Shown here: positions 1-64,000 of the stretch, piece after piece | Position numbering within the stretch: the stretch's first letter is position 1 | Layout of the letters: each line of letters starts with the position of its first letter | Assembly (NCBI GenBank): GCA_002269645.1 | Contig: NIVC01000566.1 | Span: 62,001 to 126,000 of the forward strand | Reading direction: 5' to 3' | DNA from: Macrostomum lignano | Lineage: Eukaryota | DNA: 64,000 nucleotides | The notes under the pieces: generated by a model | Told to the model about the DNA's origin: nothing | Database searches by the model: none | What the model saw: the letters and a program-made list of their open reading frames with translations, nothing else | Made by a program: the position numbers and the translations under genes

Positions 1-499
1 CACTCCTGTCTGCTGCGGGCCCGGGGCCTGAGGTGGCTAATAAGTTCAAGGGCCTTCTATTAACCAACCATTTGCACCATTTTATCCTTGCAGGCTGCAA
101 AGCTTCTCACTTCTTATCCAATATAAATTTCGAATCAACAAACCGTTTCAATCAATTTTAACGTTGAGCCAAATTTATGCAGTGCAATCCATGCGCTGCC
201 AGCTGCTGCTGTAAGATGGTCACATTGCGGATGCACTTGAATCCAAATACAAATCCAACTGCGCTGTTTTCGTTTCGAATTTACTCGAGTTTCCATTTTG
301 CGAATTTATCTGGTTAAGCGCAATTTTTCATAATTCATTTTACGAGTAGCTTTTAATGGGGATTTTAGATGTCAGAAAAATTCGTTTAAAAACTTCCTTA
401 AAACTTTTTACAGCTCCGAACTTTGCTATTTTGGTAGCCCCTGAACAAAAACTGAGTTTGGTTTACCTTATTGCGGCTGCGGTTCGTCCTTATCTACTA

Positions 500-800
500 C
501 AGATTTTACATTAGCTAGCTCTTTCCCTTCTCCCCCCGACTGTACATCAGCTGGCTCCTCCATCTCTGCCCCAAATGTACACTTGCCAGCTCTTCCCCTC
601 TGCCCCGACTGTACATTAGCTAGCTCCTTCCCTTCTCCCCCCGACTGTACATTAGCTAGCTCCGTCACCTCTGACCCGACTGTACATTAGCTTGCTCCTT
701 CCCCTCTGCCCCCGACTGTACATTAGCTAGCTCCGTCACCTCTGACCCGACCCGACTGTACATTAGCTTGCTCCTTCCCCTCTGCCCCCGAATGTACACT
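500..800. repeat. Degenerate ~43-bp tandem repeat (ccccgactgtacattagctagctcc...)
   Basis: Recurring ccgactgtacattagct core about every 43 bp, ending just before the transposon left end. Confidence 0.8.
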
Positions 801-805
801 GGCAA

Positions 806-3800
806 CACGGTTGGGCTGGAATAAGATTTCGGGGTAAAAAAATGCCCAATAAAACGACCACTGCAGTGTGATAGAGGAACACCTCAGCTGCTAGGGGAAT
901 ATTTTCCTAAAATGAAATCGGTTTGTCCTGACCAGTTATGCCTAATTATGTTAATTAGCTAGCATAATTAATTTATGTACTCGAAATTAGCCGCTTCCTT
1001 CATGTGAAATCGCCTAAAAACTGCTTTTATGAGCTGTGTTCGCATTAAAATCTGTAGCTATTTAATATCAATATATATTAGTATTAGTTATAGAAAGTGA
1101 GCACTTTGTAGTTCATATTATTAGTACTCAAAAATTAAAGAAAAAAATAGAAATATCCAGCGTTTCAGAGAAAGGGTCTCTTCAAAACTGAGCAGCAGGT
1201 TGGACATTTGGATAGCACCTATTAAAATTTATATCAATAAAATTAAATATATGATATAATTATAATATAACTTATATAGCAATTCATGATCAGTTTATGT
1301 TTTAGCATGCAGGTACTACGAGATACATGTCACAGATAAAGAAGAGAATATTGCTAATCTGAGCAGAAAAGTCTGGGTCAAAAGTTTTTTTAGATATTGA
1401 ATATTTCTTTTGAATTACTTCCATTGCCAATAGAATCAATATTCAAACTTTTGGATGTTGAACTTTTAGATAGATCCCTTCACAAATTGTCATGGAAGTA
1501 TTGCTCCTATTATACTGTTTTTCTTCATCCATGTAGTAGTGCTGGTAACAACAGCATGCAGCAAAGTAGGCTGCACAACACGACAGTAAATTTAGTCAAA
1601 TGAAAAGCCATCACCGCATTAAATATGTCACTGCATTAGATATGCCAGCTGTTATACGCCACTGTTGCCTGCAGCAGCCTATTGCCGAACTGTGGGTGAT
1701 CGGCTGGCAGCCTGTAGCGCTGCCAAGTCCGCTGGAAATCCGAGTGTGCGCTCTCTACTGCCTGTTCGCTACAAGTTCCAAGTGCACGACCAGTGCGATG
1801 GCAGAAGTCGCTCACGTGGCAAAGGAGAACATGCACTTTGGGCGTGACAGTCAATCCCAGTGCCAGGTATGCAGCTCCAAAATTTTCGATTCGCTCACCA
1901 AAATCCGGGACCAATTCCTGGCCAAATGCTCCATTAACAACGCTGTTGAAGCAAATCAAGCACTGGGCGAAGGGCTGTAGTTCATGAGGAACGTCTTCAA
2001 GAAGAACCTCAGCCATCAGCAGCAATTTGCGACAAGCGTTGCCTTCCATTGTGCCGCCGCGGTACCCCGCTCGCACGATGCCGTGAGATTGTAGCCATGC
2101 AAATCCGCGGTCTTCGCCCCAAGCTTCGTTCAAAGAATCAAGCAATTTGTTACTGATTCCGAGCAGAAGATGCAGTTCAGGAGGGGGCAGCAGCATCAGC
2201 ACTTCCTCGTCATCATCACCAGCCAGCAGCGGCAGATTGACACAGTTCATGAACTGCTTCGCTCTGCTCCAAACTCGTCCAGCAGAATTGAACTCCTGCA
2301 CTTTCTGCCGAATTCTACCGAGGGTTCGTGGCCTGCCGCTTGTCGTCAGTGGTGCAGTAGACTCGCAGTACGGACATGGGTGAGCACACGAGTGAGGCTG
2401 GAGTCCGCAGAGAATGTTTGCTAGCTTCATGTCTGTGACAGTCACAGCAGACAGCTCTACCACAGAAACAGCCTGTAGCAGTGTTTTTACATTTTTGTAC
2501 GTTTCTGAGATGTCGTTGACGATTGCGAGAACTATAATTTTTTTCACTCCGGCGTCATTGAACTGTGAGTGGCGTCGCACACTTTCGTGAACTGCAGCAG
2601 CACCGCCGTGCACCTGATGGTCAGACGTGGACGCAACGACAGACACGCAAATCTTAAAAAAACCTCCGCCACCATCAAGCCCCAGCCGGCATTCGAAGTT
2701 AGAGGCTCCTCGCTGTTGGACAATAAATTCAATGAGGCGCGAAGCATCAGTGCAGAGGACAGCAGCACGATCACCAATGGCAGAAGATGACAGCTCGAAT
2801 TGAAGTGTCTTAAGTTTAAAAAAGTCTTCCAATACACGATTCTGAGTCACTAATGAATCTTTCAGCCTAGATTCAACTGCTCGCGAAGAGCTTGCACCAG
2901 CTCTCAGTACCTGCGCGACCTGCAGCGTCTGATTGTTGCTAAGATTCAGCACACCTTTCAGTGTCTTCATTGTGCTGATAGAAGTTGCAGGGAAGCTGGT
3001 TGCTCCATTGCCCACACTAGCACCAACAGTCACGCGCATTGGGCGACCACCTTCCATCCGTGACAAGGAAACACAGCTGGAGCCACTTGCTGCAGCCTTT
3101 GTTGATATGCAGCTGCTGGCCAGCATGTCCTGCGTATCAGGACTGACACCCTGCTGCAGATTAGTCAGTCGCGTTGCTCTTGAGCAGTTGTGTTTCTTGC
3201 CACGGCCAATTTCTGATCGACAAAACGAGCAAATGAACTGTGGTTGTGCTGCATCAGCTGCCGACAATGGATGTTTTCGAGGTCGTCCTGGACGAGATGC
3301 AGCAGCGCCAGTACTGTAAGAGCTGACAGAAGTTGTCAACTTGCTGCTGTTCTTCGATCTGGCAAGCTCGCACAGTTCGCAAGAGCAATGCGGATTATTT
3401 CTTGTGGACGGAGGCAGACTCTGCAGGTCGGCAACCATCTGCTCATAGTTTAGCCTTGGTGGCAACTCACGAGGCGCTGGACCAGATAGAGATGAAATGA
3501 TGCGTCGACACCCGTCACACAAGCCGGTCGGCAGAATGTGCTGTACAGAGGCGAAATTCGGCACCAAATCCTCAGCAGAAAAATTGGCTACCGACCAAAT
3601 TGAGCGCGAGGCTTTCCGCAAACAGAGCAAACACAGACTCTCTCTGCACTCCTCATGTGATTTTTTTGCATTCGGCATATTCTGAAATTCTGAAATTGAT
3701 CGCTGGCCACTGATGCAAGAGACAAATGTTTTGAATTTGGCCTTGACTTGAGTATTGGTTGTGATATTTATTTGAGTGCTGATATGAGTTGGCTATGAAA

Positions 3801-4262
3801 GTTGCAATAATCAATGTACATCTGACAGTCCGACGCATATGAAATAGAACAGTACGAACGTACGTACGTTCATGTGCTAATTTCGATATTGAGCAAAGAG
3901 AGTGCGTGAGACCTAGAGCACAACAGTTCATATTGAAGCTAGAGCAGAGCATTGGCTGCTGCATACATTCTGATTAGCAACTGCTCATCCAGTATAATAG
4001 CAGTTTATATCATAAAAACATAAAAGCAGACCAGGCCATAAAAGCAGTTTTTAGGCGATTTCACACGAAGGAAGCGGCTAATTTCGAGTACATAAATTAA
4101 TTATGCTAGCTAATTAACATAATTAGGCATAACTGGTCAGGACAAACCGATTTCATTTTAGGAAAATATTCCCCTAGCAGCTGAGATGTTCCTCTATCAC
4201 ACTGCAGTGGTCGTTTTATTGGGCATTTTTTTACCCCGAAATCTTATTCCAGCCCAACCGTG
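806..4262 (-). mobile_element. Chapaev-type (CMC group) DNA transposon, apparently complete
   Basis: 226-bp TIRs at 806-1031 and 4037-4262 with 2 mismatches seen by eye, CAC...GTG termini, and a 4-bp direct repeat GCAA at 802-805 and 4263-4266. 4-bp TSD plus CAC/GTG termini is the established Chapaev signature (Transib has 5-bp TSDs). Confidence 0.85.
1636..3678 (-). CDS. Chapaev-like DDE transposase, 680 aa, uninterrupted ORF
   Basis: N-terminal Cys/His zinc finger (HEECRESLCLLC...LPTGLCDGC), AT-hook-like RPGRPRK, candidate catalytic acids in GLDGGGG, TDMKL and SEQAVE, and CPYC plus HVLLCH motifs like the C(2)C/H(3-4)H motifs of CMC/Transib transposases. Confidence 0.85.
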   Translation of the reverse strand: MPNAKKSHEECRESLCLLCLRKASRSIWSVANFSAEDLVPNFASVQHILPTGLCDGCRRIISSLSGPAPRELPPRLNYEQMVADLQSLPPSTRNNPHCSCELCELARSKNSSKLTTSVSSYSTGAAASRPGRPRKHPLSAADAAQPQFICSFCRSEIGRGKKHNCSRATRLTNLQQGVSPDTQDMLASSCISTKAAASGSSCVSLSRMEGGRPMRVTVGASVGNGATSFPATSISTMKTLKGVLNLSNNQTLQVAQVLRAGASSSRAVESRLKDSLVTQNRVLEDFFKLKTLQFELSSSAIGDRAAVLCTDASRLIEFIVQQRGASNFECRLGLDGGGGFFKICVSVVASTSDHQVHGGAAAVHESVRRHSQFNDAGVKKIIVLAIVNDISETYKNVKTLLQAVSVVELSAVTVTDMKLANILCGLQPHSCAHPCPYCESTAPLTTSGRPRTLGRIRQKVQEFNSAGRVWSRAKQFMNCVNLPLLAGDDDEEVLMLLPPPELHLLLGISNKLLDSLNEAWGEDRGFAWLQSHGIVRAGYRGGTMEGNACRKLLLMAEVLLEDVPHELQPFAQCLICFNSVVNGAFGQELVPDFGERIENFGAAYLALGLTVTPKVHVLLCHVSDFCHRTGRALGTCSEQAVESAHSDFQRTWQRYRLPADHPQFGNRLLQATVAYNSWHI

Positions 4263-4974
4263 GCAAGCTTTGTCCCAAACTGTGCATCATTTTTCCTTGA
4301 ACTCAGCTATTCTTATTGATGCTAGTTAACTCTCTATCAAACTCTATTCACGCGTCAAGGTAGCAGGATTCAGGGAGTTAGCGCTCCAACTAATAAATGC
4401 GGCAATATTGATGGCCACCAGTACCGTCTGTGTAAACAAAGCAGCGCACAATGCTTAATGCTAGAAAATAATCGAATAACTGCTGATGTGCTTCATCATA
4501 TTTGGACGCGCCAGTATTTGGTTGCCAAGGCCTATTATAGAGCCGCATAGACGGACAGAATCCATCCCTGACTGGGGTGTAGAAATGACGAAAACAGTCA
4601 CGTTTCAAGAATCAAGATAATGGTCTTAAGCCGGACAAGCCTGCAGTCTGGGTGTTTCATCTTTTCAATCTGTTCGGCCCCGCCTCGATCCCCGGCACCA
4701 GCTGGCCGCAGCACTCGTCTCCCTGCACTGCGGCTGGCCCTACCGGCCCTGCGCGACCTCAGCAAGCCTGCGGCTCCCCCCCCCTCCTCCTCGTAGTGAT
4801 CTGCGATTCAGCTTGACTTTCGGCCAAGAATTATGCACGAAAAATTGCAGTTGTTCAAGCTTTGGGTAGGAGAATTCAATCCATACCTCTTGAATTTGCA
4901 CGGTAATAGACTGTGACAAGGTTTTTTATTAGAGTGACACAAGCGCCGGTGAATTGATAAGTAAGTCTCTTCAA

Positions 4975-5305
<331 letters not shown>

Positions 5306-5714
5306 TCAGAAGTAGCAGTGGCGGAGCAGAAGTGCATGCAGCAGCAGCCGATCTCAATCGCCAACTCCGCCTGAGCAGCAAATAATTGACAAATGGACGC
5401 GGCTCGGTGCCCAGCAAGAAATGACTGATGCGGCGCGGAGGCTGTGCTGGCATAGCAGGCGCGCACAAAGGACTCGAGCAGTGATGGATGCCAGTCTCGG
5501 TGCATGCGCCGGGCTTGCAGAAAATTGCTGTGGCAAACTTCTGGGCCTGCAGTGAATGCTAATTGAGCCGCTGTGCCCTTGGCGAGCTTGCAGGCAGCTG
5601 GGCGAGTCTGCATCATTCGAGACCTCTGGGAGAATTTTGATCTTTCCATAGAACCTCCTTTAGGTCCCCAATCCTCTCTAGGATTCTACAAAGCTTCTCA
5701 AGAATCCCACCTAT

Positions 5715-6512
5715 CTTCACTAAGAATCCCACTAATACTCACTAAGAATCCCACGATACTCACTAAGAATCCCACGATACTCACTAAGAATCCCACCAAT
5801 CCTCACTAAGAATCTCACCAATCCTCACTAAGAATCTCACCAATCCTTACTAAGAATCTCATCAATCCTCACTAAGAATCTCACCAATCCTCACTAAGAA
5901 TCTCACCAATCCTCACTAAGAATCACACCAATCCTCACTAAGAATCCCACCAATCCTCACTAAGAATCCCACCAATCCTCACTAAGAATCTCATCAATCC
6001 TCACTAAGAATCCCACCAATCCTCACTAAGAATCTCACCAATCCTCACTAAGAATCTCATCAATCCTCACTAAGAATCTCACCAATCCTCACTAAGAATC
6101 TCACCAATCCTCACTAAGAATCTCACCAATCCTCACTAAGAATCTCACCAATCCTCACTAAGAATCTCACCAATCCTTACTAAGAATCTCATCAATCCTC
6201 ACTAAGAATCTCACCAATCCTCACTAAGAATCTCACCAATCCTCACTAAGAATCACACCAATCCTCACTAAGAATCCCACCAATCCTCACTAAGAATCTC
6301 ACCAATCCTCACTAAGAATCTCATCAATCCTCACTAAGAATCCCACCAATCCTCACTAAGAATCTCATCAATCCTCACTAAGAATCTCACCAATCCTCAC
6401 TAAGAATCTCACCAATCCTCACTAAGAATCCCACCAATCCTCACTAAGAATCTCATCAATCCTCACTAAGAATCTCATCAATCCTCACTAAGAATCCCAC
6501 CAATCCTCACTA
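5715..6512. repeat. 22-bp minisatellite (cactaagaatctcaccaatcct)
   Basis: About 35 tandem copies with few variants. Confidence 0.97.
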
Positions 6513-7010
6513 AAAATATCCCTATGTATCATTCCAAATCCCGAAGCAGTTTAAAGTTGTCTTACAGCCCACAACATCAGCAGCAGGGCCGTCCCCAATA
6601 TTTACCATCTGCAACAAACTAGTACCAAGCCTCTCGGCTAAAAATACCCCCCGCTGAGGGGAGACGGCATCCATGCGAAGTGAAGCACTTTTCCACCTGA
6701 GCGGAGGCCGCTGCCCCCCTTCCCCAGACTCTGAACAAACTCTGCTCCATCTTCTTCGCCGCTCCGTCTCCGTTAAAAACCCGGCAAAGATAATTGGGTT
6801 GGCGTGTGCGGCTCCCGCAAATGCTGCATGGGAAGGCGAGGGCTGGCAGGGAGGCTGCTGGGCTAAAAGACAACAGACTCCAGGTGCTAAAGCTAATTGC
6901 TTGTCTTCCCTTCTTCTAGAGGGTTTTTTACGGTTGGCGCTTCCTGCCGTCTGCCCATCCAACTGAGCTTTGATTTCTGCTTCTTTTGCTTCGCTTTTTG
7001 CACGAAGCTT

Positions 7011-7505
7011 GATTGAGATGGCGCTTACTGATTGAGATGGCGCTTACTGATTGAGATGGCGCTTACTGATTGAGATGGCGCTTACTGATTGAGATGGCAC
7101 TTACTGATTGAGATTGCGCTTACTGATTGAGATGGCGCTTACTGATTGAGATGGCGCTTACTGATTGAGATGGCGCTTACTGATTGAGATGGCGCTTACT
7201 GATTGAGATGGCGCTTACTGATTGAGATTGCGCTTACTGATTGAGATGGCGCTTACTGATTGAGATGGCACTTACTGATTGAGATGGCGCTTACTGATTG
7301 AGATGGCGCTTACTGATTGAGATGGCGCTTACTGATTGAGATGGCACTTACTGATTGAGATGGCACTTACTGATTGAGATGGCACTTACTGATTGAGATG
7401 GCGCTTACTGATTGAAATGGCGCTTACTGATTGAGACAGAAGCGTTTACTGATTAAAATGGCCGCTTACTGATTAAAACGGCCGCTTTCTGATTGAGATG
7501 GCATT
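7011..7505. repeat. 19-bp minisatellite (gattgagatggcgcttact)
   Basis: About 25 tandem copies. Confidence 0.97.
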
Positions 7506-9036
7506 TACTGAATCACTTTCTGAATCACAGCGCGACCTTGCATGACAAGAAGGTCGATCTGTCAACCTGTCACTCCTCATCCATTCAATCTAGACTCTGA
7601 GTTATTTCCCAAACAACACTAAAAAAGAACTGCTCATTTGAGAACGGAAACAACCGCCACGAATAAGAAGACGCTGAATGGAGCAGCGCACAGGGGGAAT
7701 TGGTAGCCACAGCCCCTGACAATGGCAGTGGCTTCACGGCGACAGTGCTTGGCAAGAGACTCCTGGCGCCGCGCAGTCATTGAATGACTCAGCGGGCACA
7801 CAGACTGCCGTGTCAGGCTGGCCGCAGACCCCCAGCCCCGGGGGGGCGGCAGACTGTGGGGGGCCGTCAGTTCGCAACTCCTCGGCAATTGTGGCTGGGC
7901 AGCTGACGGGCTGATAGAGTTAATAAATAATCATTTCTGGCCGCTGCAGGGGACGGAGGGGCGCCCCAATCGCTGTTCAGAGTTAATAATAGGTGGCGGG
8001 GCTCTTATCCTCAATTGATTATTGCCTGGCTAAACTGCTTGCTTTTAGAATTACAATGGGGGAGACGGGGAGGTGAATGAGTCACCGCCGTATCCTGGCC
8101 GGTGCACCTGGCGGAATCGGGTGGAATGTCGCCTGCGCGCCTCAGTCTGCGGTTTCCGCTAGCAGCAGCAGTAGCATGCAGCTTGGCTGCAGTAAGTGAA
8201 GCTCAATGAAACTCTAGCTGAATTATTGAGGAAATTTGATTTACCAAATGTGGTCTTGAATAGCGCTAGATCTAGATTAGCAAATCTATAAGAATAGAAC
8301 AGCAGATCAGGAACTCAAACTTAAGACAATTGAGACTTAAGAGCGGATGACCTCTAGACGAACCGAGAAACCGATCCAGGTGAGAATATCAATGAGACAT
8401 CTGGAATATAAGGGGTTCTCTCAGTGGCCATATGAGTAGGCAAAGATGTAGATCGACATCGACAGCTCAAGTGAGCACGGCCTTTGAGCTTTGAGTCGGC
8501 ATCGCCGGGGCACGGAAGACCGCCTTACGCATGCATTCACAGTGAATGGCGCCCGCAATAAAGCCATACTTAATAGCATTGACTGCTCAAGGAAGAGGTG
8601 GGAGCTGCTCCCTTGCCCCCGCGGCGACAGTCTGCAGTGAGGTGCATTGCTGAGCACAGTGGAGCAGCCCTCTCTCGGGTTGAGTTCCACCCCCCCCCCC
8701 CAGAGTCGCTGAGTAGAAAACAATGGCCTGGTCTAAAAATAGCAAAAAGCCATTTGGGCATAAAAGCTGGGATCTCCTCTCCTTCTTTTCTACAGTGCAA
8801 AAATACTATTTGCCAATTTCTGACTAGAGCGATGACTCATCCCTCAGTGTGGCTTGAGTAGCTGTTGAGAACAGCGAGCTTCAGGTGAAAACAGAATGAA
8901 AGCTCAGAGCAAAACCTCCTTCCTGGGTGGCAAGGAATTCTCGTGAATTTCTATTCGCTTGCAATGAATTTGCTTCGATGCTTTTCATCCTCTTCTAAAA
9001 TACAAGAATGTAAACAGAAAAATTGCATGAAAGGCA

Positions 9037-11362
9037 TAGGGTAGTGAGGAGGGAGATAGGGTAGTGGGGAGGGAGATAGGGTAGTGGGGAGGGAGATAGG
9101 GTAGTGGGGAGGGCGATAGGGTAGTGGGGAGGGCGATAGGGTAGTGAGGAGGGAGATGGGGTAGTGAGGAGGGAGATAGGGTAGTGAGGAGGGAGATGGG
9201 GTAGTGAGGAGGGAGATAGGGTAATGGGGAGGGAGATAGGGTAGTGGGGAGGGCGATAGGGTAGTGAGGAGGGAGATGGGGTAGTGAGGAGGGAGATAGG
9301 GTAGTGAGGAGGGAGATAGGGTAGTAAGGAGGGAGATAGGGTAGTGAGGAGGGAGATAGGGTAGTGGGGAGGGAGATAGGGTAGTGGGGAGGGCGATAGG
9401 GTAGTGGGGAGGGCGATAGGGTAGTGGGGAGGGCGATAGGGTAGTGAGGAGGGAGATGGGGTAGTGAGGAGGGAGATAGGGTAGTGGGGAGGGAGATAGG
9501 GTAGTGGGGAGGGAGATAGGGTAGTGGGGAGGGCGATAGGGTAGTGGGGAGGGAGATAGGGTAGTGGGGAGGGAGATAGGGTAGTGGGGAGGGAGATAGG
9601 GTAGTGGGGAGGGCGATAGGGTAGTGAGGAGGGAGATGGGGTAGTGAGGAGGGAGATGGGGTAGTGAGGAGGGAGATGGGGTAGTGAGGAGGGAGATAGG
9701 GTAGTAAGGAGGGAGATGGGGTAGTAAGGAGGGAGATAGGGTAGTGAGGAGGGAGATAGGGTAGTGAGGAGGGAGATAGGGTAGTAAGGAGGGAGATAGG
9801 GTAGTGAGAAAGGAGATGGGGCAGTAAGGAGGGAGATAGGGTAGTGAGGAGGGAGATAGGGTAGTGAGAAAGGAGATGGGGCAGTAAGGAGGGAGATAGG
9901 GTAGTGGGGAGGGAGATAGGGTAGTGGGGAGGGAGATAGGGTAGTGGGGAGGGCGATAGGGTAGTGGGGAGGGCGATAGGGTAGTGAGGAGGGAGATGGG
10001 GTAGTGAGGAGGGAGATAGGGTAGTGAGGAGGGAGATGGGGTAGTGAGGAGGGAGATAGGGTAATGGGGAGGGAGATAGGGTAGTGGGGAGGGCGATAGG
10101 GTAGTGAGGAGGGAGATGGGGTAGTGAGGAGGGAGATAGGGTAGTAAGGAGGGAGATGGGGTAGTAAGGAGGGAGATAGGGTAGTGAGGAGGGAGATAGG
10201 GTAGTGAGGAGGGAGATGGGGTAGTGAGGAGGGAGATAGGGTAGTAAGGAGGGAGATGGGGTAGTAAGGAGGGAGATAGGGTAGTGAGGAGGGAGATGGG
10301 GTAGTGAGGAGGGAGATAGGGTAGTAAGGAGGGAGATAGGGTAGTGAGAAAGGAGATGGGGCAGTAAGGAGGGAGATAGGGTAGTGAGGAGGGAGATAGG
10401 GTAGTGAGAAAGGAGATGGGGCAGTAAGGAGGGAGATAGGGTAGTGAGGAGGGAGATAGGATAGTGACTAGGGAGATAGGGTAGTGACAAGGGAGATAGG
10501 GTAGTGACAAGGGAGATAGGGTAGTGAGAAAGGAGATAGGGCAGTAAGGAGGGAGATAGGGTAGTGACGAGGGAGATAGGGTAGTGAGAAAGGAGATAGG
10601 GCAGTAAGGAGGGTGATGGGGTAGTGAGAAAGGAGATAGGGCAGTAAGGAGGGAGATAGAGTAGTGAGAAAGGAGATAGGGTAGTGAGAAAGGAGATAGG
10701 GTAGTGAGAAAGGAGATAGGGTAGTGAGAAAGGAGATAGGGTAGTGAGAAAGGAGATAGGGTAGTGAGAAAGGAGATAGGGTAGTGAGAAAGGAGATAGG
10801 GCAGTAAGGAGGGAGATAGGGTAGTGACGAGGGGGATGGGGTAGTGAGAAAGGAGATAGGGCAGTAAGGAGGGAGATAGAGTAGTGAGAAAGGAGATAGG
10901 GTAGTGAGAAAGGAGATAGGGTAGTGAGAAAGGAGATAGGGTAGTGAGAAAGGAGATAGGGCAGTAAGGAGGGAGATAGGGTAGTGACGAGGGGGATGGG
11001 GTAGTGAGAAAGGAGATAGGGCAGTAAGGAGGGAGATAGAGTAGTGAGAAAGGAGATAGGGTAGTGAGAAAGGAGATAGGGTAGTGAGAAAGGAGATAGG
11101 GTAGTGAGAAAGGAGATAGGGTAGTGAGAAAGGAGATAGGGTAGTGAGAAAGAAGATAGGGTAGTGAGAAAGGAGATAGGGTAGTGAGAAAGGAGATAGG
11201 GTAGTGAGAAAGGAGATAGAGTAGTGAGAAAGGAGATAGGGCAGTAAGGAGGGAGATGGGGTAGTGAGAAAGGAGATAGGGTAGTGAGAAAGGAGATAGG
11301 GTAGTGAGAAAGGAGATAGAGTAGTGAGAAAGGAGATAGGGCAGTAAGGAGGGAGATGGGGC
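9037..11362. repeat. 20-bp purine-rich minisatellite (gggtagtgaggagggagata), ~115 copies
   Basis: Period 20 is visible as exact column alignment in the 60-nt lines; variant units are interspersed. Confidence 0.98.
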
Positions 11363-12019
11363 AGTGCGGGACGGAATGGCAAACAGAGAGCAGGCAAGGT
11401 TGCTAGCCAAAGTCTACTAGAAGATGCGCAGGTTAACGAACTGATTAATTAATCGCCAGTGCTGTTACATGATTTAGCCGTGAGATCAACATATTTCTGC
11501 TGCGAGTAGACGCTGATACCGATTGAGAAAGGCCATCCTTTCCAATTCCAATAAAATTAAGCAGGCCAAGCTGTCCAGGCCGGAACTTCTCAGGAGAAGC
11601 AGCAAAATGAAAGTCTGATTTTTGCCCCTCTCGATGATGCGCTAGGAAGCTGGGAGGGGATGGGAGCATTTTTGCACTGCCAGATGCGCGATGGAAATGC
11701 ATTGCTGGTAGCGAAGGACTTTGGGGATGTCTTCAGTGGCTCAGCCCGGGGGGAGGGGGGCAGAGAGCTCAGCCTGGACTCTTGCCAACTCCGGCGGGAG
11801 ATCTCATGACCGGCCGGGGCTCCCTGCTTTCTCCTTAGTTGAGGCTGCGAGCAGACTTAGGCTTGGGAGAGGGAGTGGCGGCTGTGTTGGGAAGAGCTGA
11901 ACTTCTCTCTGCTGCCCGCGGCACGTGATCTGGGGGGGGGGGGGGGGGTTGGCCGCTGCCGCAGGGACCGCCTGCCGCCTTGCATGAACGGCGTTTGCAA
12001 GCTGGGGACTGGAGATCAG

Positions 12020-12032
12020 TGACAGACAGATG

Positions 12033-12072
<40 letters not shown>

Positions 12073-12142
12073 CATAGACAGACAGACAGACAGACAGACA
12101 GACGGACAGACAGGACAGACAGACAGACAGATGGACGGACTC

Positions 12143-12189
<47 letters not shown>

Positions 12190-12192
12190 CTA

Positions 12193-12249
<57 letters not shown>

Positions 12250-12264
12250 CTAAGACAGACAGAT

Positions 12265-12345
<81 letters not shown>

Positions 12346-12392
12346 CTAAGACAGACAGATAGACAGACAGACAAACAGACAGACAGACACTA

Positions 12393-12425
<33 letters not shown>

Positions 12426-12428
12426 CTA

Positions 12429-12481
<53 letters not shown>

Positions 12482-12484
12482 CTA

Positions 12485-12525
<41 letters not shown>

Positions 12526-12652
12526 CTAAGACAGACAGACAGACAGACAGACACTAAGACAGACAGACAGACACTAAGACAGACAGACAGACAGACAGAT
12601 GGACAGACAGACAGACAGACAGACAGTCAGACAGACAGACAGACAGACAGTC

Positions 12653-12745
<93 letters not shown>

Positions 12746-12748
12746 GTC

Positions 12749-12789
<41 letters not shown>

Positions 12790-12790
12790 G
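12020..12790. repeat. (GACA)n microsatellite with periodic gacactaa interruptions
   Basis: Direct reading. Confidence 0.97.
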
Positions 12791-14069
12791 CTAAGTATGA
12801 AAGCCGATCATTAAGGCATAAACCAACTATGGTTTATTAATCAATCCATCTATGGATATAAACAAAATCGATCCTATCTCAAAGCTTCACTTCCCTCAGG
12901 GCATTTTTGGCCCTTCGAACTGTTATTTTTAAACCTCCTCAGCCTCTTTTAACTCCGCTTGGCGGATGTCTCCTCCATCGATAAATCCTGCTCTCGTAAT
13001 CACTTCTCCCAGCATGGAACAAGAACAAAACAAGCTGTACAAATAAAAAGAACAGGTTGTACTTAGCCAACTTAACATTTTCGACGCTAGAAGTTCCATT
13101 AAATGCGACTCCTATCGGTGCGTCCTTGATTGCGCCGTCTTTAGCGCCCTTAATGGCGCCGTCTTTAGCGCTCTTAATGGCGTCCGCTTTGGCTGGCACC
13201 ATTCGAGGCATCATGCTTCGAAAGCAACCCCCTCCCTGTGCATTCAGTCTGCCCAGCGACCCCAAAATCGGACAGGCTAATATTTGCTAAAATGTAAGTT
13301 TTTGCTTCGCATCAGCGCACGCCGGGGAGCCCCACGGCGGCACGGGACACACTGTAATAATTTGTGCACCGGGAATGCCGCTGGCTCAGTCCGTTTCTCA
13401 CTCAGCAAACAATTAATTAATAGTTGGATCGAGTTCCTCCAGAGTAAACAAAGTGTCTGGTCTGGGTTTTGTACTTTTGGACTCAGAAGCGGCTGAGAAC
13501 TTCGGTCGGCTCCAGTGATGGTGCTGGATGATTCTGTGCAGCTAAGCATTGAATCTAAAATGAGCCAAGCCGGCTACTGATCCTGATTGCATTAACTGCA
13601 TATTGTAAAAGTGCATTACAATACGATTCGATGCCTCCGCACCATATTTAAATGATCGATAACCTTCATTGACCCTTTGATAGTACGCCGCATAAGCCTT
13701 TAAAGGGGCATCGCTACCCTCCACAGCACTTACGGGCGTAGAATGGTCATCGCTACCCTTCCTGACCAGGGAGTTGCATTGAAGCTTGCCACTAGATCGA
13801 CTTTTCCATGGCACCAATGCTCAACAATGCAGGGTCGCGACAATTGACTTTGGCACGATCCATAACTCAATTCATTTCGCTGCTCTTGCAATGTTTAACA
13901 ATGAAAAGATTATTTTCATTCCGCTTTTGGTTCTGACGGTTTGACTGACAGGAAGGGTACGTTTTGAAGCAACGCAATGAGGACATGATCGCGTTAGGTA
14001 ATGCAGATATAGTGAATAAGACTGCAACAGAAACTTTGACTTAGTTTTTTGTTTGGTTGTTAGCGCTTT

Positions 14070-15000
14070 TGAGGTTAGCGTTTGGGGTTGGCGGTTTTGG
14101 GGGGTAGGTGATTTCGGGGGTTGGCGGTTTGGGGGGTTGGTGATTTCGGGGGTTGGCGGTTGGGGGTTGGCGTATTGGGGGTTAGTTTGTTGGGGTTTGG
14201 CTTGTTGGGAAGTTGGCGTGTTGGGGTGTTGGTGCGTGTTGGGGTTGTCGTGTTGGAAGGTTGGCGTGTTGAGGATTGGCTTGTTGTGGGGTCGGCGTGT
14301 TGAGGGGTTGATGTGTTGGCTGGTTGGCCTGTTGGAGGGTTGGTGTGTTGGGGATTGGCGTGTTGGGGTTTAACTTGTTGGGGGTTGGCGTGTTGGGGAT
14401 TTGCTTGTTGTGGGGTCGGCGTGTTGAGGGGTTGATGTGTTGGCTGGTTGGCCTGTTGGAGGGTTGGTGTGTTGGGGATTGGCGTGTTGGGGTTTGACTT
14501 GTTGGGGTGTTGGTGCGTGTTGGGGGTTGTCGTGTTGGAGTGTTGGCGTGTTGGTGGTTGGCTTGTTGTGGGGTTGGCGTGTTGGGGGCTGACGTGTTGC
14601 GGGGGTGTGCGTGTTGGAGGGTTGGCGTGTTGCGGGGGTGGGCGTGTTGGAGAGTTGGCGTGTTGCGGGGGTGGGCGTGTTGGAGGGTTGGCGTGTTGCG
14701 GGGGTGGGCGTGTTGGAGGGTTGGCGTGTTGCGGGGGTGGGCGTGTTGGAGGGTTGGCGTGTTGCGGGGGTGGGCGTGTTGGAGGGTTGGCGTGTTGCGG
14801 GGGTGGGCGTGTTGGAGGGTTGGCGTGTTGCGGGGGTGGGCGTGTTGGAGGGTTGGCGTGTTGCGGGGGTGGGCGTGTTGGAGGGTTGGCGTGTTGCGGG
14901 GGTGGGCGTGTTGGAGGGTTGGCGTGTTGCGGGGGTGGGCGTGTTGGAGGGTTGGCGTGTTGCGGGGTGGGCGTGTTGGAGGGTTGGCGTGTTTGCGGTT
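14070..15000. repeat. G/T-rich repeat resolving into a 33-bp unit (gcgtgttggagggttggcgtgttgcgggggtgg)
   Basis: Degenerate 5' part, near-perfect 33-bp units from about 14610 to 14990. Confidence 0.95.
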
Positions 15001-15547
15001 GGTGCTGGCGGGTTGGCGCGTTTTGGATTGGAGCAGAGGGCTGCCAAGAATCCCTACTATTTCACTTATTACTTTTTCTTAAAACACTCCTGACGAAGCC
15101 TTGTCTCAATGCTCTGGGAATCTTAAAATAAAATATCCCCAGAAACAAGCTTCAGGATCGCTACCGGCTTTACCAAGAAGGCAGATGGTAGTGTTTTAGG
15201 TGCTCTGGTGTTGCTCTAATTAATTATTCACGACTTGCTTACTGGCCACGTTACTCAATTTTCCTCCGCATTCAGGTTGAGTCTGTCGGGCGGTAGCTGA
15301 AAATGAGCTGAGAGCGCCGAGAGCACCACATGGTTTCGCAGCTGGATAGGTGGAAATCGGGATATTTGATGGCTCAGCTGACTAGCAGCAGGGCTGGTTG
15401 AGAGAAGAAGTTTCTGAGCACAGTAAAAGCGAAGATCATTGATTTTTATATCGTTAAATGACTCAAATATTTCTTGGTAGTCGTTGCATCCGATTTTTGG
15501 CTTTGTCTGGGGCTTACTGTGTGTTTAATGTTAGTCTTACTCATTAC

Positions 15548-16540
15548 TTACACCAGCCATTAGCTACACCAGCCATTAGCTACACCAGCCATTAGCTACA
15601 CCAGCCATTAGTTACACCAGCCATTAGCTACACCAGCCATTACTTACACCAGCCATTAGCTACACCAGCCATTAGTTGCACCAGGCATTAGTGACACCAG
15701 CCATTAGCTACACCAGCCATTACTTACACCAGCCATTAGCTATACCAGCCATTAGTTGCACCAGGCATTAGTGACACCAGACATTAGCTACACCAGCCAT
15801 TAGCTACACCAGCCATTAGCTACACCAGGCATTAGCTACACCAGCCATTAGCTACACCAGCCATTACTTACACCAGCCATTAGTGACACCAGACATTAGC
15901 TACACCAGCCATTAGCTACACCAGCCATTAGCTACACCAGCCATTAGCTACACCAGCCATTAGCTACACCAGCCATTACTTACACCAGCCATTAGCTACA
16001 CCAGCCATTAGTTGCACCAGGCATTAGTGACACCAGCCATTAGCTACACCAGCCATTACTTACACCAGCCATTAGCTATACCAGCCATTAGTTGCACCAG
16101 GCATTAGTGACACCAGACATTAGCTACACCAGCCATTAGCTACACCAGCCATTAGCTACACCAGCCATTAGCTACACCAGCCATTAGCTACACCAGCCAT
16201 TACTTACACCAGCCATTAGCTATACCAGCCATTAGTTGCACCAGGCATTAGTGACACCAGACATTAGCTACACCAGCCATTAGCTACACCAGCCATTAGC
16301 TACACCAGCCATTAGCTACACCAGTCATTAGCTACACCAGCCATTAGCTACACCAGCCATTAGCTACACCAGTCATTAGCTACACCAGTCATTAGCTACA
16401 CCAGCCATTAGCTACACCAGCCATTAGCTACACCAGCCATTAGCTACACCAGTCATTAGCTACACCAGCCATTAGCTACACCAGCCATTAGCTACACCAG
16501 TCATTAGCTACACCAGTCATTAGTTGCACCAGCCATTCAC
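15548..16540. repeat. 16-bp minisatellite (acaccagccattagct)
   Basis: About 60 tandem copies with recurring variant blocks. Confidence 0.97.
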
Positions 16541-18714
16541 TAACTCAAGGATACTGAATTAGCAAGAAAGGCTAATATAGTTACTTGCTGTCTAAAACTC
16601 TGCCAAACCTTTAATTCTGCTGTTAAGGCACAATACAAAGGCAGGATTAACGTGCACCAACTGCTTATCCGGCGATTCTCAAAAGTTTTGCGTGACGCCC
16701 AGCTCAGATCGTTGAGTCAGCTGTCTCCAGCTCAATCGATACTCATGCCTACAACCGCCGAACTCCAGCGCGAGCACAGATGGCCAAACTGAGACACACG
16801 AAAGCCCCCAGAACTTTGTCGTTTCGGCACGAAATGGCAATCGAGTTGAGAAAATTGAGATTTGCTCTCAGAAGTTGACCATCTCAAGTGGCTGGAATCG
16901 GCCGAAACCAATTCGAGACTTGAGCAACTTCTTCAAGACAACACGGAAGAAGTTCTCAACGATTCAGAGGCAACTCTCTGGCTTTGCCACTCAGCCAGCT
17001 CACAAGCAGGGGATTAGGGCAGAGCCTCCGCATCCCGGACACTCGGATCTGCCCCATTCCGCTGCCGATTGCGTAACAGCAATTTCTGATGCCCCGGCAC
17101 CGAAATTCGGCCCAATTTCCTGGACAGAATGAGACACAATCGCGGCCTGAACTTGCCTCCCACCGGGGATTTCTGCACAGGGAGACGGATAGGGTGAAGA
17201 AGGGGAAAAAAGAGACAGAGCAAGCGATTGACGAGGGCAAGGGAAATTTGCGAATGGCATTAATTCCCCTGCATTCGAATTCGGGAGGTGAGACTGACCG
17301 AGTCAAGGGAGTTGGGGAGCTTCTCCGACTTTTCCCCTAATCTTCGCCGCCCTAATTTATCCCATACATTTAGGGGCGGCCTGACTCAATCATCGCGCTT
17401 TCCGATCAGTCCGACTAACCTTGATTTCCACGCAGCTGATGACCTCCGAGGCGGCTTTCACACCTCACTGAGCTCGCGCGAGTAAATGCTTTGCTCAATA
17501 CGAGAGTATGCCCCCAGCTCTCCTTCATCATTTTGACTCTTTCTCTGAAAGAATATTCATATCTACTAAAGTATGCCGCCAGTATGCCAAATGCAGAGCT
17601 GCAACCACACTCATCAACTCCTTCAGTCCTTCAAAGGCCCATCTTTGGCGGCATAGATCAAAGACTCTCAGTAGTGAGGGTTTATGAGGATGGAGGCAAG
17701 ATCTGCAGTCACGCAAATCCTAGCCACTGCTGCACTGGCTTATCTGCAGGTTGCCAAGCTCAGGTGGGAAGCACTACAAATGCGGAGCGATCGTCCTACA
17801 TATCCCAAATATCCCACAGTCCTGAGTCCTACGCGTGAGGCCATTGACACGCGAATCGCACTCAACTAATGCCTTCTTGTGTCCCTGTGTTCTCGCCAAA
17901 TTTGAATATCGAATGCTCTCCTTGGAACCCCGGGGCTCATAGCTTCGATATTTGGTTTCGTGTAGTAATTTTCAGTTCAATTTCTGTATAAATTTTTTCC
18001 CATCTCGAGGCTGGCCTTCGAGAAGCCCCAGGTCCATATTCGTGCACGAGCCGCAGATGAATGCCTGTCTACATGTAATTCATTCCGTGCATGCCAATGC
18101 GCACAGTCGGGCCATTTCCTGTTTGCCTTGACAGCGGTGTTGCCATGGCCTTTCCAGTTGTTTTAGTCAAGCAAATGGCGCAGAGAAGCCGCGTCAGTCG
18201 GCCGGCATCCGGTCGCAAATTGAGCTTGCCAAGCCGACAGGCAAGGGGGCGAATCGAATTACACAAGCGGTTGGGCGCGTCAGCATGTCACCTCTCTTTG
18301 TACGAGCGGAATTTTGCTGAAAGAAGTCGCCGAGATAATGGCCTTTGGGGCAGTTTTATTGCTTCATAATAATTTTTCCTGGGGGACAGAGGGCCCTCTT
18401 CATGCTGTTGCTAATTGCAGCAAAAGCGCAGTGAGTTACGGCTGTCTTCTCGCACATGCCAGAGAGCGGAGCCGAGTTACTGACCGATTGATAAGTATAG
18501 TTTAGGAATTGCATTCAAACTATGCTACTGAATTAGGAATCGTTAGTAGTAACTTGAGGAAAATATAAGCATAATTGCTACTGTTGGAAGGAAATCATTA
18601 AATACTGAGAGCATTGAAGCTTCAACAAGAGCTCGGAATAAAGAAATTTTAATTCGACAGTCTGCAATTAAGTGTTCTGAATTATCCGGCTCCATCACAG
18701 CCTCCTGGGTCCGC

Positions 18715-21013
18715 TTAAACTAGACGGGCCGGGACCTCCAGGCAGACAAAGTCGACTTCCTTGGCATCGGCGAGCTCCCATTTGACGACCACGCCAACCT
18801 GGTCGGGTTAAACAACGGCAGGTGCAAAAATAAACAAAAACGGACAAGAGTTAGAGCCGTGGAGTCAGATACGACACGAATAAGCAGACAGAACTTGAAT
18901 CAAAGACAGAATAGGATAAACTGGCATGAATCTGGAGCACTCACAGCTGGGTAGCTGCTTTTGACCTGCAGAGTTGATGTGTACACAGCCTGGGTGCCGG
19001 CCTTCAGCGGGCAAGCAGGTGCCATCGAGTCGCAGGCGTTCGTGTCGGGCAGCGGAAACGGCACGGGGATTTTGGCGACAATGCCGTGAACCACCGCCTT
19101 CACGCTGGTGCTGTTCTCGGACGGTGTGAAGGTGATCTTGATCTGTGCATTCGTGCCTCTAGGCAGCTCGCAGGGAATCTTCGGACACGGGGTCACGTCT
19201 AGACTGTCGATCTTGCCGGCTTTGGAGCCTGCGAAGGGTTTGGAATACAGCTAGAGAACCCTGTGAGCAACGGGATTCCGTAAAACCCATCATGGGTTAA
19301 TATGAAATAGCCTACTACCGAGTAGCGAGAAAAGAGTGTGAAGCGAATCTCTTATGGCGTGTGCAAAAGTTTAGAGTGGGAAGCAGTCATGCCCATTCCA
19401 CCGACCCCCGAGCACGAGCAAGCACACGGATACGCTCACATAGGATGCACAGCGGCCCTGATTTTCTCAGAGTGTCACGCATGTTCACACTGTACCTTGG
19501 TGGTTTGCCCTTAATATGCGAGAATTTCCCCACAAGTCCTTGAAAATACATTTATGTACGAATCCAGAATTTGGTTAATCTAACTTAACCGTAAATCCAG
19601 TCTCTCATAAAAACCTTGGTACAACAGACGCCCATGAAAACAGAAGGGGTAGCAGCCCTCTAGGAGATTCAGAAGGGCAGCAGCACTCCAAACACTCCAA
19701 CCTCTCCATGAAACACAGAAGGGGCAGCAGCCCATGAAACAGACTTCAGGGGCAGCAGGCCTCCATGAAACACAGAAGGGGCAGCAGGCCTCCATGAAAC
19801 ACAGAAGGGGCAGCAGCCCTCCATGAAACACAGAAGGGGCAGCAGCCCTCCAGGAAACACAGAAGGGGCAGCAGGCCTCCAGGAAACACAGAAGGGGCAG
19901 CAGGCCTCCAGAAAACACAGAAGGGGCAGCAGCCCTCCAGGAAACACAGAAGGGGCAGCAGGCCTCCAGGAAACACAGAAGGGGAAGCAGCCCTCCAGGA
20001 AACACAGAAGGGGCAGCAGCCCTCCAGGAAAAACAGAAGGGGCAGCAGGCCTCCAGGAAAGACAGAAGGGGCAGCAGCCCTCCATGAAACACAGAAGGGG
20101 CAGCAGCCCTCCATGAAACACAGAAGGGGCAGCAGCCCTCCAGGAAAAACAGAAGGGGCAGCAGGCCTCCATGAAACACAGAAGGGGCAGCAGCCCTCCA
20201 TGAAACACAGAAGGGGCAGCAGCCCTCCAGGAAAAACAGAAGGGGCAGCAGGCCTCCAGGAAACACAGAAGGGGCAGCAGCCCTCCATGAAACACAGAAG
20301 GGGAAGCAGCCCTCCAGGAAACACAGAAGGGGCAGCAGGCCTCCATGAAACACAGAAGGGGCAGCAGCCCTCCAGGAAACACAGAAGGGGCAGCAGCCCT
20401 CCATGAAACACAGAAGGGGAAGCAGCCCTCCAGGAAACACAGAAGGGGCAGCAGCCCTCCAGGAAACACAGAAGGGGCAGCAGGCCTCCAGGAAACACAG
20501 AAGGGGAAGCAGCCCTCCATGAAACACAGAAGGGGCAGCAGCCCTCCATGAAACACAGAAGGGGCAGCAGCCCTCCATGAAAAACAGAAGGGGCAGCAGC
20601 CCTCCATGAAAAACAGAAGGGGAAGCAGCCCTTTATGAAACACAGAAGGGGCAGCAGCCCTCCATGAAAAACAGAAGGGGCAGCAGCCCTCCATGAAAAA
20701 CAGAAGGGGCAGCAGCCCTCCATGAAACACAGAAGGGGCAGCAGGCCTCCAGGAAACACAGAAGGGGCAGCAGCCCTCCAGGAAACACAGAAAGTGCAGC
20801 AGGCCTCCAGGAAACACAGAAGGGGCAGCAGCCCTCCAGGAAACACAGAAGGGGCAGCAGCCCTCCAGGAAAAACAGAAGGGGAAGCACATCCTTTGACC
20901 CCGTGACGCAGTGACATGGCAGTCAGCTTACCGCAGTCGACAAACTTAGTGACAGGATCGCAGATAACGCCGCCGATCAAAAGAGCCAGCAAAATAGCCA
21001 CTGAACGAAGCAT
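18715..21013 (-). CDS. NPC2: NPC2 / ML-domain sterol-binding protein, 149 aa, 3 exons
   Basis: Exons 21013-20932, 19228-18945 and 18798-18715 join in frame with GT-AG sites. Signal peptide MLRSVAILLALLIGGVIC followed by the NPC2-like pattern FVDCGS...VTPCPKIPCELPRG...VPFPLPDTNAC...CPLKAG...SYPA...VVVKWEL...FVCLEVP. Confidence 0.93.
19700..20890. repeat. 29-bp minisatellite (gaaacacagaaggggcagcagccctccag) filling NPC2 intron 1
   Basis: About 40 tandem copies starting ~40 bp inside the exon 1 donor. Confidence 0.97.
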
Positions 21014-22068
21014 TGCGGCTTGCGAGCTAGAAAAAATTTCAGAAACTGTGAAGCAACGGATTCAACAGAAGCTGCAGAATCAGCACGCCTGCCTACCAAT
21101 TGAAACAGTTGATCTATATAGAAGTGTTTATGCAGCGAGACAAAACTGCACACAGCTTACAAGTTAGAGAAAGTCTCTAATTGCACTGAATAACTGATGT
21201 AGTGTATTTCTAATCAAAAGACAGCATCTGTCAGCTTAAAAGTTTTAGCCAATGCAAGTTAAAACAACGCCAATGGTACTACGTATCGTGCAGATAGAGC
21301 TGGGTTTTCAGATGTTTTGACGCAAAAAACGCAAATTATACTACTATCTGAAAATGAAGTAAGTAGTATACAAAAACGCTATCCTAAGCGTGATATATGG
21401 CAATATGTAGTTGTAATAATCCATGTGCTCATATATGTACATTAATTCCATGTACATTAATCCCTATCTATCTCAAATTGGATATGTACATTAATTCCAT
21501 GTACATTAATCCATATCTCAAATGTCCATGTCTATCCCCAATTCTATATGTACACAGTATGTGCATTAATCTACACTCTACATGTACAGTGTCATCCCCA
21601 GACGGTCTGAGCGCGCACCAAAATTACATGTACAATACTACATGTACGCAGAGGCGAGAATTACTAATCTCATCTACTACCAAATGAGTCAACTAACAGT
21701 GTAGCGTACATCATGTATAAGTATTTACAATGAAGATATATTTACATTTAATCAGTAGCATATTACAGGAATCGAGACATGTACACCATCACCAGCAAAT
21801 AGAATATACAGAAAATTTTACATTGTTTTTTCAATAATTTTCTCTTCATAAATGATTTTAAACAGGTTTGACATGTAAAATATGTACAATAGATTTTTAC
21901 ATTGGCAATTTCGCCACACACAATACAAAAATGCTCTATGTACATGAATTATATATATACAGCAAATAGATTCTGATAAATACAGCAGTATTACAATGCA
22001 AATTATGTACAATAAATAGATTTTACTAATTTAATATTGCAAAATGTACATTGAATTGTCAGTCACCA

Positions 22069-25000
22069 TTATTTATAGCCATAAGGCCTGCTGCAGGTCC
22101 CGTACACACGTTTCGTCAGGACGCGCTGAAACGTCTTGTCCATACTAACAGTGTGTATGGTGCAAGACGCCTTGTCGCGCCTGAACTGAAACTGCGGCAG
22201 TTTCAGGGAGCCGCCGTGTAGTAGGGCACTGCGCAATTCGTCGCTGCGTTCCCGAATCTCCGGAGTCAGGCGGATGCCCTTGCATTTCAGGACTTGGCTC
22301 TGGACTCCGGCCGCATCCTCGACAATGTAAGTGTAGAGCTTGGGCCCTCCACTTACAAAGTCGGTCATCCGGCTGCCTGCGGGCACCTCGTCGGTCCACA
22401 TTCCGAGGCTCGTGCCATGGGGCGGCTCCCATTGGCCCTCGGAATGCCGGTAAACGACCCTGGGTGTGGGGAGAGAGATAATTAGTTCCACATGCCAACT
22501 ATTCAATTCTAAAATAATTTATCAATGCATTACTTACGAGTCAGTTCGCAGTAAATGGCCCGTTCGCCGAGCCCCTCCAATGCCTCGTACAGGCGCAGCC
22601 GGGCCTGCGTGGTCGTAAAGACACCGATTGGCACATTGGAGTACCGGAAGGGCCGCTGATTAAAGTAGCGGTGCCGGTACTCTAGCAGCATAAACTCGCT
22701 GCCAATCGGTTCGCAGGCCTTGACTTTGAGGTTGGGGTCGGTCAGCCGGGCGAGCCAGTCCTCGTAGCTGGATACTATTTCTGTCGATGTCAGGTCGTCA
22801 CGCTGACAAAATTTGCCCCAGAGCCTGTGTGTTGTGAAAAGAAGTGCTACTATTAGTAGAAGAAAATCGTTTAAAAAACAGAATTTATAATTACTTACGA
22901 ATTCAAAAAGATTTTCGCTACAAAGCGAAGTCCGGGGTTGGGCTCGACCTTGTCCAGCGTGACGCCCTCCTTTGCAAAGAAATCGGCAATATAGGCGGCC
23001 TTGTCTTCATCCGACATGCCGGGGGAGCCGCTCGACTCAGCCTTCAATTTGAGGAAGGTGCTGACATAGTCACTGAACAGACCGGTCCGCTTCTCTGTCC
23101 AGTAGGCTAGCTCGTGCACCACCTGCAGCCGGTAGCCCAACTGGAAGGCCTTCCGCAGCTCCGGCGTGGCCCAGGTACCAGTCAGTGCCCGCTGCTCGTC
23201 TGAGTGGTCACAATCGTCGCCGCACTGCTGCTCCATACAGGTGCGGCAAAGCCCAAAAAAGAGCTTCTTTTGCACTCTGTACGGCAGCAGCGGAATGTGC
23301 AAATTTGACGGCGGCAACACAGTTACTTTGGCAATACCAAAGTAACTAGCCAGCGCGTCAGAATCTAGCACTTGCGGCGTCGGATGTTGCACCGGGTGGC
23401 CAATCGGGTACGGGTCCTTTGACTGCACCGTCGGGTACAGAGAGACCTGCCAGTTGAAATAAAACATTATTTTCATAAACTGTATTTTTGCAAAATATTC
23501 TACTATATTAGTAGTATCACTACTCACCACATCCCGATATTTGAGAGTCTCAGTCTCGCTGGCCACAGCATGCGGGATAAAACACTCTACGCGGCCGCCA
23601 TAGAGAGCATCTTCCATCTTGAGTGGAGCGCGCAGATGTGCAGTTGCGGCGATAAAGTCGGCCTGCGGTGCCAATACAGTGTCGTATTCATGCTCCCAAA
23701 TGACACGAACACTGTAATTGTGCCGCTCCAACTCGCGAGTGAACCACTCGGTCTCGTGGCGGATATGGCTCAGAGGCTGCCGTTTGAGCGGGTGGACAGC
23801 ATCCTGATCAGGCATGCACTGCTCGCAGCCATGGTAGAAACAGCCATGAAACTGCAAGACAGTGTTGCTCGCCTCATCAAAACCATCCACCTTGCGGCCG
23901 AGAATGACCGCCTCGCCGTCAGTCGAGTCGCAGGTGCGCAGCCGCCCGCCAAATTCGGTGGCATTCAAATAGGTCAGCCACTTGCGCGCCTTGAATGACT
24001 GCTGGTCGGCCTGCCGGGCAATCACGCCGACCGAGTTGGGCTCCATAAATCGGGTGGTGAAAACGGCCATTGCCAAACTGGCAATCGTATTGGCCTGTAC
24101 AAACGGTTCCAGGCCGTCGCAAATGTCTCCAATTATTGCCCTGTACTTGATACAGCCCTCGCGAAGCAGGACTGTGTCGCTCAAACAATAATCGAGATAT
24201 TCCCGATTAAAGTTGAACAACTCGCCCTGTCGCGAGGCTAGCCAAGCACAGATTGAGTCATAGTCCTTGTTTGCTTTGCCGCCATAATACTCAATGGCCG
24301 GGTAGGAGCCCACGTAGTTCCAATTAGCCGGCTTGTTGAACTCGTGGGGAAACGTCCCCTTGGCCAGCTTTGTGTCAGCGAGCCCCAGCGCTTTTGGGAA
24401 TTGCGCAAGCGGGATTGGTATGAAATTTAACGAATCTTTGAATACCAATTTATCCACCGTCATGCTCATTAGCCGGCTGCCCTGGAACAGTACTTGTGGC
24501 CGCTTCTTGGCCAGGCCGTTGAGTAGAGCGCCAAGCAGTAGAAACGAATCGTAGCCTGATGCATTATGCGCTACAACAATGGCGCCGCCTCGGAAAGCTG
24601 TGCTCAGCCAGGCGAAAAATGCATTCAGCGAGGCCGGGCCCACAGACACAAAATCGGCCATTTGGCAGGCGCAGTCTGAGTGGCTGACGCAATTGGAGAA
24701 TTCCTCCCCCAGATCGCGGCCAGTCAGACAATTGGCGGCGCTATGCAGGCCATTGCAGAGGCGGCAAGTCTCGCGCGGAAACGCCCGGCCGGAGCAGGTC
24801 TCGCAGCACGTGACGGCAGTCACCAGGTGCACGTGATGCTGCTTCTCCTCGTCCGTGTATGTTTCCGTATCGTAGAACACGTACGGCATAGTTGATGCTT
24901 TCACTTTGGGAGCCTTGACGAAGCACAAATGCGAGCCGGCCTCGTCGTACTGTTTACACAGTGGGCACTTGATGTGCCCGCATTTGTGCTCCGGCTCCTT

Positions 25001-27550
25001 TTGACCGGCTTTCAGGTCTTCGCAATACCCGCAATTGGGGCAGACACGGGTTGAGCTGCAGCGTGACCGCCCCGCCCGGTTCTTTCGGCGGTGGTTGTCG
25101 AAGCACTGCTGATTGTAGCACTTGAGGCCACAATCAGCACAGCGTTTGTAGTCACGCTGCAGGCTTTTGCAGTCGGTGCCGGGCACTTTGCACTGAGGGC
25201 AGGTGTTGGCGCACCTGTGTTCTCTAGACATGCAGTCGTACGGTTGCTGGCAGCGGTCGCAATAGCGGCGGGCTCCGAAAAATGGCGGCACCTTGCACAC
25301 CGCGTTAAAGTGTTCGCCAATTAGGTGCAGATTCAGCACTTCGCGGCCGGGCAGGGCATACACGCATGTATTGCCCTCCTCAGCACTGTATACCCGGACG
25401 CCGAAATCTCGGCCGGGCGACTGGGCGTTCAGAACTGCCAGCAGTTGGGTGAGCACATCAACCCCGAAAGGCCCGGCCTGTGCAATGGTTGATAAAGACT
25501 AAAACATTTGTATATTAATAAAAATGCAAATTAAAATGTGCAAGAACATTTTTTACTCACCGAATACAATTTGGCGGCAATCTGAAGCTCCCCAGTCAGC
25601 TTCTTCTGCATTGGGGAGTCGGCCTTGATTGTTTTCCACGTGTTCTTAGTGATGGCTTTGGCCTGCAGATCGGCAAAGGCCTTGGCCACCACCAGCGCTC
25701 GAATGAGACAGCGCTTATCGCTGTTGGCGATGATGACATAATTGCGTCCCCCAATTGAATGCCTGGCCTGAATGTGGCGCTCCGCCGCATCTAGGCTGCC
25801 GCAGCCGCCCCGCGGGACCCAGGCCTTGAGCAAAAACAATTTAAAGTTGTTGCCCAAGACACTGGAGTCCGACTGCAGAACCTTCTTGATATGTTTAAAT
25901 ATCAACTCTGCAGTGAAGCGGGCGGCGCGGACCGGCGGGACATTAACCGTGAGCAGCATGTTGTCGGCAGTCAACTTGGCCGAGATGAAATCGTTGACAT
26001 TCGGGTCGGCGCAAAGCACAGAAATTATGCCACCAAACGTGGCGCGAATATCAGTGGTATCGGTGAACGACACCACATATTCTACCCCCTTGGCTCTAAA
26101 CTTAGGCAGGGCTTTCGCCCCGCCAAGACGCGCAATGAAGCCTGAAAAATGGAGGGTTTTGAAATTAGAATTGCGAGTGAATGACTCATGAAATAAAATC
26201 AACTCCTTACCATCGCCTTCGACAGTGTCGGGCTGGGGCGGGGGTTGAAATTGAGCCAAATCTGCAATAAAAATGCGCATGGTGACTAAAATTCTGACCG
26301 CTTGGAATTTTACAACTGTCAAAAACTTTTGATTGATTGCCTGCAGCAGCAGCAATTTTATCGCCCCACCCCAAGCAACAAAAATCGGCGAGTTGTAAAA
26401 ACCCCAACTCGGCACGTTCCGACACGTAGCAACAAAAGAAATGTGGGGTTGATTGACCCCCGTTTCGAATTTTAGGTTGTCAAAAATGTTTGATTGATGA
26501 CCCTGATAACACAGATCCTGCCACAGCAGACATTGTAAAATTTAAGAAAACCCCTATCAGCACGTGTCTCCATTGTGCCTCCTTGACACCTAGCAACAAT
26601 ACCGCGCGGCTGCTTTTGGGTTTTTAAAGCTGTCTGATTAATAACCCTCACTGTAGCAGCCAAGTTTTATTGCTGCCAAAACCCCTACTGTCAATTGCAG
26701 CGGTGATTACATCATCATGCTGAGCCCAAAAATCGGGGTTGATTTTATCACTGCCGCCTGCCCACCCCCCCCCCCGCTGAGTCACGTTCGCGCCGCAGGA
26801 TTGCTGTTTTTGCTTCTCTCTAGTTCAAGGATTAGTCATATACTGCCCCTGGAATTTTATGACTATCCTCTACAGGCATTATCTGGCTATACTGCTGCTG
26901 CTGCGGATATTCTCTAAAACTCTGTTATTTCAATAGGCCTGAATTGAGAAATCCAGTTTCCTCTTTTTACTTCAACATCTATGGCAGGAGGAAATTCATA
27001 AATTTTAAGCCAAAATGAATGCTAAAGATGAAAAGCAGTAGTTTCAAAGAAATCACTATATTATTTCAATAAGCATGAATTTAGAGTTTGCAAATCACAC
27101 GAATACAAATGAATGCTGAACCAAAAGCAGTTCCTCCCTTTACTTCAATCTGCGACAGACAGTCCGAAGTCCGAATCCGAATTTCAATAAGCTGAATTTA
27201 GAGTTTGCAAAGCAACTCCGAATGCGAAGGGTGAAAAGCAGTTTTACAGTGGGCCTAATATTTCAATAAGCCTGATTTTGAGTTTGCGAAAGCCAAATGA
27301 ATTCTAAAGATGAAAAATCAGTTTTACAGAGAACAGCCCTATATTTTTCAATAATCCCGAATTTAGAGTTTCGTAAAAGACAAAGACGAAAAAGAAATTT
27401 TTACACAGACTTGCAAGACTCACCTAGTTGTCTCCGCTTTGCAGCCGGAGGCTGTGACTGCTGCTGCTGCTGCTGCTGCTGCCTCGATGGGCCGGCCTGC
27501 CCCCACAATGCCGATATTGCCGCTTCCGCAGCAGAGCGCTTCGATGCCAT
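22069..27550 (-). pseudogene. Protein-primed family B DNA polymerase (pPolB), ~1311 aa predicted, 7 exons, 1-bp deletion in motif C
   Basis: Exons 27550-27424 (inferred), 26261-26211, 26141-25561, 25477-23528, 23446-22899, 22824-22538, 22459-22069. Motifs: ExoI YDTET, ExoII AHNASGYD, ExoIII YCLSD, VSR-like FHGCFYHGC...IWEHE, motif A DVVSLYP, motif B KIFLNSLWGKF, motif C YC[D]TDS, C-terminal KR...PYGY. All splice phases are consistent once one base is restored between 22545 and 22546. Confidence 0.88.
26920..27400. repeat. Degenerate ~85-140 bp repeats (atttcaataagc.gaatttagagtttgc...) in predicted pPolB intron 1
   Basis: Core recurs near 26925, 27063, 27181, 27261 and 27346. Confidence 0.7.
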
Positions 27551-27691
27551 TTCGATGGGGAAGGTAGATGGTTGTTGATGCTGCTGATGCTGCGGCTGCT
27601 GCTGCTGCTGCTGTTGTTGCTGATGCTGCTGTTGTGGTTTCTGCTGCTGCTGGCTGCTTCTGCGGATGCGGCTGCAGCAGCTCTCACCCGC

Positions 27692-27699
27692 TTTATATA
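27692..27699 (-). promoter_or_regulatory. Candidate TATA box (TATATAAA) for the pPolB transcript
   Basis: Minus-strand GTATATAAAG about 140 bp upstream of the inferred ATG at 27550, followed by a CAG-rich leader. Confidence 0.5.
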
Positions 27700-30600
27700 C
27701 CCCGCAAGAGGGAGGGTGGGGTAGGGGCACGAGAATTGTGCGTGATTTTCTTTCCCGGGTCTATATTCTCCAGATTAGTGTACGATTGAACACTCCATTC
27801 CGCATTTGGTATAGAAAAGTTGGGGTCAAAATTACCCCGCCAATTCTTTTCTCATGCGGTATTTTATTGGATCTGAGCGGAGCCATCCAACCGGCACTCT
27901 CGCAGGAGTGAAATGGCGACTTCGTCAGAGTACAGTCTCTCAAAGAAGAAGACCGCTTCCTCTTGCAACATATCTTTTCGACTTGAATCGGATAGAAAAC
28001 GGTGTTTATCCAGAAAACAATTGGCAGAAGCTGACCAATAATAGCTAAATACAGATGAAAAATATGAAAGATAACTTCTGTGGTTTTTAAGGCCCGCCTG
28101 TCTCTGCGAGAAAATGGATGTCAAAAATCGCTGTATCAATTTAATGACCTGGGGGAAATGGGGCTTGTGTGCAAAGCATCCGATTGACAGAGGCTTGGGG
28201 AAGAGTTAATGGTCGATGAAAAGCTCTTGCCATCATCTAAAATATCCATCAAAGAGTAATAGGTGACAGCCCCTGTCTCGAGCCAAAAAATCAGAGAGAC
28301 AGAGTTTTCTACTTCTGTTTACGTAATGTTTAGGGATGGACCTGGGGTTATAGTGACAGAGAGTCAGTTATGGCATTTACGCGGTAGTAAAGAATTGCCT
28401 TGGTGAGGCTGGGTTAGGTGTTGTGCTGTTCTCTCCATATTAGCGAACATTAATAGTCCTGGGTTGAATTTTGATATGGCTAGAATGTATAGCGGAGAAT
28501 CGTTGAATTGAAGGGTGATTCAACATGCAAAGTATGCAACAAAACCGATTCAGTGCATCTAAAAGAGGCTGTTGGGAGCTTCAGAACTGAGAATAACGTT
28601 TAAAATAGCATCAATGACATGATTTAGTAATCGAAATCAATTGAATGCTGAAAACTTTAAGTTTAATAGCAGACTGTGTTTTTAGCCCCAATTTTACAGT
28701 GTCTATACAATATTTCCCCAGCTTCTTGGGCAATATACATGCCTATTTGAATGACAAAACAGCATTTTTGATGGTTTATTAGCTAAAATTATGATTTCTA
28801 TTGATAAAATGACAGATTTCGATCCATAAAGTAAGCATTTTAACGTTAAAAATCGAAAAATGAGGAAAACTCGTGTTTTTCATGAAAAAAATTGCATTAC
28901 TAGTAATTTAGCCTCCATTAACTATTTCTTGGGCTGGGCTGGCTGTGGACTTCCATGTGGGATTTATTCCTGCTTCGAAGCCGTCTCAAGTAAAGTTGAA
29001 ACGGCATTTGGGTAAATTAACTGTTGAAGTTTCCAGTGATGAAATTACTGATTTTTATCCACAAAGTCTAACTTTTAACGTTAAAATTAAAAAACTGTAG
29101 AAAACTCGCCTTATATGAAATGTGCTTTTTACGAGCTAGTAATTTAGCTTTTAATAAACTTGGACGGAATTCCAAACTTGGAGAGGTCAGTGGGTGATTC
29201 ATTCCTGCTTCGAGAGATCGAACTTTCATAGAGTCTGAAAGCTTGAAGTGAGAGGGCAGGGGAAGCGATAGAATTGGCATAGCAGCACGTTTTTGGGCGG
29301 GTGGACTTCACTACTTCTAGTATACCGCATTGGCCATAGTGCCAAAGTATTTCTGTGACAAAACACATCTATAGAATTCAGTCTCGGAATTGTATGCGGA
29401 GGAGACACTGATTCATAGGCTGTGTACATTGACAGATGCAGGGGTATTGGGTCGATGCAGTTGAAGGTTGACTCGGATTTGCTCAGATTCGTGGGGTTGA
29501 TGTGTGCATTGAAAGTTAGTTTCTTGCTAACTGGGGCGGCATGGATGACGTAATTGGAGAAGAGGGGTTTTGCTGAATGAGGTTTAATATAGGCTCCGTG
29601 CTGTGAAAAGATCTGTTTGTACACTGAAAATGGAGAGAGGGTCGAAATTCCTTGGCATTCAGAAGGGTGACAGAGAGAAACAGGGACAAGTGGTTCAATT
29701 CGATTTGCTTTATAGGGGTCTGCTGAGGGGTGGATGTTTTCGAACAAGTCTTGGGGTTGAATTTTGAATATAGCCGAAGATAAAGGGTGATTCAACATGC
29801 AACATAATTAATTCCATAGTGTACACCAGCGTCAGTGGCATATTTTGCGGATTAAAGCGCGACAAGGGGTCTTGTACCATCCACACGATCAATATGGACA
29901 AGACGTTTCAGCGCGTCCTGACAAAACGGGTGTACGGGGCCTGCAGCAGGCCTTATGGCTATAAATAATGGTGACTGACAATTCAATGTACATTTTGCAT
30001 TATAAAATTATTAAAATCTATTTGTTGTACATAATTCAATGTACATAAAACATTTTTGCATTGCAGTATTGCCAAATTTATCAGAGTAAATCTATTTGCT
30101 GTATATATAATTCATGTACATAGAGCATTTTTGTATTGTGTGTGGCGAAATTGCCAATGTAAAAATCTATTGTACATATTTTACATGTCAGACCTGTTTA
30201 AAATCATTTATGAAGAGAAAATTATTGAAAAAACAATGTAAAATTTTCTGTATATTCTATTTGCTGGTGATGGTGTACATGTCTCGATTCCTGTAATATG
30301 CTACTGATTAAATGTAAATATATCTTCATTGTAAATACTTATACATGATGTGCGCTACACGGTTAGTTGACTCATTTGGTAGTAGATGAGATTAGTAATT
30401 CTCGCCTCTGCGTACATGTAGTATTGTACATGTAATTTTGGTGCGCGCTCAGACCGTCTGGGGATGACACTGTAGATTAATGTGAGTGTACATATAGAAT
30501 TGGGGATAGACATGGACATTTGAGATATGGATTAATGTACATGGAATTAATGTACATATCCAATTTGAGATAGATAGGGATTAATGTACATGGAATTAAT

Positions 30601-32919
30601 GTACATATATGAGCACATGGATTATTACAACTACATATTGCCATATATCACGCTTAGGATAGCGTTTTTGTATACTACTTACTTCATTTTCAGATAGTAG
30701 TATAATTTGCGTTTTTTGCGTCAAAACATCTGAAAACCCAGCTCTATCTGCACGATACGTAGTAATGGTGTTCAGGAGGGTCAGGTCAGTGCAGACTGCA
30801 ACTGTGGTGTCTCTAATTTACTTTACATAAAATGGGGCCACTTTTGACCGAATTGGATGGTACACTGATTAAACAAAAACTCTCCGACTTTCCTAGAAAC
30901 GAAAAACTTGGCACATTGCTAGTAGTTCCACCAGTGAACGAGCCGAGGCCGGCGCCGCCGAAGGCGCCGACTGGCGGGGCCTCGGGCGAGTGAATAATTT
31001 CTACCCATGGCGGCCGAAGGCCCATCCCACGCACTTAAATTTATTTCGACATCTTTATGCAGTTTTGGTGGGTTTTTTGGGTAAAAAATGACCCTCATTT
31101 TATTATTTCGCCACTTTTTCCTACGAAGCTTCTTGAGTTTGCGCTTCAAAGCAGTGTAGTTGGATGCGCAATGCAAATATCTACAAGTGTCTAAAGTTTT
31201 GTTTTCCTACGATTCTGCAGTGCTGAGAAAATCGACAAAAATCGATTTTTAAAAAAATCACATGACTTTCACATTATTGCTCATTATAATTTTGAGAACA
31301 TGGTGCGAATAATCCGATTTCGAATTTCTATAGCATAGTTGCTGTACTATATTGGTTTAAATTGCCGTCGTCTGATTTCGCTGCTTTCGGCTTTATAAAT
31401 CGATCAGAAATCGATAATTTGTGATTTTTGGCTGATAGGGTGCCCGAAAAATTGATGATTAAAATTTTAAAAGAATGGTAGATCAAAGGCGGAAACGTCA
31501 GCGAGTTGTACTAATGTCTGGCTTAAATTGACCAAGTTTTTGAGTGTCTGCACCAAATGCTCATGTGTCAAAAGTGATTGGAAATCGATCAGAGTAGTGA
31601 TTTTTTAATATTTTGCTTGAAATCAGGCAAAAAACGCAATAGGACGGCAATATTTTAATGACGGCTGATTTCCCACAAAACGAGGCATATTTGTGTGCAA
31701 TTTCTAGAGATTCGGTTCATTGGGTAAAAAATTATCGATAATAAACTGAAAACTTGACTTTTTACTTTTATGTTAGTTCCGGGGCTATTTAAACTGGAAA
31801 TGTTAGGAATTTGCACTGAAACCAATGCACAGTGTTCCATATAGTTAATTTAACATTTTACTTGAGTTTCATAACCATTCGATGTTCTTTTCAGGTAAAA
31901 AATGCATTTTTTGCACCAAAATTCATCAGATTAAGCTGCATACCGCTTTGCATAATTTGCATTTGCTTGCGATTGCTATTGCTTTGGCGTTAGGCTGACT
32001 TAAGCTGGTTAGAAAGGAAAGGAAAGGAAGGAAGAATCGTACATACAATGTACACACACCCGTCCCTTCCAAGTGGGGTTGTGGCGAGAGGGCTTGGCCG
32101 ATAAACGGGCGTCACGTGATTAGAATTTGGTGTTAAATTTAGCTCTTTAACAGCACATTCGAATTGCAAGCCCAGTACAAAGTTTGGCGGGGGCAAGCTC
32201 CAAGTCACTACGTGTACAATCCCTTCCCCTGACCAAAAGTTGAGATACGGCTTATGAAGTAGCAATGTACAGTGTTTTGGAATGATTTATCTATAGCTTT
32301 CTTTGCAACCCCGTTGGAGAAGAGGCTTGGGGTATCTTATGCCAGTTTACTATCTGATTGAGAGTACGAGTATTATGTCCCACAAAACTGGCCTGACTTT
32401 CCAAGCACTTAAGCTGATGATTGCTAATTGCTAAGAGGATCCTTCCTTGGGTATAACCCTGCTACGCTGTAGACTTTAGACAATTTTTTTAGATCGAGGG
32501 CCTATTAGAGAAGAATCCAGCTCATGGCTGCGGCTGCGGCCCAAATGAGAGGAAATTAAAGTGAATAGAGGGAGAAGAGAAAAGAGGAGATAAGAGATAA
32601 AACGAGAGAGAAGTGAGAGGAGAGGGGGAGACTAGAGAGAGGTTAGAGAGGAGAGAAACAGAACAGACAAAGAGATACAATGGGAGAAGTAGAGATTTGC
32701 ATTTTTCTTGAGCTTCTCAAAGTTCTTTTTCATCGGTACAAAACTAGGTTTACCAAGTAGTATGAAGACCCACGTCTAAAAAGAAGCCCGTTCACTGGTG
32801 GCAAAAAGACGTGTGCGTCTTCATACTACTTGTACCGAATACCGATGACGAAATAAAAGCTAGGGTTAGGGTTCATAATGAGTTTCTGATTGGTTTCTGT
32901 TGGGCGGACGGGTCTGTTA

Positions 32920-33972
32920 CAGGGATTGCCCAAATCCCAATCCCGGGATTTCAAATCTAAATTTCCCGATCCCCGGGAAAAATTGTTGTTTGTATTTTTG
33001 TTACAACAAAAAGGGTGTTGTAATATGAACATAATTGGGCCCAAAACTAGTTTATTATACTGCGCTAATTTCCGTTAATTGCCGCACGTCGCGTGGCGTC
33101 TTTTTAAACCGTTACTGTTACCCGAGTGAAAAGTAAAAGTCTGTCAGAATTTTTGTTTTCGTTTTTCAAATTACTTAATGGATAGACTTGGCAATTGGTA
33201 TTGGTTGGTAGTTGTCAGTTGATAAGCTTCCGCTTGGTTGGTTGGTACCTCGTAGTTGCTAGTTGCTACGAGCTCAGTATTTGATGCTGTGTGAGAGTGA
33301 GATCAGAGTAGATAGTCTCAATAGATCGAGTTAATTTAGATCAGCTTCAGAAGCTTAATCAATACTTTTCGTTTTATACACTCCTACTCGATACTCGATA
33401 AACACATCCATGTATATTGCATTTGAAATTTGTGGCATAACAGATTTTAATGTGAAATTTATTGCAATGTAAATTTTGATATTTGGTTTACTTCTTAACT
33501 ACTAATATACTAGTAATTTTATACAACTTAAATACGTCACTCACAAGATAATGCTGTTTTTCATCTACAAATAGATCATTAACTCTCGATCTACAATCAA
33601 AGATGGAAGCAAAAAACGTTTAGCCTTAAAATTCCAGCCCGGAAGCTTAAAAATCTGTATTTTTCTGATCCTGGGATAGGCCGAATTCCGGCGATTATCT
33701 TGTGACGTATTTAAGTAAGTAGTATAAAAGTAATAACTAGTAGTAAAGAAGCAAATCAAATATCAAAATTTAAATTGGAATAAATTTCACATTTAAATCT
33801 GTGACGCCGAGTTTAAAAAGACGCCACGCGACGTGAAGGCAGTTAACGGAAATTAGCGCAGTATTATAACTAGTTGTGAGTCCAATTATGTTCATATTAC
33901 AACACTTTGTAAAAATAAAAACAAAAATTTGTCCCGGGATTCGGGACCCCAATCCCAGGATTGCAATCCCTA
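32920..33972. mobile_element. Degraded non-autonomous inverted-repeat element (hAT-like termini C/TAGGGATTGC)
   Basis: About 190-bp imperfect inverted arms (32920-33110 vs 33790-33972); no matching TSD found. Confidence 0.55.
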
Positions 33973-34599
33973 CTGTAGGCTGCCCCCCTTCCACAAACGA
34001 AATAAAGCAGTTGATTAAACCAGTTAAGTTGAATTGAAAGTGCCGCAGTTAGACGGCTAAATTGGGTTAGAGAGCTAGCTAAGAGGGGTTAAAAAGGGCC
34101 TGGCATGCTAAGCCTTGAGGGACCGATCGATAATCAATGTACATTTAGAAAAGAGATAAAAGACGGACAGAGAGTAGATAAAGATAGGGACGCACGCAAG
34201 GCAGTGAGGCTTAGCCTTAGAGTGACTTTATTATCGCTAAATTTCTGAATGCCTAGTCCTGGTTCCCACATGATGGACATTAAAAGGGTATATTTTATTA
34301 ACAGCAGAGTTTATTTGTTTGGGTAGATTAAGATTCCAAAAGCAAACGAGTTGGCCAGCAATCCAGCATGTTGCATCGCAAATTAAGTTGCTCTTAAACA
34401 TTAATTGCTGGAATTCAAACATAAACAAGTACACTGTACGATATTAAGACGAATTCTGGAATATTCTAGAAGGAGGAAATACCGATTCGACGATTAAAAT
34501 AGAACATATCAGAAATCGGTGATTGTACCTACAGCAACGCCTCTATCTTAACAGAGGAGGGGAGAGAGAAGAGAGGATAGAGAGGAAGAGGGGAGAAAG

Positions 34600-34713
34600 G
34601 GGGTCGCTTCACAAGCTCGAAATTTCACAATCTCGAAAATTTTAGCAGGCGACTTCATAAGCTGCTAAAATGGTTTTCGAGGTTGTGAAATTTCGAGCTT
34701 GTGAAAGCAACCC
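34600..34713. mobile_element. 114-bp palindromic MITE-like insertion
   Basis: About 50-bp imperfect inverted arms around a 13-nt loop; GGAGAAAG directly repeated at 34592-34599 and 34714-34721. Confidence 0.55.
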
Positions 34714-36134
34714 GGAGAAAGTAGAGAGGGGGGGAGGGAGGGGACAAGAGAGAGCTGAGAAGAGACATGAACCTTAGCAGCGGATGGGATTGCTATTGTG
34801 AAGTTTCAAAGGATCCGAGGGCCGGATAGAGAGGCTTCTCGGACCGCATTTGGCTTACGGGCCGGAGTTTGCCGACTCTTGAGTCCTGATTTAAACGTTT
34901 CTGGCCACCTCTGTGCACTTGCCCGTTGCTACGCTCGTATTATGACATAAAATCTTTATTTCGCAACGCTGAGAAACTAACCTTCGCAACTCAACTATAT
35001 TTTGGTGTTAGGAAATTTTGATAATTCAAAAATTTTCTGCGAAATATAAAATTCCGGTCTTAAGATATTTTCCTGGCAAAGGGTGCCGAGGGTGACTTTT
35101 CATGTTGCTGAATGCTGAGTATAGGTCCAAAGATTCTACACGATTCGAAGGCACTTTGCCATCGGGCCGTTCCGGTCGTTAATAAAAGCTCATGTATGAA
35201 TATCTCGTTGGTCTTACGCATAGTAAATTTAAATAATCTGGCATTGCAAACAGTGTACACTACGAGTATCTTTGTCTCATCTTTTACCGAACTATCAGTG
35301 AGCCCCATGTGCTGTAAGTATAGGCTGTGCAGTTACACTCTGTTCATATGGTTCTTGGCAGTTTTCTAACGCTTAATTTTGCTGCAAGAATGGAAGAAGA
35401 GAAGAGAAATTCCAGGCAAGCAATTTTCAAAAGAAAGCTTGCTATGCAAAGTATTGCTTTGAGCGGGCATAATAGCTGTATTGCTTCTTTTATGCACGTT
35501 GACTATTCGTAGATGGTCGTTGTGGCTGTACGCGTCGGAAAGATGGTCGCGAATTTGGTCCATTGTTCCTCGAAACTGCTCAGGGGCGGCTGCGACGGGC
35601 TGAGCTTTCGTTTAGAGGCCACTGCCTCTCCGACCCCTCCAATCAAGCAAAACGCAGCGTTGCGTTCTGGTGTGCAATGGCAATCGCGTGAATTAATGTT
35701 CTATTCTATGTGATGGTAGTTGATAGTATAGTGGCAGCCAGAATTTTAACTGACAAGAATGAGGCAGTTTTGGTCTTGGCAAAAATTACTTACCATGGCT
35801 CAATGCTTGAATAGATTTGGTATCAAGAAAAAATCAGACTAAAAGTCGAGTTTTAGAGCCGAGCAATCCTTTAAAATGTACTTTAACGAGCTACAAAAGG
35901 AGACTAACTGTAGTACATAATTGCTACCTTGAATAGTGCTAATAGGATTTGATAAAGCCACTAGTGAAATTGAGGGCAATCGAACACCTTTGACGTTGCT
36001 CTATATGATCGATACTGAGGGCCATTATTTACATCAAAAGCAATGGTTAGTTGTATATGTGGTTTCAGAGATTGACAATGAATTATTGTCACGAGTGGCG
36101 TAGCACTCCGGCTCAATTATCTTGACTATTGCAA

Positions 36135-37477
36135 TCAGAAAATGGCATGCAGACTGTAGTGGAAGAGCGAACAGCGGTTAAAATACCTTGAAATAAGCTC
36201 AAGTACATCTACGGAAAGTAGAATCGCAGTTTTTGACAGCCATTCCTGCTTCATCTGGTGCCGGGAGAGCGACAGCCGCACTGAGATGTTTGTGTACAGA
36301 GGCATCGCCTGGCGACTGACGATCGTGTACGATTCCTTTCTGAGCGCGTTCAGCCCGTCCTCATAGTGCCTGGCCCGCCAGGCCATAAAGTGCGTGTACC
36401 CGCCCTCGATGCGGACGGCCTTGGGGTGGCGCACCATCTTGTAGCGACCGAGGGTGAGCGGCGGACGGGACACCAGCATGCCGGCCTCCATCGTGCGGGC
36501 GCTGATGTCGTCGTCCTCGTTGCCCCAGCCCCAGTACACGTTGGAGAAGCCGTTGATGCGGAAGAAGTTCTTGCTGCTCATCGCTGCACACGACCGATGG
36601 GAAGAGAACTGGTTTTAATCCCGCTTACTAACAACACGTCAAACGATACATATCGGCATAGCTACTCACCCAGCACAGCGCCGAGGTAGTTGTAGAACAT
36701 CACGTGATACCGCATCTCGTCAATGGCGGATGCCAGGTGCCTGGCGTTCTCATCGCACAGGTACACATTCCGATCGTGCTCGGGAATCATGTCCACATCG
36801 TGGAAGATGAAGCAGTCAAAGCTGGCCAGCTTCAGGGCCTCCACCACGCCAACATTTATCAGCATGCCTCGGTTGAAGGGCTCTGGTCCTGTCTGGGTGA
36901 TGCGGCAGAGAGGATTTTAAAAGCTGCCTCTTTACCTGCTTAACTCACCGCTCACCTGCTGAACTGCTGAACTTACTTCTTAACTCTTAACTTCATTGCT
37001 CACCTGCTCAACCACAAACACAGTGTACTTGATCAGCTGCCTTCTCAGCATCCGATGCAGCCGGTTCAGCAGCAGCCGTAAGTGAAAGTCCCGATTCCTG
37101 AAGGCCACCATTACGGCTACGTGTTGCAGTGGGGTGCAGTTTGATGGAGCCCAGCTTCCGCCAGGACGCAACCTCATTTGTGTCGGAACTTCGGGACCAG
37201 CCAGAGCAGTCTCAAGATGATGCAGCTCTGGTGCATTATGCATATCTATTGGCTGCAGCTGCAGACTGTCCCGCCGCAGGTAACAGCGGCCCGACTTCAG
37301 CCTTGAGTCGTCGGCTGGCCAGTCTTCAATGAAGACGTCCGGCTGCGAGTAGCGGCACCTGCTGCTGTAGTTGAAGAGGGCGAACACCCACAAGCACAGG
37401 TACAGGCACAGCAGCAGGTAGCGGCCCGCGACAGACATGTGCCTGCTGACGCGTATCGGGTACCCGCGGCAGAACAT
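36135..37477 (-). CDS. GT7 beta-1,4-galactosyltransferase-like protein, copy A (~381 aa, 3 exons)
   Basis: Exons 37477-37004, 36892-36670, 36583-36135. Type II TM segment LLLCLYLCLWVFALF, VAFRNR, PFNRGML, DxD motif FHDVD, NGFSNVYWGWGNEDDD, YKMVRH. Confidence 0.9.
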
Positions 37478-38691
37478 GGCGAGGGTAAAGAGCTTCGCTT
37501 GCCTTGCAGCACGACAAGGGCTGAGTTCAGCTTCGTTTTCTGAATGTTTGGATGGGGGGCATTGGCTACACATCAGATCCAGTACACAGGTGCGTACATG
37601 TACTTTACCTTTGTCTGTCAATTTTTGTGCTGCCACAAGGATACAGGATAACTTACTGTTCCTCACCTCTCAGACAGGAGACAAGACGCCAGCTTTGCCT
37701 CCAGACTTTCGCAAAGATAGATTTAGTTATATAGATTCGCTTAGTATTCAACGGATAACTTGTTGAAAAATGGGCAGCAAAAAGTTTGGCATCTCTGCAT
37801 GCTGTCATGCGTACATTAGACTTACCTGCCTTGCACACGGTCAACTCGAATAGAAAATACGATCTCGGTTTTGAAGCGCTATATGGAAAGACGGGGCCGT
37901 TGTTTCTTCTGTTTCTTTTTAAATAAAAATATAGTTTTACAGTTGCAATTGTGAGGCTACGGACCAATAAGAGAGCTCTGTTTCATCAATGGGAGACAGG
38001 CAGTGCATTCTGCTAGACGCTTCTAAACATGCCGAGCCTTGTGTGGGCCGTTGCAAGAAGCAAGCTGACAAAAAGACTCATGCGACAGAAATGTTTTGAA
38101 TCGCGTCAAACCATTGCGAGGCATCGAGCTATCGAACAGATATGTAGAAAGCTTGAAATACTGCTGCTGTGCAGAGAGAACAGAGCAGAATTATTGAAAT
38201 AATTGAAGCATATGCAAAAAGAGGTGCCGCGTGCACCGAACGGGATGATGGTACGAGTAGAATTCAAAATTGGTACCAGAAAGGCTATAAACAACATTTT
38301 CATTTAAAGTTTAATTCGGCTATTTAGAATGACCATATACGCTTGTATAGCTTCTCAAGTTATATTTGGAGTGCAAAATATCACTTAATTGGATATTTAA
38401 AATTTAAGGTTTTTATGACAGCCGGCACTGTGCCAGGTGCCTTCAGTAGGATACTCGTACATGTTAGATGTACGCGTATAAGCGATGGGCTACTTGCGAG
38501 TAAGCATACGTAGAAGCGATTTTGAAGTATTTGATACACAATGCAAAGAGCCATGTATTGTTTGTCTAAAGATTTTTTGTTTCACACGTATAATTGTATA
38601 ATTTTCAATAAAAAAGTTTCTTAATTGAAGCGTTCATTTACAGGCTGAGCAAAGCTGTTTAGGCCTGATATGAACTTTGATATTAACAGTA

Positions 38692-40382
38692 GAACTACCA
38701 AGAGAGGGGGGGAATTTCCACCCCCCTGACAATTTTTTGCTGCACCGGAACGGAGCAACGCAGGCACACGAAATTCGAGAACACGGGCTAGCTTTTTGTT
38801 GCGCACATTCTCAAACAAGAATCAAGTCGCCCCAGCCCTCCGGACCGTCGAGATATTCGACGATTCTGCTAGAAGGTCGGATTTTTCCCATAAGCGCTAT
38901 AGTGTATTCAGTACACCCCTGTGCGCCAATCAGCACTGCGCCTCAGTGCAGCCTTGCCAAGTCTCCAAATTTCATCAGCACGTCAACCACATGTGTCTGC
39001 ATCAGCTCTGACTTCGTTGGTCACTAGCCTTCTCCCAGGCGGAGCTTCTGGACCTTCAACGGGTGGCACGAGGTGACTAGCTCGTATGAACACCCTGATG
39101 CGAATTTCTCTAGTTTCGCCGATCAGGCCTCGACCTCGACAGTGAGAAAGCCTCAACTGCTGGACATCCTCAGCTAGTCTCTCAAGCATTCCATCATCAC
39201 CCCGACGCCATCGGCACTTTCAACAGATTACACCAGGTGATTATGAACATCCTGTTGCAAATATGTTAGATTGTTCTAATCAATCTTCAATAATGGGCAA
39301 ACCTCTACTGGTAGGTATCCTCAACTAGTTTTTCAAGCATCCGGTTGTCATTCTGCCGTCGTCGGCACCTTCAAGGAGACGAAACCGACTATAAACACCC
39401 AAAAGAGATGATTTTTTTATTTTAAACAATTTTAGCAACTTTTAGGACAGAAGACTAGAGATTCAGTATATTATGAATTGATATTCATTCCACACAGAAA
39501 ATTGGATAATTTCTAGTATTTTTTTCTTCGCGAAGATTCTGTTCAATTTACAGTGTAATTAACAAATTACGTCATCACGTTTACTTAATCATGTCTGGTG
39601 ATGATAGACTATTTGAGAGTCTAGTTGAGAACGACCAGAAATGAAAGTTTGTCCATTATTGATGCTGGTGAGCGACATCAAAGAAATTCACAACAGCGTG
39701 TCTATAGTCACCTGGTGTCATCTGTTGAAGGAGCCGACGGCGTCGGGGTGGTGACGGAATGCTCGAGAGACTAGCTGAGGATGTCCAGCAGTTGAGGCTT
39801 TCCCACTGTCGAGGCTTGATCGGCGAAACTATAGAAATTCGCATCAAGGTGTCCATAGTCACCTGCTGTAATCTGTTGAAGGTGCCGACGGCGTCCGGGT
39901 GATGACGGAATGCTCGAGAGACTAGCTGAGGATACCTAGCAGTTGAATTTTGCCCACTGTCGAGGCTTGATCAGCAAAACTCTAGAAATTCGCATCAGGG
40001 TGTTCATAGTCACGTGGTGCCACCTGTTGAAGGTCTAGAAGCTCCGTCTCGGTGAAGGCCAGTGACTAACGAAGCCAGAGCTGATGCAGACACATGTGGT
40101 CGACGTGCTGATAAAATTTGGAGGCTTGGCAAGGCTGCACTGAGGCGCAGTGCTGATTGGCGCACAGGGGTGTACTGAATACACTAGCGCTTATGGGAAA
40201 AATCCGACCTTCTAGCAGAATCGTCGAATATCTCGACGGTCCGGAGGGCTGGCGACTTGATTCTTGTTTGAGAATGTGCGCAACAAAAAGTTAGCCCGTG
40301 TTCTCGAATTCCGTGTGCCTGCGTTGCTCCGTTCCGGCGCAGCAAAAAAATTGTCTGGGGGGATTCCCCCTCTTGGTAGTTC
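38692..40382. mobile_element. Foldback-like element with ~550-bp inverted arms and internal ~152-bp subrepeats
   Basis: 38692-39245 is the reverse complement of ~39850-40382 at high identity; 39700-39850 duplicates 39850-40005; no TSD seen. Confidence 0.75.
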
Positions 40383-40679
40383 GACGGGCGGAAAAGTGGC
40401 TTGGCATTCCTGCTGTTGAATAGACCATCAATTTGAAGAAATAACAAAAATTATCCCTCTGTGTCGATGTGCAGCAGATTCAAAGTTAAGAAAGTACACT
40501 CATAGGCTTAGGAAGGTGTGGACAGTGGGGCCATGCCCCCCACTTTTTAAAATGGGGGGGGCAGTAATGGTATCTGACCCCTCCACATTTTAAATTTAAA
40601 ATGTAGACTTTTTGCTTATTTTTGATTTTTGCTGCTTTGCATGAATGCATTTTGCTGCAGGGCGACAAAACAGCGCCTT

Positions 40680-40860
40680 CAGCGCCAAAATGAGTGCCTG
40701 CGGCGCTAAAATGAGTGCATGCGACGCTAAAATGAGTGCATGCGACGCTAAAATGAGTGCATGCGACGCTAAAATGAGTGCATGCGACGCTAAAATGAGT
40801 GCATGCGACGCTAAAATGAGTGCCTGAATGAGTGCCTGCGGCGCTAAAATGAGTGCTGAC
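40680..40860. repeat. 21-bp minisatellite (gcgacgctaaaatgagtgcat)
   Basis: About 8 copies. Confidence 0.93.
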
Positions 40861-40995
40861 AAGACGGATTCTGAAAATAATCGCTACATGATAATGTGCA
40901 TTTTCCATATATAAAAATCTAACTCGATGGGGGCGTGCGCCCTGCCCTATGCGCCCCCCCCCCTAATCCGCCACTGGACCTGGTGAAGTGACACA

Positions 40996-41061
40996 GTCTA
41001 GCGGTTAGGATTCCTGGCTCTCACCCAGGCGGCCCGGGTTCGACTCCCAGTCAGGGAACCA
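40996..41061 (+). pseudogene. tRNA-Glu(CTC) pseudogene lacking the 5' acceptor strand, with genomic CCA
   Basis: D arm GTCTAGCGGTTAGGAT, anticodon arm CCTGG-CTCTCAC-CCAGG, T arm CCGGG-TTCGACT-CCCAG, 3' strand TCAGGGA-A-CCA. The upstream bases (agtgaca) cannot pair with TCAGGGA. Confidence 0.8.
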
Positions 41062-43059
41062 GTGAAATATTTTAAATAAGATGTTGGTATTATCGTTCTT
41101 CTGGTCCGTCACTTGTATGGCTCTATGTCTACTTCAAATATCAATGTGAGAGCCAAATAACTAGCTGAGGCGGCGGATTCAACTGACTTTTCCTGATGAT
41201 GCAAACACTTGATGGTAACTTACAGACTGTTGTATTTGATGGTCACAATCTGTTATGTTATCTTACAAAGTATAATGTCTAAGATGGAGTTCCAAATAAG
41301 AAGCTCAATTGATTCAAGTTACAATGGGTTCTGGTTGTTTGGGTGAACCGAAGGTTCAGTCTATTGTGGAGCTAAGGAAAAAGGAGGCGAGCTTCTTGCT
41401 TGGTTGACATGGGCTTTTATAGTACTTTTCAGTCTTCATTGGTCGTGTCCTCAGCTTGCTATTTGGAGCGCATTCATTGGTTAAAATACATTCAATCTGG
41501 ATGGGAACTTTTTGGACCAAAATGTGTCACTTCATTGGCCCCCCACTTTTTGAAACTTTCCTACGCCTATGAGTACATTTAAAGTTCGGCCTTTAAATAA
41601 TATTCCATTAAACTCGAATAGTTTACGGCCTTATACAACGGTACCACCACTCCTAGAGGTCCTAGCTCAGACTGCGACGGTTGTGGTAATTAGGTTTAGG
41701 TTGGGTTATTAAGATTGATAGTCAATTTGTGGCAGACAAAAGTCGTGGACCTAGTTCAAAACCAACACTGCGCACACACTGTTCAAGCAGAAATTCAAAC
41801 GTGTGGTAAGCTACCATGCAGAGAAGCTCACAGGCCAGTAGCCGGGTTAAAGAGTCCGACTCGAGGGTTAAAGCAACACAATCAAGCCCCGGAGTGCCGG
41901 CCAACCTCCAAGACAGAGAGTGTGTCGTGAGCTGCGCTTCACAGTGCCCTTGCCCCGACCCTTGCGCTCCACCTCTCCTCTCCCTGCAACTTGATCATTC
42001 TGGTCTGCCTTCCCCCTGTCTTCAGCCACCATTCTTGTTTATCATTTTAGTTTTCTCGTAGTTTTACTTTCATTGGCTGTCTGTCCCCGTTTAGTTTCTC
42101 TTTCGTTTGGGCCAGTCCAATCATGTCCCCGCGGAGGCACCTGATTGGCTAGCCTTCCCCCTCTTTTTTTTCTATCGTCCTTCAACTGAGTTTTGCCCCC
42201 CTCCCCAGCCCTTGTGTGGCTTAGCGGCCCTTAGCCCCAACCCAGCCCCCTGCTCTCTATCCCACCATGTACAGTATCTAGGTGCGTGCACGGCCCACGC
42301 CCGGCTTTCGTGCTAGCCTACTCTCCCCGCTAGCCCTTCAAGTACTTGTGAAAATCATTGAAAGTGATGAAATACGCGCAATCGTTCGTGAGCTCATCGA
42401 GTTAGCCTCTCCCGGTAAGATAGTCTTTACTTCTCATTTATTTCTCATCCTCTTTTAAATTCTTTCCTCCAGTCGCAGTCTTCACTAGAGTCTGCGAAGT
42501 GTCTGCGTGCCTCCAGGCCCGTGTTCACCTCTCTGGTGCTGCTGAGTGGCTACATGATCGCAGCCTCATCAATCATCATTCGCATCTCCCTCGCGAGAGC
42601 TGGACGAATTTCTGTACGCCTCAGGGGTCGCCGCTCTCCTTCCTATCACACTCGGCAAGCTCTGGGCAGTCCAGTACCCGAACCCAAACCACCCGGTCTT
42701 CGGTCTGCACGGACAAAAGCAGAAAATACAACACGTGTACCATGCCTGACAATCGATGAGAAAGTCAGGGCCTCTACACCCTGAGTGAGTGCTTAGGAGT
42801 CAGCGGAATTGTGCCAGACAGTAACTGCGAGACACTTTGCAGGGTGGTTTTCGGATCCAGGCGCATTCGTCAGAAGCATAATGGCTCTGGATGTCGCAAC
42901 TTTCTAAGTCGTCTGGTCATCTCTCCAGTTAAACTGCCTCGTCCGGTCGTCCCTCTGTTTACTGCTTCCCTCTGTCCAGTTCAATCTTTCTTTTCTCTCT
43001 CCCTCTTGCTCACTTCTGATTTGCAATTCAATTTTACCCTCTTTCCTCAGTCGTGCTCT

Positions 43060-43715
43060 TACCCTCATTATCTGCGCCCAACCCCCCTCAGTATCTGCGC
43101 CCAAACCCCCTCATTATCTGCGTCCAACCCCCTCCTTATCTGCGCCCAACCCCCCTCATTATCTGCGCCCAACCCCCTCAGTATCTGCGCCCAACCCCCT
43201 CCTTAACTGCGCCCAACCCCCCTCATTATCTGCGCCCAACCCCCCTCATTATCTGCGCCCAACCCCCCTCCTTAACTGCGCCCAACCCCCCTCATTATCT
43301 GCGCCCAACCCCCCTCATTATCTGCGCCCAACCCCCCTCATTATCTGCGTCCAACCCCCTCCTTATCTGCGCCCAACCCCCCTCAGTATCTGCGTCCAAC
43401 CCCCTCCTTATCTGCGCCCAACCCCCCTCCTTATCTGCGTCCAACCCCCCTCCTTATCTGCGCCCAACCCCCCTCATTATCTGCGTCCAACCCCCCTCCT
43501 TATCTGCGCCCAACCCCCCTCCTTATCTGCGCCCAACCCCCCTCCTTATCTGCGCCCAACCCCCCTCCTTATCTGCGCCCAACCCACCTCCTTATCTGCG
43601 CCCAACCCACCTCCTTATCTGCGCCCAACCCCCTTATCTGCGCCCAACCCCCTCCTTATCTGCGCCCAACCCCCCTCCTTATCTGCGCCCAACCCCCCTC
43701 CTTATCTGCGCCCCC
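43060..43715. repeat. 23-24 bp minisatellite (cccctccttatctgcgcccaacc)
   Basis: About 28 copies. Confidence 0.95.
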
Positions 43716-44264
43716 GATAAGCGATGAACAAAGAAGCGATGTCCAGCAAAGCAAGGTTTTTTAATTCTTTTAACAATTACATAAGCTGAGTAATTTCATA
43801 AAACTGTGAACTAAACATCAATATGACATTGAAGCGTCAAGAAATCATTTATATTTAAACAATTTAATTTATTAATAGTAGTATAGCGCCGACATTGCAG
43901 TAAAATACATAGAAAAAACTACCAATTCAGGGAAGCGAAAAGCCTAAAATAATATTGCGATTTGACGAACTGAGCACCAGGGATAAGTAATCAATAATAT
44001 TACTTACTCGCATTAACTGGAGAGTCAAAGCTGAGCGAAACAAAAAATGGAATATAATTCCGATTGCAATTGGAGCTATAGTACATCAAAGGTAGGTTTA
44101 TATAATAATACTTCAATATGGGCAGCTCTCGGTGGAAGAATTCAGCATTCAGTTTTATGACTATACAGGCTGCGAGTTGCGCTGACTGCGGTTGGTCCGT
44201 TTCGGACTCTCTGGAGTGGATTAAGACAGATTTTATCAGTAATTTAGAGGCGATTCTCAGATGG

Positions 44265-44400
44265 GTCTGATGGGCGATTCACATGTGAGGCTGATGGGCG
44301 ATTCTCAGGTGAGGCTGATGGGCGATTCTCATGTGAGGCTGATGGGCGATTCTCATGTGAGGCTGATGGGCGATTCTCAGGTGGGGCTGATGGGCGACTC
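44265..44400. repeat. 24-bp minisatellite (ggcgattctcaggtgaggctgatg)
   Basis: About 6 copies. Confidence 0.9.
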
Positions 44401-44508
44401 ACCCGCGTGATTGGGGCGCTACGCTCGTAATGCAGTTGCTAAGAGCGAATGCCTCTTGGCTGGACCGCTGCGCCAAAAGCTCAACTCGACAGGGTCAAAA
44501 AGGGCGGC

Positions 44509-45848
44509 CTATGGATAGTAGAATCGCAGAAACCACCATACGGAGTCCGAGTTGGACAGCCACTCGGGCGTTATTCGATGCCGCTGGCGGGACAGCCGCA
44601 CGGAGATGTTTGTGTACAAAGGCATCGCCTGGCGACTCAGCACTGAGTACGAGGCCCTGCTCAGCGCGTTCAGCCCGTCCTCATAGTGCCTGGCCCGCCA
44701 GGCCATGAAGTACTCGTTGCCGCTCTCGATGCGGACGGCCTTGGGGTGGCGCACCATCTTGTAGCGGCCGAGGGTGGGCGGCGGACGGGACACCAGCATG
44801 CCGGCCTCCATCGTGCGGGCGCTGATGTCGTCGTCCTCGTTGCCCCAGCCCCAGTACACGTTGGAGAAGCCGTTGATGCGGAAGAAGTTCTTGCTGCTCA
44901 TCGCTGCACACGACCGATGGGAAGAGAACTGGTTTTAATCCCGCTTACTAACAACACGTCAAACGATACATATCGGCATAGCTACTCACCCAGCACAGCG
45001 CCGAGGTAGTTGTAGAACATCACGTGATACCGCATCTCGTCAATGGCGGATGCCAGGTGCCTGGCGTTCTCATCGCACAGGTACACATTCCGATCGTGCT
45101 CGGGAATCATGTCCACATCGTGGAAGATGAAGCAGTCAAAGCTGGCCAGCTTCAGGGCCTCCACCACGCCAACGTTCATCAGCATGCCTCGGTTGAAGGG
45201 CTCCGGTCCGGTCTGGGTGATGGGGCACAGAGGCTGGGTAGATTTTAGAAGCTGCCTCTATCTGCTTAAGTCTGTTTACGTGCTGAAACACAGTGCTCAA
45301 CTGCCTGCTCACCTGCTCAATTCACAGCTCACTGCTCAACTCACTGCTTAACTGCCTGCTCAACTGCTCAAGTTACTGCTTAACGCATTACTCACCTGCT
45401 CAACCACAAACACAGTGTACTTGATCAGCTGCCTTCTCAGCATCCGATGCAGCCGGTTCAGCAGCAGCCGCAAGTGAAAGTCCCGATTCCTGAAGGCCAC
45501 CATCACGGCTACGTGTTGCAGTGGGGTGCAGTTTGATGGAGCCCAGCTTCCGCCAGGACGCAACCTCATCTGTGCCGGAACTTCGGGACCAGCCAGAGCA
45601 GTCTCTAGATGATGCAGCTCAGGTGCATTATGCATATCTATTGGCTGCAGCTGGAGGCTGTCCCGCCGCAGGTAACAGCGGCCCGACTTCAGCCTTGAGT
45701 CGTCGGCTGGCCAGTCTTCAATGAAGACGTCCGGCTGCGAGTAGCGGCACCTGCTGCTGTAGTTGAAGAGGGCGAACACCCACAGGCACAGGTACAGGCA
45801 CAGCAGCAGGTAGCGGCCCGCGACAGACATGTGCCAGCAGACGCGCAT
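44509..45848 (-). CDS. GT7 beta-1,4-galactosyltransferase-like protein, copy B (~350-356 aa, 3 exons)
   Basis: Exons 45848 (or 45830)-45396, 45212-44990, 44903-44509; same motifs as copy A. Confidence 0.9.
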
Positions 45849-46094
45849 CGGGAAGCGGCGGCCCTGCCAGCGTCTGTTGGTGGGGACAAAATAGAGAGTA
45901 GGGATATCGGGTCTCAGCTGCTTTGCTTGCCGCCTCTTGTAATCAAGTCCTCTATGCATGGCCCAAACTGAATACAGGTGGATGCCGGAGACTTAGCCTA
46001 ATATTCTGCCATGCAAGAGGATTGTAACAGAATTTTGATTCAAGGCCTGCTTAAACTACAGCATAATTCTAGAAATCTCCCAACTTCTGTCCCA

Positions 46095-47825
46095 TTGATG
46101 TGTGTCTCAGTGATCAGTGATGTGTGTCTCAGTGATCAATGATGGGTGTCTCAGTGATCAATGAAGGGTGTCTTAATGATGGGTGTCTCAGCGATCAGTG
46201 ATGTGTGTCTCAGTGATCAATGATGGGTGTCTCAGTGATCAATGAAGGGTGTCTTAATGATGGGTGTCTCAGCGATCAGTGATGTGTGTCTCAGTGATCA
46301 ATGATGGGTGTCTCAGTGATCAATGATGGGTGTCTCAATGATCGGTGTCTCAGTAATCAATGATGGGTGTCTCAGCGATGGGTGCCTCAGCAATGTGTCT
46401 CAGTGATGGGTGTCTCAGTGATCAATGATAGGTGTCTCTGTGATCAATGATGGGTGTCTCTGTGATCAATGATGGGTGTCTCTGTGATCAATGATGGGTG
46501 TCTCTGTGATCAATGATGGGTGTCTCTGTGATCAATGATGGGTGTCTCAATGATAGGTGTCTCTGTGATCAATGATGGGTGTCTCAGTGATGGTGCCTCA
46601 GCGATGTGTGTCTCAGTGATGGGTTTCCAGTGATGGGTGATGTGTGTCTCAGTGATGGGTGTCTCAGTGATAAATGATGTGTGTCTCAGTGATGGGTGTC
46701 TCAGTGATGGGTGTCTCAGTGATGGGTGTCTCAGTGATGGGTTTCCAGTGATTTGTGTCTCAGTGATGTGTCTCAGTGATGGGTGTCTTAATGATGGGTG
46801 TCTCAGTGATGGTGCCTCAGCGATGTGTGTCTCAGTGATGGGTTTCCAGTGATGGGTGATGTGTGTCTCTAGCGATAAATGATGTGTGTCTCAGTGATGT
46901 GTCTCAGTGATGGGTTTCCAGTGATTGGTGTCTCAGTGATTAATGATGGGTGTCTCAATGATGGGTGTCTCAATTATGGGTGTCTCAGTGATGGGTGTCT
47001 TAATGATGGGTGTCTTAATGATGGGTGTCTCAGTGATGGTGCCTCAGCGATGTGTGTCTCAGTGATGGGTTTCCAGTGATGGGTGGCTCAGTGATGGGTT
47101 TCCAGTGATGGGTGTCTCAGTGATGGGTTTCCAGTGATGGGTGTCTCAGTGATTAATGATGGGTGTCTCAATGATGGGTGTCTCAATTATGGGTGTCTCA
47201 GTGATGGGTGTCTCAGTGATCAGTGATGGATGTCTCAGTGATGGGTTTCCAGTGATGGGTGTCTCATTGATGGGTGTCTCAGTGATGGGTGTCTCAGTGA
47301 TCAGTGATGGGTGTCTCAGTGATGGGTGTCTCAGTGATGGTGCCTCAGCGATGTGTGTCTCAGTGATGGGTTTCCAGTGATGGGTGGCTCAGTGATGGGT
47401 TTCCAGTGATGGGTGTCTCAGTGATGGGTTTCCAGTGATGGGTGTCTCAGTGATTAATGATGGGTGTCTCAATTATGGGTGTCTCAGTGATGGGTGTCTC
47501 AGTGATCAGTGATGGATGTCTCAGTGATGGGTTTCCAGTGATGGGTGTCTCAGTGATGGGTGTCTCATTGATGGGTGTCTCAGTGATGGGTGTCTCAGTG
47601 ATCAGTGATGGGTGTCTCAGTGATGGGTGTCTCAGTGATGGGTGTCTCAGTGATGGGTGCCTCGGTGATGTGTCTCAGTGATGGGTGTCTCAGTGATGGG
47701 TGTCTCAGTGATGGGTGCCTCGGTGATGTGTCTCAGTGATGGGTGCCTCAGTGATGGGTGTCTCAGTGATGGGTGCCTCGGTGATGTGTCTCAGTGATGG
47801 GTTTCCAGTGATGGGTGTCTCAGTG
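46095..47825. repeat. 15-bp-based minisatellite (gtgatgggtgtctca) with higher-order blocks
   Basis: Direct reading; a ~300-bp block repeats (about 47030-47330 and 47330-47630). Confidence 0.95.
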
Positions 47826-49321
47826 AGTAGCAGGGTTGTTCATATTTTGCAAAGGTTTAGCTTTTAAATCGTCACCCTTATTTTTACTCCCAATGGCAAG
47901 AAACTCAAGATGAAGTGAATTGAAATTAATTTAGGGTTGACTCCACGCGACGTAAGTTTAAAATGCAAAATGCTGATTAAAACGGTCCCCGAGGCCCTGT
48001 TTTAGTGACAACCTTTTAGTTTTACATTACAGTTGTCATATTTGCTTATTAGAGTAAAAATTCTATTGTCACTGTTGTCTACTGATTACTAATGCATGCA
48101 GTAAGTTATATTTAGCATCATAACTTTAGATGATCTTAATTACAATCACAATGCACTAATATATTCTAATAAAAACAACTATTTGAACTCTCACGAATGG
48201 CGTCATCAAATGTTTAGCTTATCATTATTATTTTTATCATTAGCGATACACTAACGAAATATTACTCAATAATATCCAAGCATAGCCGTCATGGAGCAGA
48301 ATTTAATGCTTGTCACTAAATGGGCCGTTTTTTAACACAATTTTGCATGTTAAAATTATGTTGCATTGAGCGACCTGATGTGAAATCTCAGAGAGACAAA
48401 TTCTAACCTGCAGAAACTGTCAATTTGCTGGAAGTTGCTATGAGAATTTATTTTAACCACCTCACAACAACTGATTCATCCCAGTTGAATACGCTCGTAA
48501 AGGAGCTAGGGAAGCCCGAACAAAAATGACAGGTCAACAACAAACACCGAACGCACATTTCATAGCAGTCCGGTTATAAATAGAGTAGTATAATGTGTAC
48601 TTTTTCACAATTGTAAAAGACAGAAGCCAGTGTTGACTAGCTGATACATTTTGAGAGATTCAAGAAGTAAACTAATAATAATTAAGTAAATACGAGCTAT
48701 TATTAATCAATAATTGTAACAGGGTTTGAGATCGCGGCGAATTCCATAGTCGCATTATATTGCTGAAAAAATCATGAAATCGAAAACGTAAAGACTGAAT
48801 TGCACAATGATTTTTTGCATCTAATTATAAAGATATTTTGAGTAGAATTTGGATCACAGAAATGCAAACCAACCGAAGCAAGGGAACTCGAATTGCACAG
48901 CAAACAACTCTGCTTTCAGTATTAAACAGAAGGCTTAAACTGATGGTCAGAATGAAATTTTCCATAGAAAACAAATCTGTAAATACAAATCCAGGCTGAA
49001 AACGCGAAACTGACTACTCATACCGACAATTTGGATATGAAAAAGTAAATATGCACACCCAATGACCTTGCTGGTAAAAATATGCTAAAATAAATAATAA
49101 TAATTGACTACACCTGCCCTAATGGCCAGATGTGCAAACGACAGCTCAGCCGCAGCTATTGCGCGGCGCATCTGAAGGCTGCGTCCAGCTGTTCAGTCCA
49201 AGGACTGGGGGTCGCTACACAGCCTCAATTACCCCAGCTAATGCTGGCACCCATTTTACTGCTGGGTGAACTGAAGCAATGCAGAGTTAAGTGTCAGGCT
49301 CAAGGACACAAATTGTTCTAG

Positions 49322-49406
49322 TGGGATTGGGAATCGAACCCCCGACCGTCGTTTTCTCGTTTTCTAGTCGTGAGTGCGACGCTCTCACCACTAGACTACA
49401 AGCCCC
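49322..49406 (-). pseudogene. Degenerate tRNA-like sequence (tRNA pseudogene or SINE head)
   Basis: Minus strand has A-box-like TAGTCTAGTGG and B-box GGTTCGATTCC, but the anticodon arm and variable region are irregular. Confidence 0.5.
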
Positions 49407-49554
49407 AGTTAAAAATGTTAAAAATTAAAAAAAGACTTGAAAACGCGGTGTACGTACGAAGTTATGTAAGATTAGGTTCTGTCAATCAGACAGGCTATGC
49501 AAGTTGCGGCCTGTGCAGAAAGTTAGCCAATTCTTTAAACCCAAGAGTTTAGGG

Positions 49555-50870
49555 GCGGGGCGGCCCAGCAACTGACACTCTGGGAGGCTGGCCCAGCAGC
49601 AACTGAGGATCTGAGAGGCTGGCCCAGCAACTGAGGATCCAAGAGGCTGGCCCAGCAACTGAGGATCTGAGAGGCTGGCCCAGCAACTGAGGATCTGAGA
49701 GGCTGGCCCAGCAACTGAGGATCTGGGAGGCTGGCCCAGCAACTGAGGATCTGGCAGGCTGGCCCAGCAGCAACTGAGGATCTGAGAGGCTGGTCCAGCA
49801 ACTGAGGATCTGAGAGGCTGGCCCAGCAACTGAGGATCTGGGAAGCTGGCCCAGAAACTGAGGATCTGAGAGGCTGGCCCAGCAACTGAGGATCTGAGAG
49901 GCTGGCCCAGCAACTGAGGATCTGAGAGGCTGGCCCAGCAACTGAGGATCTGGGAAGCTGGCCCAGAAACTGAGAATCTGAGAGGCTGGCCCAGAAACTG
50001 AGGATCTAAGAGGCTGGCCCAGCAACTGACACTCTAGGAGGCTGGCCCAGCAACCGCAAGGATCTGGGAGGCTGGCCCAGCAACCGCAAGGATCTAGAAG
50101 GCTGGCTCAGCAACTGACACTCTGGGATGCTGGCCCAGCAACTAAGAATCTGGGAGGCTGGCCCAGCAACTGACACTCTGGGAGGCTGGCCCAGCAACTG
50201 AGGATCTGGGAGGCAGGCCCAGCAACTGACACTCTGGGAGGCTGGCCCAGCAACTGAGGACCTGGGAGGCAGGCCCAGCAACTGACACTCTGGGAGGCTG
50301 GCCCAGCAACTGACACTCTGGGAGGCTGGCCCAGCAACTGAGGATCTGGGAGGCAGGCCCAGCAACTGAGGATCTGAGAGGCTGGCCCAGCAACTGAGAA
50401 TCTGAGAGGCTGGCCCAGAAACTGAGGATCTAAGAGGCTGGCCCAGCAACTGACACTCTAGGAGGCTGGCCCAGCAACTGACACTCTAGGAGGCTGGCCC
50501 AGCAACTGACACTCTAGGAGGCTGGCCCAGCAACTGACACTCTAGGAGGCTGGCCCAGCAACTGACACTCTAGGAGGCTGGCCCAGCAACCGCAAGGATC
50601 TGGGAGGCTGGCCCAGCAACCGCAAGGATCTGGGAGGCTGGCCCAGCAACCGCAAGGATCTAGAAGGCTGGCCCAGCAACCGCAAGGATCTGGGAGGCTG
50701 GCCCAGCAACTGAGGATTTAGGAGGCTGGCTCAGCAACTGAGGATCTGGGAGGCTGACCCAGCAACTGACACTCTGGGAGGCTGGCCTAGCAACTGAGGA
50801 TTTGGGAGGCTGGTTCAGCAACTGAGAATCTGGGAAGCTGACCCAACAACTGACACTCTGGGAGGCTTAG
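49555..50870. repeat. 28-bp minisatellite (gaggctggcccagcaactgaggatctga)
   Basis: About 46 copies with three recurring internal variants. Confidence 0.96.
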
Positions 50871-51167
50871 TGTCCAAGCAAACGAGGATTTGTGAGCAGG
50901 TGGCATAACCCCACTAAGGTAACTACGTCAGCTAGTGACCACCCAAAAATAATACCAGTATTATATACAAAGATAAACCAAGACAGATTTCACAGATCCA
51001 CAAGGCCAACAAAGCCTATAAGCTCTGTCCTCCGACCCCAGCGAAACTCAAAACACAGAAAAGCCCAATAACAGCAGAACTACGTCGCGAATGTGATAGA
51101 AGCTCTCTCGAGTCGCCCAACACTGCAAGCCAGCAAGCAGGCCAAGACCAGCACAGCACACGCAGCC

Positions 51168-52929
51168 TCAGAGATAATAGAAGCCCAGAAACCACCAGAT
51201 GGAGGCCGGCTTGGCTTGCCACTCGGGCAGCATCCGGTGCTGGCTGGCGTTGAGCTGCACAGTCAGGCGGGTGCACAGCGGCTGCCTGTCAATCAGGCGC
51301 AGCGAGTACGAGCCCGAACCCAGCGAGCTCACGCCGTCTTCGAACTGGCGAGCGCGCCAGTGCCGGAACTGGCTGTAGGCCGACTCGATGCGGACGGCCT
51401 TGGGGTGGCGCACCATCTTGTAGCGACCGAGGGTGAGCGGCGGACGGGACACCAGCATGCCGGCCTCCATCGTGCGGGCGCTGATGTCGTCGTCCTCGTT
51501 GCCCCAGCCCCAGTACACATTGGAGAAGCCGTTGATGCGGAAGAAGTTCTTGCTGCTCATCGCTGCACACGACCGATGGGAAGAGAACTGGTTTTAATCC
51601 CGCTTACTAACAACACGTCAAACGATACATATCGGCATAGCTACTCACCCAGCACAGCGCCGAGGTAGTTGTAGAACATCACGTGATACCGCATCTCGTC
51701 AATGGCGGATGCCAGGTGCCTGGCGTTCTCATCGCACAGGTACACATTCCGATCGTGCTCGGGAATCATGTCCACATCGTGGAAGATGAAGCAGTCAAAG
51801 CTGGCCAGCTTCAGGGCCTCCACCACGCCAACGTTCATCAGCATGCCTCGGTTGAAGGGCTCCGGTCCGGTCTGGGTGATGGGGCACAGAGGCTGGGTAG
51901 ATTTTAGAAGCTGCCTCTATCTGCTTAAGTCTGTTTACGTGCTGAAACACAGTGCTCAACTGCCTGCTCACCTGCTCAATTCACAGCTCACTGCTCAACT
52001 AACTGCTCAACACACTGCTCAACTAACTGCTTACCTGCTCAACTAACTGCTTACCTGCTCAACTCACTGCTTACCTGCTCAACTAACTGCTTACCTGCTC
52101 AACTAACTGCTTACCTGCTCAACTCACTGCTTACCTGCTCAACTAACTGCTTACCTGCTCAACTCACTGCTTACCTGCTCAACTAACTGCTTACCTGCTC
52201 AACTAACTGCTTACCTGCTCAACTAACTGCTTACCTCCTCAACTCACTGCTTACCTGCTCAACTAACTGCTTACCTCCTCAACTCACTGCTTACCTGCTT
52301 AACACACTGCTCAACTCACTGCTTACCTGCTCAACTCACTGCTTACCTGCTCAACACACTGCTCAACTAACTGCTCAACTCACTGCTCAACTGCTTAACT
52401 AACAGCTCACTGCTTAACTGCCTGCTCAAATGACTGCTCAACTGCTTAAGTTACTGCTTAACGCATTGCTCACCTGCTCAACCACAAACACAGTGTACTT
52501 CATCAGCTGCCTTCTCAGCATCCGATGCAGCCGGTTCAGCAGCAGCCGCAAGTGAAAGTCCCGATTCCTGAAGGCCACCATCACGGCTACGTGTTGCAGT
52601 GGGGTGCAGTTTGATGGAGCCCAGCTTCCGCCAGGACGCAACCTCATTTGTGTCGGAACTTCGGGACCAGCCAGAGCAGTCTCCAGATGATGCAGCTCAG
52701 GTGCATGTTGCAGATCCAGCGGCTGCAGCTGCAGACTGTCCCGCCGCAGATAGCAGCGACCCGACTTCAGCCTGGAGTCGTCGGCTGGCCAGTCTTCAAT
52801 GAAGACGTCCGGCTGCGAGTAGCGGCACCTGCTGCTGTAGTTGAAGAGGGCGAACACCCACAGGCACAGGTACAGGCACAGCAGCAGGTAGCGGCCCGCG
52901 ACTGGCACCTGTCTGTACAGGCGGTACAT
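51168..52929 (-). CDS. GT7 beta-1,4-galactosyltransferase-like protein, copy C (~357 aa, 3 exons)
   Basis: Exons 52929-52474, 51871-51649, 51562-51168; same catalytic motifs; divergent C-terminal ~70 aa. Confidence 0.9.
51960..52460. repeat. 20-bp minisatellite (ctgcttacctgctcaactaa) in intron 1 of GT7 copy C
   Basis: About 16 near-perfect units at 52021-52360 with degenerate flanks. Confidence 0.95.
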
Positions 52930-53949
52930 CAGCGGCCGGCTGGAATAAAAATAGTTTCAATGTGCTGCAAAACTACTTATCTAATGGAATATTGAAGTAG
53001 TTAGTTCGGGTTTAAGCGTTAAAATAATATTTACAAACTCTTTTGACCTTTAGACTGCCAACAACGGAATGAACGAACGCAACACAGTAGACCAATTAAA
53101 ATACAGTAAGCTAACATCTTTAATACATTGTTACTAAGCATATTTGTATGTTGTATTTGCCAGGATAATTAAACAGGTTAAGCAAGAAAAGACAATAACT
53201 ATTATTAGACCCTGTTTACATTATCAACACACTACTTAACTGTCTAGTAGCAATAGTAGCATCTTGGATGAAGTGTGTGGAAACATGGAGGTGAAAAATA
53301 AATTTTACAAGCGTCAAGCCTTCAGCCTAACAGAAATCTGCGGTGTTGCAACAGAATTTACCGAATATTATTAAACACAGGACTGACAGGACTGACAGCA
53401 ATTACAGGACACGCAGAACAATCACGAAGACTAATATTAGCAGTTGTTATGCACTCGGTGAAAGATTTTTTTGCGTCCAATCTTGTACCGAGATAATAGG
53501 TTGCCATTTTTTACCACAAAAATTGTCATTCCTTGCGATATAAGGAAGGCCTAATCTTCATCTTTTGATATGTCTTGCCTTCTTATAGCTCTATTGACAT
53601 TCATAAAACTTTTCATGATTTTTAGGCACGGTACAGTAGGCACGTAGTTTTCCGTCCTACTTGAGTAGTCCTTGGACTGACTATTGCCAGCGTCTGCCCC
53701 TGACTGACCTTTCTAAGATAGAAAGTCATCTGCTTATTATTCTAAGACAGCAAATTTTGAATTAGCGCGCAAAAAACTTGTTTAACTGAGCGTAAAGGAG
53801 TTACAGAATAGGTCAGAACAGGTGAAAGTGCAACGGCGAGAATGCCACAACTATCAGTGTGACGGGGCGGGAGAAAGAGACGCCACAGAAATGCCATCAG
53901 CCGGTCCCTCAGAGGGGGGCGCATCCGCTAGTCCACTATACTAAAAAAA

Positions 53950-56388
53950 TCAGCGCCCGCCACTCTGGTTCAGCGAGTACGTGCACTCGGCATTCACTGT
54001 GGTCTTCTTTATCGCCTGCCTCTCGAACATGCCAGTCAGAGCGGCCGCCAGCGCCTGGCACAGCACCGACTTGTTGGTCTCCTTGTACTTTTTATATTTG
54101 CTGCGCAGCTTCTTGGACAGCTCGGCCAGCGTCATCGGCCGCCTGCCCAGGTAGTGCCGAATCAACGACTCGTCGATCAGGTTGGCCGCCTGGCCAGCCG
54201 AAGCTGACGACGTCTTCTGGCGCTTGGCTGGCGGCCCGTCAGAGACTGCCTCCCCACCCAGCTGCGCCTTCTCCTTGATGCGCTTCACCAGCGCCTCGCG
54301 CCTCTCCGTCTCCTTAGCCGGGGAAGGCTGCTTAGCTTTCTTGTGCTTCTTCTTTTTCTTATGTTGCTGCTTTTTCTCCTTCTTGGAAGTTTTTCTGTCC
54401 GAGGAGTCGTCGGAGCCGCTGCCGCCGCCGCCGCCGCTGCTGTCGCTGTCCTCCTCGTCCTCGCCGTCTTCCCCGTCATCCTCATCGGCGCCTTTGCCGA
54501 CAGACTTGCTCGGCTTGCTCCCGGCCGCCGACTTCTTGCTGGTCGACGCGTCATTCTCGGCACCGTTTTTCTCACCGTCGGCACCGGCGGCGGCACCGCC
54601 CTCGGTCTCGCTCTCCTCTTCGTCGGACACCAGCAGGCCCTTCATGGCGTCCTCCTGGTCCAGGCCCTTCTCCTCGTAGATGTCCACCTTCTCAGACTCG
54701 GACACGCTGCCAGAGCTGCTGTGGGTCAGGTAGTCCAGCTCGTCGCCCTCGTGATCGTCCAGCTCCGACTCGTCTTCGACTTCGCCGTCCGGGTCACGCT
54801 CGCCGCCGCCTTCGTCCTCGCTGCCAGGCTGGCCCTCTTTTCGCTTGCGCTTGAACCGCGGCGCCCGACGCTTGCCGCGCCCACCGCCGGCAGCGCCTCC
54901 TTTCTTTGACGACGAAGCGGCCGGGCCGGCGCTCCGGCCGCCGGACTTCGAGGTGGCCGCCGTTCCCCCGTCGCGATCGTCAGCGTCGGCTTCGTCCGAA
55001 TCGCCGGCCTCGTCGCCGAATTCGTCCATGTCGGTCAGCTGCAGACGCGACCGACGCGACGATCGGCCGCCGCCACCGCCGCCGTCTCCCCGGTCTAGAT
55101 CCTCGCCGTCGTCGCCATCCTTGTCGCCGGCCGACTTCTCCTCGCCTCCGCCCTCGTCCTTGGCGTTGAGACGGTGCCGCAGCATCAGGTTGTACTTGTT
55201 GAGCGTCTTGTCCCGCTTGTTGAACTCCTCCTCCGCCTCCTCCGAGTTGAAGTGCCGGTAGGCCACGTCAGGCACGAACTTGTAGAAGTCGTCCGCGGGC
55301 AGAGCCTCGAAGGTGTTGTTGGCTTCGCTCTTCATGAACACCCAGTAGGCGGCGTTGGCCGTGATGCCGCCCTCGCGCGAGCCTTTGAACTTTTTGGCGG
55401 CATCGCGACCTGAGCCGGTGAAGGACAGCTGCATCGGCTGGTTGAAGGGGTTGAACCGGCTGCAAGGCGGGGGCGAGGGCAGCGGCTGGTATAGACCAAA
55501 ATATACATGGATCGAGATGGACACCCTAGACAGTTAAATAAAATACGGATAAACACTTAAGATGGACAGATACGAGCGTAGACACCATTCAAAAAAAGCA
55601 AACGGACACCCTCCAATTCAACATTGCAGACGGACACCCTCCCATCCAACACTGCAGATGGACACCTCATTAAAACCGGCGGACACCCCAGCCAGACGAG
55701 CGGACACCCGCAGATCTCACCGAAGCGCCCCGGCGTGTTTCCGCTTCTTGGCCTCGTCCCGTTCGGCCTGTCTGTAGGCGCTGCCCTCGCCGTACATCGG
55801 GCGCTGCTGCTGGCTGGGATTCTCGGCCTCAGCGGCTGCCGCGGCTGCCGCTGCAACGGCGGTGGGCAGGCGGCCGAACCTGCCAAGTCGCTGCAGGCTG
55901 GCCTCTGTGGCGGTGGACAAATCCGGCACCTGCGAGCTGCTGAAGCTCAGCACGCTCAGCCGTCTTAGCGAGGTGTTGCTAGGCACGATAATGCGGTACT
56001 GGTACTGAGGCGGGGCCTGACTCTGCACAGATGATGAAGCGGCTGCCTGAGACTGCTGCTGAGCAGTCGCTCTCTGCAGCTGGTAGAACTGCGGCTGCTG
56101 CGATGAGCCAAGCCGGATGACTTGCTGTTGCTGCTGCAGCAGCTGCGGCCGCACACCAGCAACTGAGGTGGCGCCACCGCCTGGCGGCATAATGGCAACC
56201 GGGATGGCGCCAGTGGCGGTGGCGCCTGGCAGTGCGGGCGAAACGCGGATCATCTGGCCGGCCGTCGATGCCGGTGGGCCACGCGGCAGCAGCAGGCGGG
56301 TGACGCCGGGCGCGCCGGGGGCGCCAGCGGGCGGGCCGGGCTGGAAGCTCACGATGCCGCGCGGCTGCTGCTGCTGCTGCTGATTTGC
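53950..56388 (-). CDS. GTF2F1: Transcription factor IIF large subunit (RAP74); first exon not located
   Basis: Exons 56388-55721 and 55459-53950 join in frame. RAP74-like YRIIVP...MYGEGSAY...EAKKRK, KKFKGSREGGITANAAYWVF...FEALPADDFYKF...EEAEEEF, an acidic/charged middle and a C-terminal winged-helix-like IRHYLGRRPMT. Confidence 0.9.
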
Positions 56389-56479
56389 CTGCAATCGGAA
56401 TTGTTGCCAACCGCATTAGTACATTGCATTTAGTGGCATTCCAGGAAATCTTCCTATGCCTGCATCTAAGACTCCCATT

Positions 56480-57190
56480 TCAGTTCCTAATCGGAATTTC
56501 AAGCATCTCGGTTCGATAATCTCCTAAGCTGAGAATCTCCCATCTCAGAAGATCAGCCTGGTAATCTCCCTTTTCAGCCTAATAATCTCCTATTTCAGCC
56601 TGATAATCTCCCATCCCAGACTGATATTCTCCCATCTCAGACTGATAATCTCCTATCTCAGACTAATTTTCTTCAATCTCAACCTGATGATCTCCTATCT
56701 CAGCCTCATTACCTTCAATCCCATACTGATAATCTCTTATCTCGAACTGATATTCTCCCATTTCAGCCTCATAATCTCCTTTCTCAGCCTAATAATCTCT
56801 CATCTCAGGCTGATATTCTCCCATCTGAGACTGATATTCCCATCCCAGATTGATAATCTTCATCTTAGACTAATTATCTCCTATCTCAACCTGATGATCT
56901 CCTATCTCAGCCTCATTACCTTCAATCCCATACTGATAATCTCTTATCTCGAACTGATATTCTCCCATTTCAGCCTCATAATCTCCTTTCTCAGCCTAAT
57001 AATCTCTTACCTCAGGCTGATATTCCCATCCCAGATTGATAATATTCATCTCAGACTGATAATCTACCATCTCAGACTGACAATCATATATCTCAAACTG
57101 ATAATCTCCCTTTTCAGCCTATTAATCTCTATCTCAGACTGATAATCTCCAATCTCAGCCAGATAATCTCTATTATTTGCCTGATAATCT
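56480..57190. repeat. Degenerate ~21-bp repeat (ctgataatctcctatctcag) with a ~230-bp higher-order duplication
   Basis: Direct reading; lies upstream of the GTF2F1 acceptor at 56389-56391. Confidence 0.85.
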
Positions 57191-57889
57191 CATATATTAT
57201 TGAGTATATTTTATCTACTCTACATAGCATGACACTGCAATAACATAATTACTATCAAAGAGTAAGAACATGGAAAAATCTGTATCTACTCAAGAAGAGC
57301 CTCTTCAGTAGTATCTGCCGCAAATTTATTTATTAGTTAAATATAATATTCGTCATTAGGAAAAGTTTCGCCCAAACGCGCATTTGAATTATGCAATAAA
57401 TTTTTCTTTATTCAAAAAACGAAACAATTAACTTAACGGAGTAGAAAGTCAGAGCAGAGGAAAGGTGATAACAGCTTCTGGTGTCACACCTGAACTTAGG
57501 GATCGATATGCAGTTGCTGCGGAATTGGACAACCGAATAATTAAGGAATGAAATTTATCTGCAATCAAAAAAACAAAAAAGTGTAAAACTCGTTTGACCC
57601 AATTCGGTCGGCGGGAATGTACAGAGGCGGGACAGGTATGGACGGATTATATTTTGAATAGTTAGAATTCATCACAGATTCCAGAATGACTAGATATACC
57701 ACTCGCAGTTGAAGTTGTCGTCTATTTTTTTTCAGTAGCTTGTCTGCGCATTGTCACTTAAATTTGATTTAGTACGTAAAATTTCTTTTCCTTAATCGGG
57801 GTTTGTGGCCTTTGGAGCAGATGGGGATTCTTAATTCTCAACAAGAATTTAGACAAAATATATTCAAGTGAATGCAAGACGGACGAAAC

Positions 57890-58250
57890 TCAGCCTAGCC
57901 AGCAAACGAGAGAGCAGTAAGGAGAGAGGCCAAAGTCAGACGGACGAAATTTAGTCTAGGATGGGCAGGCCAAATCTAGCCCAGCCAATGAGAGAGCAGT
58001 AAGGAGAGAGGCCAAAGTCAGACGGACGAAATTTAGTCTAGGATGGGCAGGCCAAATCTAGCCCAGCCAATGAGAGAGCAGTAAGGAGAGAGGCCAAAGT
58101 CAGACGGACGAAATTTAGTCTAGGGGGGGGCAGGCCAAATCTAGCCCAGCCAATGAGAGAGCAGTAAGGAGAGAGGCCAAAGTCAGACGGACGAAACTCA
58201 GTCTGGGGGGCAGGCCCAATCTAGCCCAGCCAATGAGAGAGCAGTAAGGA
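57890..58250. repeat. ~82-bp tandem repeat, ~4.5 copies, containing CAGCCAATGAG
   Basis: agagagcagtaagg core at 57909, 57991, 58073, 58156 and 58236. Confidence 0.93.
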
Positions 58251-59310
58251 TAGACGTGAAAGTCAGATACAAGCGGGCAAGAGGAAAGCCCAACTGTTTT
58301 TCGGACTTCTATTTTGCTTGCTATGCACACGCAATGGATTTCGGCGCAGCTGGAAAACATGATTAAGATGCTAATTTAACGCGTCTGCTTGCAGAAAGTC
58401 AGAGCCGATTGTTGCAGTTAAAAACCTTTAAATACGCTGATTTTGCTACTAAGAGTAGCTGAGTGTTTTGTTGCGAGTGACAGATCCAGTTATTTTAGTA
58501 TCCGTCTAAAGCTTGATAATATAGATTTTATTAAGAAAAATATCCGAGGCAAAAAGGCAAATATTGAAAAAACTGTTCTATGTTAAAAGGAAAATTAGAA
58601 TATAAACAAATTGGTGAAAATTTGTTCGTGGTGGGTACCATTGTGCCAGACAATTCTGGTGACAAAAAATCAACAACAGCAATCATTGAAGTGAAGTCAG
58701 ATAGAGAAAAACACGCAGCATTTACATTTTGTCTCATCAGCTGCGACAGCTTGCTAAATTATTCATATACTTTAGAGAAAAACTCTCGCCGATGCAAACA
58801 GGCTTACTAGTAGTAGAAAAACGCGACTTTTACGCTTAGAGTAAATTAAAGAGTAAATTAAATATCAGTAACCGAGAGAAGCTCTAAGTATATACTTAAC
58901 ACATATAAGGAAAATTCTGCTCTTTCAAATCTTCAAGTTAGAGGCAATGTAATATAAGGACAGGTATTAGTATTTGAGAAATTCGGCAAAATAAATATAC
59001 TCTCTGCTACAATATATATATCAGCACTAAAGTTAACAATGAATATTATATATAAATATATTTAAAGCAGAAGCCTCAAATTGCAAGAATAACAAGTGAT
59101 AGTCTCCGATACAGACAGACAGAAGTCAAAACACAATAAAAATTGAGAGATCAGCGGCCGCAGATTGAAGGTCCGGGACTCGAACTCCCAAAATAAAAAC
59201 TGAAAACAGACTTTTCAGTCTATCTATCATCCAGGAGAACAGACAGAGAACATTCACAAACAAGATCAAAAATAAGCAAAACAGACAAATTTGATGATCG
59301 CGTATTTCAA

Positions 59311-62300
59311 TTAGGACTTCAAGTACTTTGCCGCCCAGTCAGTTCGCATGTTGGTGCCGCCGCCGCCGCCAGCTCCGCCGCCTCCGCGACCACCAGCGCC
59401 GTAGCCGCCGCCTTTACCGGTGCCGCCGCCCGCAAATGTCGACGGAACGTAGCCGCCAGCCAGAGGCTTCTGCCCGACAGCCGCAGGCGGAGCTGCCGCG
59501 GGTGCGCCGAGGCCGCCGCCGCCTCGGCCAGGCTGCTGCTGCTGCTGAGCTCCGTAGCCGGCGCCGTAGCTGCCGGCGCCCATGCTGAACGGATCGACGG
59601 CCGCGTTGGAGCCGGTGCTCTTGGGGTTGATGCCGGGCAGGTAGCGGGACCGCGATTTGTACAGCGAGCCCGCCGACTGCTTCCCGGAGTCCCGGCGGCC
59701 GCCCATGGCGGGCAGGTCGGAGCCGGCCGGCTTGCCGGACATCTGCAAATGGGGGAGCGGATTTGCGCTGAAGGATTTGGGGATGCAGTTTGGGGATTTG
59801 GGGTGCGGTTTGGGGGATTTGGGGATGCGGTTTAGAGGATTTGGGGATGCGGTTTAGGGATTTGAGGATGCAGTTTAAGGGATTTGGGGATGCGGTTTAG
59901 GGGATTTGGGGATGCGGTTTAGGGGATTTGGGGATGCGGTTTACGGGATTTGGGGATGCGGTTTAGGTGATTTAGATTTAGACATTCAGCTTAGGGGAGG
60001 TGGGAGGATTGCAAGTGGCACCGCGATTTAGGAAAGTGGCGGCTCAGCAACTGAGGATCTTAGCAACTGGAACTGAGGCTCTGGGAGGATGGCTACCCCA
60101 ACAAAGATGAAATAATCTAGGACAGCAGTTGCAAACTCTCCATCCAAGCACAACAAAGACCAACCTGTGGCTGTACCCGTTTGCCGCTGGTCGGTCCGCC
60201 TAGCAGATTCGAGCCCAGGATGTCGTCAATATCGATGCTCTCTCGCCGATTGGCGCCGCCAATGCCGGAGTTGCCTCCGTAGGCGCGGTTGCCGCCGCCA
60301 AGATACGAGGCCTGGTGCCCCCTTGCCGGCTGCTGCTGCTGTGGCGGCTGTGCTGGCCGACCCAAGAAGCTGCTGAAATCCTCGTCGGCGTCCATCCAGC
60401 TGTCGGTGGCGCCCTGCCGGTTAGCGGCGGGCGGAGCCGGGAACGCCTTGGCAGCTGGCTGCTGCGGCCGGGACAGCCCGGGCAGCGGCTGCTGGTGCTG
60501 CCTGGCCATCTTCGGCTTGCTGCTGTAGCTCAGATCGAAGTCGTCCATGAGCTGGTCGAAGCTGTCCTTGGCGTCCGGGCCTTGGCCGCCGCCGGCCCAG
60601 CGGTTCCGGCTGGACTTGGCGCCCGGCACGGGGACGGTCACGGATTCCTGGCGCTGCTGCACCAGCTGCTGCTGCTGTTGCTGCTGCAGGGGCGACACTT
60701 CAGCAATCGGTACCTGAAAGTTGCAGTACAGGTAGATAGACTACCAGCTTAATTAAAAGCATATCCACAGACTGAACAAACGCAGGGTTCAATGATCTTC
60801 ATATCTCTGACATTGAGATCGCAAACTATCATCTCTCAGATTGGGATCTCAAATTCCCATCCTCAGATTGGGATCTCAAATTCTCATTCCTCAGATTGGG
60901 ATCTCAAATTCCCATCCTCAGATTGGGATCTCAAATTCTCATTCCTCAGATTGGGATCTCAAATTCCCATCCCTCAGATTGGGATCTCAAATTCCCATCC
61001 CTCAGATTGGGATCCCGAATTCCCATCCCTCAGATTGGGATCTCAAATTCCCATTCCTCAGATTGGGATCTCAAATTCCCATTCCTCAGATTGGGATCTC
61101 AAATTCCCATTCCTCAGATTGGGATCTCAAATTCCCATTCCTCAGATTGGGATCTCAAATTCCCATTCCTCAGATTGGGATCTCAAATTCCCATTCCTCA
61201 GATTGGGATCTCAAATTCCCATCCTCAGATTGGGATCTCAAATTCTCATTCCTCAGATTGGGATCTCAAATTCCCATCCTCAGATTGGGATCTCAAATTC
61301 TCATTCCTCAGATTGGGATCTCAAATTCCCATCCCTCAGATTGGGATCTCAAATTCGCATTCCTCAGATTGGGATCTCAAATTCCCATTCCTCAGATTGG
61401 GATCCCGAATTCCCATCCCTTAGATTGGGGGATCTTAAATTCCCATCCCTAAAATTGGGCTTTAAATTCTTATCACTAAGATTTGGATTTTTAATTCCCA
61501 TCCCTAAGAACTCCCGGAACGTTAATCCCAAAACCCATCTTTAAAATAAGCAGTGTCTGAAACATTTCAAAAAGTAAAAATTATCACTACATTGAATTAG
61601 AATGAACTGCCGATATGTTTAGAAAATCAAGTTAAACCAGGCGATAAGCTCCCATTTACCTGTCCATTGCTCCTATTATTAAACGGCTGTCTCCTGGCGC
61701 TAGCGGCATTGGGCTGCAGCCGCTGACTGCTGGCCGCAAAGTAGGCATGCTTCAGCGCGTCCTTGGCATTGGGCCGGTGCTTGGGGTTCCAGGCCAGCAT
61801 GTCCAGCATGATGGCGATGCCGTCGGTTGACGCGTTGGGAATCAGCGAGGACAGCTGCGTGGCGATGCACTGCGGGAATTTGAAGTTCATAGCGGCCGCC
61901 AGTTGGAAGCCTTCAGGCCAATCGTCGTTGCGAGGCGTCCCGAGCACCGAGCAGATCTTGAAGATCATGTCGATCTCCGAGCTGCCGGGGAACAGCGGCC
62001 TGAAGGTGTACAGCTCAGCCATGATGCAGCCCATGGCGAACACGTCAATAGGCGAGTTGTAGGAGGTGGAGCGGAGCAGGATCTCCGGCGCGCGGTACCA
62101 GCGGGTGGCCACATAGTCAGTGTAGGGCGGCTTGGACCGGATCTCCCTGGCCAGGCCGAAGTCCGCCAGCTTGATGTGATGGTCCGGATTGCACAGGATG
62201 TTCTCCGGCTTCAAGTCGCGGTGGAAGAAGCCCATCCGGTGCATGTAGGCCAGGCCGTCCGTGCACTGCCAGACGATGTTGCGCACCACTTCCTCTGGGA

Positions 62301-62589
62301 ACAGCTTGGTCCGCTTCTTCATCACCTCGTACAGATTCTCCTGCATGTACTCGAATATCAGGTACAGGTAGTCGTTCTCGCGGACCACCTCCTTGAGGCG
62401 GACAATGTTGGGGTGGTTCAGCCGGCGAAGGGACTTCACTTCGCGAAGATTCAGGCACTCGTCCCAGTTGTAGAACTTCTTCTTCATCTTTTTGATGGCC
62501 ACCTTCTCGCTGGTCTCGGTGAGGGTGCCGAGCAGCACAGAGCCGTAGGTGCCATCGCCCAGCTGCTTGAGGGTCTGGTAGCGATTCAT
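59311..62589 (-). CDS. MAK: MAK/ICK(CILK1)-family Ser/Thr kinase, ~636 aa, 3 exons
   Basis: Exons 62589-61660, 60713-60165, 59742-59311, all phase 0. MNRY...[38 protein letters not shown] activation loop, C-terminal RTDWAAKY. Confidence 0.93.
59770..59970. repeat. 22-23 bp minisatellite (ggatttggggatgcggtttagg) in MAK intron 2
   Basis: About 9 copies next to the exon 3 acceptor. Confidence 0.92.
60830..61450. repeat. 27-28 bp minisatellite (cctcagattgggatctcaaattcccat) in MAK intron 1
   Basis: About 22 copies. Confidence 0.96.
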
Positions 62590-64000
62590 GCTACTGCGCT
62601 GCAGCACTGTTGTCTTCTGCTTCTGCTGTTGCTGCCGCGGCGGTCGGCTTAAGGTGACAGATAATAGTTATATCAATATTGAATTATATTTTAATAATAT
62701 GTAAGTACCTTAAAGTTACACTGCAGATTAGTGATAAAGTAAAAATTCAAACAATTCCAATTTAAACTTGATTTATTGACACCTTTATTAGTGGTGCTAT
62801 TATTTTTAATTATATTAGTCACTTTAAAACTTATGTCTGGAGATTTGACTTGAAATGATTTCCTTGAGCTTTATCTAAATCTATATAGTAATAGTAGAAT
62901 ATATTAATAGTAATAATATTAATACAAAAAGCTAACATGCTCTTAAAAAACTAAAAAATCTATACATGTTATCATTGCATATTTTTTGCATATAGGGCTT
63001 TTTAAACTGATTCTAGTTGTTATCTTAGCTATATTATATGTCAATTAAATAGACAGTTTTGAAGTCATTTTCCTTCATTTGAGAATCTATATAACATTCT
63101 TCTTTATTACTCTTAAGTATCTACATCAATTTCTAGTGATTTTGCCAATCAATGTGTTATTATCATTATGAATAAAGACATAGTATGCATGATAGCAAAG
63201 GAAATCAATGCCTATTTGCATGAGTAACAATGAAGATTTGTACAATCACATCAAACTATTATCTACTAGATTTTTAATTTTATAAGAGGCAAACATAACT
63301 TTAAATAACATTGCAGTAGAACCTCTATTAGCCAAAATGTTATTGGCAATATCCACCACCTTAATAATAATAGATAAATAACTACTGCTAAGATAATGGA
63401 CCCAATCATATTATTTCTTTGGTTTTGTCTATACACTTTTTAAGCTTTTATATTTACTTTTAATACTATTTTAATTTAATAACATTACTTTATTACTTTT
63501 TAATATGAACCTTTACCAAAAGGGTGCCTCTTTTAATGGAAAATTCAATTTATTATAATGTAATATATTATAGCTTGTAAAATGTATATAGAAATAAAAC
63601 ATTTGAAAATAAAAGATATGTCATATACATTCAAGACTTTAATCAAAATAACCATGATTAGTAGCCAATTGCATTCAAGACCCTTCCTTTGGCCTTGCAT
63701 GTACCATGATCATATACCAAATATAGTAGACTAAGGACCCCTTGTATTGTATATATGCTATAATTATATATCAAATGCTTTGTAGGTGGAGTTTGCCAAC
63801 CCCTGCTTCAGAGTTTAAGAAATCAATGGGATACTGTTGGCACTGGCTATTTATATCTGGGTTTTTTGTGTCATATATGCCATGACATATCGAAATTAAA
63901 AGTGGCATAATGATTTTGATACCATTATGCCAAAATGGTATAACCATTTTTGCCATTATGCCATTGCCAAATTGCCAATACTGAATCCCCAATTCCAAAT

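What the first reader, a model, noticed from the sequence alone, without database searches (positions are those of the whole stretch)
21278..30763. Minimal polymerase-only Polinton: pPolB, long TIRs and 6-bp TSD without integrase or virion genes
Seen: 9,486 bp, ~905-bp TIRs, perfect AATGGT TSD and one recognisable gene (pPolB); no other ORF with integrase, A32 ATPase, adenain or capsid features. Termini are ACTAC...GTAGT, a short repeat suitable for jump-back priming, rather than the commonly described AG...CT ends. Established: Polintons are usually 15-25 kb and integrate via a retroviral-like integrase giving 6-bp TSDs. Inference: a satellite-like element that kept its replicase but was integrated in trans by a helper Polinton, or a deletion derivative that moved as a unit.
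Basis: partly seen in the sequence, partly recalled or inferred. Interest (0 to 1): 0.85.

Follow-up and report, generated by a model that had tools for sequence, protein, structure and literature searches.

The report
Polinton split into two complementary halves
This stretch is the DNA-polymerase half of a Polinton (a virus-like jumping element); the integrase and capsid genes sit on a separate, independently inserted element with the same ends, so the two halves likely copy and spread only together, which would be a split-genome form of a group known as single-piece elements.

Summary
Observation confirmed: 9,486 bp, ~905-bp inverted repeats, 6-bp target duplication, one gene (a seven-exon protein-primed polymerase; this copy is frameshifted in motif C). 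It is not a lone deletion product. The genome holds 11 distinct polymerase-only insertions of this family (unexpanded 9.5-10.8 kb) and 16 distinct ~10-kb insertions with the same ~31-bp ends that encode integrase, double-jelly-roll capsid, A32 ATPase and adenain-type protease but no polymerase. None of 34 polymerase loci carried a capsid-module gene in the DNA fetched. A sister family is split the same way; a distant family in the same assembly is single-piece. Both halves are under purifying selection (dN/dS about 0.1), have their own long repeats, and draw terminal variants from one shared pool (p=0.44 for class structure at bases 1-27; p=0.0005 at 33-80). Best reading: a bipartite Polinton whose polymerase segment likely replicates both halves and whose capsid segment likely integrates and packages both. 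Free molecules and particles are not shown. Ten literature searches found no segmented Polinton.

The parts
21272..21277 (.). Left 6-bp target-site duplication (AATGGT)
21278..30763 (.). Whole polymerase segment (POL class, family F1), 9,486 bp
   Evidence: same insertion also on contig C2009 (identical flank)
21278..21308 (+). Outer ~31 bp shared with the integrase/capsid segments; likely replication origin and integrase substrate; bases ~6-27 are hypervariable across the family
   Evidence: function inferred
21278..22180 (+). Left terminal inverted repeat (POL-type interior), includes the last ~38 codons and stop of pPolB
22069..22459 (-). pPolB exon 7 (to stop)
   Evidence: upstream joint seen in 3 of 3 RNA-type runs
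22538..22824 (-). pPolB exon 6; frameshift in catalytic motif C near 22545 in this copy
   Evidence: flanking joints
22899..23446 (-). pPolB exon 5 (polymerase motifs A-B)
   Evidence: motif names recalled
23528..25477 (-). pPolB exon 4 (Cys-rich region, exonuclease domain)
   Evidence: PF03175; homologues; dN/dS
25561..26141 (-). pPolB exon 3 (predicted terminal-protein/vOTU region)
   Evidence: upstream joint in 1 run; domain assignment inferred from PMC11071308, not tested
26211..26261 (-). pPolB exon 2 (predicted)
27424..27550 (-). pPolB exon 1 (predicted; phase fits exon 2 across a 1,162-nt GT-AG intron; joint not seen in RNA contigs)
   Evidence: conserved in other F1 copies
27692..27699 (-). 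TATA-like box upstream of predicted exon 1
   Evidence: sequence only
27700..29856 (.). Non-coding right arm; its 193-codon frame (29229-29807, -) evolves near neutrally; related sequence forms the arms of the palindromic derivatives
   Evidence: (dN/dS 0.55-1.11)
29857..30763 (-). Right terminal inverted repeat, with an inverted copy of the pPolB 3' end at about 29852-29968
30764..30769 (.). Right 6-bp target-site duplication (AATGGT)

Best explanation
The element is the polymerase-only member of a pair of separately integrated ~10-kb elements with shared ends and complementary gene sets, and it likely works as one segment of a bipartite Polinton, its polymerase likely copying both segments and the partner's integrase and virion proteins likely inserting and packaging both. 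Shown: gene content of each class, independent insertion of each with 6-bp duplications, shared and shuffled terminal bases, purifying selection on both, splicing of the polymerase transcript in family members. Inferred from Polinton/adenovirus biology: release of linear molecules, terminal-protein-primed strand-displacement replication from the terminal origin acting in trans, panhandle repair that keeps both ends of one molecule alike and throws off palindromic gene-less derivatives, integrase acting in trans, and packaging. The window copy itself is frameshifted and would now be a passive passenger unless that is an assembly error.
For: Complementary content: POL class has pPolB (plus PC4-like/dUTPase genes in some) and no virion gene or integrase; CAP class has rve integrase (E 1.5e-8), double-jelly-roll capsid (pLDDT 91.6, Foldseek E 9e-18 to PBCV-1 Vp54), A32-type ATPase, Peptidase_C5-type protease and no PolB of either clade (0 of 21 loci; 0 of 9 further capsid-gene loci). 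Distinct insertions with perfect 6-bp duplications: F1 POL 11, F1 CAP 11 + 5, F2 POL 11, F2 CAP 4 + 1. Of 104 PolB and 63 capsid-module hit positions only 3 pairs share a contig, 49, 165 and 468 kb apart. Terminal bases 1-27 are no more alike within than between classes (0.276 vs 0.276, p=0.44, n=22) while bases 33-80 are class-specific (p=0.0005). dN/dS among F1 copies: PolB exon 4 0.04-0.14 (14 comparisons), MCP 0.10-0.15 (8). F1 and F2 are sisters in both the MCP and PolB trees with near-saturated dS (1.55-2.9), so the split is likely old. Control: a distant family in the same assembly has PolB beside the capsid module at 3 of 6 loci, as do 9 of 14 metagenome contigs of 7.5 kb or more. Four of six predicted introns are joined in RNA-type contigs and not in the DNA run.
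Against: No free linear molecule, terminal protein, particle or trans-activity was observed. The searches score only part of their candidates (MCP 98 of 534, ATPase 150 of 301, PolB 135 of 155) and only 11 of 70 F2-level PolB, 24 of 33 F1 MCP and 6 of 29 F2 MCP positions were fetched, so a rare single-piece form is not excluded. PolB-deleted derivatives of the distant single-piece family also amplify here (2 of 6 loci) and are reported in butterflies (10.1101/2025.02.07.637071, passages), so a PolB-less class is not by itself proof of segmentation. In F2 bases 1-27 show weak class structure (p=0.039, n=15). F1 CAP shares a 23-bp subterminal stretch with F2 POL, not with F1 POL, so which polymerase serves which capsid segment is inferred from the outermost bases only. 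Expression of CAP genes was not tested; the RNA label of the runs is a guess by the tool. One genome only.
Confidence: 0.8

Rival explanations
1. Both classes are defective deletion derivatives of a single-piece Polinton (unassembled, lost, or an exogenous virus) that supplies all proteins.
For: Incomplete candidate scoring; deletion derivatives amplify in the distant family; many palindromic defective forms exist (21 of 23 with 6-bp duplications).
Against: Derivatives of one parent should share its long repeats; POL and CAP share only ~31 bp. Genes supplied by a helper should decay, yet dN/dS is about 0.1 on both. The same split occurs in two families at near-saturated dS. No linked form at 34 of 34 F1 PolB positions fetched.
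Confidence: 0.1
2. Two separately evolving selfish elements in facultative partnership: a capsid-less, plasmid-like pPolB replicon and a polymerase-less capsid element that converged on (or captured) the same ends, not descendants of one genome; spread may be intracellular with no particles.
For: No shared interior; the F1/F2 PolB sits on a long branch and is of a different clade from the PolB linked to the nearest capsid relatives; introns in PolB fit nuclear, host-like expression; subterminal sharing crosses families.
Against: F1/F2 co-diverge in both trees and terminal variants are pooled across classes, which indicates long obligate co-replication; capsid genes are under purifying selection. 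Functionally this differs from the best explanation mainly in origin and in whether particles are made.
Confidence: 0.08
3. The polymerase element is integrated by the integrase of an unrelated resident single-piece Polinton and the CAP class is irrelevant.
For: Single-piece Polintons with integrase are present in the genome.
Against: The distant family has different, canonical AGTAG-type ends (one element read), whereas CAP elements carry the same ends and the same terminal variants as POL.
Confidence: 0.02

Closest known systems
Polinton/Maverick elements (Polintoviricetes; animal 'adintoviruses')
   Same: Long terminal inverted repeats, 6-bp target duplications, pPolB (PF03175), rve integrase, double-jelly-roll capsid, A32 ATPase, adenain-type protease: the full core set is present across the two classes.
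   Different: Core genes are divided between two separately integrated ~10-kb elements; ends are 5'-ACTAC rather than AGTAGT/AGAGAG; pPolB has introns (intact vertebrate Mavericks are intronless, PMC8097293 passages).
Bidnaviruses and Drosophila Vesanto virus
   Same: pPolB-encoding linear DNA genomes in two or more segments with matching termini (PMC8502044, PMC8363768, passages).
   Different: Those are ssDNA viruses with parvovirus-type capsids and NS1; here the capsid is double-jelly-roll, there is an rve integrase, and each segment is found integrated with its own target duplication.
PolB-lacking or integrase-lacking Polinton derivatives and PLVs (Pieris polB-less Polintons, 10.1101/2025.02.07.637071; AHEV_PLV1/Ca_PLV1, PMC11296320)
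   Same: Incomplete elements that appear to move with functions supplied in trans.
   Different: There a complete relative exists or no partner is known; here two reciprocal classes with shared ends occur, both under selection, with no complete form found.
Cytoplasmic/mitochondrial linear plasmids and transpovirons
   Same: Linear replicon with inverted repeats and a pPolB, no capsid genes; plasmids are derived from Polintons by loss of the morphogenetic module (PMC11071308, passages).
   Different: This element is nuclear, spliced, integrated with 6-bp duplications and has a cognate capsid/integrase partner.

Membership tests
Polinton/Maverick (single element) | Long terminal inverted repeats | tested here: met
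   903/907 bp, 92.4%
Polinton/Maverick (single element) | 6-bp target-site duplication | tested here: met
   AATGGT; 12 of 18 two-ended F1 POL loci have a perfect one
Polinton/Maverick (single element) | Protein-primed family B polymerase | tested here: met
   PF03175 E 5e-28; frameshifted in this copy, motif C in frame at 18 of 21 loci scanned, 2 not matched by the pattern
Polinton/Maverick (single element) | rve integrase inside the same element | tested here: not met
   Absent from window and from all F1/F2 POL elements examined; present on CAP elements
Polinton/Maverick (single element) | Capsid proteins, ATPase, protease inside the same element | tested here: not met
   Same calls; present on CAP elements. 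Minor capsid and core protein names rest on gene order and weak similarity, not on a family hit
Polinton/Maverick (single element) | 5'-AG...CT-3' type ends | tested here: not met
   Ends are ACTAC...GTAGT; an (AC)3A end is reported in one fish (PMC8097293)
Segmented/bipartite virus | Segments share terminal sequences but not interiors | tested here: met
Segmented/bipartite virus | Complementary, non-redundant essential genes, each maintained by selection | tested here: met
Segmented/bipartite virus | No single-piece form of the same lineage | tested here: inconclusive
   None at 34 of 34 F1 and 11 of 70 F2-level PolB positions fetched or by co-location of hit tables; searches and assembly are incomplete
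Segmented/bipartite virus | Segments co-occur as free replicating or encapsidated molecules | not testable with these tools
   Only assembled contigs of runs were available
Bidnaviridae | ssDNA with parvovirus-type single-jelly-roll capsid and NS1 | tested here: not met
   Capsid folds as double jelly roll; no NS1-type family hit among 12 CAP frames scanned
Non-autonomous deletion derivative | Shares the parent's long repeats and loses selection on retained genes | tested here: not met

The most novel reading that the evidence does not exclude
A multipartite double-stranded DNA virus of the Polinton class: two ~10-kb linear segments, each packaged in a double-jelly-roll particle and each integrating on its own, with a swarm of copy-back defective genomes and a hypervariable, recombining origin; segment reassortment would explain how Polintons swap polymerase and capsid modules.
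Probability: 0.45. Interest if true: 0.95.

Novelty: new variant of a known kind. Interest (0 to 1): 0.87.

Why it matters
Polintons are thought to be the source lineage of adenoviruses, virophages, linear plasmids and bidnavirus polymerases, and are described as single-piece. A stable split into a replication segment and an integration/virion segment, kept through the divergence of two families, would be a natural example of segmentation arising in an integrating dsDNA virus, an intermediate towards capsid-less pPolB plasmids and segmented pPolB viruses, and a simple route to the module swapping reported among Polintons. Practically, surveys that require polymerase and integrase in one element would miss such systems or file both halves as defective; pairing by terminal bases finds them. 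The host (nearest proteins 92-96% identical are labelled Macrostomum lignano) is a laboratory animal in which the question whether Polintons form particles can be looked at directly.

Tried and rejected
4-bp duplication with a TACTAC end: rejected by other copies. Hidden integrase/capsid gene at 26542-29852: no match in Pfam, PHROGs for the 193-codon frame or against CAP, F2 and distant-family loci; the 193-codon frame is near neutral. Oversized POL elements (12-34 kb) as full-length parents: they contain retroelement or tandem-repeat inserts. C2932, where an ATPase and an F2 PolB lie 9 kb apart: an F2 POL element with its own duplication nested in the capsid gene of a distant-family element. 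L014: another Polinton with an AGTAGT end nested in an F1 end. My PolB profile barely detects the distant PolB clade, so the CAP loci were re-tested with that clade as query. Single-sequence fold of the capsid failed (pLDDT 34) and was repeated with an alignment. PDB sequence searches found nothing for capsid or protease. IMG/VR scans found no relative. A degenerate F2 end pattern found nothing. No RNA holder was listed on record; low cover of the right arm is not used as evidence. Alpha/Beta or pPolB1/2 class was not assigned: both clades hit PF03175. The PolB tree is the quick version and has long branches. The scan's earlier findings returned nothing.
Full report
Observation. The element at 21278-30763 is 9,486 bp, starts ACTAC, ends GTAGT and is flanked by AATGGT on both sides. 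Its inverted repeats align over 903/907 bp at 92.4%; the outer 279 bp are perfectly complementary. Of 13 frames scanned only the long one hit a curated family, PF03175. The nearest database proteins (92-96%) are labelled Macrostomum lignano. The gene has seven predicted exons with six GT-AG introns, no stop inside any exon frame and about 1,310 codons. Contigs of three runs that the tool guesses to be RNA, from three studies, join four of the six introns (two in 3 of 3 runs, one in 2, one in 1); the DNA run joins none of these. These contigs come from family members at 90% likeness or more, not necessarily from this copy. This copy is frameshifted in catalytic motif C near 22545 (motif name recalled); the motif is in frame at 18 of 21 loci scanned and 2 did not match the pattern. 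An assembly error is possible. The right arm is non-coding as far as tested: 82 frames match only other F1 polymerase elements and the one long frame has dN/dS 0.55-1.11 in 8 comparisons.

A family, and a second kind of element with the same ends. The outer repeat has 219 first-look candidates in G000 and a 14-base end pattern has 214 matches against 16 for the control. Fetching loci showed three classes. POL elements carry pPolB only, or pPolB with PC4-like and dUTPase genes. CAP elements are 8.3-12.0 kb and carry a run of genes including an rve integrase, a major capsid protein that folds as a double jelly roll (pLDDT 91.6; best Foldseek hits PBCV-1, iridovirus, mavirus and Sputnik capsids), an A32-type ATPase and a Peptidase_C5-type protease (Atlas look-alikes at 0.98 and 0.97, families on 28-52% of cluster members, so leads supported by gene context), and genes I name minor capsid and core protein from order and weak similarity only. 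The third class has long palindromic arms derived from segment ends and mostly no core gene. After removing duplicates by target site, one search gives 11 distinct F1 POL insertions with perfect 6-bp duplications (12 of 18 two-ended loci; 1 of 19 had one end only) and 11 distinct F1 CAP insertions (14 of 16 loci); one search adds 5 CAP insertions from 8 more loci. Palindromic elements have duplications at 21 of 23 loci. Unexpanded POL elements are 9.5-10.8 kb; larger ones hold retroelements or tandem repeats.

No linked form was found. All 34 F1 PolB hit positions were fetched (some with only 10 kb) and none carried a capsid-module gene. No CAP locus gave a PolB hit with queries from either polymerase clade (21 loci; 9 more with capsid genes). 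Among 104 PolB and 63 capsid-module positions, three pairs share a contig, 49, 165 and 468 kb apart. Limits: the searches scored 135 of 155, 98 of 534 and 150 of 301 candidates; end lists were cut at 100 rows; 24 of 33 F1 MCP positions were fetched; the assembly contains duplicated haplotypes.

The split is repeated. A sister family F2 (PolB 61-68%, MCP 84-89% identical) has ends ACTACTA: 11 of 11 POL loci fetched (of 70) are 8.7-10.1 kb with perfect duplications, and 5 of 6 CAP loci fetched (of 29) have both ends and duplications, the sixth being cut by a contig end. Of 20 facing pairs of the F2 CAP subterminal motif 17 are 10.3-10.7 kb apart; one 14-kb pair holds a THAP transposon, one of like size was not fetched, and one 18-kb pair has no core gene. 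F1 and F2 are sisters in the MCP tree and in the quick PolB tree, with dS 1.55-2.9 or saturated across genes. As a control, a distant family in the same assembly has PolB beside the capsid module at 3 of 6 loci, only a PolB stub at 2 and an N gap at 1; 9 of 14 metagenome contigs of 7.5 kb or more with a 29-34% identical capsid also carry PolB, the other 5 being too short on that side. So the assembly can hold single-piece Polintons, and single-piece is the state of the relatives; but polymerase-deleted derivatives also amplify here, which keeps the deletion rival alive.

The ends. POL and CAP share only about 31 terminal bases and each has its own 0.4-0.9 kb repeat. Bases 6-27 vary strongly: 38 variants among 84 F1 ends, usually identical at both ends of one element (37 of 42), with identical variants in different classes. 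Distance within and between POL and CAP is the same at bases 1-27 (0.276, 0.276; p=0.44, n=22) and differs at 33-80 (0.237, 0.722; p=0.0005); in F2 the values are p=0.039 and p=0.0015 (n=15). All four allele combinations occur at 108 of 153 site pairs among 59 variants, as expected from recombination; the search patterns bias the first 14 bases. Some palindromic elements join a CAP-type outer repeat to POL-type arms. One result cuts across families: F1 CAP and F2 POL share a 23-base subterminal stretch, so pairing within a family rests on the outermost bases.

Selection. dN/dS among F1 insertions is 0.04-0.14 for PolB exon 4 (14 pairs against the window), 0.10-0.15 for MCP (8 pairs) and 0.15-0.38 for the integrase C-terminal part; protease and an unnamed gene are higher (0.2-0.8, few changes) (pairwise Nei-Gojobori, pairs not independent). 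Both halves have therefore been copied under selection on their proteins.

Mechanism. Shown: content, independent integration, shared and shuffled ends, selection, splicing. Inferred from Polinton and adenovirus biology (recalled, and PMC11071308 passages for the terminal-protein/vOTU architecture): linear molecules are released; the polymerase, primed by its terminal-protein domain, copies any molecule with the terminal origin; displaced strands form panhandles, which keeps both ends alike, lets the repeat grow into the polymerase 3' end and yields palindromic copy-back derivatives; the CAP integrase inserts all classes with 6-bp duplications; capsid, ATPase and protease package them. That unexpanded elements of all classes fall at 5-12 kb would fit separate packaging of ~10-kb pieces, but no particle or free DNA was observed.

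Comparison. As a single element the window fails the Polinton definition (no integrase, no virion genes); the pair meets it. Segmented pPolB viruses are known among bidnaviruses and Vesanto virus (PMC8502044, PMC8363768, 10.1101/2024.03.25.586562; passages), which have parvovirus-type capsids. PolB-less Polintons beside complete relatives (10.1101/2025.02.07.637071, passages) and integrase-less PLVs (PMC11296320, passages) are one-sided cases. Module and polymerase swapping among Polintons is reported (PMC8502044, PMC10748475; passages). Ten full-text searches (listings and abstract starts read) showed no segmented or bipartite Polinton and no Polinton study in this host. The library lacks most subscription papers and Repbase, and no supplements were opened, so a prior note in a repeat library cannot be excluded.

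Verdict.

Noticed in passing
window 21283-21305 and all F1/F2 ends: Terminal bases ~6-27 are a hypervariable, recombining mosaic (59 F1 variants) next to an almost invariant subterminal block (71 of 76 identical 40-mers); unexplained, possibly origin diversification against defective genomes or host silencing.
   Followed up: partly
L001-L010, L021, L024, L030, L035, L058-L060, L164-L170: Abundant palindromic derivatives with arms up to 4.7 kb and own 6-bp duplications, resembling copy-back defective genomes; some join CAP-type outer repeats to POL-type arms; L001 and L017 carry duplicated dUTPase arms with a THAP/P-type transposon inside.
   Followed up: partly
L016+L025 (C1263), L052 (C157), all F2 POL loci: A second POL layout carries a PC4-like ssDNA-binding gene (PF02229) and, in F1, a dUTPase; the window type lacks both.
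   Followed up: partly
L101-L118: A distant, single-piece Polinton family with AGTAG-type ends, a PolB bearing an Endonuclease_7 domain, dUTPase and a TBP-like frame (recalled resemblance); PolB-stub derivatives appear to be amplified.
   Followed up: partly
L161-L163 (C2932); L014 (C4099) from about 1284: Nested insertions among Polintons: an F2 POL element inside a distant-family capsid gene, and a further Polinton with a different virion module inside an F1 end.
   Followed up: partly
L263-L264 (C56): 18.4-kb element with F2 CAP-type ends, 1.2-kb repeats and a 6-bp duplication but no core gene; holds a 623-bp tandem repeat.
   Followed up: partly
L052-L053, L156-L157 (C157); L040, L154 (C471); L143-L144 (C513): Clusters of rearranged, nested POL copies, possible insertion hot spots or silencing clusters.
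   Followed up: no
window about 20930-21013 (-): A short frame with a signal-peptide-like start begins about 265 bp from the element's left end; possibly the first exon of a host gene (resemblance to ML/NPC2 proteins is recalled, untested).
   Followed up: no
window 806-4262: DNA transposon-like element with 231-bp inverted repeats and a 718-codon frame at 1639-3792 (-).
   Followed up: no
window 38733-40349 and 33015-33905: Two smaller foldback/inverted-repeat elements.
   Followed up: no
window 53953-55533 (-), 61630-62667 (-), 36138-36614 (-): Long frames outside the element: a 527-codon frame of unknown kind, a protein-kinase-like exon and a glycosyltransferase-like exon (names from recalled motifs).
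   Followed up: no

What the first reader, a model, noticed from the sequence alone, without database searches (positions are those of the whole stretch)
22460..27423. Six spliceosomal introns in a viral-type pPolB, three splitting catalytic motifs A, B and C
Seen: GT-AG introns of 1162 (inferred), 69, 83, 81, 74 and 78 bp at 26262-27423, 26142-26210, 25478-25560, 23447-23527, 22825-22898 and 22460-22537, with GTRAG donors and pyrimidine-rich acceptors. Three fall in DV|VSLYP, NS|LWGK and DTDS|VVY. The 69- and 81-bp introns are multiples of three with no stop, so the ORF track reads through them; retention of the 81-bp one would put 27 aa inside motif A. Established: Polinton pPolB genes are generally described as intron-poor or intronless. 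Inference: host splicing could act as an on/off switch for the replicase.
Basis: partly seen in the sequence, partly recalled or inferred. Interest (0 to 1): 0.78.

Follow-up and report, generated by a model that had tools for sequence, protein, structure and literature searches.

The report
Intron-laden, capsid-less self-copying transposon
A flatworm carries dozens of copies of a small virus-derived mobile element whose DNA polymerase gene is interrupted by six host-type introns, three inside the catalytic motifs and five seen spliced out in RNA-like data; the element has no integrase or capsid genes and likely borrows its integrase from intact, intron-free Polintons in the same genome.

Summary
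All six GT-AG introns lie at the stated coordinates. Introns 2-6 are cut out precisely in contigs of RNA-like runs (three studies) and in neither DNA-like run. A second family (62-72% protein identity) has all six introns at the same codons. Exons are under purifying selection (dN/dS 0.13), and indels pile up in introns. The gene is not in a normal Polinton. It sits in a 9.5-kb element with long terminal inverted repeats, ACTAC ends and a 6-bp target duplication, and has no integrase, ATPase or capsid gene. Such elements carry pPolB, often PC4 and sometimes dUTPase. Complete Polintons in this Macrostomum genome are intronless, with AGTAGT ends. Three introns in motifs A, B and C exceed chance (P 3e-5 to 0.01). 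The on/off switch is untested. No report was found in 10 literature searches. Verdict: new variant, a nuclear, helper-dependent pPolB replicon.

The parts
21272..21277 (.). left copy of 6-bp target site duplication
   Evidence: identical hexamer at 30764-30769; a contig of run X1 joins 21271 to 30764, i.e. an empty site exists
21278..22185 (+). terminal inverted repeat, 5'-ACTAC end; its inner part overlaps the last ~120 nt of the pPolB frame
   Evidence: arms 91-100% complementary to 29852-30764
22069..22459 (-). pPolB exon 7 (after motif C, to stop)
22460..22537 (-). intron 6 (78 nt), in the Ser codon of motif C
   Evidence: skipped in 6 of 6 RNA-like runs, 0 of 2 DNA-like; same site in 18 family-2 loci
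22538..22824 (-). exon 6; this copy is frameshifted in its last codons (motif C)
22825..22898 (-). intron 5 (74 nt), in the Ser codon of motif B
   Evidence: skipped in 4 of 6 RNA-like runs; 18 family-2 loci
22899..23446 (-). exon 5 (SLYP to motif B Asn)
23447..23527 (-). intron 4 (81 nt), phase 0, inside motif A
   Evidence: skipped in 6 of 6 RNA-like runs; lengths 81-88 in family 1, 65-121 in family 2
23528..25477 (-). exon 4 (650 aa): end of OTU-like region, Cys-rich fingers, exonuclease, Vsr-like nuclease, start of motif A
   Evidence: Pfam DNA_pol_B_2 E 5e-28; family profile hits phi29 polymerase E 3e-7 and Vsr E 1e-3; OTU assignment is read from motifs plus PMC8502044, not tested
25478..25560 (-). 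intron 3 (83 nt), phase 0
   Evidence: skipped in runs X3, X2
25561..26141 (-). exon 3 (likely terminal-protein/OTU region; inferred)
   Evidence: 54-57% identical in family 2; Atlas neighbours unnamed
26142..26210 (-). intron 2 (69 nt), phase 1
   Evidence: skipped in run X1; same site in 16 family-2 loci
26211..26261 (-). exon 2 (51 nt)
26262..27423 (-). intron 1 (1162 nt), phase 1
   Evidence: not seen spliced; same codon and phase in 13 family-2 loci, 488-1188 nt
27424..27550 (-). exon 1 with ATG and a basic KRR-type stretch (possible nuclear localisation signal; inference)
27692..27699 (-). TATA-like box upstream of the ATG
   Evidence: sequence; similar boxes in other copies, divergent to PC4
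27700..29851 (.). non-coding interior; 28735-29801 resembles (about 73%) the polymerase-less palindromic satellites; other copies carry PC4 (and dUTPase plus a spliced gene X) here
29852..30763 (-). second terminal inverted repeat, ends GTAGT-3'
30764..30769 (.). right copy of 6-bp target site duplication

Best explanation
This is one copy of a ~9-10 kb Polinton-derived element that keeps an intron-split protein-primed DNA polymerase but has no integrase, ATPase, protease or capsid gene; the host spliceosome removes its introns, and the element likely copies itself from its inverted ends and likely inserts with an integrase borrowed from complete Polintons. Shown: the anatomy, splicing of introns 2-6 in family members, conservation of all six intron sites in two families, purifying selection on the spliced frame, and many independent insertions with 6-bp duplications. 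Inferred: Pol II transcription from the TATA-like promoter (divergent to PC4 in fuller copies); constitutive splicing; protein-primed replication of an excised linear form from the ACT-repeat ends, helped by the PC4 single-strand-binding protein and dUTPase where present; integration in trans; and co-mobilisation of non-coding palindromic satellites with the same ends. Also inferred: the introns were gained once, before the two families split, in a lineage that had become strictly nuclear. They would persist because a DNA replicon has no reverse-transcription step to erase them, and because inside motifs A, B and C only a base-perfect loss is viable. Escape from silencing of intronless transcripts is a possible added benefit (speculative).
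For: TIRs and TSD. 6-bp TSD in 29 of 30 end pairs examined, 27 distinct (pairs were picked by end motif). At least 44 DNA matches for family 1 and 111 protein matches for both families; matches are not copy numbers. Family 2 is TIR-PC4/pPolB-TIR of 8.8-10.1 kb. No integrase or ATPase profile hit at E<=1, and no capsid-candidate hit better than E 0.016, in 1288 frames from 14 interiors. Splice joints in RNA-like and not DNA-like runs. Indels: 179 in 6389 intron nt against 48 in 67211 exon nt over 29 copies; pooled dS 0.22, dN 0.028 over 17 copies. 115 Polinton-type integrase matches in the genome; sampled elements have AGTAGT ends. Relatives elsewhere have A, B and C in one ORF (5 of 6 viral loci). 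The one intronless relic of this polymerase type in the genome is decayed.
Against: The ends are 5'-ACTAC, while the integrase-bearing Polintons sampled here have 5'-AGTAG ends, so the helper integrase is not identified. No extrachromosomal form was shown. Run types are guesses, and contigs are 5-10% divergent, so family members are transcribed, not necessarily this copy. The deepest intron-6 contig most likely comes from a truncated copy behind a host GTPase gene. Unspliced intron sequence is also present in RNA-like runs. Many copies are broken: exons 3-7 are all in frame in 2 of 5 family-1 and 5 of 11 family-2 loci where all junctions were found, of 14 and 12 given; some breaks may be assembly errors. 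The survivorship account does not explain why the 1950-nt exon 4 has no intron.
Confidence: 0.68

Rival explanations
1. Splicing is a regulated on/off switch, as in the Drosophila P element (recalled): introns in the catalytic motifs are retained in some tissues, so that active polymerase is made only in the germline or in neoblasts.
For: Retention of intron 4, 5 or 6 would kill catalysis. Unspliced intron sequence is present in RNA-like runs. Intron 4 is 3n and stop-free in 15 of 25 family-1 copies. Motif placement exceeds chance.
Against: Frame-preserving retention is absent in family 2 (0 of 19) and rare for intron 2 (1 of 20, 2 of 16). Any frame-breaking intron would serve as a switch wherever it sat. 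Donors are consensus GTRAG-type in both families. There are no tissue data.
Confidence: 0.12
2. The three motif introns were placed or fixed by conflict: they break the conserved DNA sites that homing-type nucleases or recombination with rival pPolB genes would target, as inteins occupy three conserved active-site positions of family B polymerases.
For: P of hitting A, B and C is 2.8e-5 for named motifs and 0.003-0.009 by a conservation-weighted test. Archaeal PolB inteins sit at three conserved active-site positions, one at YGD|TDS (PMC549080 passages). Polinton polymerases in this genome carry Endonuclease VII domains, and this one a Vsr-like domain.
Against: The sites differ from the intein site by a few codons at motif C; the intein positions in motifs A and B are recalled, not read. 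There is no endonuclease ORF in the introns. No homing activity was found for these domains in what I read. The test is post hoc.
Confidence: 0.1
3. The element is one segment of a multipartite Polinton-like virus; other segments with the same ends encode integrase and capsids.
For: Many elements share the ends but lack pPolB. Bidnaviruses have segments with matching termini (PMC8502044 passage).
Against: The partners fetched are non-coding palindromes, dUTPase/gene X palindromes, or carry unrelated nested transposons. Only the best 40 candidates of 222 and of 292 were scored in the two end searches, so a rare partner is not excluded.
Confidence: 0.07
4. A host-domesticated polymerase gene multiplied by segmental or chromosome duplication.
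For: Introns and purifying selection are typical of domesticated genes. Some copies share a TSD and so are duplicates.
Against: 27 distinct TSDs, TIRs up to 99.7-100% identical, an empty site in one run, and many broken copies.
Confidence: 0.03

Closest known systems
Polintons/Mavericks (eupolintoviruses, Alpha adintoviruses) with Vsr-containing pPolB
   Same: pPolB of Pfam DNA_pol_B_2 with a Vsr-like insert; long TIRs; 6-bp TSD; short trinucleotide end repeat; PC4 and dUTPase also occur in complete Polintons here. Best non-Macrostomum hits are 35-40% identical.
   Different: 9-10 kb against 13-25 kb; no integrase, ATPase, protease or capsid; ACTAC rather than AGTAGT/AGAGAG ends; six spliceosomal introns, whereas intact Mavericks are reported intronless (PMC8097293).
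Non-autonomous Polintons (recalled from Repbase literature; the primary paper was not held)
   Same: Depend on a helper for integration; share TIR ends with satellites.
   Different: This one keeps the replicase under strong selection (dN/dS 0.13) and has spread as two old families; it is half-autonomous.
Integrase-less integrated PLVs of insects (Ca_PLV1; PMC11296320 passage)
   Same: Integrated without a detectable integrase; trans integration proposed.
   Different: Those elements were searched for, and discussed as having, divergent capsid genes; no spliceosomal introns are described in the passages read.
Introner-invaded eupolintoviruses of dinoflagellates (PMC12166617, abstract and section 6)
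   Same: Polinton-like elements that contain intron-type insertions.
   Different: There the insertions are recent, mostly outside coding regions and selected against. Here they are old, fixed, unrelated to each other in sequence, spliced, and in the active-site motifs.
PolB inteins (PMC549080)
   Same: Three intervening sequences at conserved active-site motifs of a family B polymerase.
   Different: Inteins splice at protein level and home by endonuclease; these are short AT-rich GT-AG introns at slightly different codons.
Adenovirus E2B polymerase and P-element transposase (both recalled, no call)
   Same: Spliced pPolB mRNA with a short first exon; a DNA transposon whose enzyme depends on splicing.
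   Different: Neither has introns within polymerase motifs A, B and C; regulated retention is not shown here.

Membership tests
Polinton/Maverick | protein-primed family B polymerase | tested here: met
   protein priming itself not assayed
Polinton/Maverick | retroviral-like integrase encoded in the element | tested here: not met
   no hit inside family-1 or family-2 elements
Polinton/Maverick | packaging ATPase, protease, major and minor capsid genes | tested here: not met
   no room and no convincing hit with profiles from the genome's own complete Polintons; the profiles were shallow (2-7 sequences)
Polinton/Maverick | TIRs of 100-1500 bp and 5-8 bp TSD | tested here: met
Polinton/Maverick | end motifs (AGT)2, (AG)3 or (AC)3A | tested here: inconclusive
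   ends are ACTAC(T/G), a repeat-type end not among the three listed in PMC8097293
Polinton/Maverick | length 13-25 kb | tested here: not met
   8.8-10.4 kb without nested insertions
Polinton/Maverick | intronless core genes | tested here: not met
U2-type spliceosomal intron | GT-AG ends, consensus donor, pyrimidine-rich acceptor | tested here: met
   branch-like motifs 26-41 nt from the 3' end in 7 of 10 introns
U2-type spliceosomal intron | precise removal in RNA, not in DNA | tested here: met
   introns 2-6; intron 1 not testable in those data; run types are guesses
Introner | introns similar to one another as copies of one transposon | tested here: not met
   only weak local scores among 10 introns of two families; age could have erased similarity
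Segmented (bidnavirus-like) virus | partner segments with the same termini encode virion proteins | tested here: not met
   sampling incomplete
P-element-type splicing switch | tissue-specific intron retention | not testable with these tools
   only contigs were available

The most novel reading that the evidence does not exclude
A distinct class of eukaryotic mobile element: a strictly nuclear, spliceosome-dependent linear replicon that has given up both the virion and the integrase, parasitises complete Polintons for integration, mobilises its own palindromic satellites, and carries introns deliberately fixed in all three polymerase catalytic motifs as a licensing or anti-homing device. It would be a living intermediate between polintoviruses and linear plasmids or pure transposons.
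Probability: 0.3. Interest if true: 0.88.

Novelty: new variant of a known kind. Interest (0 to 1): 0.74.

Why it matters
Whether Polintons are viruses or transposons is an open question, and their intronless genes fit a viral phase. A lineage that needs the nuclear spliceosome to make its replicase, lacks capsids, and yet is spreading under purifying selection shows the virus-to-transposon transition completed. It sits beside intact intronless Polintons in a transgenic-capable model flatworm. It also gives a clean case of six dated intron gains in a gene whose ancestral state is known, with a non-random link to catalytic motifs that parallels inteins, which makes ideas on intron gain and retention testable.

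Tried and rejected
Segmented-virus idea: 19 loci with family-1 ends and 9 polymerase-less loci with family-2 ends were fetched; no capsid or Polinton integrase belonged to them. One held a nested canonical Polinton; others held LINE, LTR, P-like or mariner insertions. Intron transfer from host polymerases: motifs A, B and C of host Pol delta, alpha and zeta are uninterrupted (names by motif, recalled). Introner origin: no convincing similarity among the introns. Intronless copies: one contiguous motif-A hit in the genome with one codon pattern, a decayed AT-rich relic, against 3 control hits. With that relic as query, all 149 candidates were scored and the other 99 matches lie on contigs already listed for the two intron families. 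Pox_A32 search of the genome found nothing, although such ATPases exist there, so that search is insensitive. No RNA holder was on record as RNA. The metagenome scan with exon 4 found no relative. A single-sequence fold never finished and is not used. Three key papers were not held, and no supplements were read; Repbase or Dfam may already hold these families. Ten literature searches found no description of them.
Full report
Observation. The gene runs on the minus strand from an ATG at 27550 to a stop at 22069 in seven exons. GTRAG occurs once in 3757 exon nt. The large exon hits Pfam DNA_pol_B_2 at E 5e-28. A 40-sequence family profile hits phi29 polymerase (E 3e-7) and Vsr endonuclease (E 1e-3) in the PDB. 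The phases join exons 1-6 in frame, but exon 6 does not run into exon 7: this copy has a frameshift in motif C just before intron 6. Among loci L001-L030 it is the only such case where the motif-C junction was found, so it is a private lesion or an assembly error.

Are they introns? Three lines of evidence say yes. First, reads. Contigs of six RNA-like runs from three studies skip exactly intron 2 (1 run), 3 (2), 4 (6), 5 (4) and 6 (6), with CT..AC ends on the plus strand. Two deep DNA-like runs show none of these joints. The caveats are these: run types are guesses; 8 joints were hidden; the contigs come from family members; unspliced sequence is also present; and the deepest intron-6 contig matches a truncated copy that begins at the same base, just behind a host URGCP-like GTPase gene, so it is probably 3' read-through. 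Second, divergence. Over 29 family-1 copies there are 179 indels in 6389 intron nt against 48 in 67211 exon nt, and pooled dS 0.22 against dN 0.028 (ratio 0.13) over 17 copies compared with the window copy, which are not independent pairs. Third, conservation. A second family, 54-74% identical by exon, has all six introns at the same codon and phase, with unrelated sequence and variable length: intron 1 in 13 loci, 2 in 16, 3 in 9, 4 in 19, 5 in 18 and 6 in 18.

The element. The gene lies in a 9486-bp unit (21278-30763) with ~900-bp TIRs, 5'-ACTAC...GTAGT-3' ends and a 6-bp target duplication. One run has a contig across the empty site. The genome holds at least 44 DNA matches for family 1 and 111 protein matches for both families. 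UniRef names the closest proteins as Macrostomum lignano DNA-directed DNA polymerase models; one such public model starts inside intron 1 and skips part of exon 5. Family-2 elements are TIR-PC4/pPolB-TIR, 8.8-10.1 kb. The fullest family-1 form seen adds a spliced gene X and a dUTPase (10.4 kb). The window copy lacks these. Of 30 end pairs picked by motif, 29 have a perfect 6-bp TSD, 27 of them distinct. No integrase or ATPase hit at E<=1, and no capsid-candidate hit better than E 0.016, was found in 1288 reading frames from 14 interiors. Both families have polymerase-less companions with the same ends, mostly non-coding palindromes of 3-9 kb.

Helpers and ancestors. The same genome has complete Polintons with PC4, rve integrase, A32-like ATPase and single-ORF polymerases of 1000-1480 aa. 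There are 115 integrase matches, and the elements sampled end in AGTAGT. Their polymerases give no BLAST hit at 1e-3 to the intron-bearing one. In a 46-sequence FastTree tree, rooted at midpoint and with those unalignable polymerases left out, the two families form one clade (support 1.0) sister to a metagenomic protein; other relatives are about 35% identical. Five of six viral-collection relatives carry motifs A, B and C in one ORF. The only intronless member of this polymerase type found in the genome is a decayed relic. The uninterrupted state is therefore likely ancestral, and the introns were likely gained once before the families split.

Motif placement. With six uniformly placed introns, the chance of hitting A, B and C is 2.8e-5; generous versions give 0.0006-0.009, and a conservation-weighted test 0.003-0.009. 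These tests are post hoc. Host Pol delta, alpha and zeta have these motifs uninterrupted, so the introns were not copied from host paralogues. The introns are not recognisable copies of one introner.

Mechanism. Most likely (0.68) this is a nuclear, helper-dependent replicon. The host spliceosome makes the replicase mRNA (shown for introns 2-6). The polymerase would copy an excised linear form by protein priming from the repeat ends (inferred from the family; end repeats serve jumping-back according to PMC8097293). A Polinton integrase supplied in trans would insert it with a 6-bp duplication (inferred; the AC versus AG end mismatch is unresolved). Introns would persist because there is no RNA intermediate to erase them and because only exact loss is viable in catalytic motifs. 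Protection from silencing of intronless transcripts, shown for human HUSH (PMC8770142, abstract only), is a speculative benefit. Rivals are a regulated splicing switch (0.12), conflict-driven placement akin to inteins (0.10; PMC549080 passages), a segmented virus (0.07) and domestication (0.03).

Comparison with what is known. It works like the replication half of a Polinton but fails membership on integrase, virion genes, size and intronlessness. Passages read state that intact vertebrate Mavericks have no introns (PMC8097293), that nematode Maverick core genes are intronless (bioRxiv 2022.07.12.499685) and that no EMALE gene has introns (PMC8547959). Introners occur in dinoflagellate eupolintoviruses, mostly outside coding regions (PMC12166617, abstract and section 6). 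Integrase-less integrated PLVs exist (PMC11296320 passage). PMC10748475, PMC8502044, PMC5718144 and PMC6431247 were searched by passages and gave nothing on spliceosomal introns in pPolB. Ten searches found no description of this element, but three key reviews or primary papers were not held, supplements were not read, and Repbase was not available. An earlier scan note on another genome describes a capsid-less, integrase-less Polinton relative in a dinoflagellate (e1-7769355; unchecked); nothing was noted for this sequence.

Verdict. This is a new variant of a known kind; interest 0.74.

Noticed in passing
window 806-4262: DNA transposon with 231-bp TIRs, CAC...GTG ends, a near-perfect 5-bp duplication and an open 718-aa ORF (1636-3792, minus) with no Pfam hit; Atlas neighbours include RAG1-like clusters at 0.85-0.86, so likely Transib/Chapaev-like.
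   Followed up: partly
L071 (G000:C990, about 344730-346120): A truncated copy of the element lies about 700 nt behind a 1781-aa URGCP-like GTPase ORF and is probably transcribed and spliced as part of that gene's 3' UTR.
   Followed up: partly
L111, L112, L116-L120, L170-L172: Abundant non-coding palindromic (foldback-like) elements of 6-9 kb share the ends and 6-bp TSDs of the two polymerase families; some are near-perfect hairpins.
   Followed up: partly
L075-L076, L115, L128, L040: Gene X, a low-complexity spliced gene (75-nt GT-AG intron) between PC4 and dUTPase in fuller family-1 copies; no Pfam hit.
   Followed up: no
L122, L127, L060, L051 and others: Canonical Polintons and other transposons are often nested in or next to these elements; several loci are Polinton clusters.
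   Followed up: no
L150-L151, L157-L158: AGTAGT-ended elements of about 8 kb with PC4, integrase and capsid-candidate genes but no polymerase hit: a possible complementary partner class (integrase without replicase).
   Followed up: no
L104-L105 (G000:C2285): Tandem Endonuclease-VII pPolB genes with dUTPase and deoxynucleoside kinase, resembling a larger endogenous virus.
   Followed up: no
window 8896-11450, 14000-15100, 19580-20930: Long tandem arrays (20-nt unit in the first) with strong strand skew.
   Followed up: no
window 36135-37669, 45360-45992, 53950-55533, 61627-62667: Host genes: two beta-1,4-galactosyltransferase-like genes with short GT-AG introns, a TFIIF-alpha in one long ORF, and a protein kinase.
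   Followed up: no
window 38733-40349 and 33015-33905: Two further inverted-repeat (foldback/MITE-like) elements.
   Followed up: no

What the first reader, a model, noticed from the sequence alone, without database searches (positions are those of the whole stretch)
36135..52929. Three GT7 glycosyltransferase paralogues: homogenised catalytic core, divergent acceptor-loop and C-terminus
Seen: the 86-bp intron 2 is identical in all three copies and most of exon 2 to RHPKAVRIE is near-identical, with shared variants switching partners (C=B at the start of exon 2, C=A in parts of exons 1 and 3). Immediately after RHPKAVRIE they diverge: GGYTHFMAW (A), SGNEYFMAW (B), SAYSQFRHW (C). Established: in beta4GalT1 the long flexible loop after the metal-binding His forms the acceptor site. 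Inference: gene conversion keeps the donor/catalytic half uniform while acceptor specificity diversifies, a compact glycan-diversifying cassette.
Basis: partly seen in the sequence, partly recalled or inferred. Interest (0 to 1): 0.7.

Follow-up and report, generated by a model that had tools for sequence, protein, structure and literature searches.

The report
Flatworm glycosyltransferase triplet homogenised by gene conversion
Three neighbouring flatworm genes for a sugar-adding Golgi enzyme keep most of their sequence nearly identical by copying from one another, and differ only at their ends; this is a clean but ordinary case of partial gene conversion, and whether the different ends change what the enzymes act on is untested.

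Summary
The window is Macrostomum lignano. It holds three minus-strand, three-exon GT7 (beta4GalT-like) genes: A 36135-37438, B 44509-45830, C 51168-52929. Intron 2 (86 nt) is identical in all three and lies in a 314-column invariant run. Similarity starts about 6-27 nt after the start codon and collapses exactly after RHPKAVRIE.

Gene conversion is strongly supported. Synonymous divergence is 0.06-0.08 in the core, 0.46-1.0 in the tail and about 0.55-0.61 to an outgroup cDNA. A diverged homeologous locus in the same assembly carries the same C-B-A triplet. There, tails and flanks group by orthology (90 and 42 sites against 0), while intron 2 groups by locus (6 columns plus indels against 0).

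The tail begins in the C-terminal half of the B4GalT1 long flexible loop, where the acceptor site forms.

"Acceptor diversification" is not shown. Tail dN/dS is below 1. The sharp boundary may simply reflect the homology that conversion needs. Copy A carries a frameshifting 20-nt deletion, the homeologous C has a dead splice donor, and a second contig has C's body replaced by B.

This is a new member of a known kind, of moderate interest.

The parts
36135..37438 (-). Gene A (GT7 beta4-glycosyltransferase-like). Exon 1 37004-37438, intron 1 36893-37003 (111 nt), exon 2 36670-36892, intron 2 36584-36669 (86 nt), exon 3 36135-36583. 368 aa as it stands, with a frameshifted C-terminus. An upstream in-frame ATG (MFCRGYPIRVSRH-) is the likelier true start.
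   Evidence: The start extension matches P0002.
44509..45830 (-). Gene B. Exon 1 45396-45830, intron 1 45213-45395 (183 nt), exon 2 44990-45212, intron 2 44904-44989 (86 nt), exon 3 44509-44903. 350 aa, intact. Its tail is the most like the outgroup and the wider family.
   Evidence: (100% to P0001).
51168..52929 (-). Gene C. Exon 1 52474-52929, intron 1 51872-52473 (602 nt), exon 2 51649-51871, intron 2 51563-51648 (86 nt), exon 3 51168-51562. 357 aa, intact. It has the most divergent tail.
   Evidence: (P0005).
36405..37432 (-). Homogenised block of A, from GTCGCGGGCC (codon 3) to the last base of the RHPKAVRIE codons.
44725..45824 (-). Homogenised block of B.
51384..52902 (-). Homogenised block of C. 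It is longer only because of the intron 1 minisatellite.
36135..36404 (-). Unconverted tail of A: the second half of the flexible loop, the C-terminal helix and strands, and the frameshifted end.
44509..44724 (-). Unconverted tail of B (71 codons plus stop). It includes the conserved C-terminal WWFLRFYYP helix.
51168..51383 (-). Unconverted tail of C (71 codons plus stop). 40 of 71 residues differ from B, but 13 of 16 family-conserved positions are kept.
36228..36229 (-). Junction of the 20-nt deletion in A, relative to B, C and A2. It shifts the frame after EWLSKT and removes the conserved DSVWWFLRFYYP end.
   Evidence: The same frameshifted tail appears in UniProt model P0003.
51953..52419 (-). 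20-nt minisatellite (about 23.5 copies) that expands C's intron 1.
37439..37700 (-). Private 5' flank of A. The flanks of B (45831-46100) and C (52930-53200) are likewise private. They cannot be aligned between paralogues but are conserved with the orthologous copy at the homeologous locus.

Best explanation
The locus is an old tandem triplication of a lophotrochozoan-type GT7 beta-1,4-glycosyltransferase gene in Macrostomum lignano. The encoded proteins are type II Golgi enzymes with the B4GalT1 fold. The triplet evolves by partial concerted evolution.

Shown:
- The three genes exchange sequence by interlocus (non-allelic) gene conversion across a block of 1.0-1.5 kb. The block runs from just after the start codon to the codon after RHPKAVRIE.
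- The exchange happened repeatedly, both before and after the M. lignano subgenomes separated.
- The promoters and 5' ends, and the last 71 codons plus the 3' flanks, have not been exchanged in this locus. They retain deep, orthology-consistent divergence.

Inferred:
- All three proteins share every donor, metal and catalytic residue: DVD, Met/His, WGWGNEDDD, and Tyr at the position of bovine Tyr289. They should therefore use the same nucleotide sugar, probably UDP-Gal.
- They differ in three ways: the cytoplasmic N-terminus and promoter; the C-terminal half of the lid loop, which in B4GalT1 builds the acceptor pocket (equivalents of R359, D361 and R362 differ, F360 is kept); and the surface of the C-terminal strands.
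- Some difference in acceptor preference or regulation is therefore plausible, especially for C.
- The sharpness of the boundary is most simply mechanical. Conversion needs homology, so once the tails had diverged, tracts stopped at the edge of the homologous block and the edge became self-reinforcing. Selection for distinct tails may add to this, but it is not required by the data.

The system is also eroding under polyploid redundancy. A here is frameshifted, C2 has lost a splice donor, and C1 has been overwritten by B.
For: - GT7 identity.
- Organism and family context.
- Core versus tail dS: 0.06-0.08 against 0.46-1.02, and 0.55-0.61 from core to the outgroup. Fisher p = 7e-6 to 9e-12.
- Breakpoints fall exactly after the RIE codon (p <= 0.0005). 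The mosaic of partitions has p = 5e-5. A 314-column invariant run includes the whole of intron 2.
- Homeologous locus L005 has the same C-B-A order.
- Site partitions: tail 90 orthology to 0 locus; 5' flank 42 to 0; intron 2 0 orthology to 6 locus columns plus shared indels, about 4 mutational events.
- Pairwise quartets show B/C locus-grouping from 3' intron 1 through intron 2, and small A/B and A/C patches in exon 1.
- Loop mapping: alignment, PMC4202792, and the AF2 model with a lower-confidence loop at residues 270-280 followed by helices.
- Scaffold residues are retained in all tails: 3 of 16 conserved positions changed against 37 of 55 variable ones, p = 0.001.
- C versus C2 tail: 3 differences, all synonymous.
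Against: - Everything rests on one Canu assembly of a repeat-rich neopolyploid, polished with short reads by Pilon. Only about 64% of its bases were judged error-free by REAPR, and no reads could be inspected.
- No GC-bias signature of conversion is present.
- The outgroup cDNA's species is unknown, and only one such sequence exists.
- Conversion is not absolutely excluded from the tail: on contig L001 a tract identical to B replaces C's tail and about 1.27 kb of its 3' flank, though its 3' junction has only about 10 nt of microhomology.
- There are no enzymatic or copy-specific expression data. Annotated models in this cluster are chimeric.
Confidence: 0.8

Rival explanations
1. Selection actively protects the tails from conversion because they encode different acceptor specificities. 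Conversion acts as a 'constant region' homogeniser for the donor and catalytic half. The result is a glycan-diversifying cassette.
For: - The boundary sits inside the acceptor-forming half of the lid loop (PMC4202792).
- The tails are old, yet keep the scaffold residues.
- The C and C2 tails differ only synonymously.
- The three tail types are conserved between homeologous loci.
- dN/dS is higher in C's tail (0.6-0.8) than for B versus outgroup (0.20).
Against: - dN/dS never exceeds 1, and C's acceleration is not significant (22 versus 12 changes, p = 0.12).
- The boundary equals the edge of homology, which is expected mechanically.
- The 5' boundary is equally sharp and lies at the promoter and N-terminus, not at any acceptor element.
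- L001 shows C's tail overwritten by B.
- A is frameshifted and C2 is splice-dead.
- No C-type tail was found outside M. lignano.
Confidence: 0.3
2. Assembly or polishing artefact. The identical cores arise from collapsed or mis-polished paralogues (Pilon with multi-mapping short reads), or the contig is chimeric.
For: - Mlig_3_7 was Pilon-polished with Illumina and RNA-seq reads and is acknowledged to be error-prone (PMC10733133).
- 93% of read pairs multi-map.
- The L001 hybrid has a non-homologous 3' junction.
Against: - Many paralogue-specific SNPs survive within 100-300 nt of one another inside the core.
- The two loci keep different intron 2 variants, each shared by its own three copies. 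Genome-wide consensus polishing would not produce that.
- Each gene has long unique flanks that long reads would anchor.
- The same triplet order is seen on an independent, diverged contig.
- ML2-derived UniProt models, built from the same reads with a different assembler, show the same A frameshift and the C-start/B-body hybrid.
Confidence: 0.07
3. Recent triplication followed by very fast adaptive divergence of the tails, with no conversion.
For: The cores are nearly identical, and the tail of C shows raised dN/dS.
Against: - Tail synonymous divergence is 0.46-1.0, as large as or larger than to the outgroup.
- The flanks cannot be aligned.
- The tails are orthologous between homeologous loci, while intron 2 groups by locus.
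- The mosaic of switching partners needs recombination.
Confidence: 0.02

Closest known systems
Vertebrate beta-1,4-galactosyltransferase 1 (B4GALT1; PDB 1o0r, 1nf5, 2ae7, 6fwt)
   Same: Same fold: TM 0.94, rmsd 1.3-1.6 A to the closed forms. 36-38% identity. DVD motif, Met/His metal ligands, WGWG-x-EDDD loop, four cysteines, Tyr at the Tyr289 position, and a lid loop after the His.
   Different: Three residues are missing in the second half of the lid loop. There is an extra, lophotrochozoan-conserved C-terminal helix (WWFLxFYxP) that B4GALT1 lacks. Donor and acceptor are unknown. Vertebrate B4GALT paralogues are dispersed rather than a converting tandem array (own knowledge).
Partial interlocus gene conversion between tandem paralogues (for example RHD/RHCE, red/green opsins, fetal globins; own knowledge)
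   Same: Homogenised blocks that include introns and synonymous sites, sharp tract edges, mosaic partner switching, and unconverted segments that carry the functional differences.
   Different: Here the evidence includes a within-genome replicate: homeologous triplets in a neopolyploid. The gene family is GT7, for which I found no such report.
UGT1A and GCNT2 variable-first-exon clusters (PMC1885805)
   Same: The outcome is a set of glycosyltransferases with an identical donor-binding part and different acceptor-side parts, encoded in one compact locus.
   Different: In those clusters uniformity comes from physically shared constant exons and alternative first exons, and that paper found no prevalent gene conversion. 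Here each gene is complete and uniformity comes from conversion. The variable part is C-terminal and only 71 residues long. Its effect on the acceptor is unproven.
Invertebrate GT7 enzymes with altered donors (Drosophila and C. elegans beta4GalNAcT/BRE-4; Lymnaea beta4GlcNAcT; own knowledge)
   Same: Same family, and lineage-specific expansions. BRE-4-like proteins appear among the more distant hits.
   Different: In those enzymes the donor switch maps to the Tyr289 position, inside what is the homogenised core here. All three copies here have Tyr, so donor diversification is not expected.

Membership tests
CAZy GT7 / beta4GalT-like | Glyco_transf_7N and Glyco_transf_7C domains above the gathering score | tested here: met
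   7N at 151-152 bits (cut-off 27) and 7C at 84 bits (cut-off 23), in A, B and C.
CAZy GT7 / beta4GalT-like | DXD (DVD) motif, Met/His metal ligands, and WGWG-x-EDDD loop with the catalytic Asp | tested here: met
   FHDVDMIP, YKMVRH and YWGWGNEDDD align to bovine D252-D254, M344/H347 and W312-D320. These are identical in all three copies.
CAZy GT7 / beta4GalT-like | GT-A fold superposable on B4GalT1, and four conserved cysteines | tested here: met
   pLDDT 92.9; TM 0.94 to 1o0r_A; invariant C52, C101, C172 and C191.
CAZy GT7 / beta4GalT-like | Type II membrane topology (short cytoplasmic tail, one N-terminal transmembrane helix) | tested here: met
   The sequence YLLLCLYLCLWVFALF forms helix 3-22 in the model. 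Topology itself is inferred.
CAZy GT7 / beta4GalT-like | Transfers a beta1,4-linked hexose from a UDP-sugar; donor identity | not testable with these tools
   Tyr at the bovine Tyr289 position suggests UDP-Gal, from published mutagenesis (own knowledge).
Concerted evolution by interlocus gene conversion | Paralogues at one locus share derived variants that the orthologous copies at another locus lack | tested here: met
   in intron 2, 6 columns plus indels group ABC against A2B2C2, with 0 supporting orthology. B and C also group by locus from intron 1 to intron 2.
Concerted evolution by interlocus gene conversion | Adjacent segments of the same genes give conflicting genealogies | tested here: met
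   Tail and flanks: 90 and 42 sites for orthology, 0 for locus. Core: (A,B,C) against the outgroup. Tail: C lies outside (A,B,outgroup).
Concerted evolution by interlocus gene conversion | Homogeneity extends to synonymous sites and introns, so it is not explained by protein constraint | tested here: met
   Intron 2 is identical. Core dS is 0.06-0.08 against 0.46-1.02 in the tail.
Concerted evolution by interlocus gene conversion | Significant spatial clustering of differences and tracts | tested here: met
   maximum chi-square p <= 0.0005; partition clustering p = 5e-5; invariant run p = 5e-5.
Concerted evolution by interlocus gene conversion | Sequences verified as separate physical copies (spanning reads) | not testable with these tools
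   Only assemblies are available.
Adaptive diversification of an acceptor-binding module | The divergent segment maps to acceptor-contacting structure | tested here: met
   the tail starts at bovine residue 355 of the 345-365 loop and covers the equivalents of R359-I363. PMC4202792 supports the role of this region.
Adaptive diversification of an acceptor-binding module | Excess of non-synonymous change (dN/dS above 1), or a significant rate acceleration | tested here: not met
   dN/dS is 0.37-0.77. C versus B is not different from 1 (p = 0.38), and the relative-rate test gives p = 0.12.
Adaptive diversification of an acceptor-binding module | The enzymes differ in acceptor specificity | not testable with these tools
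   This needs recombinant enzymes and acceptor panels.

The most novel reading that the evidence does not exclude
The conversion boundary is held in place by selection. Gene conversion then serves as a 'constant region' for donor chemistry. The 71-residue tails (lid-loop C-half, C-terminal strands, WWFLxFYxP helix) together with private promoters act as 'variable regions', giving three enzymes with distinct acceptor specificities. This would be a conversion-based functional analogue of the shared-exon UGT1A design, in a GT-A fold enzyme.
Probability: 0.22. Interest if true: 0.6.

Novelty: new member of a known kind. Interest (0 to 1): 0.36.

Why it matters
The locus is a compact and unusually well-controlled example of partial concerted evolution. 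The neopolyploid genome supplies a diverged replicate of the same triplet. Conversion after the subgenome split can therefore be read directly from locus-specific shared variants, rather than inferred from similarity alone.

It also sets up a natural tail-swap experiment for GT7 enzymology. The three proteins are almost identical over about 280 residues and differ in the last 71. Any difference in acceptor use would map at once to the second half of the lid loop and the C-terminal elements, including a lophotrochozoan-specific C-terminal helix of unknown role.

Practically, the locus shows that gene models here are unreliable. Several deposited proteins are chimeras of two or three of these genes. 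Copy number and integrity also differ between subgenome copies.

Tried and rejected
- Searched for C-type tails elsewhere. The word-indexed search found no candidates. The exhaustive representative search returned only generic GT7 at 35-38% identity and repeat proteins. The age of the C type outside M. lignano therefore remains unknown.
- Tried to fetch DNA for the UniProt ML2 models P0002 and P0003. They are not on record.
- Looked for a GC-biased conversion signature. Core and tail GC are similar at 0.56-0.66, so there is none.
- Ran a relative-rate test for acceleration of C's tail. There is a trend only: 22 versus 12 changes, p = 0.12.
- Looked for an A copy on L001. It is out of reach: homology to the window ends at window position 39020, and a retrotransposon follows.
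- Considered annotated BOX15 proteins as evidence for copy-specific expression. I rejected this because P0123 is a hybrid of C2, B2 and A2, and multi-mapping is rife.
- Considered unequal crossing-over for the L001 hybrid. I rejected it because the contig returns to C's own 3' flank after the B-type segment, so the event is a patch rather than a deletion or duplication product.
- The species of the outgroup cDNA (Logan run SRR28338165) could not be determined with the tools.
Full report
**What is there**

The window is from the flatworm Macrostomum lignano. Copy B's product is 100% identical to GenBank protein BOX15_Mlig001508g4, and the window equals part of contig NIVC01000566.1 of assembly GCA_002269645.1.

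A repeat scan finds three direct copies at about 36.2-37.4, 44.5-45.8 and 51.2-52.9 kb. A tblastn search finds no further copy in the window.

All three genes lie on the minus strand and have three exons with GT..AG introns in phases 0 and 1:
- A: 36135-37438
- B: 44509-45830
- C: 51168-52929

A cDNA contig from another public run (L003/P0004, 86% identical) is colinear with the spliced models. That supports the intron positions.

Each product hits Pfam Glyco_transf_7N and 7C far above threshold. Each matches B4GalT1 chains at about 1e-58.

An AlphaFold model of B has pLDDT 92.9. It superposes on closed, substrate-bound B4GalT1 with TM 0.94 and rmsd 1.3-1.6 A.

The following are present and identical in all three copies:
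- the DVD motif
- the Met/His metal ligands
- WGWGNEDDD
- four cysteines
- Tyr at the position of bovine Tyr289

**Check of the observation**

Every descriptive statement holds.
- Intron 2 is 86 nt and identical in the three copies.
- It lies in a 314-column stretch without a single variable site (p = 5e-5 by permutation).
- Similarity begins at GTCGCGGGCC, a few codons into the coding sequence. Upstream of that, the three flanks cannot be aligned.
- Similarity ends on the last base of the RHPKAVRIE codons. Maximum chi-square breakpoints for A-C and B-C fall on the next base. Differences jump from 4% and 2% to 45% and 44% (p <= 0.0005).
- A and B diverge in patches from the same point. Their best single breakpoint is about 60 nt later.
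- The switching of partners is real and non-random: AB|C sites early in exon 1, AC|B sites in exons 1 and 3a, and a long BC|A run from intron 1 into exon 2 (p = 5e-5).

**Is it gene conversion?**

Three independent lines of evidence say yes.

First, homogeneity extends to sites that protein function does not constrain.
- Intron 2 is identical.
- Synonymous divergence in the 277-codon core is 0.06-0.08 between paralogues.
- In the 57 comparable tail codons it is 0.46 (A-B), 0.81 (B-C) and 1.02 (A-C) (Fisher p = 7e-6 to 9e-12).

Second, genealogies conflict between segments.
- With the L003 cDNA as outgroup, the core groups (A,B,C) far from the outgroup (dS 0.55-0.61).
- In the tail, B is as close to the outgroup (0.49) as to A, and C lies outside all of them.

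Third, and decisively, the same assembly contains a properly diverged homeologous locus. This is L005 (contig NIVC01001294.1), whose flanks are 91-98% identical to the window. It has the same order TFIIF-alpha, C2, B2, A2.

Among the six genes, sites partition as follows:

| Segment | Sites grouping by orthology | Sites grouping by locus |
|---|---|---|
| Tail | 90 | 0 |
| 5' flank | 42 | 0 |
| Intron 2 | 0 | 6 columns plus shared indels |

The intron 2 differences amount to about four mutational events.

Quartet analysis adds detail:
- B and C group by locus from the 3' part of intron 1 through intron 2.
- Small A/B and A/C patches group by locus in exon 1.
- A-specific sites in intron 1 and exon 2, and a C-specific patch in exon 1 (PLDLQH), remain orthology-consistent.

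So the triplication predates the subgenome split. Most homogenisation is about as old as that split. Several tracts are younger.

M. lignano is a neopolyploid with three subgenome copies that differ by 1.4-2.4% in SNPs (PMC10733133). That fits L005.

**A possible very recent event**

A third contig, L001 (NIVC01002009.1), is about 99.9% identical to the window in the flanks.

Its gene in the C position keeps C's private 5' flank and start (MYRLYRQVPVAGRY). From early exon 1 to the stop codon it is identical to B. It then carries about 1.27 kb of B-type 3' flank, which differs from B's own only by indels and within the minisatellites, before returning to C's own 3' flank.

The 3' junction has only about 10 nt of imperfect microhomology. 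If real, this is a one-ended or template-switch repair patch rather than classical two-ended conversion.

UniProt models from the older ML2 assembly show the same C-start/B-body protein and two B-type bodies in tandem (P0003, P0122). However, ML2 and Mlig_3_7 were built from the same PacBio reads. This is support from a second assembler, not from second data.

**State of the copies**
- Copy A in the window has a 20-nt deletion (junction 36228/36229) that frameshifts after EWLSKT.
- This removes the C-terminal DSVWWFLRFYYP. That helix is conserved in nemertean, mollusc and annelid orthologues but absent from vertebrate B4GalT1.
- The same frameshifted tail is present in UniProt model P0003.
- A2 at the homeologous locus is intact.
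- C2 has its intron 2 donor changed from GT to GG. It also has seven private changes in exon 1, at least four of them non-synonymous.
- The C-type protein is found only on the window's contig.
- B-type copies are intact everywhere.

**Does the tail mean acceptor diversification?**

By the HMMER alignment to bovine B4GalT1, the His of RHPKAVRIE is His347. The tail begins at residue 355, inside the 345-365 lid loop. It covers the equivalents of R359 (H, Y and Q in A, B and C), F360 (kept in all), and D361/R362 (MA, MA, RH).

The evolutionary evidence for diversification is weak.
- Tail dN/dS is 0.37 (A-B), 0.61 (A-C), 0.77 (B-C) and 0.20 (B-outgroup).
- C versus B is not distinguishable from 1 (p = 0.38).
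- A relative-rate test gives 22 changes on C against 12 on B (p = 0.12).

C's tail is nevertheless not junk.
- It differs from B at 3 of 16 positions conserved in 30 non-Macrostomum orthologues, against 37 of 55 variable positions (p = 0.001).
- C and C2 tails differ by three changes, all synonymous.

The data fit a functional but relaxed or re-tuned C tail. They do not discriminate between altered acceptor preference and neutral drift at tolerant positions.

The sharp edge needs no selection. Conversion depends on homology and will stop where homology ends. The 5' edge is just as sharp, although nothing acceptor-related lies there.

**Comparison with what is known**

Mechanistically this is ordinary partial concerted evolution between tandem paralogues. 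It works like RHD/RHCE or the opsin arrays (own knowledge).

In outcome it resembles the UGT1A and GCNT2 clusters, where identical donor-binding parts are combined with variable acceptor-side parts. Those use shared exons, and little conversion was found there (PMC1885805).

Species-specific expansion of beta4-galactosyltransferases in flatworms has been noted in a preprint (10.1101/2024.02.05.578899). I found no report of conversion in GT7 or of this locus.

I therefore class the finding as a new member of a known kind.

**Caveats**
- All sequences come from one Canu assembly that was Pilon-polished with multi-mapping short reads and is acknowledged to be error-prone.
- Against an artefact: paralogue-specific SNPs survive inside the core, each locus keeps its own intron 2 variant, and each gene has long unique flanks.
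- Only spanning reads can settle the question.
- Deposited gene models in this cluster (P0003, P0122, P0123, P0124) are chimeras of two or three genes.

Noticed in passing
L001 2418-5026 (contig NIVC01002009.1), corresponding to window 52929-50874: On a near-identical second contig, the gene in the C position has C's promoter and start. Its body and tail are identical to B, followed by ~1.27 kb of B-type 3' flank (differing from B's own flank only by indels and within the minisatellites). The 3' junction with C's flank has only ~10 nt of microhomology. This is either a very recent replacement patch or a mis-join.
   Followed up: partly
L005 10010-11470 (contig NIVC01001294.1): The homeologous copy of C (C2) has its intron 2 donor mutated from GT to GG. 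It also has seven private exon 1 changes, including F to I in the FRNR motif. Its tail protein is identical to C's. It is probably a young pseudogene.
   Followed up: partly
window 36135-36260 (end of gene A); residues 339-350 of B: A C-terminal helix, (D/E)S-x-WWFLxFYxP, is conserved across lophotrochozoan orthologues but absent from vertebrate B4GalT1. It is lost from copy A through the 20-nt deletion. Its function is unknown.
   Followed up: partly
P0003, P0122, P0123, P0124 (UniProt and GenBank models of this cluster): Deposited protein models are fusions of two or three of the paralogues. For example, P0123 combines the C2 start, B2 exon 1 and A2 exons 2-3. Since M. lignano has trans-spliced polycistronic precursors (PMC5730564), co-transcription of the triplet is possible, but artefact is more likely.
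   Followed up: partly
window 38733-40349: An element bounded by ~350-nt inverted repeats (93-100% complementary), with internal 151-nt repeats, lies between B and A. It is also present at the homeologous locus (L005 20082-22446). L001's homology to the window ends inside it.
   Followed up: no
window 22895-25456 (-): An 853-aa ORF carries a protein-primed type B DNA polymerase domain (Pfam DNA_pol_B_2, 4.6e-28). It is probably a fragment of a Polinton/Maverick-like element.
   Followed up: no
window 9036-11366, 19704-20888, 43062-43713, 46088-47826, 49562-50867, 51953-52419 and others: The density of minisatellites is extraordinary: periods of 15-33 nt and up to 117 copies. They fill most intergenic space and expand C's intron 1. 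The intron 1 repeats are built from splice-donor-like GTGAG/GTAAG units.
   Followed up: no
window 53950-55524 (-) and 61627-62607 (-): TFIIF-alpha and a protein kinase lie upstream of C. This synteny is kept on both other contigs, which helped to establish that L005 is a homeologous locus.
   Followed up: yes
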